From: Candidatus Bipolaricaulota bacterium
Lineage (GTDB): Bacteria > Bipolaricaulota > Bipolaricaulia > UBA7950 > UBA9294
DNA length: 36,604 nt
Assembly: GCA_003979035.1 (NCBI GenBank)
Contig: RXOA01000119.1
Coordinates: 1 to 36,604, forward strand
Reading direction: 5' to 3'
The translations under genes and the position numbers were made by a program. How positions within the stretch are numbered: the stretch's first letter is position 1; each line of letters opens with the position of its first letter. Under the pieces are notes generated by a model. The model saw nothing but the letters and a program-made list of their open reading frames with translations. It did not search any database and was not told where the DNA came from. Of the stretch, positions 1 to 36,604 are shown one piece after another.

Positions 1-1
1 C

Positions 2-1219
2 TACCGGAAGCGGCATCACCTGGATTGGGAAGAAGAAGGCATGGCCGTTCTCGTCCAAAACATGATCGGGAGTTCGTACAGCCACGGATGGTTCTACCCT
101 CTTGTCGGCGGCGTCGCGTTTTCCCGCAATTTCTACCCCTGGAGTTCCCGCCTCTCTCCGGAAGACGGAATCGTGCGTCTTGTCGTCGGAACGGGCACGC
201 GCGCCGTAGGACGAGAGTACGCGCGCGTTTTCTCTCCGCGGCTTCCCGGATTGAGACCGGAAGGAATTGATGCCGCAGCCATTGTTCGCTACTCGCAAGA
301 GACAGTGGACGTGCTCGACATCGCCGGCCAAGGGCTTGTGCAACGACAGCTCAACCAGCTCGACAACCCCCTCCTCACGAAGATTTGCTCGATCGTTCAC
401 GGCGACGGAACAGTCTCCGAGCCGTTCGCCCCGGTCGCCGTGCTCTCCGGCGAGCAACGGCTGGTGGCATCCTTCTCACGCCTGATCGAGGGGGTGTCTC
501 TTATGCCGTTCGGCCCTCTGATTCGCCAGCTTCTCGACGGCTTGGAGAGACTGTTTCAACTTCCGGTTGATGTCGAGTTCGCTTTGGATTTCTCAAGCCC
601 GCAGGCTTCGGAAGCAGGTTCGCCGCTGTTCTTCCTACTCCAGGCTCGACCGCTGGGCGGCCGCCCCGAACACAGTCGCATCACGCTCCCGGATGCGACC
701 GAGAGCCGCATTCTTCTTGACTGCCACCAGGTTCTCGGGAATGGCGTCTGCAAAGGGCTTCGCCACCTTGTGCTCGTCGATCCAGCGGCGTATCGATGGG
801 ACCAAGCGCACACCATCGCTCGCACCATCGGTAGGATCAACGATGAAATCGACGACGACCCGTACATCCTCATCGGCCCGGGACGCTGGGCTTCGTCCAA
901 CCCTCAGCTCGGCGTGCCCGTCCAATACAGTGAAATCTCCGGCGCCACTGCGATCGTCGAAATGGCCACCGAAGCGTTTGCACCGGAGCTTTCCTACGGG
1001 ACCCATTTCTATGCGGACATGGTCGCAAGTGGCGTGCTCTATTTGCCGTTCCACGAAGGGGCGGGAGATGTCTTCCGGAAGGCGTTGCTCCCCGAAGAAG
1101 CGATCGCCTATCAAGACGAGTATGTGACTCACTACGTCATCGGGACCGGTGTCGACGTGTACGTCGATGGTGCAAGCGGCCGCGGTCTGATCCAGTTTCG
1201 CCAACCCATCGACGACTAG
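2..1219 (+). CDS. PEP/pyruvate-binding (PPDK N-terminal-like) domain protein, 5' end outside the window
   Basis: Frame is open from base 2 (YRKRHHLDWEEEGMAVLVQ). Motifs EEGMAVLVQ, GGVAFSRNFYPW, PVDVEFA, LLQARP, LIGPGRW and ELSYGTHF are typical of this family. No His phosphocarrier domain at the C-terminus. Confidence 0.8.
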   Translation, partial: YRKRHHLDWEEEGMAVLVQNMIGSSYSHGWFYPLVGGVAFSRNFYPWSSRLSPEDGIVRLVVGTGTRAVGREYARVFSPRLPGLRPEGIDAAAIVRYSQETVDVLDIAGQGLVQRQLNQLDNPLLTKICSIVHGDGTVSEPFAPVAVLSGEQRLVASFSRLIEGVSLMPFGPLIRQLLDGLERLFQLPVDVEFALDFSSPQASEAGSPLFFLLQARPLGGRPEHSRITLPDATESRILLDCHQVLGNGVCKGLRHLVLVDPAAYRWDQAHTIARTIGRINDEIDDDPYILIGPGRWASSNPQLGVPVQYSEISGATAIVEMATEAFAPELSYGTHFYADMVASGVLYLPFHEGAGDVFRKALLPEEAIAYQDEYVTHYVIGTGVDVYVDGASGRGLIQFRQPIDD

Positions 1220-1426
1220 GAAGCCAACGCTCGAAACAGCTGCCCACCCCCTCAAGAGAGCCGAAACCGCCGGGAAGGGGAAAAGGGTCTCACGAATGCG
1301 GACGTTGGCCTCTCGCCACCCGGGGATGCATCAGACCTCCGATGTGCAGAACCGTCCCATGCGAGAACCGCAGAAGACGTCCTCCCGAAAATCATCGGTC
1401 CACACGGACTACGAAGATCGTTCCTC

Positions 1427-1461
1427 CGCTTCCGGCGCACGGTACACGGCCGCCGGAAGCG
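1427..1461. repeat. 11-bp perfect inverted repeat (possible hairpin)
   Basis: CGCTTCCGGCG (1427-1437) and CGCCGGAAGCG (1451-1461), 13-nt loop, no U-tract. Confidence 0.55.
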
Positions 1462-1611
1462 TGAGACGTTCTTGTGTCGCCGGGCCGACGCACTTGGCGG
1501 ATTGCGCTCTCCCAGCACCGAGAGACGGCTCGATTCCCGCGAACCGTCGGCCTGGGTGGACGGGCTTGCCAAAAGGAACCGAAGGGCCTCCCAGGAGGCC
1601 GTAGCCTGCCG

Positions 1612-2250
1612 TCACATCGCGGCCCACGAGCTTCTGCGGGGAGCGTTGAAAAGAGAAGCCCAAACGCGCACACCTCCACACAGCAGGGAGACGACACCAC
1701 CGAGCCGCAAGGCCCCTTCCGCAGGCAATGAGTCACCGTTGTCCCTGAGCGCGAGGCAGGCCTCCTTCCGACGATATGCCGCCCAAACCGTGTGGTTGAG
1801 TCGGAGCCTCGGGATACGTCGGGATTTCCCTTCTGCCACGGTGACGAGGAGATGGCTCCTGAGATCTGCCACGTCGGCAGCAAGGCCGGACCACAGAAAG
1901 GGCGTGGCGCACCCCGACGATTTCCCGGGCGAGCAGGTCAAGCCTGTTTCCGGCGTGGCGTTCTGCGCCTTTCGGCGCTGATGGAGAGCCAGGGCCACCG
2001 GCTTCCTGCTGTTCAAGCGTCATGCTCAAGAGGCCGCCGGCAATCTGCTTCACGTCCATTCGCAAATCTCCGCCCCCCCCCGATCGTCCCTCAACCCCCC
2101 GCCATGAGTCCGATCGGGAAACATCCCACTTCGAGTGCTTGCTCCGCAACATCCTTCATCGCGAACTGCAGGCAAAAGACCACATCGTCGATCAATCGGC
2201 GGATACATCGTCTGGGCTCCGTGTGACTCTCGTTTCCCGCTTGAAACGCT
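1612..2250 (-). pseudogene. Possible decayed minus-strand gene remnant(s), family unknown
   Basis: Protein-like stretches in different minus frames (IRRLIDDVVFCLQFAMKDVAEQALEVG; MDVKQIAGGLLSMTLEQQ...RLDLLAREIVGVRHALSVV; LAADVADLRSHLLVTVAEGK) with no single continuous ORF. Confidence 0.25.
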
Positions 2251-2580
2251 GATCGGCCCCGGGAGTCTTGCGGACGATTTCGCTGCGCCGAGCGATGAAC
2301 AGCGTCGAGGCCTCTCCCGAATCCTTGAGCGAACGCTTGGCCGTCTGAGAACGCTGCCGGAAGGTGTTCCTCGCGGTTCCGCGGTGCGCGGTTCGCCCAA
2401 TCCGATTCCCCGCCCCATCGAACCCAACCGCTGACGGACGCTCACCGCCAGCTTCCACTGGCGTCTGAAGATCATCTCCCGACTGACCAGAGTGGCTGGT
2501 TTGGATCTGGAGACCGGGGTCTGCATCAACCCGGTGCCGCCGAACCCCGACCCGGCATCGGCCGGGCCGCGGCCCGGGTG

Positions 2581-2616
2581 ACAAAGCGAAGACGCCCGCG
2601 CAGCAGGCGTCTTCGC
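2581..2616 (-). terminator. Likely intrinsic terminator of the sugar operon
   Basis: 11-bp stem GCGAAGACGCC (2586-2596) / GGCGTCTTCGC (2606-2616), followed on the minus strand by TTTGT, about 30 nt after the pfk stop. Confidence 0.65.
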
Positions 2617-2645
2617 CGGAATCCCAACATCTCACAGGGAGCGTT

Positions 2646-3671
2646 TCACTCGAAAAGCTCGAGGAGATAGCGTAGACCTTCCTTGACCGGACGAGGAGCC
2701 CTCAACGCATCTTCAAGCGCCACCGGAACAATGGCAGTGGCTTGGAGCGCAGTCATCACGTCGAACTGCCCGTCCTCTGCGAACTCGATCGCCGCTGCAC
2801 CGAACCGGCTCGCGAGGATCCGGTCAAACGGAGCGGGACTACCTCCTCGCTGCAGATAGGCAAGGTTGGTGACTCGAACCGGCATTTGCATCCGCTCCGA
2901 GAGGCGGTTGGCCACATACTGTCCGACGCCGCCAAGCCGCGCATGTCCGAACGCATCCACCTCCGCCTCGGCGACGACTTGACCGTGCGCGCTTGCCGGG
3001 ACAGCCCCTTCGGCAATGATGACGATGCTGAACCGTTTCTTAAGCCTCTCGCGTCGCTGGATCTTCGCGTAGACCGCGTCCATATCGAATTGGATCTCCG
3101 GAATGAGAATGACATCGGCGCCTCCGGCAATCCCGCCGTAGAGACTGAGCCAACCCGCATCACGACCCATGACTTCCAGGATCAGCACCCGATGGTGAGA
3201 TGCCGCCGTCGTGTGAAGCCGATCGAGCGCTTCGGAGACGACCTCAATCGCGGACCAGAAACCAAGAGAGTAATCGGTGAGGGCAATATCGTTGTCAATT
3301 GTCTGCGGAATGCCGATCGCCTCGACCCCATAAGGGGCCAAGCGATGCGCCACCCCCATCGTGTCGTCGCCGCCAATCGCAATCAAGAAATCGATCCCGT
3401 TCACGTCAAGCGTCTCCACGACCTGCTCCGGGCCGCCGTCAACGCGGAACGGATTCGTCCGCGAACTGCCGAGGATGGTTCCGCCAATGTGGAGAAGCCC
3501 CGACACATCGGCGACGGTCAGCGGCTGAACGAGGTTTTGCATCGGGCCTTTCCAGCCTTCGAGGAACCCCATCACCTCAATGCCCCGTTTCGCCCCGAAA
3601 CGCACAATCGAACGAAGCGCTGCATTGATCCCCGGGGAATCTCCTCCGCCCGTCAGTACACCAGCTCGCAT
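2646..3671 (-). CDS. pfkA: 6-phosphofructokinase, PfkA family (probably PPi-dependent; atypical motif)
   Basis: VLTGGGDSPGINA, GGTILGSSRTNP, IGGDDT, PQTIDND, EVMGRDAGW, QRGGSP; 341 aa. Confidence 0.92.
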   Translation of the reverse strand: MRAGVLTGGGDSPGINAALRSIVRFGAKRGIEVMGFLEGWKGPMQNLVQPLTVADVSGLLHIGGTILGSSRTNPFRVDGGPEQVVETLDVNGIDFLIAIGGDDTMGVAHRLAPYGVEAIGIPQTIDNDIALTDYSLGFWSAIEVVSEALDRLHTTAASHHRVLILEVMGRDAGWLSLYGGIAGGADVILIPEIQFDMDAVYAKIQRRERLKKRFSIVIIAEGAVPASAHGQVVAEAEVDAFGHARLGGVGQYVANRLSERMQMPVRVTNLAYLQRGGSPAPFDRILASRFGAAAIEFAEDGQFDVMTALQATAIVPVALEDALRAPRPVKEGLRYLLELFE

Positions 3672-3683
3672 CGTATCGCCCTC

Positions 3684-4676
3684 CTAGCCGTTCAGGGCCT
3701 GCCCGCCGCTTCCTGCCTGCTCCAGAAGCGCGCATGCAATCCGGCTGACGCCTTCCTGCACTGCTTTTCCGACCGCGCGCGGATCGAACGCCTTCTTGCT
3801 CGGACTCCACTCGCTCCCTGAGAATAAGTTGATGACATCGTCCTCGACGCCGGCCGGCGGCAGAATTTCGTGCTGGTGTTCGAGGTAGAACCGGCACGCG
3901 GCGCGACCATAGCCGTACTGGTAGTGTGTGTCCTTGTTCAGCTTCCGGATGCCGAAACGGATGACATCGTGGACCTGGTCCGCAAGGAGCCCTGACGAGC
4001 CGTGCAACACGAGTGGCACAAACATTCCCTCTTCGGCGAACCGATCCCGAATCGCGCCGGCAATATCCGTCCGCAGTTCAATGTTCCTTCCCTTGGAAAC
4101 CCCGTGCTGCGTTCCAATCGAAATCGCCAACAAGTCGGCGCCGGTGTCACGAATGAACTCCACCGCTTCTGCGGGATCCGTATAGAACGCTTCATCCGAC
4201 TGGATTTCGTCCTCAACGCCCTTAATCTTGCCGAGTTCCGCTTCGATCAGGATGCCGCTGCCGGACGCCAACTGCACGACGTCTCGACTGATGCGAACGT
4301 TCTCGTCAAAGCTTTCCTTCGAGGCATCGATCATGATGGAGGAAACCAGCCGTTCGTCGATCACCATCTCGATCAGGTCCATCTCGTCGTGTGTGAAATG
4401 GTCGAGATTGATGAACACGTTGATCGGAAACGCTTCCGCAAGCTCGTGCACAATCCCGCACAGTGTCCGCAGTCCGACGCGTTTGTCGCCGCTCCCCATG
4501 TACTTCGCCGCCCCGGGGCTGATCTGGACGACCAGATCCGATGTGGCATCGGCGTAGGTCTTCAGCAACGCAAGCAAGATCGTCGGCTCCGCGATATTGT
4601 TGGCCATGAACGCGAAGCCGTTCTTCTCCGCCTTCCGATACGCTTCGCGCAGGCTATCTCCTCCGGCAAATGGCAT
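3684..4676 (-). CDS. fba: Class II fructose-bisphosphate aldolase
   Basis: NLDH, IMIDAS, EAELG, GTQHG, LVLHGSSG, FDPR. Start placed at ATG 4676 (MPFAGG), preceded by GGAGGT; the upstream ATG 4718 lacks a comparable RBS. Confidence 0.9.
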   Translation of the reverse strand: MPFAGGDSLREAYRKAEKNGFAFMANNIAEPTILLALLKTYADATSDLVVQISPGAAKYMGSGDKRVGLRTLCGIVHELAEAFPINVFINLDHFTHDEMDLIEMVIDERLVSSIMIDASKESFDENVRISRDVVQLASGSGILIEAELGKIKGVEDEIQSDEAFYTDPAEAVEFIRDTGADLLAISIGTQHGVSKGRNIELRTDIAGAIRDRFAEEGMFVPLVLHGSSGLLADQVHDVIRFGIRKLNKDTHYQYGYGRAACRFYLEHQHEILPPAGVEDDVINLFSGSEWSPSKKAFDPRAVGKAVQEGVSRIACALLEQAGSGGQALNG

Positions 4677-4890
4677 CCCCCACCTCCGTGCGAAGATCCG
4701 GCCCTCCGCGCTGCTCATTCGAACAGCGGCAGTCTCCCGGACCCGTTCGCCATCCTCTCATCTCTCGAATGCGCCGATTCTTCCCGTACCCGCCGCGGCA
4801 GCCCAAGGTGCTCCGGCACAGGCGTGTCCTTACGCCATCCAACCGTGAATCGGACATCGTTGTCCTGTTCAATGAACGATCTGCCCTTGA

Positions 4891-5553
4891 TCATATCCAA
4901 CCGAGGTGCGAATCGTAGTCACTGACCAACAACCATCGGGGAGGCTCGTCTTCTTCGATGGTGGGGAAGCGCTTGGTATCTCCGACGAACTGGTTGTCGC
5001 CGACATCATCGTTGAACGTCGAGACTTCTCCCCCAATGACATCGCCTCCTTGGGCGCGGAAAGCATGGAACACTCCCGGCACGAGCGTCACGCTCTCGCC
5101 AGGACCAAGCATTAGCTCGCTACCCGAGGTCAGCACCTGCTTCATTCCATTGATGCAGAGTTGGATCTCGGAGGCGCCATCGGGGAACGCGCCAAGCGTC
5201 ACGATCAGCACACCCCCGCCACGATTGATGATGTCTTCAGTCTTGGCGTAGTGGGCGTGCAAAGGGGTACGTTGATCGCAACGAATCAGCATCAGCTTCT
5301 CCGCATACCCGGACGTGCCTATCCGTTTCATGTTGCGCAAGGTGAGAAGCACCAGTCCATCGGTGCGAAACCGACCCTTCCTCCATTCCGCCACGTCCCA
5401 TCCAAGGCGGGATTGCACAATCGGCAGCGCGGCCCGGCCCTGGTGCTCCCATTCCTCGCGGGACCAATCGGCAAATGGCGGCAACGCGATTCCCCTCGTC
5501 GCGAACAGGCACACTGTCTCCTCGATGATCGCATTGATTTGGGAGCGTCTCAT
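4891..5553 (-). CDS. D-lyxose/D-mannose ketol-isomerase family (cupin)
   Basis: MRRSQINAII start, LPPFA, LGWD, YAEK, TPLHAHYAKTEDIINRGGG, GEVSTFNDD, RFPTIEEDE. GGAGG upstream of ATG 5553. Confidence 0.9.
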   Translation of the reverse strand: MRRSQINAIIEETVCLFATRGIALPPFADWSREEWEHQGRAALPIVQSRLGWDVAEWRKGRFRTDGLVLLTLRNMKRIGTSGYAEKLMLIRCDQRTPLHAHYAKTEDIINRGGGVLIVTLGAFPDGASEIQLCINGMKQVLTSGSELMLGPGESVTLVPGVFHAFRAQGGDVIGGEVSTFNDDVGDNQFVGDTKRFPTIEEDEPPRWLLVSDYDSHLGWI

Positions 5554-5633
5554 TCTCGAAGGCTGCCTCCAACAGATGCAGACAGCGTACCGCGTACACA
5601 TCGCCGACGCCAGTTCGTCGCAAACCGGACAGG

Positions 5634-7142
5634 TCAGTAGGATTCCGCGTAGCGGCTCAACTCATGGCTGATGTGTCGCAATGCTGGATACAGCTCTTTG
5701 TACAATGAGAAGACTTGCTCGTACCGCCCCGTTGATTCACGCTCGGGTTCGATCCTTCCTTTGACCTTGATGGTAGCGGAACAAGCCTCATCCACGGAGG
5801 CCCAGATCCCGGCGCCGACGCCGGCAAGGAGTGCCGTCCCGTAGGCCGCACCTTCCAACGTGTTGACAAGCACGAGCTCTCTTCCCAGCACGTCGGACAG
5901 AATCTGTCTCCAGCAAGAGCTTCGCGCGCCCCCACCCGAGATGCGAATCTCGCACGTCTTGTCCACGCCGGCGGCCGACAGCAGTTCCAGTCCTTCACGG
6001 AGACCGAAGCTGACACCCTCCAAGACGGCCCGTGCAAGCGCGGCGCGATCGTGCCGAACCGTCAGGCCGACAAATGCTCCGCGAGCCCGTGCATCGGCGT
6101 ACGGGGTTCTCTCCCCGGTCAAGTAGGGAAGAAACAGCAGTCCGTTGCTTCCGACGGGAACGTGGGATGCCTCGCGCGTCAGGACGTCGAAGCTTTCGGT
6201 CGGAACCAACTCATCACGGAACCAGCGGAGACTGCCGGCGGCAGACAGCATCACGCCCATGAGATGCCAGCGACCGGGCACAGCGTGACAGAACGCATGC
6301 AGGCGTCCTCCCGGCTCAACGATTGGCCGATCCGTTGGAGCGAAGACAACGCCGGATGTCCCAAGCGTCATCGCCAATGTGCCCGCATGCGACGCACCGA
6401 CACCAATCGCCTGAGCCGCCTGGTCTCCGGCGCCCGCGAAGACGGGAGTTCCTGCAGGAATCCCGGTCCACTTAGCGGCTTCCGGCGTGATGTGACCAGT
6501 CACCTCCGGTCCCTCGTGTGTCGGGGGAAGCCATGATTTCTCGATTCCGAACGCGCCCAGGATCGCCGTCGCCCAGTCCCGCTTGGCAATGTCCAGAATC
6601 AAGGTGCCTGAAGCGCCAGCGCGGTCGGTGGCGAATCGTCCCGTAAGCCGGAATCGCACGTAGTCTTTAGGGAGCAGGATCTGAGCAATCCGCGCATACG
6701 CATCTGGTTCGTTCTCCTTCACCCAAAGCAGCTTGGGCAGCGTGAACCCCGCCATTGCGTCGTTGCCCGTCAGCGCGAGCAGTTCGCTCCTTCCGAACAC
6801 ATCACGGATCTCGTCGCACTGCTCCTCGGTCCGCTGATCGTTCCAGAGGATTGCCGGCCGTACAACACGATGAGACTTGTCCAGCAACGTGAGCCCGTGC
6901 ATCTGCCCGGTCAAACCTACGCCGATAATGTCCCGGCCGTCGATGGCCGCTTCCGTCAGGACACGGCGCATGCTACGCCACGTTCCGTTCCACCAGTCGT
7001 CTGGATTCTGCTCAACCCACAGTGGCCGTGGCATATCCCACGAGTGCTGGGTCAGAGCGGATCCGACGACATGGCCGCGCTCGTCAACCACGATCGCCTT
7101 GACCCCGGTGGTAGAGACGTCAATACCAACCACGTAGCTCAT
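5634..7142 (-). CDS. xylB: Xylulokinase (FGGY family)
   Basis: GIDVSTTGVK, LTGQMHG, RPAILWND, LLPKDY, GDQAA, LGTSGV, PYLTGERTP; adjacent to xylA. Confidence 0.93.
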   Translation of the reverse strand: MSYVVGIDVSTTGVKAIVVDERGHVVGSALTQHSWDMPRPLWVEQNPDDWWNGTWRSMRRVLTEAAIDGRDIIGVGLTGQMHGLTLLDKSHRVVRPAILWNDQRTEEQCDEIRDVFGRSELLALTGNDAMAGFTLPKLLWVKENEPDAYARIAQILLPKDYVRFRLTGRFATDRAGASGTLILDIAKRDWATAILGAFGIEKSWLPPTHEGPEVTGHITPEAAKWTGIPAGTPVFAGAGDQAAQAIGVGASHAGTLAMTLGTSGVVFAPTDRPIVEPGGRLHAFCHAVPGRWHLMGVMLSAAGSLRWFRDELVPTESFDVLTREASHVPVGSNGLLFLPYLTGERTPYADARARGAFVGLTVRHDRAALARAVLEGVSFGLREGLELLSAAGVDKTCEIRISGGGARSSCWRQILSDVLGRELVLVNTLEGAAYGTALLAGVGAGIWASVDEACSATIKVKGRIEPERESTGRYEQVFSLYKELYPALRHISHELSRYAESY

Positions 7143-7174
7143 TCGCCGTTCCCCTTTCCTTCTTGTCCAGATGA

Positions 7175-8344
7175 CTACCGAACTCCAAGAAGCAGTTCCA
7201 CGACCAACTGATCCAACTCCTCGTACGGCTGTCCCCGCAGGGCAAGGGCTGCACGATCGAAGCTGTGTTGCTTCAGACTCTCCGCCTTCTCGTCGGAATA
7301 TGTTCCCGTCCAGCGGGTGGTGTTTCCGTCATCCTCCGTGATCCGCGCAAGCAACGCCTGGATTCGCGTGTCGTCACGGAACGCGTCCGCTTTCTCCTTG
7401 AGGATCAGATAGGTCCGCATGCAACCCCGCGCAAACGCGCGCACGTCTTCAGCATCGGAGGTGCGCAGCGCGTGCGCGTCGAAGTGACGAGATCCGGAGT
7501 AACCCACGTCCTCCAGGAACTTCACCAAGAAGAACGCCTGCTTGACACTGTGGCAACCAAATCTCCAATCCTGATCGTAGCGTGGGCCATTTTGATCGTT
7601 GAGATCAATGTGGAACAGCTTCCCCGCATCCCAGGCTTGAGCGACAGCATGCATGAAATTCAGTCCCGCCATCTGCTCGTGCGCCACTTCCGGATTGACG
7701 CCAACCATCTCCGGATGGTCCAACGTAGAGATAAACCCGAGCATCGCGCCGGTCGTGGGGAGGTACAGGTCCCCTCGTGGTTCGTTCGGCTTGGCCTCGA
7801 GCGCGAAATTCATCCCGTACCCATGGCTGATGTTGTACTCGCATAGGAAGTTCAGGGCTTCTCGGAACCATCGCGATGCATCAAGCGGGTTCTTCCCTGC
7901 ATCCGTTTCCGTTCCCTCTCGTCCGCCCCAGAAGACGTAAACCTTGGCGCCAAGCTCAGCGCCGAGGTCTATCCCTCGCATTGCCTTCTGCAGCGCGTAG
8001 GCACGAACCTTCGGATCGTTGCTGGTGAACGCCCCATCTCGAAACACAGACTCGCTGTACAGGTCTGTCGTGGCCATCGGCACGCAGAGTCCTGTGTCTT
8101 CGAGCGCCCTCTTGAACGACGACACAATGCGCTCTCTCTCGCCGGATGTCGCGTCAATCGGGACAAGATCATTGTCGTGGAAGTTGACGCCGTATGCGCC
8201 AACATCGGCGAGCAGATGCACGATCTCAACTGGTGACAGCGCATCGCGCACGGGCTTCCCGAATGGATCTCTCCCCGTGTTTCCCACGGTCCACAAACCG
8301 AACGTGAACTTATGTTCCGGTCGCGGTTGATACCTGTCTGCCAT
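7175..8344 (-). CDS. xylA: Xylose isomerase, short class I (Streptomyces/Thermus-like) type
   Basis: [60 protein letters not shown] before ATG 8344. Confidence 0.95.
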
Positions 8345-8369
8345 GAGCATTCTCCTTGGTTGATTTCGG

Positions 8370-9566
8370 TTAGTACTGAATCGAGACTCGCTCGCCGCCG
8401 ACTGAAGAGGCGAGAATCGCGTCGCAAATCACTGCGCACTTGTAGCCGTCTTCGAAGGTGGCACCATACGGAGCCACGTCGGTATCGTTGGCGATCGAAT
8501 CCAACAGGTGATGGAGCGTATGGATGTGAGCATGCTCCCAGCCCAAATTGTGCCCGTGCGCCCACCACGCACTCATGTATGGGTGATTGCTTTCGGTGAC
8601 CGATACCGTACGGAATCCTTGTCCTTGCCCACGCTTGACATCGCAGATCTCCAATTCGTTCAGCCGCTCCAGGTTGAACCGCAGCGAACGCTTCGCGCCG
8701 TTGATCTCGAACGTGAGCCCGTTCTTGTGCCCACCGGCAAACCGTGTGGCTTCGTAGGTACCGATCGCGCCGTTCTCGAACCGAACAATCGCCTCGAATG
8801 CGTCATCAACATCCACAGGGACCACTTCTCCACCGCCGGGCTTGGTCCGCTGCTTGATGAATGTTTCCGTCGTGGCTGAAAGAGAAGCGGGCTCTCCGAC
8901 AAGGAATCGACTGAGATCGATGATGTGCGCCCCCAGATCACCGAGCGCACCCGACCCCGACACATCTCTGCTCAACCTCCAGACCCAAGGGAACCCCGGA
9001 TCCATGATCCATTCCTGAAGGTAGCGCGCGCGGAAGTGGTAGATTTCGCCGACTTCGCCGGCGTCGATCAATTCCTTCGCCAATCGCACCGCCGGGACGA
9101 ATCGATAGTTGAAGCTGCACAGGTGCTTCACGCCTGCGTCGCGAACCGCATTCCACATCCGCTTTGCTTCGCCAGCCGACCGCGCGAGCGGCTTCTCGCA
9201 TAGCACATGCTTGCCGGCCTTCGCAGCCTCGATACACGGCTCGGCGTGGAGGTTGTTGGGACCGCAGTTGTCAAGAAGCTCGATGGCCGGGTCGGCAATC
9301 AGCACGCGCCAGTCGCTTGTTGCTCGCCCATACTCGTACCGTCGTGCCGCTTCTTCCGCTGCTTCCTGTGGGACACCGCAAATACCGACAAGTTTCGCCT
9401 TCGCCGCCGGCGGCCAGAAGATGTACGGAATCTTTTTGTACGCGTTGGTGTGGGCCTTTCCCATGAACCCATACCCCAGCATTCCTACACCAATCTCCCT
9501 CCAGGAAGCATCTGACGCACCTGTTCCCTTCGAAAGGCTAACAAAGCCCACTTCCTTCTCTGTCAT
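8370..9566 (-). CDS. Gfo/Idh/MocA NAD-dependent sugar oxidoreductase (levoglucosan-dehydrogenase-like subfamily)
   Basis: [53 protein letters not shown] before ATG 9566. Confidence 0.9.
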
Positions 9567-9578
9567 GACACCTCCGGG

Positions 9579-9611
9579 AAACCGGTGCTGGGATAGAGCT
9601 CCCAGCACCGG
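9579..9611 (-). terminator. Intra-operon hairpin (weak terminator or mRNA stabiliser)
   Basis: 12-bp perfect stem CCGGTGCTGGGA (9582-9593) / TCCCAGCACCGG (9600-9611), followed on the minus strand by TTT. Confidence 0.65.
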
Positions 9612-9622
9612 CCGATTCGCTA

Positions 9623-10591
9623 CTAGCTACGATCAAACCACAATGCCGCAGGCTCTTCCCGAATGATGACACCATTGAGGAACCCCGCAGCTTTGTTCAA
9701 ACCCTCTTCAAGCGACATCTGATGATCCTCGTGCTCAATGCTGATCACGCCGTCGTACCCGATCTCCTTGAGGGTCCAGATGAACGCCCTCCAGAATTCC
9801 TCACCGTGTCCGTATCCGACTGTCTTGAAGTTCCAGCCACGACCTTCCGCACTGAGGTTCTTGGTCTCGAGAACTCCGAAACGCTCCGCAACACCCTTCT
9901 CTACGGCGCTATCCTTGGCATGGACGTGGAAGATGCACTCGCGAAGCTCGCGTGCCGCAAGGCAAGGGTCCATCCCTTGCCAGAAGAGGTGACTGGGATC
10001 GAAGTTCGATCCGATGGCCGGTCCCACCGCCTCCCGAAGCTTGAGAAGCCGCTCTGGATTGAACACTGCATCGCCAGGATGCATCTCTAGCGCGATCTTC
10101 TCCACGCCGCACTTCTTCGCATGCTTGGCAATCTCTTTCCAGGTTGGGATCAACTTTTCTTCCCACTGCCATTTCAACAGATCCGCGTAGTAGTCCGGCC
10201 ACGAACAGGTGACCCAATTGGGGCACTTCGCATCCTCGCTGTCTCCAGGGCAGCCTGCGAAGCCAACGACACAGTCCACACCGAGCTCGCCGCAAAGCTG
10301 CAATGCTTCTTTGAAATCCCGGGTATGCTGTTCCGAGATGCTCTTGTCCGGGTGAACAACGTTCCCATGGCAGCTCAAGGCACTAATCTCAACTCCGCGA
10401 CCTGCGATCAGTGACTTGAGCGCCTTCAGCTTTGACGGATCTGCAAGAAGCGCTCCAGGATCGCAATGTATCTTCGGGATGAACCCTCCTGTTCCCAGCT
10501 CGATCATGTCGAGGCTCAGATTGGAGAGAGCATTCAGTGCTTCCTCTAGAGAGCGGTCTGCGTACACTACCGTGAAGCAACCTAGTTTCAT
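9623..10591 (-). CDS. Sugar phosphate isomerase/epimerase, xylose-isomerase-like TIM barrel (keto-sugar hydratase/epimerase candidate)
   Basis: IELGTGG, ISALSCHGN, GCPGDS, PNWVTCSWP, WQWEE, LEMHPG, NFDPSHLFWQG, HVHAKD, SIEHED; 322 aa. Confidence 0.88.
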   Translation of the reverse strand: MKLGCFTVVYADRSLEEALNALSNLSLDMIELGTGGFIPKIHCDPGALLADPSKLKALKSLIAGRGVEISALSCHGNVVHPDKSISEQHTRDFKEALQLCGELGVDCVVGFAGCPGDSEDAKCPNWVTCSWPDYYADLLKWQWEEKLIPTWKEIAKHAKKCGVEKIALEMHPGDAVFNPERLLKLREAVGPAIGSNFDPSHLFWQGMDPCLAARELRECIFHVHAKDSAVEKGVAERFGVLETKNLSAEGRGWNFKTVGYGHGEEFWRAFIWTLKEIGYDGVISIEHEDHQMSLEEGLNKAAGFLNGVIIREEPAALWFDRS

Positions 10592-10637
10592 TCTTCTGCC
10601 CCTTTCGTGTTGTATGTCCTCATCCAGATACCGTCGC

Positions 10638-11795
10638 TTAGCCTAGCGAGACCCATTCCCTGGTTTCCGCTGACTTCTGGATCGCGTCGCAAAGCATGTT
10701 GATCCTGAGCCCATCGCGGAAATTCGGATTCGCACTGCCGTCATTCTGAATCGCCTTCACCATCTCATACATCTGGACAGCGAACGTCTCACCGAACCCA
10801 ATCCCCATTCCTTGGATCGGCCACAGGGCCTCGCCGTAGGGATGATCAAATCCTCCCGTGAGAACCCGTGTGAATCCGCTGCGTTCATTCGGTGTATCGA
10901 AGGTAGAAAGAAGAACCTCGTTGGGGCGTTCCCAGTCGAAGAACACCGCGCCCTTCATTCCGTAGACCTCGAAATCGAAGTGGTTCTTCTTCCCCGAGGC
11001 CAGCCTGCTTGCCACAAGACTGCCTTGCGCGCCGTTCTCGAACTGCAGCAAGACATCGCAAATATCGTCGACGTCAACTTTCCCCATCTTGACAGCTCCG
11101 CCCTCCGCCTTGTGCCCCAGCCCCCCAGCTCCGATCGGACGCTCAGTAATGTGTGTGGAAAGCAGTCCTGCCACCTGAGAGATTTCGCCGACAAGGAATC
11201 GAGACATGTCAAGTACATGGGAGCCGAGATCCCCCAAGCTCCCGCTGCCTGCGATCTCCTTTCTGAAGCGCCAGCTCAACGCGCCAGTTGCGTCGAGACC
11301 CCAGTCCTGGACGAACGATCCTCGGAAGCCTACGATTTTTCCAAGTCGCCCTTCATCGATCCATCGCTTGATCAGCTGAACCGCAGGTGCTTTTCGGTAG
11401 TTGAATCCGATCCCGTGCTTCACCCCAGACCGCTCTGCGGCGTCGGCAATCTCTTTGGCTTCGGCGGCAGTCCGTGCAAGCGGCTTCTCACAGAAGATGT
11501 GTTTCCCGTTGGCGATCGTCTCCAGAGCGATCTCCCTGTGCATGTCATTCGGCACGCAAACGAAAACCAGATCAATCTGATCGCTGGAGACAAGCTTCCT
11601 CCAATCGTCGGTCCACTCTGGGATCGCCAATCGCTCTGCCGTTTCCCTCGCAAGCGAAGCATCCCTCTCCGCAATCATCCGCAGGTGGACGTCCTTCGTC
11701 TCTGCTGCGAAGAAAGTCTTCATCATGTGGTACCCGACGGTATGCGTTCTTCCGATGAGCCCCCCACCAACGATTCCGATGTTCACTCGTGCCAT
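10638..11795 (-). CDS. Gfo/Idh/MocA oxidoreductase resembling levoglucosan dehydrogenase
   Basis: CEKPLART, FNYRKAPAV, QDW, LSWRFRKEIAGSGSLGD, VDVDD, HPYGEALWPIQGMGIGFGET. RBS AAGGAG before ATG 11795. Confidence 0.9.
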   Translation of the reverse strand: MARVNIGIVGGGLIGRTHTVGYHMMKTFFAAETKDVHLRMIAERDASLARETAERLAIPEWTDDWRKLVSSDQIDLVFVCVPNDMHREIALETIANGKHIFCEKPLARTAAEAKEIADAAERSGVKHGIGFNYRKAPAVQLIKRWIDEGRLGKIVGFRGSFVQDWGLDATGALSWRFRKEIAGSGSLGDLGSHVLDMSRFLVGEISQVAGLLSTHITERPIGAGGLGHKAEGGAVKMGKVDVDDICDVLLQFENGAQGSLVASRLASGKKNHFDFEVYGMKGAVFFDWERPNEVLLSTFDTPNERSGFTRVLTGGFDHPYGEALWPIQGMGIGFGETFAVQMYEMVKAIQNDGSANPNFRDGLRINMLCDAIQKSAETREWVSLG

Positions 11796-11867
11796 GCTCT
11801 CTCCTTTCTGTGCTCCAGGTTGCCGATCCTCGTGCTTTGCTTTGTGCCGCATCTCATGCAAGGCTCT

Positions 11868-12845
11868 CTAGCTTTGGATCCCTCGCAAACGATTGATGAC
11901 GACTGCTGTAAGAATCAGCAGCCCGTTCGCGAACTGGATGTAGTACCCTCCGATATTGGCAAGGACAAGGCCGTTTCGAATGACTCCGATGATCAGAACA
12001 CCGAGGACGGTTCCCAAGACCGTTCCGATTCCACCGTTCAGGCTGGTCCCCCCAATGATGACTGCCGCAATGATGGCCATCTCGTATCCAGATGCGATCG
12101 ATGGCTGTGCCACCCCGAGTCGAGCAATCAGCAGGACACCCCCAAGCGCACCCAACGCGCCTGCCAAGACGTACGTAAGCAACGTGACCTTCGCCGTCTG
12201 AACACCCGAGTAGCGGCTGGCAACCTCGTTTCCTCCAGTCGCATACAGCTGATAGCCAAACACCGTGTACCGCTGGATGAGATGAATCACGATGGCCACA
12301 GCCAGAAAGAAGACAATCGGGACGGGGACGACGCCACCGATCAACCCCTGTCCCAATGCCGTGAACGAGGAAGGAAGGTTCACGACAGGCAGTCCTTTCG
12401 TGATCATGAATGCAACCCCGCGCACGACGCTCATCATTCCGAGCGTCGTAATGATCGGTCCCAGTCGAATGCGAGTGATGATCAACCCGTTAACCAAACC
12501 GATGCCCATGCCTGCAACAATGGCGATGAGAACCGCCGGGAAAACGGGGACGCCACTCACCATAAGCAACGATACAAGGATCCCTGATAGCGCCATGTTC
12601 GACGCGATCGAGAGATCCAACCCTCCTGTGATCATGACAAGCATCATCCCGAGTGCGGCGATCCCTTCGAAAGAAACAGCCCTGAGAATGCTGAAGATGT
12701 TCCCCATTGAGAGGAAGTTCTTGGCCAGGAACGACAACGCGATCACGAGTACGATCAACGCCATCAGAACGCCAGTCTCCCGCCCTCGGAAGACCCGGAG
12801 TAGCGCTTTCTTGCTCGAGTTGGCCATCGATTGTCTCTTACTCAT
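11868..12845 (-). CDS. Monosaccharide ABC transporter permease (RbsC-like)
   Basis: Multi-TM protein with ITGGLDLS, IITTLG, YATGGNEVASRYSG, IAAVIIGGTSL. ATG 12845 overlaps the ATPase stop; 12827 is an alternative start. Confidence 0.92.
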   Translation of the reverse strand: MSKRQSMANSSKKALLRVFRGRETGVLMALIVLVIALSFLAKNFLSMGNIFSILRAVSFEGIAALGMMLVMITGGLDLSIASNMALSGILVSLLMVSGVPVFPAVLIAIVAGMGIGLVNGLIITRIRLGPIITTLGMMSVVRGVAFMITKGLPVVNLPSSFTALGQGLIGGVVPVPIVFFLAVAIVIHLIQRYTVFGYQLYATGGNEVASRYSGVQTAKVTLLTYVLAGALGALGGVLLIARLGVAQPSIASGYEMAIIAAVIIGGTSLNGGIGTVLGTVLGVLIIGVIRNGLVLANIGGYYIQFANGLLILTAVVINRLRGIQS

Positions 12846-14382
12846 CGCCCCTAGCCTCCTCACGGACTCCGTTTCCCGCACTGCCTCCGGTATTCACTGC
12901 GCCTGTGATTGCATGCATGATTTCCTCTTGCGTAACCGCATCCGATTCGTACTCCCCTGTGATCCTGCCCTTGTACATCGTGATGATTCTGTTGCTAACC
13001 GATATCAACTCGGGCAGCTCACAAGATGTCATGACGCATGCCTTGCCTTCTCCTACAAGGTCGCGAAGGATGCCATGGATCTCGGACTTCGCGCCCACAT
13101 CGACTCCGCGCGTAGGATCATCCAACAGAAGCAGATGCGGATTGGTTACGAGCCATTTTGCCAGGACAACCTTCTGCTGATTCCCTCCGCTCAAGTAGTT
13201 CACAGCTTGCCAGGGTGAGTGAGATCGGATAGAGAGCATTTTGATCACTCTCTCACCAAGTTTTCGGATCGCATTGCGTTGTATGATCCGCTTCCTGCTG
13301 AGCGTGCGCAGAATGGTGATCGCCGTGTTCTCAGCCACCGATTGAATGAGGTTCAACCCCTCAACATGACGATCCACAGGGACATAGCCCAGGCCCGCCC
13401 CAATCGCATCTTTCGGCGTCCGGATCTCCATTTTCTTGCCGTCAATCAGCACAGTTCCCCGAACCTCGGATTCGAGACCGAAGAGGCCTTTCATGAGGTC
13501 GCTTGCGCCAGATCCCTGAAGGCCAGCAAGACCCAGGATCTCGCCCGGATAGACGGAAAGGGAGACGTCGGTGACCTTGTCGGAAACAGAGAAGCCGTCA
13601 ACTGCCAGTACCGGCTCAGTGTCAGCACTTCTCACGGGTGTTACTCTCTCGAACGCCTGCACATCATGGCCTGCCATCAGGGTGGCAACACGGGCAGGAG
13701 TGACCTCTTCGATGCTGCCGGTGAAAACATTGCTGCCGTCTCTTAGGATGGTGATCCGACTGGCAATTCGGAATACCTCATCGAGTTTGTGGGACACATA
13801 AACCACAGTGATATTCTGCTCTCGGAGCTTTGCAATGAGATCGAAGAAACTCTCCAGTTCCTGCAAAGCCAGAGCAGATGTGGGTTCATCCATAATGATG
13901 AGTTCGACGTTCATTGCTACGGCCTTGCAGATCTCCACGACTTGTCGTTCACCGATGGAGAGTCTGCTGAGCAGCTCATCAGGCTCTCTTTCCAAGCCGA
14001 ATTGCCTAAGAAGTGCCCTTGCTCTCTGATTCCGCTCTCCCCACATGAGAGGCCTCAGAGTTGTCTTCGAAAGCTCCGAAAGGTAGATGTTCTGCGCGAC
14101 TGTGAGGTTTGAGCACTGAGGGAAGTGCTGATGCACAACACCCACTCCTAGATTTCGAGCATCCAGCGGACTCCGGATGTCCGTGGCTTCCCCTTTCCAC
14201 AGGATCTCTCCATCATCTTTGCTCTCAATGCCAGCACATACCTTGATCAGTGTCGACTTGCCGGCTCCGTTCTCACCCACAAGAGCGTGGACACTGCCCG
14301 CCTCAACACCGAAGCTCACTCCCTTGAGTGCTTGCACCCCTGGGAATGTCTTCACGACGCCCTGTACTTCAAGTAGGTTCAC
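12838..14382 (-). CDS. Monosaccharide ABC transporter ATP-binding protein, two domains (RbsA-like)
   Basis: GENGAGKST, LSIGERQ, MDEPT, LSGGNQQK, DDPTRGVDVGAK. Confidence 0.95.
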   Translation of the reverse strand: MNLLEVQGVVKTFPGVQALKGVSFGVEAGSVHALVGENGAGKSTLIKVCAGIESKDDGEILWKGEATDIRSPLDARNLGVGVVHQHFPQCSNLTVAQNIYLSELSKTTLRPLMWGERNQRARALLRQFGLEREPDELLSRLSIGERQVVEICKAVAMNVELIIMDEPTSALALQELESFFDLIAKLREQNITVVYVSHKLDEVFRIASRITILRDGSNVFTGSIEEVTPARVATLMAGHDVQAFERVTPVRSADTEPVLAVDGFSVSDKVTDVSLSVYPGEILGLAGLQGSGASDLMKGLFGLESEVRGTVLIDGKKMEIRTPKDAIGAGLGYVPVDRHVEGLNLIQSVAENTAITILRTLSRKRIIQRNAIRKLGERVIKMLSIRSHSPWQAVNYLSGGNQQKVVLAKWLVTNPHLLLLDDPTRGVDVGAKSEIHGILRDLVGEGKACVMTSCELPELISVSNRIITMYKGRITGEYESDAVTQEEIMHAITGAVNTGGSAGNGVREEARGDE

Positions 14383-14442
14383 GTTGCCATCCTAGCCGCC
14401 CTTGGGAGCTTGCCCATCATTTCCTCTGCCCTTAGGAGATAG

Positions 14443-14475
14443 GGAGGCTTCCCCCGGTCGAAAGGAGAAGCCTCC
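14443..14475 (-). terminator. Stem-loop after the binding-protein gene
   Basis: GGAGGCTTC (14443-14451) / GAAGCCTCC (14467-14475). This position is typical of hairpins that raise binding-protein mRNA over permease mRNA. Confidence 0.6.
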
Positions 14476-14496
14476 TCCGCTGGAACAAGAGCTAAG

Positions 14497-15483
14497 CTAT
14501 CCTTCCCATTCCGCCATCAAGTCGCGATAGTCGGAGACGCTGATGCTGTCGCCGCCCCCATCCGAAGTGATGATATCCATGCCTGAACTCAGCATCGTAA
14601 TCGGGTTCTCAGCGAGGTAGCCAGCAAGCGCAGGCGTCCTCAGGAGCGAGAACAGCATATTCACGCTGCCGTAGCCCATCTCGTAGAAGCGTTGTCCGAT
14701 GCATGCTTTGAGGATCCCCGCTTCGACATACTGAAGCGCGTTTTCAAGGGGATCCACGCCCACGCACAGCAACTCGCCATTCTGGACTCGTTCGTTCACG
14801 GTTGGCATCGAGCCCACATTCCCCCACCAGGGGAACCCGGTCGTTGTCGCCAAGCCGTCGATTTCGGGATTCGCCGCGATGTAGTTCTCCACAGCATCGA
14901 CTGCAAGTCCGATTTCGAGCGCTGTCGTGGTGAAGCGAGTGACGACTTCGATATTCGGGTATCCCGCAAACGTGTCCAGCATCCCTTCATATCGCGCGTC
15001 AAGGTTCGGGTGTCCGACGTAAACCTGGAAGATCGCAACCTTCCCTTCTCCACCCATCGCCTCGGCAAGCTGTGAAGCAACGAGCTGTCCGAGCTCGAAG
15101 TCAGGTGTTCCGTAATAGATAAGCCTCGGGCTGTCCGGGCAATCCGAATCCCAGGTCACTACGGGGATGCCCTTCTCCGCGGCCTGAACAAGGATCGGCC
15201 GCATCGCATCGGCACTGCTCACCGATACGGCAATCGCATCCACTCCGCGATTCAAGAGGTCCTCGACGACTCGAGCAGCCTCATAGCCCTCGTCGGAGAC
15301 CGGGCCCGTATAAATCAGGTCGATCCCAAGTTCTGCGGCTGCTGCCTCAGCGCCTGCCTTCGTCGCGAAGAACACAGGATTATCGAGCGCCTTCGGGACA
15401 ACCGCAATCTCGATATCCGCAGCCGCAGCCAAGATCCCCAAAGACATGATGCACAGCAGAACAACTCCAAGAGTCTTTCTCAT
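14497..15483 (-). CDS. Sugar ABC transporter substrate-binding protein (type 1 periplasmic binding fold)
   Basis: Signal peptide MRKTLGVVLLCIMSLGILAAAA with no lipobox; VPKALDNPVF, GVDAIAVS, GIPVVTWDSD, GQRFYEMGY. RBS GGAGG before ATG 15483. Confidence 0.92.
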   Translation of the reverse strand: MRKTLGVVLLCIMSLGILAAAADIEIAVVPKALDNPVFFATKAGAEAAAAELGIDLIYTGPVSDEGYEAARVVEDLLNRGVDAIAVSVSSADAMRPILVQAAEKGIPVVTWDSDCPDSPRLIYYGTPDFELGQLVASQLAEAMGGEGKVAIFQVYVGHPNLDARYEGMLDTFAGYPNIEVVTRFTTTALEIGLAVDAVENYIAANPEIDGLATTTGFPWWGNVGSMPTVNERVQNGELLCVGVDPLENALQYVEAGILKACIGQRFYEMGYGSVNMLFSLLRTPALAGYLAENPITMLSSGMDIITSDGGGDSISVSDYRDLMAEWEG

Positions 15484-15619
15484 CAAGTTCCCTCCTAGGT
15501 ATGCCCAATGCAAGTTGATGACCTTATTCCATCTCCTCTTCGTCGATGAACACTTCCATCTTCCTGCAACCACCTCCCTTGCTAGTGGAAAGGCAAGTCT
15601 GTACTCACAAGATCCATCC

Positions 15620-16624
15620 CTATGTCATTGGCGCACAACATGATTCCCGAATCATCAGTTCACACGGCAGCACAACTTGTTCGGCCTTGGACTCTCCTCT
15701 GGCAATCCGTTTCAGCAGAAGACCCATCGCCGTATAGCCCATCCTGTATTGATCCTGTGCAACAACGCTCAATGCCGGATTCCAGGATCGCGCCCATCCT
15801 GGGTCATCGAATCCCATGACCGACACATCCTCGGGGCACCTGAGCTTCGTCTCTTGCAGGTTCTTCAGGGCACCAAGGACCATGAGATTGTTGGTGGCGA
15901 AGACTGCTGTTGCCGGTTCGACTTGTTCCATCAGGTGGCGCATGGCTTCGAAGGCTCCCTCAACTTTAAGGCCCGCCTCCCAGATCAATCCATCATCGCA
16001 GGTAAGTCCAGCCGCCTCGTGGGCCTGCCTCCAACCACGGAGCCTATCGCGGAAGGTCGCGATGCCCTCCATCTCAACGATGATTCCGATTCTCGTGTGC
16101 CCAAGACTGATGAGATACTCAGTTGCCTGTCTCGCGCCTTCAATATTGTCGGAATACACTTGGTCAATCGGGAAATCGTCGAAGGGGCGATCTATCGCTA
16201 CAAAAGGAACTCCGCGATTCCGAAGTCGCCGCAACGTGCTTGCGGCAGCAGCAGATGGCGCGATTAGGAAGCCATCCACTCTTCGCTCAAGCATCAGTGA
16301 GACGCTGAGATTCTCCCTCTCAGGATCTTCATCCGTGTTACACAGAATGAGGCTATAGCCGCGCTCCCGTGCACAGTCTTCTGCTCCCCTTACAACGCCG
16401 GGGAAGAACGGGTTCGCGATGTCAGAGACCAAGACGGCGATTGTCTCCGACAGCCCTGTTCTCAGCCCTCTGGCGCGTTGATCCGGCTTGTAGTCCAGCT
16501 CGTCAATGGCCTGGCGTACACGCTGTGCCAGCTCTTCGCTGACATATCGTGTGTCATTGAGAACATGAGATACCGTAGTAATGGAAACGGCCGCCTTCTC
16601 AGCGACTTCACGCATCGTTGCCAA
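15620..16624 (-). CDS. LacI-family transcriptional regulator (paralogue 1), TTG start
   Basis: ATMREVAEKAAVSITTVSHVLN HTH, ARGLR hinge, NPFF, GFDD. TTG 16624 follows GGAGG and aligns with the Met of paralogue 2. Confidence 0.93.
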   Translation of the reverse strand: MATMREVAEKAAVSITTVSHVLNDTRYVSEELAQRVRQAIDELDYKPDQRARGLRTGLSETIAVLVSDIANPFFPGVVRGAEDCARERGYSLILCNTDEDPERENLSVSLMLERRVDGFLIAPSAAAASTLRRLRNRGVPFVAIDRPFDDFPIDQVYSDNIEGARQATEYLISLGHTRIGIIVEMEGIATFRDRLRGWRQAHEAAGLTCDDGLIWEAGLKVEGAFEAMRHLMEQVEPATAVFATNNLMVLGALKNLQETKLRCPEDVSVMGFDDPGWARSWNPALSVVAQDQYRMGYTAMGLLLKRIARGESKAEQVVLPCELMIRESCCAPMT

Positions 16625-16662
16625 TAAGAACCTCCAGCCCGCCAGCCGCAAAGACAAGGTTA

Positions 16663-16710
16663 GGAAACCTTTGCGCAAACCTTAGCGCGAACGTTTGCGC
16701 AACCGTTTGC
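16663..16710. promoter_or_regulatory. Four abutting 12-bp LacI-type operators, consensus GCAAACGTTTGC
   Basis: GGAAACCTTTGC (16663), GCAAACCTTAGC (16675), GCGAACGTTTGC (16687), GCAACCGTTTGC (16699). Confidence 0.8.
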
Positions 16711-16738
16711 TTATAGCGCGAAAACTATGGAAAGTCAA
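16710..16738 (-). promoter_or_regulatory. Sigma70-type promoter of the sugar operon
   Basis: Minus strand TTGACT (16738-16733), 17-nt spacer, TATAAG (16715-16710), directly against the operator array. Confidence 0.8.
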
Positions 16739-16952
16739 GTCCTAGGACAAACGTCAGCTGGATCAGCAAGCGCCACTCCGGCACAGAAAGCGTTCTCGGA
16801 ATGGGACTTCGGGAAGGCAGCGTGAAGCCGATCACGAACGGCCTGCTTGACTACAGATCGAATTCCTCGCCCCTGCTGCATGCAAGGCCAATCTCAGCCT
16901 TGTCAAGTCGGGAGTTGGGCACGCGCTACTGGCTGTAAAGAGACGCCCAGAG

Positions 16953-17975
16953 TCAATCCAGGGAGAGCGGTGAGTCCGCGGCAGGCTGGCCGGTGGATTC
17001 CCGAATGCGAAGCTCGCAGAGGAGACAGATGGTCTTCGGGGGCGACGTGTCGCCCTTGATCCGCTCCAACAGCAGCTCGGTTGCCTTGTACCCCATCTCG
17101 TAGGGCTGCTGCGCAACTGACGTGATTGCCGGTGAGAAGGCACTTGCCCAGTCAGGATCGTCGAAGCCGATGACTGAAACCATTTGTGGGCAGCTGATTC
17201 CAGCATCTTTCAAGTATCGGAAGACTCCCAGCGTCATCAGGTTGTTCGTGCTGAAGATGGCGGAAACAGGATCACTCCCGGAGAGAAGCCGTTTCGCCGC
17301 AGCATAGGCACCCTCGACTTCAAGACCCGCCTGCCTGAGATCGCCAGTGTGTGGAGAAAGCCCCCCCTGCGCAAGCGCCTTCTTCCATCCGACGACTCGC
17401 GACCGAAAGCTGGGGATGTCTGCAATCTCCGCGACAATGCCGATTCGAGTGTGGCCAAGGTCGATCAAATGTTTCGTTGCCTCGTAGGCACCTCGTTCGT
17501 TCTCTGAGTAAACCTGATCCACAGGCAGGTCATCCGGACGGTCGATCAGAACCACGGGCGTACCATGACGGATGAGGTTCTCCAAAGCGTCGCTATCGCC
17601 AATTGATGGGGCGACGATGAATCCATCGACCCGACGCTCCAGCATCGTGGATAAGTTGACTCGTTCGGTCTCTGCGCTTTCGTCGGTGTTCGACAGAAGC
17701 ACACTATAGCCACTCTCCCGCGCGCAATCCTCGATGCCACGAACAACCTTAGGAAAGAACGGGTTGGAAATGTCCGAGACCAGGGCGGCAAGCGTCTCGG
17801 TGGAACCCGTTCGCAGACTCCTAGCACGCTGATCCGGACGGTACTCCAGCTTCCGGATTGCCTGACTGACGCGATCCGCGAGTTCCTCACTGACAAACCG
17901 TGTCTGGTTGATTACATGCGATACTGTCGTGATTGAAACACCCGCATACTCTGCGACTTCCCGCATCGTAGCCAT
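16953..17975 (-). CDS. LacI-family transcriptional regulator (paralogue 2)
   Basis: MATMREVAEYAGVSITTVSHVIN HTH, ARSLR hinge, NPFF, GFDD. Confidence 0.93.
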   Translation of the reverse strand: MATMREVAEYAGVSITTVSHVINQTRFVSEELADRVSQAIRKLEYRPDQRARSLRTGSTETLAALVSDISNPFFPKVVRGIEDCARESGYSVLLSNTDESAETERVNLSTMLERRVDGFIVAPSIGDSDALENLIRHGTPVVLIDRPDDLPVDQVYSENERGAYEATKHLIDLGHTRIGIVAEIADIPSFRSRVVGWKKALAQGGLSPHTGDLRQAGLEVEGAYAAAKRLLSGSDPVSAIFSTNNLMTLGVFRYLKDAGISCPQMVSVIGFDDPDWASAFSPAITSVAQQPYEMGYKATELLLERIKGDTSPPKTICLLCELRIRESTGQPAADSPLSLD

Positions 17976-18229
17976 ACTCGATTCCACCTTCGCGTGGCTG
18001 CAACTTGTTTGCGTCGAACCCTACAATCGAGACAGCTTAGATCCGGACCGGGATCTGCAAGCGACCCGCCCAATCCGGCGAGCTTCCATCAACAAGGTGA
18101 TTGCCACACGACCATCCCGGCTCATTCCAGGATAGGCCCAGGACTTGATTCATTGTCTGCAAGTGGTCCTTTCATCTCTTCAGGCAAAGAACCCTCCTAC
18201 AAGCTGAGAAGCGACCATCTCTTGCCCAA

Positions 18230-19306
18230 CTAGATCAGCGTCGCTTCGGTCTCCGGATCGAAGAGATGGATCGTCTGCAAATTGACGCTGAGAAGGATCG
18301 ACGTATCCACATCCACCTTGCTGTGCGGATCAAGGCTGGCAACGACCTGTTGGCCACCACATTCCCCGTAGACAAGCAGGGAGTGTCCGAGTTGCTCGGT
18401 GACGGTGACCTGAATCCGAAGAGCGTTCTTCTCGCCATCTACCGGGCCTGACAGGTCTTCCGGCCTGATCCCGACCACCACGGCTTCCGGAAGCGGCTGC
18501 GCAGACGCCCGCTGAAGTTCGAGATCGAACCCTTCGGACTTCAGTTGAGAAGTCCCATCGACACTCACAACGCTTGCCGTGACGAAGTTCATCGCCGGAC
18601 TACCGATGAACCCGGCGACAAACTGGTTTGCGGGATGATCGTACGTTTCCTGCGGCGATGCGTACTGCTGAACGATCCCATCACGCATGACGGCGATCCG
18701 ATCTCCAAGGGTCATCGCTTCGACCTGATCGTGGGTGACGTAGATCGTGGTCGTCTGCAGCTTGTGATGGAGCTGCTCCAGTTCGGTTCTCATTTGCACA
18801 CGGAGTTTTGCATCAAGGTTCGAAAGAGGCTCGTCGAACAGGAACACCTTGGGATCCCGGACGATCGCGCGCCCCACGGCAACGCGCTGGCGCTGGCCGC
18901 CGGAAAGCTCCCTTGGTTTGCTTTTCATCTTGCTCTCAATGCCGAGGAGATCCGCCGCTTCCTGGACGCGGCGCTTGATCTCATCTTTGGGTGTCTTGCG
19001 CAGCTTGAGCCCGAATGCCATGTTGTTGTAGACATCCATGTGCGGGTACAGCGCGTAGTTCTGGAACACCATCGCGATGTCCCGATCCTTTGGCGGAACG
19101 CGATTCACCACGCGGTCACCGATGCGGATCTCCCCATCGGTCAACTCTTCGAGGCCGGCAACCATGCGCAGCGTTGTCGTCTTTCCACAGCCGGAAGGCC
19201 CAACAAGAACGGTAAACTTTCCGTCTTCGATCTCCATGGAGATGTCATTCACGGCCGTGAAATCCCCGAATTTCTTGGTCACGTTCGTCAGCGTTACTTG
19301 TGCCAT
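18230..19306 (-). CDS. Oligosaccharide ABC ATPase, MalK/MsmX/UgpC type, stand-alone
   Basis: GPSGCGKTT, VFQNYALYPH, LSGGQRQR, DEPLSNLD, YVTHDQ, GIRPED. RBS GAGGAG before ATG 19306. Confidence 0.93.
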   Translation of the reverse strand: MAQVTLTNVTKKFGDFTAVNDISMEIEDGKFTVLVGPSGCGKTTTLRMVAGLEELTDGEIRIGDRVVNRVPPKDRDIAMVFQNYALYPHMDVYNNMAFGLKLRKTPKDEIKRRVQEAADLLGIESKMKSKPRELSGGQRQRVAVGRAIVRDPKVFLFDEPLSNLDAKLRVQMRTELEQLHHKLQTTTIYVTHDQVEAMTLGDRIAVMRDGIVQQYASPQETYDHPANQFVAGFIGSPAMNFVTASVVSVDGTSQLKSEGFDLELQRASAQPLPEAVVVGIRPEDLSGPVDGEKNALRIQVTVTEQLGHSLLVYGECGGQQVVASLDPHSKVDVDTSILLSVNLQTIHLFDPETEATLI

Positions 19307-19669
19307 ATGGACTCCTCTTTCCGCTCTCCCGAAAGTTTGTTGAAGGCAAGACCAACGCACTTCCAGCGGGCGCTTCATCGCTGCACGCTACCAATCCTGA
19401 TCGTGCTCAGTGTATCGAGAAACGCTCGCAAGCGCTAGATGGGCCAGACAACCAGACGACTCATTGCAGAATGCCAGGATGCACTAGAAATACGGCCGTC
19501 CGATCGATCGTCAATCCGCCGCTACGCCGACCGGGTTGACTTTCGCTTCCCGTGTGCTCAAAGTTGATTGCCGTTTGAGCCGAAAGCTCTGCGCCAGGAC
19601 CCATCAGGAAGGATGGCATTGGATGCGTTTCCCGAACCACGCCGGAGCGAAGAAAAGCGGAGGAAATCA

Positions 19670-21739
19670 ATGATCACGTCCCAAGTCGACCACAGTTGTG
19701 TTCATGCATTGCGCTTCCTCTCATGCGATGCAATCGAGCAAGCCCGATCCGGACATCCGGGGCTGCCGCTCGGTGCCGCGCCGATGGCCTATGTTCTGTG
19801 GACACGACATCTTCGCCATCATCCGGCGGCGCCCGATTGGGCCGATCGCGATCGATTCGTGCTCTCCGCCGGTCACGGCTCCGCGCTGCTTTATTCCCTC
19901 CTCGTGCTCTCCGGGTACGGCCTGACGCTCGACGAGCTTCGAGCGTTCCGCCAATGGGGAAGCCGCGCGGCCGGGCATCCCGAGAGCCCCTTGTGTCCGG
20001 GCGTGGAGGTCACGACCGGTCCCCTTGGACAAGGGCTCGCCAATGCCGTTGGAATGGCAATCGCCGAACGGCATCTGGCGGCCCGTTACAACACGGGCAG
20101 CCACACCGTGGTGGACCATTACACCTATGCTCTGGTCGGCGACGGATGCCTGATGGAAGGCGTCTCCTACGAAGCCGCCGCGCTTGCCGGCCATCTCGGG
20201 CTCGGGAAGCTGATTGTGCTCTTTGACTCCAACCGCATCTCACTCGCCGGATCCACGTCGCTTACGACATCCGAAGATACCGGCGCTCGTTTCGCGGCGG
20301 CCGGCTGGCAGGTGCTCAAGGTGGACGATGGCGAAGAACTGCAAGCGATCGACGATGCAATCACCGTCGCGAAACAACAGACGGACAAGCCGACTTTGAT
20401 TGAAGTCTCGACGGTAATCGGACACGGCGCTCCGACCAAGCAGGGGTCATTCAAAGCACACGGCTCGCCGCTGGGCGCGGAGGAGCTTGACGCGGCCAAG
20501 AAAGCGGCGGGATGGCCTGTCGAACCACGATTCTTTGTCCCCGATGATGTACGCCAGCTGTTCGCGTCTGTTGGCGAGAAGGGCAAGAAGCTTCATGAAG
20601 AATGGCTGGAGCGGTTCTCCCTGTACGAAGCCGAGCTTCCCGCTCTTGCCGGGGACTTCCGTCGTCGCATGCAGGGGAAGCTTCCTCAAGGGTGGGACAA
20701 AGCCCTGCCGAAGTTCGAACCGGACGCCAAGGGACTGGCAACTCGCAAGGCTTCAGAGACGATCATGCAGGCTGCAGGCGCCGTCCTCCCCGAGCTGTTC
20801 GGCGGGTCAGCGGATCTTGATCCATCAACATTCACTTGGTTAAAGGAGAAAGGCGATTTCCAGCGGCCGGGCGCGGTCCCTGGCGATCTACAGGGCGCCG
20901 TCGGCGGTCCGTGGGGGTACGAGGGGCGGAACTTGCACTACGGCGTACGTGAACACGCCATGGGCTCGATCGCCAATGGCCTCGCCGCACATGGAGGATT
21001 GATCCCCTACACCGCCACGTTCCTCGTGTTCTCCGACTACATGAGACCGGCAATACGCCTCGCCGCCCTGAGCCGATACCCCGTGGTGTTCATCTTCACC
21101 CACGATAGCGTCGGTGTCGGTGAAGACGGCCCCACCCATCAGCCGATCGAGCAGATCGCTACGCTGCGCGCCATCCCCAACCTCACCGTCATCCGCCCCG
21201 CGGATGCCAACGAGGTGGCTGTCTCCTGGCAGATTGCGATCGAACAACGGAACGCCCCCACGGTTCTTGTCTTTTCGCGCCAAGCGCTTCCAACCATTGA
21301 CCGTACTCAGTGTGGCGCCGCAAACGGGACGCGCCGGGGGGCTTACGTGCTGTGGGACTCCGCTCCCGCCCCCGAGATCCTGCTGATGGCATCGGGATCT
21401 GAAGTTGCCGTGATCCTGGACGCGGCTCAAACCCTCGCGAACGAGGGCCATCGCGTCCGCGTGGTCTCCATGCCTAGCTGGGAGTTGTTCGAGCACCAGC
21501 CGGAGTCGTACCGCCGCGAGGTCCTTCCCGAAAGGATCGGACTGCGCATCGCAGTCGAGGCGGGGATTCGAATGGGGTGGGAGCGATACACTGGGGTCGG
21601 TCCGAAACAGCGAATGCTCAGCATCGATCGGTTCGGCGCAAGCGCGCCTGGCCCCGAAGTCATGAAGCAGCTCGGAATCTCTCCGGAGGCCGTGGTGACG
21701 GCGGCACACTCTCTGCTGATGCAAGAAGCGTCAAGCTAG
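19670..21739 (+). CDS. tkt: Transketolase
   Basis: [63 protein letters not shown] before ATG 19670. Confidence 0.97.
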
Positions 21740-23002
21740 ATGAAGAGACTCCTCGGAAGCATGCTGCGGGAGTACCTTGCGACCATGCGAGGATTCTCGC
21801 GCGATGCAAAGCTCTATCTGATCTGCACGTCTCTGTACAGCTTGATGATCGGGGTGCAGTATCTGTATCTCAACCTCTATGCGCTGGAACTCGGATTCGA
21901 TCAGGCCTTCATCGGATTGCTCGTCGGAATCCCCGCGTTTGTCACCGCGTCGGCGGCCCTTCCCGTGGGCTTTCTCCTGCCACGCTTCGGCTATCGCCGT
22001 GGATTGCTTCTGGGCGTCTCACTCCAGATCGGCGCTCTCCTCGGCTGGACGTTGCTCCCGTTTCGCGCGCCGTTGTTGGCGGCGAGTGCCCTGTGGGGGC
22101 TCGGCTCGGCATTGACGATGATCACCGCATCCCCCCTGATGGCCGACGTTTCTACCGAACGGGACCGCACCCATCTTTTCTCGATTCAATTCGCGGCGGC
22201 GACGCTGGCCACCGTCGTCGCCAGCGCCGTCGGCGGGGTTCTTCCCGGCCTCTATCATCGGCTGTTCGGTCTTCCCGACTCTGGGCCGGCCCCGTATCGA
22301 GCCACACTGATCACGGCAATGGTCATCGCCAGCTTCGCGCTTGCTCCGGTGATCTGGATGGGTCGTCATCGTGGACGGGTGAACCTGTCGTTGAAACGCG
22401 CCAAGCTGCGCCCCCATCGCAAGCCGCTTCTGCAGCTAATCGCTATTCAGCTGACGATCTCGTGCGGCGCCGGGCTGATCATGCCGTTTGTCAACGTGTT
22501 CTATCGGATTGAGTTCGGCGCTTCGGATGCGACCCTCGGGATGGCGTTTGCCATCTCTTCGCTGACAATCGTCTTCGCCGGATTGATGATGCCGCTTCTT
22601 GTGAAGCGACTGGGCAACATCTGGGCAATCGCCTTGACCCAGCTTCTCTCTCTGCCGTTTCTGTTGGTGATGGGCTTTGCGCCGTGGCTTTGGATCTCGA
22701 TCTCCGGCTACCTCATCCGGACGGCGCTCATGAACATGAGCACGCCCACGTTCAACGCGCTTTCGATGGGGGTGGTTCCGCCGTCCCTCCGTCCTCTTGC
22801 CGCAAGCCTCGTTTCGCTGTCGTGGAACGGCGGCTGGGCGCTAAGTTCGTTTGTCAGCGGACACATACAGGGCGTGGCAGGCTTCTCGCCCCTGTTTCTG
22901 GCAATGATGGGATTCTACCTGCTGTCGCCGATTCTCGTGGTCGTCTTCTTCCGCAAGTCCTCCTCCGCGAGCGATGGCGCACACGCGACCGAAGAGCTCT
23001 AA
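21740..23002 (+). CDS. MFS transporter, substrate unknown
   Basis: 420 aa, about 12 hydrophobic segments, motif-A-like GFLLPRFGYRR; starts immediately after the tkt stop. Confidence 0.85.
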   Translation: MKRLLGSMLREYLATMRGFSRDAKLYLICTSLYSLMIGVQYLYLNLYALELGFDQAFIGLLVGIPAFVTASAALPVGFLLPRFGYRRGLLLGVSLQIGALLGWTLLPFRAPLLAASALWGLGSALTMITASPLMADVSTERDRTHLFSIQFAAATLATVVASAVGGVLPGLYHRLFGLPDSGPAPYRATLITAMVIASFALAPVIWMGRHRGRVNLSLKRAKLRPHRKPLLQLIAIQLTISCGAGLIMPFVNVFYRIEFGASDATLGMAFAISSLTIVFAGLMMPLLVKRLGNIWAIALTQLLSLPFLLVMGFAPWLWISISGYLIRTALMNMSTPTFNALSMGVVPPSLRPLAASLVSLSWNGGWALSSFVSGHIQGVAGFSPLFLAMMGFYLLSPILVVVFFRKSSSASDGAHATEEL

Positions 23003-23030
23003 TCTAGGGTGCTTCCGGAGACGCCTCTCG

Positions 23031-23504
23031 TCACGAATGCATCGCGGGATCCATGTTCTCGATCCTCGGGACCCGGTCGACGGCGTCCGCTGCAAGCAGC
23101 TCAGCCAGACGCTGCGCCGCACACACGGCTTCCTCCGAAATCGCCTCGCCCAACGCAGTGCTCTTGGGCTCAATGCCGATCAAGACAATCCGACCGGCAG
23201 CTTCCCGCAGACGTTCGATCAGAAATGGCAACGGAAGTCCGTGCGTGGAAAGAAGCATCCTGTCGGCAAATTCGGTCGGAAGACGAAACACGGAGCCAAT
23301 CGGCGCGCCCATCCGCGCGGCGTCGACCACCACAAGAAGATCGGGGGTCTCGCGACGGATGAGTCCGGTTACGTTCTCCGGCGAGAGTCCGGCATCGACA
23401 ATCCGCCAATCCGCCCCTGAATCCCGCAAGTACGCCGCCGTGCGTGCGGCAACGCCGTCATCCCCGGCAAGTGGGTTGCCGATCGCAAGCAGCATCCGCG
23501 TCAT
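23031..23504 (-). CDS. Hydrogenase maturation protease (HycI/HybD family)
   Basis: IGNPLAGDDG, PEN, VVDAA, STHGLP, IGIEP; 157 aa; ATGA overlap with the accA stop. Confidence 0.88.
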   Translation of the reverse strand: MTRMLLAIGNPLAGDDGVAARTAAYLRDSGADWRIVDAGLSPENVTGLIRRETPDLLVVVDAARMGAPIGSVFRLPTEFADRMLLSTHGLPLPFLIERLREAAGRIVLIGIEPKSTALGEAISEEAVCAAQRLAELLAADAVDRVPRIENMDPAMHS

Positions 23505-24454
23505 GCTTCAGCCAATGTGTGGAATTCCCCAGTATTGCGGTAGCGCGCGTAGCGTGCCTCCACGAGCCGCTCCCGCGGCGTGTTCTGCAGCTCTTCGACA
23601 TGCCGGACAAGACTCGTGCGAACCGATTCAAAGACTTCCGGCCAGTTCTTGTGCGCGCCTCCCAATGGTTCAGGAACGACTTCATCGATCAATCCGAGTC
23701 GCAGAAGCTTCCCCGCCGTGAGTTGCAGCGCTTCCGCCGCCTCTCGAGTTCGATCCTTGTCCTTCCAGAGAATTGCCGCAGCACCTTCAGGACTGATCAC
23801 GGAAAAGGTGGCGTTCTCCAGCATCAGAATACGATCCCCAACGCCAACAGCCAGGGCGCCCCCTGAGCCTCCTTCGCCGACAATGCACACAACAATCGGA
23901 ACACGAAGACGCGACATAAGGGCGAGGTTCTCGGCAATCGCGCCGCCGATATTCCCGGACTCCGACTCCAGCCCCGGATAGGCTCCCGCCGTATCGACAA
24001 GCGAGATCACCGGCAGGTCGAACCGCTCGGCAAGAAGCAGAAGCCGGTGCGCCTTCCGATACCCTTGAGGCCGGGGCATCCCGAAGAAGCGCTCCTTGTT
24101 CTCTTCTGTGGTACGCCCTTTCTGCTGACCGATCACGGCAACCGGTTTGCCGTCAAGTCTCGCCAGGCCGATGATCAGGGCCCGGTCGTCTCCCACGAAT
24201 CGGTCACCATGTAGTTCGTAGAAGTCCGTGAAGATGCGCTCGAAGTAGTCGCACGCGTACGGGCGCTTGGAGTGTCGTGCGATCTTGACGCGATCCCAAT
24301 CCGACAAATCCGCGTAGAGCGCCGCCCGCAACGACTCAAGCTTCGTTTCGAGCTTCGTGATTTCGGATGACAGATCCATCCCTTCCATCTTGTTCAGTTC
24401 TTGAAGCTCGCGGATCTTCGCTTCCAGCAAATCGAGCGTTCGTTCGTCGCTCAT
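23501..24454 (-). CDS. accA: Acetyl-CoA carboxylase carboxyltransferase alpha subunit
   Basis: ARHSKRP, ELHGDR, FGMPRPQGYRKA, DTAGAYPG, GEGGSGGAL, VISPEGAAAILW, EPLGGAH. Confidence 0.97.
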   Translation of the reverse strand: MSDERTLDLLEAKIRELQELNKMEGMDLSSEITKLETKLESLRAALYADLSDWDRVKIARHSKRPYACDYFERIFTDFYELHGDRFVGDDRALIIGLARLDGKPVAVIGQQKGRTTEENKERFFGMPRPQGYRKAHRLLLLAERFDLPVISLVDTAGAYPGLESESGNIGGAIAENLALMSRLRVPIVVCIVGEGGSGGALAVGVGDRILMLENATFSVISPEGAAAILWKDKDRTREAAEALQLTAGKLLRLGLIDEVVPEPLGGAHKNWPEVFESVRTSLVRHVEELQNTPRERLVEARYARYRNTGEFHTLAEA

Positions 24455-25314
24455 GACTCCCTCTTCTCCGTCGATTGGAAGAATCGAATCACGTGGATCA
24501 GTTCCTCACGAAGGTTCTCACGATTCACCACTCGATCGATAAAGCCATGCTGGAAAGCGAAGGCATCCGTCTGAAAATTCGCCGGAAGATCCTCACCGGT
24601 GGTATCGCGAATGACTCTCCTCCCCGCGAACCCGATCAGAGCACCCCGTTCGGCAATGATGATGTCGCCGAGGCTGGCAACGGAAGCCTGCACACCCCCA
24701 GTGGTCGGATAGGCCATGACCGAGATGAATGGCACGGCATCTCTCGCCAGCCGCTCGCGAACGGCGGCTGTTTTCGCCATTTGCATCAAGGCATACATGC
24801 CTTCTTGAATTCTCGCGCCGCCGGATGAGGAGATAAGGATGAAAGGCGTTTTGCGTTCCGCCGCCTGCTCCATCCCGTAGCAGATCTGCTCACCCACAAC
24901 CGAACCCATGCTCCCGCCGACAAAGCGGAAGTCCATAACCCCCATCACCACAGGAATTTCGCCCATCTTCGCCTCTGCAATCAGGATCGCGCTGGGCAAC
25001 CCCGTTCTCTCCTGAGCAACCTCAATCCGTTCCGGATAGGACTTGCTGTCGATAAACGCCAGCGGATCTCCGGCAACGATGGGCTTCGAAATGTCGACGA
25101 ATGATCCTTCGTCAATCAAAGATTCGATCCGTTCCGGCGCCGTCAGGAAGAAGTACTCCCCGCAGTTGGGGCAAATGTTGTTGTTCTCTCGCACACGACG
25201 TTTGAAAACCAGTTCACCGCACGCCTTGCACTGCATCCACAGGCTCTCGTCCTGGGATCGCTCCAGCTCGACGCGCAAGTACTCTCTGTCTTTGAAAATC
25301 GGCATTGCTCTCAC
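24451..25314 (-). CDS. accD: Acetyl-CoA carboxylase carboxyltransferase beta subunit
   Basis: Zn finger CKAC...CPNC, GGSMGSVVGE, SGGARIQEG, LMQMAKT, PTTGGV, IGFAGRRVI. Start is GTG 25314 or ATG 25305. Confidence 0.97.
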   Translation of the reverse strand: MRAMPIFKDREYLRVELERSQDESLWMQCKACGELVFKRRVRENNNICPNCGEYFFLTAPERIESLIDEGSFVDISKPIVAGDPLAFIDSKSYPERIEVAQERTGLPSAILIAEAKMGEIPVVMGVMDFRFVGGSMGSVVGEQICYGMEQAAERKTPFILISSSGGARIQEGMYALMQMAKTAAVRERLARDAVPFISVMAYPTTGGVQASVASLGDIIIAERGALIGFAGRRVIRDTTGEDLPANFQTDAFAFQHGFIDRVVNRENLREELIHVIRFFQSTEKRES

Positions 25315-26000
25315 CTTGTTTGCTTCCGACGACGGAAAAGATGCAGCTGTTCGCGGATCTTCTCTTGATCGCCCTCAATCCGCAAGCCGTCGGGAAGAGC
25401 CGAACCGCTTGACATGATCATCGATAGGGCGTCCTCGACAGGGATATCGATTTCAGTGACTGCATGTTTCGGAACCACGACGAGGTATCCCGACAATGGA
25501 TTCGGCGATGTCGGCACATACACCATGATCGATTCATCCTTGGTAATCTCCTGGACGGTGCCCAGATTCTCATTGGTAACCAACCCAAACACGTACAGGT
25601 TCTCCTTCGGGTACTCGAACAGGACGACCTTGGAGAAGGACGTCGCCGACTCTCGATCAAGAACGGCGTTGAACAACTGCTTGAATGTTCCGTACATCTT
25701 GCGAATCCCCGGTACCGTAAGAACGATCCGCTCCACCCATGCGTGGATGCTTCGCCCCATGACGTTCCGGATGACAAACCCAACCGCAAGGATGATGACG
25801 ATCATGACAATGATCCCCATCCCCGGCACCCATCGGCCGAATGTCGCTTCGACGGCCTGGCCGAAGGCTGTCTCCCTGCCTACGATCCGGTCCACTAGCC
25901 CGTAAAGCCAGTACAGAACGTAGAATGTCGCCCCCAAAGGAAGCAGGGCAACCAATCCACTTACGAACAGGTTCCGGACTTTCTTGAGGAACTGTCGCAC
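25311..26000 (-). CDS. DUF502 family membrane protein
   Basis: FVSGLVALLP, two TM segments, VPGIRKMY, VVLFEYP, VYVPTSPNPLSGY, IMSSG. GTG 26000 preceded by GGAGG. Confidence 0.88.
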   Translation of the reverse strand: MRQFLKKVRNLFVSGLVALLPLGATFYVLYWLYGLVDRIVGRETAFGQAVEATFGRWVPGMGIIVMIVIILAVGFVIRNVMGRSIHAWVERIVLTVPGIRKMYGTFKQLFNAVLDRESATSFSKVVLFEYPKENLYVFGLVTNENLGTVQEITKDESIMVYVPTSPNPLSGYLVVVPKHAVTEIDIPVEDALSMIMSSGSALPDGLRIEGDQEKIREQLHLFRRRKQTR

Positions 26001-26055
26001 GACTCGCCTCCCGGGCGGATCCGCCACGATTCGCCGTTCGTCGCTGCTGTCGCAC

Positions 26056-26132
26056 TCTTCCGAGCGTATCTTCCGACTTGTCTGTGATTCCGCGCTCTCG
26101 CCGCTTCTTCCGAGTGCATCTTCCGATCTGTC
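26056..26132. repeat. Two 27-bp direct repeats, each holding two TCTTCCGA octamers
   Basis: 26056-26082 and 26106-26132 match at 23/27; octamers start at 26056, 26069, 26106 and 26119. Confidence 0.75.
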
Positions 26133-26136
26133 GGCT

Positions 26137-26142
26137 ATTATA
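26137..26142 (-). promoter_or_regulatory. Candidate -10 box for the DUF502-accDA operon
   Basis: Perfect TATAAT on the minus strand in GC-rich DNA; no correctly spaced -35 seen. Confidence 0.45.
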
Positions 26143-26146
26143 GGCA

Positions 26147-26725
26147 ATGATGAATCGCGGTGCATCAATCCGTCTTCTCTACCGAGTTTTGATCGTCATC
26201 ATCGTCATGGCGATGGCGGCGACGCTGGTGCTGGTATCGACAGCCGTGCTGTTCCCGCTTCGCTACGAACCCAGCATCGATCACTGGGCATCGGAGCATG
26301 GCCAGCTTGATCCGTGGCTTGTCGCTGCCGTCATCCACGCGGAGAGCCGCTTCCGTCCGAATGCGGTTTCCTCGGCCGGGGCACAGGGCCTGATGCAGAT
26401 CATGCCCGCGACCGGGACATGGATCGCCGAGCAAATCGGGGTCGACGTTCCCATCGGTCTTGAAGATCCAGATACAAACATCCGCCTTGGGACTTGGTAT
26501 CTGTCTTATCTGCTGGATCGCTACGGGGGAGACCTCACCACGGCCCTTGCCGCCTACAACGCCGGCCCCTCAGCTGTCGATCGCTGGAAAGCCTCCGGCG
26601 AATCGCCGTACGATGAGACAACCACGTACGTCTCCCGTGTCCTGGACCGCCGACAAGTGTATGCATTGCTGTACGGAACGCCTTTCCTCGGCTCATTGCT
26701 TCGAACTGCGTCGACGTCTCTTTGA
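26147..26725 (+). CDS. Lytic transglycosylase (SLT domain) with N-terminal membrane anchor
   Basis: AVIHAESRF, GAQGLMQIMPAT, NIRLGTWYL, ALAAYNAG, ETTTYV. Confidence 0.93.
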   Translation: MMNRGASIRLLYRVLIVIIVMAMAATLVLVSTAVLFPLRYEPSIDHWASEHGQLDPWLVAAVIHAESRFRPNAVSSAGAQGLMQIMPATGTWIAEQIGVDVPIGLEDPDTNIRLGTWYLSYLLDRYGGDLTTALAAYNAGPSAVDRWKASGESPYDETTTYVSRVLDRRQVYALLYGTPFLGSLLRTASTSL

Positions 26726-26789
26726 TCCACGGGGACCGCTTGGCTAGTATTTCGGCAACCACAATCACAATACGAAAGGTGGTCCAACC

Positions 26790-28751
26790 GTGGCGGAGTT
26801 GGTGAACTGGGTCCGAAAGGATCCTATCGAGGAGAATGTGTTCTGGCCGTCCGACGATCTCAAGGAACGTTCTTGGGTATCGGACGAATCGATCTACGAG
26901 CAGGCAAAGGCAGATCCTGAGGCTTTTTGGGCCAAACATGCCGAAGAGCTGCACTGGTTCAAGAAGTGGGACAAAGCGTATGAATTCTCGCCCCACAACT
27001 ACAAATGGTTCGGCGGCGGGAAGATCAATCTGTCCTACAACTCGCTGGATCGGCATATCAAAGAAGGGCGCGGCGATCGGATTGCACTGATTTGGGAGCC
27101 CGAGCCGATCAATGAGCCTGCTTTGAAGCTCACGTACAGTGAATTGCACAAGCGCGTCTGCAAATTCGCAAACGCACTCAAGGAACTTGGAGTCAGGAAG
27201 GGCGATTCCATCGGAATCTACCTTCCCATGATTCCCGAAGCCGTGATCGCGATGCAGGCGTGTGCTCGAATTGGAGCGCCGCACAGCGTGGTTTTTTCGG
27301 CCTTCTCACCGGAGTCGCTTCGCGATCGAATGATCGATGCCAAAGCCAAGGTGGTCATCACCGCTGACGGGTACTACCGGCGAGGAAAGGCCATCCGGCT
27401 CAAGCAGAACGCCGACAACGGCACCGCAGGCACGCCGGTAGAGAAGCTCATCGTTGTGAAGCGCCTTCAGGAAGACACGCCGATGACCCCCGGCCGCGAT
27501 CTCTGGTACCACGACGTGGTCGCCGACCAGCCGGAAACTTGCCCCGCGGAGGAGATGGATTCCGAAGACCTTTCGTTCCTTCTCTACACGTCGGGCACGA
27601 CCGGCAAGCCGAAGGGGATCATGCATACGACCGGCGGGTATGCCGTTCAAGCCCACTTGACGGCCAAGTGGAATTTCGACCTTCATGAAGGCGATGTCTA
27701 CTGGTGCACGGCGGATGTCGGTTGGATCACGGGTCACACCTACATCAACTACGGTCCGCTGATGAACGGCGTCACCACGTTGGTGTACGAAGGATCGCCG
27801 GATACGCCGGACTACGGTCGATTCTGGTCGATCATCGAAAAGCACAAAGTCACGCAGCTGTATACCGCTCCTACGGCGATCCGCATGTTCGTCAAGCAGG
27901 GTGACGACTGGCCGAACAAGCATGATCTCTCTTCACTGCGCCTTCTTGGGACCGTGGGCGAGCCGATCAATGTGGATGCCTGGCTCTGGTATTTCAACGT
28001 CATCGGCGGCGGTCGCTGCCCGATCATCGATACTTGGTGGCAGACGGAAACCGGGGCCAACATGGTCAACAGCCTCCCCGGAATCGGCCCGTTTGTTCCC
28101 ACGGTCGCCGGGCGATCATTCCCTGGGATTCTTGGCCACATTCTCGACTCCGGCGGATCTCCGGTTCCGGCAGGCGAGGGCGGCTATCTTGCGATCTACA
28201 GCCCATTCCCCCCGGCGCTAACCCGAGGGATCTATGGCGATATGGAACGTTTCGCCAAGCAGTACTTCGCCGAGTACGGTCCAGAACGCTACTTCACCAG
28301 TGATGGTGCTCGCATGGACGAAGCAGGCAACATTCGCATCACCGGTCGCGTGGACGATGTGATGAACGTTGCCGGTCATCGACTGGCGACCGCTGAAGTG
28401 GAGAGCGCGTTGGCGCAGAACGACAAGGTCAGCGAAGTCGCTGTTGTGTCGCGCCCTCACGACCTCAAGGGAGAAGTCCCCGTTGCGTTCGTGCTGCTCC
28501 GCGCTGGCGTCGAGCCCTCCGAAGACATCCGCAAGGAGCTGATGGCGACGGTCAATTCGGTCATCGGTCCGACGGGCCGTCCCGACGAAATCGTCTTTGC
28601 TCACGATGTTCCCAAGACTCGCAGCGGCAAGATCATGCGCCGCGTACTCAAGGCGCTGGTGCGCAACGAGCCTGTCGGGGATCTGACGACACTCCAGAAC
28701 CCCGAGAGCGTGGAGCATCTCAAAGATCAGGTCGGTTACGGAGAATCGTAA
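26790..28751 (+). CDS. acs: AMP-forming acetyl-CoA synthetase
   Basis: YTSGTTGKPKG, ADVGWITGH, TVGEPIN, DTWWQTETG, GRVDDV, PKTRSGKIMRR. Confidence 0.96.
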   Translation: MAELVNWVRKDPIEENVFWPSDDLKERSWVSDESIYEQAKADPEAFWAKHAEELHWFKKWDKAYEFSPHNYKWFGGGKINLSYNSLDRHIKEGRGDRIALIWEPEPINEPALKLTYSELHKRVCKFANALKELGVRKGDSIGIYLPMIPEAVIAMQACARIGAPHSVVFSAFSPESLRDRMIDAKAKVVITADGYYRRGKAIRLKQNADNGTAGTPVEKLIVVKRLQEDTPMTPGRDLWYHDVVADQPETCPAEEMDSEDLSFLLYTSGTTGKPKGIMHTTGGYAVQAHLTAKWNFDLHEGDVYWCTADVGWITGHTYINYGPLMNGVTTLVYEGSPDTPDYGRFWSIIEKHKVTQLYTAPTAIRMFVKQGDDWPNKHDLSSLRLLGTVGEPINVDAWLWYFNVIGGGRCPIIDTWWQTETGANMVNSLPGIGPFVPTVAGRSFPGILGHILDSGGSPVPAGEGGYLAIYSPFPPALTRGIYGDMERFAKQYFAEYGPERYFTSDGARMDEAGNIRITGRVDDVMNVAGHRLATAEVESALAQNDKVSEVAVVSRPHDLKGEVPVAFVLLRAGVEPSEDIRKELMATVNSVIGPTGRPDEIVFAHDVPKTRSGKIMRRVLKALVRNEPVGDLTTLQNPESVEHLKDQVGYGES

Positions 28752-28797
28752 TCAACGTGTGTCTGCTGATGTCATCGCAAGATACAGTCTGAATCAG

Positions 28798-28827
28798 AAC
28801 GGGGGTGGCACAATCCGCCCCCGTTTT
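28798..28827 (+). terminator. Hairpin with short U-tract after acs
   Basis: AACGGGGGTGG / CCGCCCCCGTT (one G-U pair) then TT. Confidence 0.6.
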
Positions 28828-28847
28828 GCCGTGGTGGAGGTGCAAGG

Positions 28848-30116
28848 ATGGCGGAAACAAGAATCGCCGGCATGAATGCCGAGAGCGGACGCTGGCTGTA
28901 TGTGGCGATCGGCCTGTTGATGAACCTTTGTCTGGGGGCGGTCTACGCATTTAGCGTGTTCCGACTCCCCCTGGAATCGACCTGGGGAATCAGTGCGACC
29001 CAAAGCGGATTGCCGTTCATGGTGTTCCTCGCCATGTTCGCGCTGTTCATGGCGCTCGCCGGCGGCCTTGTCGGCCGGTGGGGAGCAAGAAAAACGGCGC
29101 TGCTCGGCGGCGTTCTTGTCGGCGCAGGGTGGATCCTATCCGGGTTCGCAACCAACATCGCTCTGCTGACCGTTTTCTACGGGGGGATCGCGGGCGCCGG
29201 CGTAGGAATTATCTACGGGTGTCCGATCGCCGTCTCCGCGAAATGGTTCCCCGACAAGAAAGGCATCGCCGTAGGATTGACCGTGATGGGATTCGGTCTG
29301 TCCGCTCTGATCATGGTCCCGCTGATGACGCGTATGATCAACAACCCGGCGGTCGGAGCGCTGGGAACGTTCAAGTATCTCGGGATTGCGTTCTTGGCCG
29401 TGCTGGTCCTGCTCTCGCTTCCTCTTCGCATGCCCGCAGCCGATTGGAGGCCGCGAGGATGGACGGGCGGGGGCGCAGGCGGAGACGCAGCCGGTGTCGA
29501 TATTGACCGCAAGCAAATGGTGCGTACGAGTACGTTCTACGCGCTGTGGGGGACCTATGCCATCGGCTGCCTTGCCGGATTGATGGCGATCGGGATCGCC
29601 AAGCCGTTCGGAGAAGAGATCCTGCGGGCAGCTGGATACGGCGACGTCCGAATGCAGAGCCTACTCACGACGATGGTGGCTCTGTTTGCTGTCTTCAACG
29701 GCGTGGGCAGACCGCTTTTCGGGTGGCTGACCGACAAGTTGAATCCGCGGCGCACCGCAGTATTGTCGTTCGTCCTGATTCTGGTCGCATCGGCGCTGCT
29801 GTATCTTCTTGGCAACGCAAGCCCTGTGCTGTACTTCATTGCATTCGCAGTTCTGTATCTCAACCTCGGCGGGTGGCTTGCCATCGCGCCCACAGCAACG
29901 GCGACGTTGTTCGGAACGACCCACTACGGCAAGAACTACGGGCTTGTCTTCACGTCGTACGGCGTCGGCGCTATCGCGGGAATGCTCCTCTCCGGTGTCA
30001 TCAAGGACGCCACGGGGGCCTATCTTCCGGTGTTCCTTCCGGTCATGGCCCTTGCCGCCTTCGGGGCGATCGTGGCATGGTTGGGGCTGAAGCCGGTACG
30101 AGCCGCGAGTCGGTAG
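28848..30116 (+). CDS. OFA-family (oxalate/formate antiporter-like) MFS monocarboxylate transporter
   Basis: LCLGAVYAFSVF, GIIYGCP, KWFPDKKG, FNGVGRPLFGWLTDK, FGTTHYGKNYG. Confidence 0.9.
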   Translation: MAETRIAGMNAESGRWLYVAIGLLMNLCLGAVYAFSVFRLPLESTWGISATQSGLPFMVFLAMFALFMALAGGLVGRWGARKTALLGGVLVGAGWILSGFATNIALLTVFYGGIAGAGVGIIYGCPIAVSAKWFPDKKGIAVGLTVMGFGLSALIMVPLMTRMINNPAVGALGTFKYLGIAFLAVLVLLSLPLRMPAADWRPRGWTGGGAGGDAAGVDIDRKQMVRTSTFYALWGTYAIGCLAGLMAIGIAKPFGEEILRAAGYGDVRMQSLLTTMVALFAVFNGVGRPLFGWLTDKLNPRRTAVLSFVLILVASALLYLLGNASPVLYFIAFAVLYLNLGGWLAIAPTATATLFGTTHYGKNYGLVFTSYGVGAIAGMLLSGVIKDATGAYLPVFLPVMALAAFGAIVAWLGLKPVRAASR

Positions 30117-30136
30117 TTCGAGAGAAGGTCGTGCGG

Positions 30137-30186
30137 AGAGCAGTCGGCCCGCTTCCGGTCCATGGAGTTGATTGGCCGACTGCTCT
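30137..30186 (+). terminator. 13-bp perfect inverted repeat after the MFS gene
   Basis: AGAGCAGTCGGCC (30137-30149) / GGCCGACTGCTCT (30174-30186); weak U-tract. Confidence 0.55.
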
Positions 30187-30225
30187 GTTCTCGCGTACGC
30201 TTGCACCTCGGAATAAGGAGAGGAC

Positions 30226-30810
30226 ATGGAAGAAGGCGACCGTTCGAGGTCCAGCCGACTTGTTTGGATCGACCTGGAGACGACCGGGCTTCACCCGGAT
30301 CGAGATGTCATCCTGGAAATCGCAACAATTGTCACTGACAAAGATCTATCCTTGGTTGCCACTGGGCCATGCCTCGTCGTTCATCAGCCCGGAGAGATCC
30401 TCAACGCGATGGACCCTTGGGGCAAGAAGCAGCACGAAGACTCCGGCCTGCTCCAGGAGGTCCGGCAATCGACGCTGTCTACAAGCGATGCCGAAGCGCA
30501 GACGCTCGCCTTCCTGCGCAAACATGGCGCAGCTCAAAGCAACCCTCTGTGCGGCAATTCGATTTGCTTCGATCGTCGTTTCCTCATCCGACATATGCCA
30601 CAGATCGATGCGTACCTCAACTATCGCCATGTGGATGTCAGTTCGATCAAGGAGTTGGTCGCACGATGGTACCCCGAACTCAGCCGATCGATGAGCAATG
30701 AGAAAGCTTCCGCTCACCGCGCGCTGCAGGACATCCAGGAGTCGATCACCGAGTTGCGAACCTATCGGCAGATGATCTTTCGAGAGAAGCTCAATGGACA
30801 CGCTGCCTGA
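30226..30810 (+). CDS. orn: Oligoribonuclease (DEDDh)
   Basis: LVWIDLETTGL, ILEIATIVTD, PLCGNSICFDRRFL, DVSSIKEL, HRALQDIQESI. Confidence 0.95.
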   Translation: MEEGDRSRSSRLVWIDLETTGLHPDRDVILEIATIVTDKDLSLVATGPCLVVHQPGEILNAMDPWGKKQHEDSGLLQEVRQSTLSTSDAEAQTLAFLRKHGAAQSNPLCGNSICFDRRFLIRHMPQIDAYLNYRHVDVSSIKELVARWYPELSRSMSNEKASAHRALQDIQESITELRTYRQMIFREKLNGHAA

Positions 30811-31798
30811 ATGGAGTGATGTGCTGTCCGCCACGCGGATTCTTGACGGAATCGCGCACCGGACACCGGTGCTCACGTGTCGGACCTTGGACCACCTCAC
30901 GGGGGCGCACGTCTTCCTAAAATGCGAAAACTTCCAGCGAACCGGATCGTTCAAGTTCCGCGGTGCATTCACGGCGGTTCGCTCACTGGACGCCAAGCAG
31001 CGACGGCATGGCGTGATCACGCACTCCAGCGGTAATTTCGCTCAAGCGCTCGCTCTTGCCGCACGACTGGAGGGGATCACGGCAACCGTGATCATGCCGG
31101 AAGACTCGACACCGGCCAAGCTGCGCGCATCCCGTGGCTACGGAGCGCGCGTGATTCTGTGCAAGCCGGTGCAGGCATCCCGTGTGGAGGCCACGCGACG
31201 CGAGCAACAGAAATCCGGGGCCACGTTCGTGGATTCCCACGATGATGCCAGGATCATTGCCGGGCAAGGAACTGCCGTTTTCGAGCTTGTCGAGCAGATC
31301 CAATCCACCGAAGCCACACGGGACCACAGGTCAGCGTCTCCGCTCGATGTCGTTCTTGCCCCCGTTGGGGGCGGAGGATTGCTCGCCGGAACAGCGATCG
31401 CGGCAAAGCATCTCTGTCCGGCATTACGGGTGATCGGCTGCGAACCGAGCGCGGCGGATGACGCATTCCGTTCGCTGCAGGAAGGGCGGCGAATTGTCGA
31501 TTTCGTCCCTCGGACAATCGCCGATGGGCTTCGTACCCCGCTGGGCGAAATGAACTTCGCCGTTATTCGCAGCCTTGTCGACGAGATCATCACCGTTTCC
31601 GAGGCGGAAATCGTCGGCGCGATGCGCTGGGCTTGGGAGCGACTGAAAGTCATCATCGAACCGTCAAGTGCCGTCGCTCTCGCCCCGCTGCTCGCACGCA
31701 CTTCGCGGTTCCAGGGGGATCGAGTCGGCGTCGTCTTGAGTGGCGGCAATGTCGACCTCGATCCCTTCTTCGCGACAATGCCCGGCCCGTATCCGTAG
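30794..31798 (+). CDS. PLP-dependent serine racemase / threonine-serine dehydratase family, no ACT domain
   Basis: LKCENFQRTGSFKFRGA, HSSGN, AGQGT, PVGGGGL, TIADGL, EPSSA, LSGGN. Confidence 0.9.
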   Translation: MDTLPEWSDVLSATRILDGIAHRTPVLTCRTLDHLTGAHVFLKCENFQRTGSFKFRGAFTAVRSLDAKQRRHGVITHSSGNFAQALALAARLEGITATVIMPEDSTPAKLRASRGYGARVILCKPVQASRVEATRREQQKSGATFVDSHDDARIIAGQGTAVFELVEQIQSTEATRDHRSASPLDVVLAPVGGGGLLAGTAIAAKHLCPALRVIGCEPSAADDAFRSLQEGRRIVDFVPRTIADGLRTPLGEMNFAVIRSLVDEIITVSEAEIVGAMRWAWERLKVIIEPSSAVALAPLLARTSRFQGDRVGVVLSGGNVDLDPFFATMPGPYP

Positions 31799-31939
31799 CG
31801 ATCAACCGCTCCGTCGTCGCTTCGATGACGCGTCGTTCGCTTCGCATTTCCGATTGCGACTCCCGATCAGGGGCAGGAGCCGAACCGTCGCTTCCTTCCT
31901 CCACGCGATTCCGGTACGGTAGTTCGGGAGCGTGAGACC

Positions 31940-32911
31940 ATGGCCAGGACATTCGCGAAACCGATTGTATTCTTCAGTCATTGTCTGGGATTCGAAGCCT
32001 GTCGCTACAATGGAGCGATCATCCATGAGCCGGCGCTGGAGCAGATAAAGCCATTCCTCTCGATTGAATCGGCCTGTCCGGAGATGGCGATCGGCCTCGG
32101 CGTGCCCCGCTCCCCACTGCGGCTGGTCGAAACGGATCAAGGGGTACGGCTGGTGCAACCAGAGACAGATCGGGACGTCACAGATGCGATGATCTCGTTT
32201 TCGCGCCGTCTTCTGGACGAACTCCGTCCGGTGGACGGCGTCGTGTTCAAGTGGGGTTCACCATCGTGCGGTCCGCGCGAAGTCAGACGGTATTCGAGCC
32301 CCAAGCGCGGTGCATCGTTCACCAAGGGACAGGGGCTGTTCGCGCAATTGCTGTCCGTGGCGCAGCCATCCGTTCCAATTGAAGACGAGGGGCGCCTGAA
32401 GAACTTCGAGATCCGCGAGCATTTCCTCACCCGGCTGTTTGCCGGTTCCGCCCTGCGTCTGGTAGGAGAAGCCGGAGACCTGTCGTCGCTCGTCGCCTTC
32501 CACGCCGAGCACAAGCTGTTGCTGATGGCCTACAACCAGCAGAAGATGCGCGAGCTGGGACGGATCGTCGCATCCGCCCGAAAGGCCGGGTTCAAGGATG
32601 CCTTCGACCGCTATCGTCAGCTGTTCATGGAGGCCCTGTCCCGCACTCCCCGACAAGCGGCCAACATCAATGTTCTGATGCATGCCCTGGGCTACTTCTC
32701 CGATCAGCTGTCCCCGAATGAGAAAGGATTCTTCCTCGACACCCTCGAAGCATATCGGAATCGTCGAGTCTGCCTTAGCGCGGCAACCCGCGTCATGCAG
32801 TCTTGGATTGTACGGTTCCAAGAGCCGTACTTGGCGTCACAAGCCTACTTCGAGCCGTTTCCCGCCGCATTGGTGGACACGCTTGATTCCGGCAAGGGAC
32901 GCGCTCTCTAG
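31940..32911 (+). CDS. DUF523 (thiouracil desulfidase-like) + DUF1722 protein, YbgA-like
   Basis: SHCLG, CRYNG, CPE, GLGVPR, SPSCG, GLFA, EDEGRL, REHF, FH...KLLLMA, NVLMHALGYF, YLASQAYFEPFP. Confidence 0.9.
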   Translation: MARTFAKPIVFFSHCLGFEACRYNGAIIHEPALEQIKPFLSIESACPEMAIGLGVPRSPLRLVETDQGVRLVQPETDRDVTDAMISFSRRLLDELRPVDGVVFKWGSPSCGPREVRRYSSPKRGASFTKGQGLFAQLLSVAQPSVPIEDEGRLKNFEIREHFLTRLFAGSALRLVGEAGDLSSLVAFHAEHKLLLMAYNQQKMRELGRIVASARKAGFKDAFDRYRQLFMEALSRTPRQAANINVLMHALGYFSDQLSPNEKGFFLDTLEAYRNRRVCLSAATRVMQSWIVRFQEPYLASQAYFEPFPAALVDTLDSGKGRAL

Positions 32912-33104
32912 CAGGCAATCCCGACTCCGCGCTCCCCGTCGGTGCCACCTCGGTGTGGGAACGATCATCTCTTGTGTCGTCGCGCTTCAATCTCCGCTCC
33001 ATCGGAGGCCTCACGTATAATGGCTCCACCGGACAGAGGAGACGACGGGCCAACATGGCTACCATCGGTTCGCCCGGTACAGGATCGGAACGACAGGGGG
33101 ATTC

Positions 33105-34094
33105 ATGAGATACCGAAATCGATTGCTGATCATCCTCGCGCTTGTTGCGGCGCTTGCGGCGGTTCAGGGAACGGCGACGCTCGGCGCGGCAACGGGCAGA
33201 TACATCTCCGTAGAGATTGAAGTCTTTGCGCCTTGGGGGTTTCTCGGTCTCGGGACTTGGCAACCGCTTTCCGAGTCTCTCCAGCGATACAGCACGTTCT
33301 CTCTTCCGGCCGAGGAAGCCAATGCCGTGGGCGAAGCAGTCGTCCGCATCGCGTCCGTGAATCCATCTGCTTGGCCTCAGGTCTTGCTTTCGGGGGATCC
33401 CCGCGGCCACGCGTGGGTGTACGGAATCAATCCCGAGCTGGGCACGGCCTACCGCCTACGAGTCATCAACAACACCCCGGCTCGAGTGGGAGTTGTCGTC
33501 GAGATCGACGGACTGAATACGCTGGGGAGCGATTGGATTGCGCAAACATCGGATGACAGGATGTGGATTCTTGCCCCGCAAGGGGCGATGGTCATCTCCG
33601 GATGGCAGGTCTCCAGCCAGGAAGCGCTGGAATTTCGATTCGGCGTTCCCAGCCACACCCACTCTCCGCTCATCGAGCGGCGCGGCCAGATCACCGCCTA
33701 CGCCTACCTGGAAGCCGAGCGCGCGGGAGAACGGGCAACCGAGGCCGGGGCAGTCATTGATCAGCCCGTTCGATACGTCGACTTCTCTCCGCTGACCGAA
33801 CGTGCGGTCGAGACGATTTCAATCCGCTACGGGGCCGGCAACGCCTACTTGGGAGTCGGATGCTCTGAAACGTCGGGGACCGGCATTCGGGTCGATTCCG
33901 TGGATCCCGGCAGTCCGGCCGAACTGTACGGCTTGCGCCCTGATGATGTCATCACGTACGTCAACACCGTCCCCGTCTCAAGCTGCCAGCAGCTCTCAGA
34001 CCTGCTCGCCGCACGCCATTCCGGGGACCGCATTGTGCTCAAACTCCACCGGGAGGGACAGAGCTTCCTCGTCGCAGTGGAATTGGGGGACTGA
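33105..34094 (+). CDS. Exported protein: uncharacterised beta domain plus C-terminal PDZ
   Basis: Signal peptide MRYRNRLLIILALVAALAA; PDZ motifs YLGV, VDSVDPGSPAELYGLRPDDVI. A TATAAT lies upstream at 33016-33021. Confidence 0.85.
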   Translation: MRYRNRLLIILALVAALAAVQGTATLGAATGRYISVEIEVFAPWGFLGLGTWQPLSESLQRYSTFSLPAEEANAVGEAVVRIASVNPSAWPQVLLSGDPRGHAWVYGINPELGTAYRLRVINNTPARVGVVVEIDGLNTLGSDWIAQTSDDRMWILAPQGAMVISGWQVSSQEALEFRFGVPSHTHSPLIERRGQITAYAYLEAERAGERATEAGAVIDQPVRYVDFSPLTERAVETISIRYGAGNAYLGVGCSETSGTGIRVDSVDPGSPAELYGLRPDDVITYVNTVPVSSCQQLSDLLAARHSGDRIVLKLHREGQSFLVAVELGD

Positions 34095-34131
34095 GGACAA
34101 GCCCGCTGACCACGCTTCCGAAGAGCTGCGA

Positions 34132-36603
34132 TCACGGAGTCCGGGCAAGAACGATCGCCGCATCTCCCCGGCCGGTGAGTTGCGGCTGTTGATGGACGCC
34201 CAACCAGGAGAAGACAAACGCGTCAACCCTGGGCGCGATATACCGCGCCGCCTCGGCGGCAGTCACACGTTCATCGCCGTCAGCATCAGCACCGCCTTGC
34301 ACGGCTTCCAAGAAGAAGTACGTGAACACGCCGTGACCCAAAGCTTCGGACTCACGCGCGATTTGACCTTCTCCGGCGGCGGCGAGAATGACGGTCGAAG
34401 ACGACGCAAGTTCGTCCCAATCACGGTGCTCGCCTTCCTCCGTCGCAGGCCGTTCACCATCCGCTCCCTGCCGATCAGAAACCGTGCGCCCTCCTGCTTC
34501 GGCCCCTCCGGAAAAACACGTATCAAGCAGCAGAACAACACGTTGCGACGGAATTCTTCCGACGAATCCCGCCAACTCATCGTCCCTTAGTGCCGTCTCC
34601 GCCTCAGCGCCGACGATCGTGTCCCGCAACACGAACAACTCATCCCATCCATCCGACTCATCGCCGTTGTCATCTTCGGCTCGTGCCCCGTGACCGGAGA
34701 ACGACACGATGACAAGATCATTCTCACCCGCTTCCCGCCGCAGCCAGCCCAGCGCCTCCCGGACGTGGAGGAGGTCGGCGGGACCGGAGGATAGTCCGCC
34801 GACATCGTCGACGCGTCCTTGTTCATCGAGGAGAAGCCGAAGATGATCTAAGGGGACACCTTCCGAGAGGGCCCACCGAGCAATCGCTACGGCGTCCTCG
34901 CGGGCGTATTGGAGATCATTCACGGTTGCGTAGTCGGAAATCCCGATCGCCAGAACCCACACGTTCGCCGGAATCGTCGCATCACTCGACGAAACGACCT
35001 CGATCACGAAATTCGTGCGATCGGTCAGTCCTTCGTGATCGGTCACTTCAAGCGTTGCCTCATACGCTCCCACGACAGCGTAGGCATGGCGAGGATGTTG
35101 CTCGTCGCTCCGTTGCCCATCTCCGAACGACCACGACCACGCAATGATCACTCCGTCCGGATCTGTTGAGATATCCGTGAACGCCACCGGTTCTCCAACC
35201 AGCGGAGACACGGGGGAGAAAGCCGCTGTGGCGATCGGGGCCGCCCGCGGCACCACGTCGACCACGTCGGAAACCACGCCCGTCCGGCCGCCGGCATCTG
35301 TGACCCGCAAGACGACTGCAACCGGCCCCTCGTTGAGAAGCGGCAGTCTTGACACAGGATTCTCCGTTCGCAGTTCGACCACGCCGTCTCCCCCAACATC
35401 CCAAGCAAACTCGACAATCCGGTCCTCGGAGATCGACTCCCCCGCATCGACGACCAGCATGTCGCCGATCCTTGTCGTGCCCTCCCGCCGTCGCCCTGTT
35501 CCGTCTTCGGCGTTCCACGAAAATCGGGCCGTGGTCTCGGTTCCAGCCAGTCCGCCAACTTCCAGCACCTCGGAGATACGGGACGCGCTTCCTTCTTCGT
35601 CCGTTACCGTGAGACCCACGGAGTACGACCCCGCTGCCGGAAACGCGTGGGCGACGACAACACCGGATGCGTTCTCCCCCCCATCTCCGAACGACCACTC
35701 GTACGTCAGCCTGCCGCCGTCCGGATCCTGGCTTGACGCCGCGTCCAGCCAGAGAGTCAGCGGATCGTCGGACTGCAGACCGAACACGGTGAACGCGGCA
35801 ACAGGCGGACGATTCGCTTTGAGTGCATCAAGCTTGATCGTCACGCCCATCTCCAGTCGGACGCCGCCGCCAAGAACGACTCGACCCCGCAGCTTCCCCC
35901 AACGGAAATCCTTGCCCGCTTCAACCTCCAACTGCATCGGATCCTCCGCCCCCCTCGTCTCGATCCATGCAGCGGCGATATCCACTCCGAGTGCGGCGTC
36001 GGCCACAGAAAAGCTCAACTGGAGCGGGTCGTCCACACCCCACACCGCACCGAACCGGATCGATCCCCAAGGAAGACCGGCTGTCAGGCCAACTTGTCCA
36101 CGGATCGCCGGGAACACGCAGATCGAACCACTTACGGCAAGATCCTCGCGATGTGGTGTGAAGCCTCCGTCGAAAAGAATCTCACCCCGCACCGGAGAGA
36201 GATCTCTCAACGTCAACAACGCCTCCCATCTCCACTGCGATAGACCGACCGTGACGCCGATTCGCTCAAGCGAAGCCCCGGCGGGAACGGTCTGGAAGAC
36301 GCCGACATCCACCGTAAACGGCTCAAGAAGAAGCGATGCAGTGGCATCGAATAGGAGCCATCTCTCCGGCCCGGAAAGACGCCCTTGCAGATCCGCTGTC
36401 AGCGCAACGGAAGCGTCGGCGTTCGCTTCCGGATCGATCCTGCCAATCCTCGCGGCGGCTTCCCAGTGGAGCCAGCTGCTCCAAGCCACCCCGCCTGTTA
36501 GGCCTCGATCCGCTTCAATGCCAAACTCCCCGTCCTGCCACGTTACCGCTCCACTCAGCGTGGCGCGCCCGATGGCCTCCCCTCGCCATCCACCCTCCAC
36601 CCC
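34132..36603 (-). CDS. PKD-repeat + caspase-like (peptidase C14) protein, N-terminus outside the window
   Basis: Frame is open to the window end. PKD motifs DPDG...YEWSFGDG...LTVTD and DPDG...WSWSFGDG...LEVTD plus a degenerate middle copy. C14 motifs AIGISDY, FSGHG, LDTCFSG, HGVFTYF. Confidence 0.88.
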   Translation of the reverse strand, partial: GVEGGWRGEAIGRATLSGAVTWQDGEFGIEADRGLTGGVAWSSWLHWEAAARIGRIDPEANADASVALTADLQGRLSGPERWLLFDATASLLLEPFTVDVGVFQTVPAGASLERIGVTVGLSQWRWEALLTLRDLSPVRGEILFDGGFTPHREDLAVSGSICVFPAIRGQVGLTAGLPWGSIRFGAVWGVDDPLQLSFSVADAALGVDIAAAWIETRGAEDPMQLEVEAGKDFRWGKLRGRVVLGGGVRLEMGVTIKLDALKANRPPVAAFTVFGLQSDDPLTLWLDAASSQDPDGGRLTYEWSFGDGGENASGVVVAHAFPAAGSYSVGLTVTDEEGSASRISEVLEVGGLAGTETTARFSWNAEDGTGRRREGTTRIGDMLVVDAGESISEDRIVEFAWDVGGDGVVELRTENPVSRLPLLNEGPVAVVLRVTDAGGRTGVVSDVVDVVPRAAPIATAAFSPVSPLVGEPVAFTDISTDPDGVIIAWSWSFGDGQRSDEQHPRHAYAVVGAYEATLEVTDHEGLTDRTNFVIEVVSSSDATIPANVWVLAIGISDYATVNDLQYAREDAVAIARWALSEGVPLDHLRLLLDEQGRVDDVGGLSSGPADLLHVREALGWLRREAGENDLVIVSFSGHGARAEDDNGDESDGWDELFVLRDTIVGAEAETALRDDELAGFVGRIPSQRVVLLLDTCFSGGAEAGGRTVSDRQGADGERPATEEGEHRDWDELASSSTVILAAAGEGQIARESEALGHGVFTYFFLEAVQGGADADGDERVTAAEAARYIAPRVDAFVFSWLGVHQQPQLTGRGDAAIVLARTP

Positions 36604-36604
36604 C

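Follow-up and report, generated by a model that had tools for sequence, protein, structure and literature searches.

A Bipolaricaulota sugar operon joining levoglucosan-dehydrogenase-like oxidoreductases and a TIM barrel to xylose and lyxose isomerases

Described systems and layout of the locus

The lgd pathway for levoglucosan in Bacillus smithii S-2701M and Paenarthrobacter, as the accounts in PMC7676230 and PMC10066097 present it, comprises a LacI regulator with a CUT2-type ABC importer, a Gfo dehydrogenase of the levoglucosan dehydrogenase (LGDH) clade, an LgdB2-family barrel, and a second Gfo protein for re-reduction, and it is hydrolase-free. All of these traits have a likeness in the window, by which we mean the 36,604-nucleotide stretch of contig RXOA01000119.1 from an uncultured sediment bacterium (Candidatus Bipolaricaulota; genome 71% complete), where the process would likewise be redox-neutral. 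In contrast to the lgd pathway, GfoA of the window falls under the curated LGDH cut-off, LgdB1 is missing, an LGDH-like paralogue takes the second Gfo position in place of an LgdC-type protein, and the binding proteins do not correspond in detail. Moreover, none of the lgd-type clusters examined has XylA, XylB, or LyxI attached, whereas the window has all three.

For the 3-keto-glucoside route of Agrobacterium tumefaciens, PMC10628242 in its account names an O-glycoside eliminase (AtOGE), a hydratase (AtHYD), and a putative Gfo oxidoreductase, and a hydratase beside a Gfo oxidoreductase is the core common to both loci. The window barrel has the same fold (TM 0.77-0.83), and the barrel kept by relatives of the window (TIM') is a clear homologue of AtHYD and SCO6571, but the window lacks an AtOGE-type eliminase and a periplasmic flavin oxidase, and has pentose enzymes downstream. 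A likeness to the ThuAB-type disaccharide 3-dehydrogenase systems (named via reference 34 of PMC4765114) lies in the GfoB-like genes of Bacillales, which directly adjoin ThuA-family genes; on this gene neighbourhood, as distinct from a direct ThuB alignment, the wider GfoB group is probably of the ThuB-like 3-dehydrogenase kind. Here, the window importer is of the CUT2 type, unlike the CUT1 type that accompanies ThuA in contig L128, and a ThuA gene was not found in the window's 71%-complete genome. By its description, the Escherichia coli YcjQ/YcjR/YcjS system also combines a dehydrogenase, a xylose-isomerase-like barrel, and a second dehydrogenase, with 3-keto intermediates. YcjQ is a zinc alcohol dehydrogenase and not a Gfo protein, and the window barrel is hydratase-related, a contrast with YcjR drawn from description only.

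The whole gene run on the minus strand is confirmed, with the order LacI2, LacI1, CUT2 ABC importer, GfoA, TIM barrel, GfoB, XylA, XylB, and LyxI. ORF coordinates and profile searches recovered all ten genes of the first-pass annotation, whose list had missed the second LacI gene (16953-17987) and the class II aldolase and phosphofructokinase directly downstream. Its description of the operon as hydrolase-free also held in profile scans, with 0 of the 30 scanned window ORFs matching any glycoside hydrolase family. The features are as follows.

16953-17987, minus strand: LacI2, LacI-family repressor (PF00356 and Peripla_BP_3)
16672-16713, no strand: three tandem operator-like half-palindromic sites directly upstream of LacI1 (palindrome search)
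15620-16678, minus strand: LacI1, LacI-family repressor of the inserted cassette (PF00356 and Peripla_BP_3)
14497-15573, minus strand: CUT2-type solute-binding protein (Peripla_BP_4; PF13407, 193 bits)
12838-14382, minus strand: CUT2 ABC ATPase, two fused nucleotide-binding domains (two PF00005 stretches)
11868-12881, minus strand: CUT2 ABC permease (PF02653)
10638-11861, minus strand: GfoA, NAD-dependent Gfo/Idh/MocA oxidoreductase (NF052479, 437 bits; 6a3f, 375 bits); start probably at 11795
9623-10591, minus strand: xylose-isomerase-like TIM barrel, LgdB2 family (PF01261)
8370-9608, minus strand: GfoB, second LGDH-like Gfo oxidoreductase, of a different group (NF052479, 382 bits; 6a3f, 326 bits; 4h3v, 313 bits)
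7175-8350, minus strand: XylA, xylose isomerase of class I, Arthrobacter type (TIGR02631, 559 bits; cut-off 447)
5634-7142, minus strand: XylB, xylulokinase of the FGGY family (TIGR01312, 568 bits; cut-off 380)
4891-5601, minus strand: LyxI, cupin of the D-lyxose/D-mannose isomerase family (PF07385, 240 bits)
3684-4718, minus strand: class II fructose-bisphosphate aldolase, downstream neighbour
2646-3671, minus strand: phosphofructokinase, downstream neighbour

From LacI1 to LyxI the genes either overlap or lie 6 to 114 bases apart (GfoB is 14 bases from the barrel and 19 from XylA). The idealised palindrome has three matches at 16672-16713 and none elsewhere in the window; as this same region supplied the pattern, the shuffle statistic is biased. 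These sites overlap the mechanically called TTG start of LacI1. The HMM matches of this protein set in at residue 19-21, which probably puts its true start downstream of 16678. A degenerate form of the motif matches 9 of 253 loci. In eight of them it lies where an operon of this family has its 5' end, among them the same-genus genome (L224), where it is upstream of the relatives' binding-protein gene (SBP'); the L162 match sits at, or a little way into, the LacI gene of that contig. Together, the short gaps and the confinement of the motif to the 5' end argue for a single transcription unit. The aldolase and phosphofructokinase (2646-4718) are probably mere neighbours outside it; only the window, contig L144, and the same-genus genome have them after LyxI, and unrelated genes stand downstream in the more distant operon copies instead.

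Family assignments of the importer and enzymes

Gene content and family membership are established. The binding protein, with a probable signal peptide beginning at the Met of residue 31, has monosaccharide binders as its top PDB relatives (at most 117 bits), and shares 26-27% identity with its lgd-type cluster counterpart over part of its length only. For the ATPase, the top NCBIfam matches are GguA, RbsA, and AraG, every one under cut-off; in Bacillales lgd-type clusters the counterpart ATPase shares 38-40% identity with it, and the counterpart permease 33-38% with the window permease.

The suggestion that both Gfo proteins are levoglucosan-dehydrogenase-like stood insofar as the LGDH model NF052479 is the top NCBIfam match and 6a3f the top PDB match of each, though not as a claim of equivalence, since only GfoA groups with LGDH. 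With a score of 437 bits, where the model's cut-off is 650, GfoA is not an LGDH orthologue; it is 45-47% identical to model-positive LGDHs and 30-32% identical to the products of LgdC-position genes. The motifs that the first-pass annotation named for this protein proved, by alignment and motif table, to be common to the solved levoglucosan dehydrogenase 6a3f, and the C-terminal one (HPYGE..WPI..GIG.GE) is shared by GfoA and LGDH and absent from GfoB and LgdC. Moreover, Glu125 (the Glu of EKP) and His215 of GfoA align with the Glu and His proposed as catalytic by Kaur et al. (E103 and H193 in their numbering, mapped to GfoA by our own offset). GfoA clusters with LGDH and variant paralogues in two of three trees, with an ultrafast bootstrap of 74 in the careful tree; the grouping is missing from the third. 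From these relationships we propose GfoA as a putative C3 dehydrogenase. GfoB, by comparison, scores 382 bits with NF052479, well under the cut-off, is 38% identical to GfoA, and has a C-terminal motif unlike that of LGDH; we propose it as a putative 3-keto-aldose reductase.

The barrel (about 322 residues) belongs to the LgdB2 hydratase/eliminase family, as had been suggested, being 45-49% identical to the LgdB2-position barrels (323-338 residues) of eight Bacillales lgd-type clusters, which come after LgdC or after transporter genes; six of the eight clusters have a true LGDH. Its AF2 model (pLDDT 93.8) has as nearest folds 2zds (SCO6571; TM 0.80-0.83) and 8ro4 (AtHYD, the Agrobacterium 2-hydroxy-3-keto-glucal hydratase; TM 0.77-0.79), with a sequence match of 32 bits to AtHYD and 28% identity to TIM'. 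We propose it as a putative 3-keto-sugar eliminase and 2-hydroxy-3-keto-glycal hydratase. The operon does have a single barrel: no LgdB1 eliminase was found in the operon or in the host's 71%-complete genome. According to PMC10066097, LgdB1 is near 253 of 265 true lgdA genes, against which its absence here stands out. PMC7676230 describes a three-enzyme set that converts levoglucosan to glucose in vitro without LgdB1 because LgdB2 is bifunctional, partly replacing it; one barrel is consistent with this. Across 80 genome loci, the LgdB2-like family had no XylA neighbour (class I query, E 1e-20, 60% coverage), and its usual partner is another Gfo subfamily (42 of the 80).

XylA and XylB both exceed their NCBI equivalog cut-offs. 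LyxI matches NF051472 at 210 bits, under the cut-off of 350, and 3kmh at 168 bits; its gene follows XylB in seven, and lies upstream of LacI in one, of the 10 contigs with a readable position, and it also occurs in a same-genus genome that lacks GfoA. As a candidate role, inositol metabolism found no support, both Gfo proteins (IolG, 137 and 117 bits against 355) and the barrel (IolE, 38 against 290) being far under the NCBIfam cut-offs.

Mosaic origin and recurrence of the operon

Comparison with relatives revealed that the operon is a mosaic, in which a cassette of LacI1, ABC importer, GfoA, and LgdB2-like barrel is inserted at the position of the hydratase-like TIM' of an older unit, TIM'-GfoB-XylA-XylB(-LyxI). 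Relatives without GfoA have the layout ABC'-LacI2-TIM'-GfoB-XylA-XylB(-LyxI), with the GfoB orthologue between the AtHYD-like TIM' (171 bits to 8ro4, 375 bits to SCO6571) and XylA-XylB; in one same-genus genome, XylB-LyxI continue on another contig. LacI2 is the LacI common to these GfoA-less operons (76% identity to the LacI preceding TIM' in the same-genus genome, 57-60% in same-family genomes, and 57% to LacI1), and their SBP' is ribose-binding-protein-like (4joq, 247 bits; RbsB, 108 bits). The cassette replaced TIM' and, in the window, displaced the older transporter as well; in contig L145 its borders are precisely LacI2 on one side and GfoB on the other. Some copies are accompanied by an IS200 transposase and an integrase.

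The core run GfoA-TIM-GfoB-XylA-XylB was met again in 11 metagenome contigs, with six more truncated contigs compatible, so that the arrangement is beyond chance; protein identity among the copies falls to 67-76%, where the flanking genes are unrelated. The functional interpretation of the first-pass annotation was partly supported: the family assignments, the single barrel, and the xylA/xylB link in other genomes stood, whereas the exact GfoA-barrel-GfoB trio is no general arrangement, belonging to one lineage and born by cassette insertion. In fact, the xylA/xylB linkage is older than the trio, as GfoA-less relatives keep it; among relatives' loci of GfoB orthologues (64-86% identity), XylA is adjacent in five of six and TIM' in four of six. 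Further out, 0 of 16 more distant same-phylum GfoB-like genes are near xylA/xylB; GfoB-like genes of Bacillales adjoin ThuA, a GH43 xylosidase, or XylA/XylB, counted as an independent echo, so that the pentose link rests on one orthologous lineage and two Bacillales loci. The cassette also occurs in four contigs (L160, L161, L163, and L164) without GfoB or xyl genes, and its product therefore need not be a pentose.

A candidate pathway and competing readings

We tentatively favour, at a strength short of probable, a LacI-controlled catabolic operon for the hydrolase-free opening of a monosaccharide-sized sugar derivative, with D-xylulose 5-phosphate as the end product. The compound would be imported by the CUT2 system and oxidised at its C3 hydroxyl by GfoA with NAD+, after which the LgdB2-family barrel would perform beta-elimination of the C1 substituent and then hydration of that step's 2-hydroxy-3-keto-glycal product. 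GfoB would reduce the 3-keto-aldose using the NADH of the oxidation step; XylA would convert the free aldose (xylose), and the lyxose isomerase any C2 epimer (lyxose, which may come from non-selective hydration), to D-xylulose, which XylB would phosphorylate. We infer these catalytic steps and the substrate, for which the candidates are a small xyloside or an anhydro-pentose (e.g., one formed in hemicellulose pyrolysis), and likewise, from synteny only, the pentose nature of the product.

Several results weigh against this reading: the scores of both Gfo proteins far under the LGDH cut-off, the low partial identity of the binding protein, the missing LgdB1, the lack of XylA neighbours and the different Gfo partner across the LgdB2-like family, the 0 of 16 distant GfoB-like genes near xylA/xylB, the cassette copies free of GfoB and xyl genes, and the GfoA-LGDH grouping that one of three trees lacks. 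So does the activity of class I xylose isomerases and lyxose isomerases on glucose and mannose as well. A hexose route, which we consider unlikely, would yield glucose and mannose from levoglucosan, mannosan, or a small glucoside or mannoside (e.g., a compatible solute); XylA would then isomerise the glucose and LyxI the mannose, and fructose, phosphorylated elsewhere, would enter glycolysis via the adjacent phosphofructokinase and aldolase. The characterised LgdA, LgdB2, and LgdC, in the account of PMC7676230, and AtHYD, by the title of 8ro4, handle glucose-configured rings; moreover, GfoA has the LGDH C-terminal motif, and four contigs carry the cassette without xyl genes. The phosphofructokinase and aldolase after LyxI in the window, L144, and the same-genus genome also fit this route, but that adjacency is gone in the more distant copies. 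The host genome gave three PfkB-family matches and no match to a glucokinase of the ROK or Glk type, which is weak evidence given its 71% completeness and the ROK kinases in all five relatives searched. The binding protein is unlike that of lgd-type clusters, and XylB, a clear xylulokinase equivalog conserved in the unit and in GfoA-less relatives, would have no role.

Rather unlikely, too, is an epimerisation without bond cleavage, as in YcjQRS, whereby a rare or common pentose (e.g., L-arabinose, D-ribose, or D-arabinose) would first be oxidised at C3; the barrel would then epimerise it at C2 or C4, and the second Gfo would reduce it again, to xylose or lyxose. One barrel flanked by two Gfo proteins of different clades would suit oxidation and re-reduction with changed stereochemistry. 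Also in favour of epimerisation are the two downstream isomerases for C2-epimeric aldoses, the absence of LgdB1, the free monosaccharides typically carried by CUT2 importers, and the ribose-binding-protein-like SBP' of the older TIM'-GfoB-XylA-XylB module. Nevertheless, the barrel's relatives are hydratases and eliminases (LgdB2 by position, AtHYD by fold), with YcjR set apart by description only, and the nearest characterised relative of GfoA acts on an anhydro-sugar. Quite improbable in our estimate is an accidental joint, with xylA-xylB-lyxI serving plain xylose or lyxose use and the Gfo/barrel genes serving an inositol-like cyclitol, a 3-keto-sugar from the surroundings, or another substrate. 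The mosaic with two LacI genes, the stand-alone cassette (L160-L164), the quite different contexts of GfoB-like genes at 41-47% identity, and the IS200 transposase and integrase flanking some copies would agree with it. Against these, two different architectures both keep GfoB between XylA and a hydratase-type barrel, the inserted barrel took the place of one of a related hydratase family and was not simply added, the operator-like motif is at the operon's 5' end only, the inositol models are far under cut-off, and the joint is retained across diverged copies. For the favoured pentose route, the union of levoglucosan-opening-type enzymes with XylA, XylB, and LyxI in one tight operon points to an undescribed pentose version of the levoglucosan route.

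Gene content and regulatory region of the sugar operon

Gene calls combined with Pfam and NCBIfam searches bore out the minus-strand sugar gene run claimed by the first-pass annotation, and found it to be uninterrupted.

Genes of the sugar run in the window (gene calls with Pfam/NCBIfam matches)
16953-17987, minus strand: LacI2, the repressor common to the operons of relatives
15620-16678, minus strand: LacI1, the cassette repressor
14497-15573, minus strand: CUT2-type binding protein
12838-14382, minus strand: double ATPase of the CUT2 importer
11868-12881, minus strand: CUT2 permease
10638-11861, minus strand: GfoA, a Gfo/Idh/MocA oxidoreductase (NF052479, 437 bits)
9623-10591, minus strand: xylose-isomerase-like TIM barrel, 322 aa (PF01261)
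8370-9608, minus strand: GfoB, the second Gfo oxidoreductase (NF052479, 382 bits)
7175-8350, minus strand: class I xylose isomerase XylA (TIGR02631, 559 bits, above the equivalog cut-off of 447)
5634-7142, minus strand: xylulokinase XylB (TIGR01312, 568 bits, above the equivalog cut-off of 380)
4891-5601, minus strand: LyxI, a D-lyxose-isomerase-family cupin (PF07385, 240 bits)

Between LacI1 and LyxI, neighbouring genes either overlap or are separated by 6 to 114 bases. After LyxI comes a 172-base gap, beyond which lie class II aldolase and phosphofructokinase genes. These last two were rejected as operon members, being absent from the more distant operon copies, and because the flanks of those copies hold unrelated genes, we take the unit to extend from LacI to LyxI. 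None of the 30 window ORFs scanned matched a glycoside hydrolase family, just as the first-pass annotation had it. LyxI itself gave 210 bits with NF051472 (equivalog cut-off 350) and 168 bits with 3kmh, and by its sequence is a predicted member of the D-lyxose/D-mannose isomerase family.

Just upstream of LacI2 is a MalK-type ABC ATPase (18230-19378, minus strand), from which a transketolase gene (19568-21739, plus strand) diverges. The MalK-LacI2 neighbourhood is also found in a same-genus genome (87% and 76% identity), where a 645-aa ORF just upstream of MalK on the opposite strand may, by its position, be the transketolase. Elsewhere, positions 34132-36600 (minus strand) encode a large protein that combines PKD repeats with a caspase (Peptidase_C14) domain and runs off the window end.

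An operator-like motif stands in three tandem copies immediately upstream of LacI1, and the rest of the window has no further copy, a descriptive result, as the pattern was derived from the region on which it was scored. Its degenerate form, GCGCRAMCSTTWGC, matched 9 of 253 loci, eight of them at the 5' end of operons of this family, one such being upstream of the binding protein SBP', at L224 3809-4813, in a same-genus relative that has no GfoA; in the ninth (L162), the match is at or just inside the LacI gene. We regard the motif as a candidate binding site for LacI1 or LacI2. A scan for sigma-70 promoters and terminators yielded no usable signal, with 0 promoter-like sites and 9 terminator-like sites against 13.7 expected. 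Among the contigs of two metatranscriptome libraries that belong to the study of the likely source sample, six short exact pieces matched the window; they are only a hint of expression, as they do not define a transcript or its extent and may reflect DNA carry-over.

Operator-like motif copies and exact metatranscriptome pieces
16672-16713: three tandem operator-like sites in the window
L224, 3522-3535; L145, 3922-3935; L153, 3792-3815; and others: motif copies in other loci
4789-4987: piece on the LyxI end
9270-9420: piece on GfoB
14871-15021: piece on the binding protein
14924-15138: piece on the binding protein
16064-16214: piece on LacI1
17290-17479: piece on LacI2

Relationship of the two Gfo proteins and the barrel to levoglucosan enzymes

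The likeness to levoglucosan dehydrogenase (LGDH, or LgdA) that had been noticed in both Gfo proteins stood in part. For GfoA and GfoB alike, the best NCBIfam model is NF052479, the curated LGDH equivalog, yet at 437 and 382 bits neither reaches its cut-off of 650. Likewise, the best solved relative of both is the Pseudarthrobacter LGDH 6a3f (375 and 326 bits), the one structure through which they were compared with characterised LGDH proteins. When 401 Bacillales genomes were scanned with NF052479, 23 had matches above the cut-off, at 670-761 bits; a few others reached 593-647 bits, and a separate large class fell at 410-460 bits. Identity to the model-positive Bacillales proteins is 45-47% for GfoA and 43-47% for GfoB, as against the >60% identity to characterised LgdA that is used to define LgdA in PMC10066097.

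Our residue comparison of GfoA with LGDH covered shared motifs and the two catalytic residues that Kaur et al. propose in PMC10066097, the Glu of the EKP motif (E103) and a His (H193). Here, E125 and H215 of GfoA align with the 6a3f counterparts of both, and GfoB also retains the EKP and the His. The C-terminal motif HPYGE..WPI..GIG.GE is common to GfoA, true LGDH, and variant paralogues, but missing from GfoB and from GfoB-like and LgdC-position proteins. In a first quick tree (SH-aLRT 84) and in a careful tree (ultrafast bootstrap 74, SH-aLRT 99), GfoA and its metagenomic orthologues grouped with LGDH and the variants. A second quick tree did not recover this grouping, and because one of the trees is without it, the placement is probable rather than firm. 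GfoB, 38% identical to GfoA, is outside the LGDH-plus-variants group. A single function for the 'GfoB-like' proteins was rejected, as their contexts differ at 41-47% identity and they are non-monophyletic in the careful tree. Inositol catabolism was also discarded, with IolG (TIGR04380) giving 137 bits for GfoA and 117 bits for GfoB (cut-off 355) and IolE (TIGR04379) 38 bits (cut-off 290).

For the barrel, we fetched 20 kb around each of nine Bacillales loci with high LGDH-model scores, among which six have a match above the NF052479 cut-off (about 747-761 bits) and three are variant clusters (L120, L121, and L122). A 323-338-aa barrel, 45-49% identical to that of the window, occurs in eight of the nine, the usual order being LacI, a 269-275-aa barrel, binding protein, LGDH, ATPase, permease, a 392-aa Gfo protein, and the 323-338-aa barrel. 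Since these sizes agree with those given in PMC7676230 and PMC10066097 for LgdB1 (30 kDa, ~275 residues), LgdC (43 kDa), and LgdB2 (36 kDa, ~325 residues), the long Bacillales barrel is taken as LgdB2, an identification by size and position and not against the B. smithii sequence. By sequence, the window barrel is thus assigned to the LgdB2 family, as a PF01261 protein of 322 aa with homology to the barrel located after LgdC in lgd clusters. LgdB2 itself is a 3-ketoglucose dehydratase/2-hydroxy-3-keto-glucal hydratase with Mn-dependent activity. This family returned >7,400 matches, typically 50-60% identical across phyla, and a 27-sequence alignment has a mean column identity of 70%. Its invariant Glu, Asp, and His columns include E169, D198, H224, and E286, which presumably fit a PF01261-type metal site. 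The closest folds to an AlphaFold model of the barrel (pLDDT 93.8) are SCO6571 (2zds; TM 0.80-0.83) and AtHYD, the Agrobacterium 2-hydroxy-3-keto-glucal hydratase (8ro4; TM 0.77-0.79), and the respective sequence scores are 78 and 32 bits. The barrel is therefore predicted to share a related fold with these two while forming a separate sequence family. None of its NCBIfam matches is named YcjR (matched by model name only).

The operon has no LgdB1-like gene, and a search of the 71%-complete genome gave just one fragment (119 residues, 30%), located on the edge of a contig. According to PMC10066097, the LgdB1 eliminase (about 275 aa) is near 253 of 265 lgdA genes. Kuritani et al. state in PMC7676230 that conversion of levoglucosan to glucose continues without LgdB1, though at a reduced level, with LgdB2 both eliminating and hydrating, and because LgdB2 does both, a one-barrel layout would by analogy be workable. 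Membership among the true levoglucosan operons was rejected, given the scores below the cut-off, the absence of LgdB1, and a different binding protein.

As for the variant clusters L120, L121, and L122 (Bacillales genomes G088, G348, and G180), each has an LgdB1-like barrel and a CUT2 transporter, with two LGDH-clade paralogues in L120 (672 and 625 bits), two in L121 (647 and 603 bits), and one in L122 (593 bits). All three lack an LgdC-type gene, an LgdB2-like barrel is present in L121 and L122, and the clusters may act on another anhydro-sugar. The LgdB2-like barrel is very widespread, with many copies in gut and rumen Clostridia MAGs. Of 80 genome loci examined (L004-L083), 42 have a 363-aa Gfo protein from a different subfamily after the barrel, in some cases together with ThuA or a second barrel.

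Mosaic history and conservation of the operon

Among 60 relatives, the best match to GfoA reaches 41% identity and is no close orthologue, on which ground vertical inheritance of the trio was rejected; matches at E 1e-60 occur in 8 of 61 genomes (G000 included). The same-genus genome instead has, after MalK, a different and older CUT2 transporter (SBP'-ATPase'-permease'), then LacI2 (76%), TIM' (the AtHYD-like barrel of relatives without GfoA), GfoB (86%), and XylA (88%) up to the contig end, with XylB (80%), LyxI (69%), aldolase, and phosphofructokinase on another contig. Four same-family genomes carry LacI2-TIM'-GfoB-XylA-XylB, whole or in part, and a fifth has GfoB alone. Among six GfoB orthologue loci, XylA is adjacent in five and TIM' in four. 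TIM' is clearly of the SCO6571/AtHYD family (375 bits to 2zds, 171 bits to 8ro4) and is 28% identical to the window barrel over the full length, with motifs in common. Contig L145 has ATPase'-permease'-LacI2 followed by LacI1-SBP-ATPase-permease-GfoA-barrel-GfoB-XylA-XylB, and from this and the orders in the relatives it follows that a cassette of LacI1, ABC transporter, GfoA, and LgdB2-like barrel sits at the exact TIM' position. The cassette alone is found in four contigs at 59-65% identity. An IS200-type transposase occupies the TIM' position before GfoB in one same-family genome (L237 2584-3456, G574), and in one metagenome copy LyxI is followed by an rve integrase (L156 13104-13787), both being signs of a mobile or rearranging region.

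The linkage of the trio to xylA and xylB, for which the first-pass annotation had proposed a synteny check, recurs elsewhere. When metagenomes were scanned with the barrel, 80 loci were recovered, 17 of them with at least 76% barrel identity (not 17 independent cases, as some, such as L153 and L154, are near-duplicates from sister samples). GfoA-barrel-GfoB-XylA-XylB is present in 11 of these 17, and the other six contigs are incomplete but consistent. In L157 and L158, which are the most divergent copies, identity is 72% for GfoA, 76% for the barrel, 67% for GfoB, and 47-49% for XylB. Within 10 readable contigs, LyxI comes after XylB in seven and upstream of LacI in one. A contig from another study covers 4500-18000 with 460 differences.

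Bacillales loci L124, L125, L127, and L128 provide a second, independent link of this Gfo group to xylose genes. Here, GfoB-like genes (43-48% identical) directly adjoin ThuA-family genes, in the order GH43 xylosidase-ThuA-Gfo-LgdB2-like barrel-GfoB-like in L124, with a CUT1 transporter in L128, and with aldose 1-epimerase, a ROK-family regulator-like gene (XylR-like by position), class II XylA, and XylB in L125 and L127. In MAGs of Aerophobetes (L007), Terriglobia (L073), and Armatimonadia (L024), an LgdB2-like barrel and a GfoB-like gene adjoin an FGGY kinase, which in L007 and L073 is 50% identical to the window XylB and in L007 gives 601 bits with TIGR01312; tblastn with a class I XylA query revealed no xylose isomerase on these fetched stretches. 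The context is quite different in L249 (G466, same phylum), where a GfoB-like gene (44% identity) comes last in a cluster of LacI, a DHDPS/neuraminate-lyase-family gene, a CUT1 transporter, a BNR sialidase-like gene, and a fucose-isomerase-like gene, possibly linked to sialic acid.

A possible pentose route and its meaning

The families of the three core enzymes are known to carry out C3 oxidation, elimination/hydration, and 3-keto reduction, and a hydratase-type barrel and GfoB adjoin XylA and XylB in two different architectures. In its simplest reading the operon would release an aldose in a redox-neutral manner without a hydrolase. XylA could then convert the released aldose, and LyxI its C2 epimer, to xylulose, the substrate of XylB. 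Chiefly because of XylB, we favour such a pentose 3-keto route, tentatively and at slightly less than an even chance. Its more specific form, in which an anhydro-pentose or small pentoside would be C3-oxidised, eliminated, hydrated, and re-reduced, with enone hydration giving both C2 epimers and hence XylA and LyxI side by side, seems rather unlikely. Counting against the pentose route, the characterised relatives work on glucose rings, the cassette also occurs without xyl genes, the LgdB2-like family is in general unlinked to xylA, a link to xylA/xylB is seen for 0 of 16 distant GfoB-like genes in the phylum, and xylose and lyxose isomerases can both take hexoses. A hexose route would fit both isomerases, though not XylB, and we consider it improbable. 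Epimerisation without cleavage appears slightly less probable again, and the least probable reading is that the genes are functionally unrelated neighbours.

The pentose route would work like the Lgd and Agrobacterium 3-keto routes. Differences are that GfoA and GfoB are not members of the LGDH equivalog, that LgdB1 is lacking, that an LGDH-like paralogue takes the place of LgdC, and that, unlike both routes, the operon is joined to pentose enzymes. Non-hydrolytic 3-keto cleavage of O- and C-glucosides is described in PMC10628242. Such cleavage has so far been worked out for glucose-configured substrates only (levoglucosan and O- and C-glucosides). Bacteroides disaccharides are reportedly a further case of the 3-keto route. 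A full-text search, with most subscription journals and supplements outside its coverage, found no paper on 3-keto-xylose, 3-keto-xyloside, or 3-keto-xylobiose, and a literature search on 2-hydroxy-3-keto-glucal hydratase likewise found none.

Should the operon yield xylose and lyxose, 3-keto chemistry would reach pentoses, which would suggest a sediment sink for hemicellulose-derived anhydro-sugars or small xylosides. D-lyxose isomerase, whose natural role is to our knowledge unclear, would then have a physiological one in salvage of the C2 epimer. Interchangeability of LgdB2 and LgdB3 has been raised from their mutually exclusive distribution (PMC10066097). The mosaic history of the operon is a natural experiment, and argues that LgdB2-like and AtHYD-like barrels are interchangeable; if an anhydro-pentose or small pentoside is indeed the substrate, the natural swap from an AtHYD-like to an LgdB2-like barrel would show that both families do the same job.
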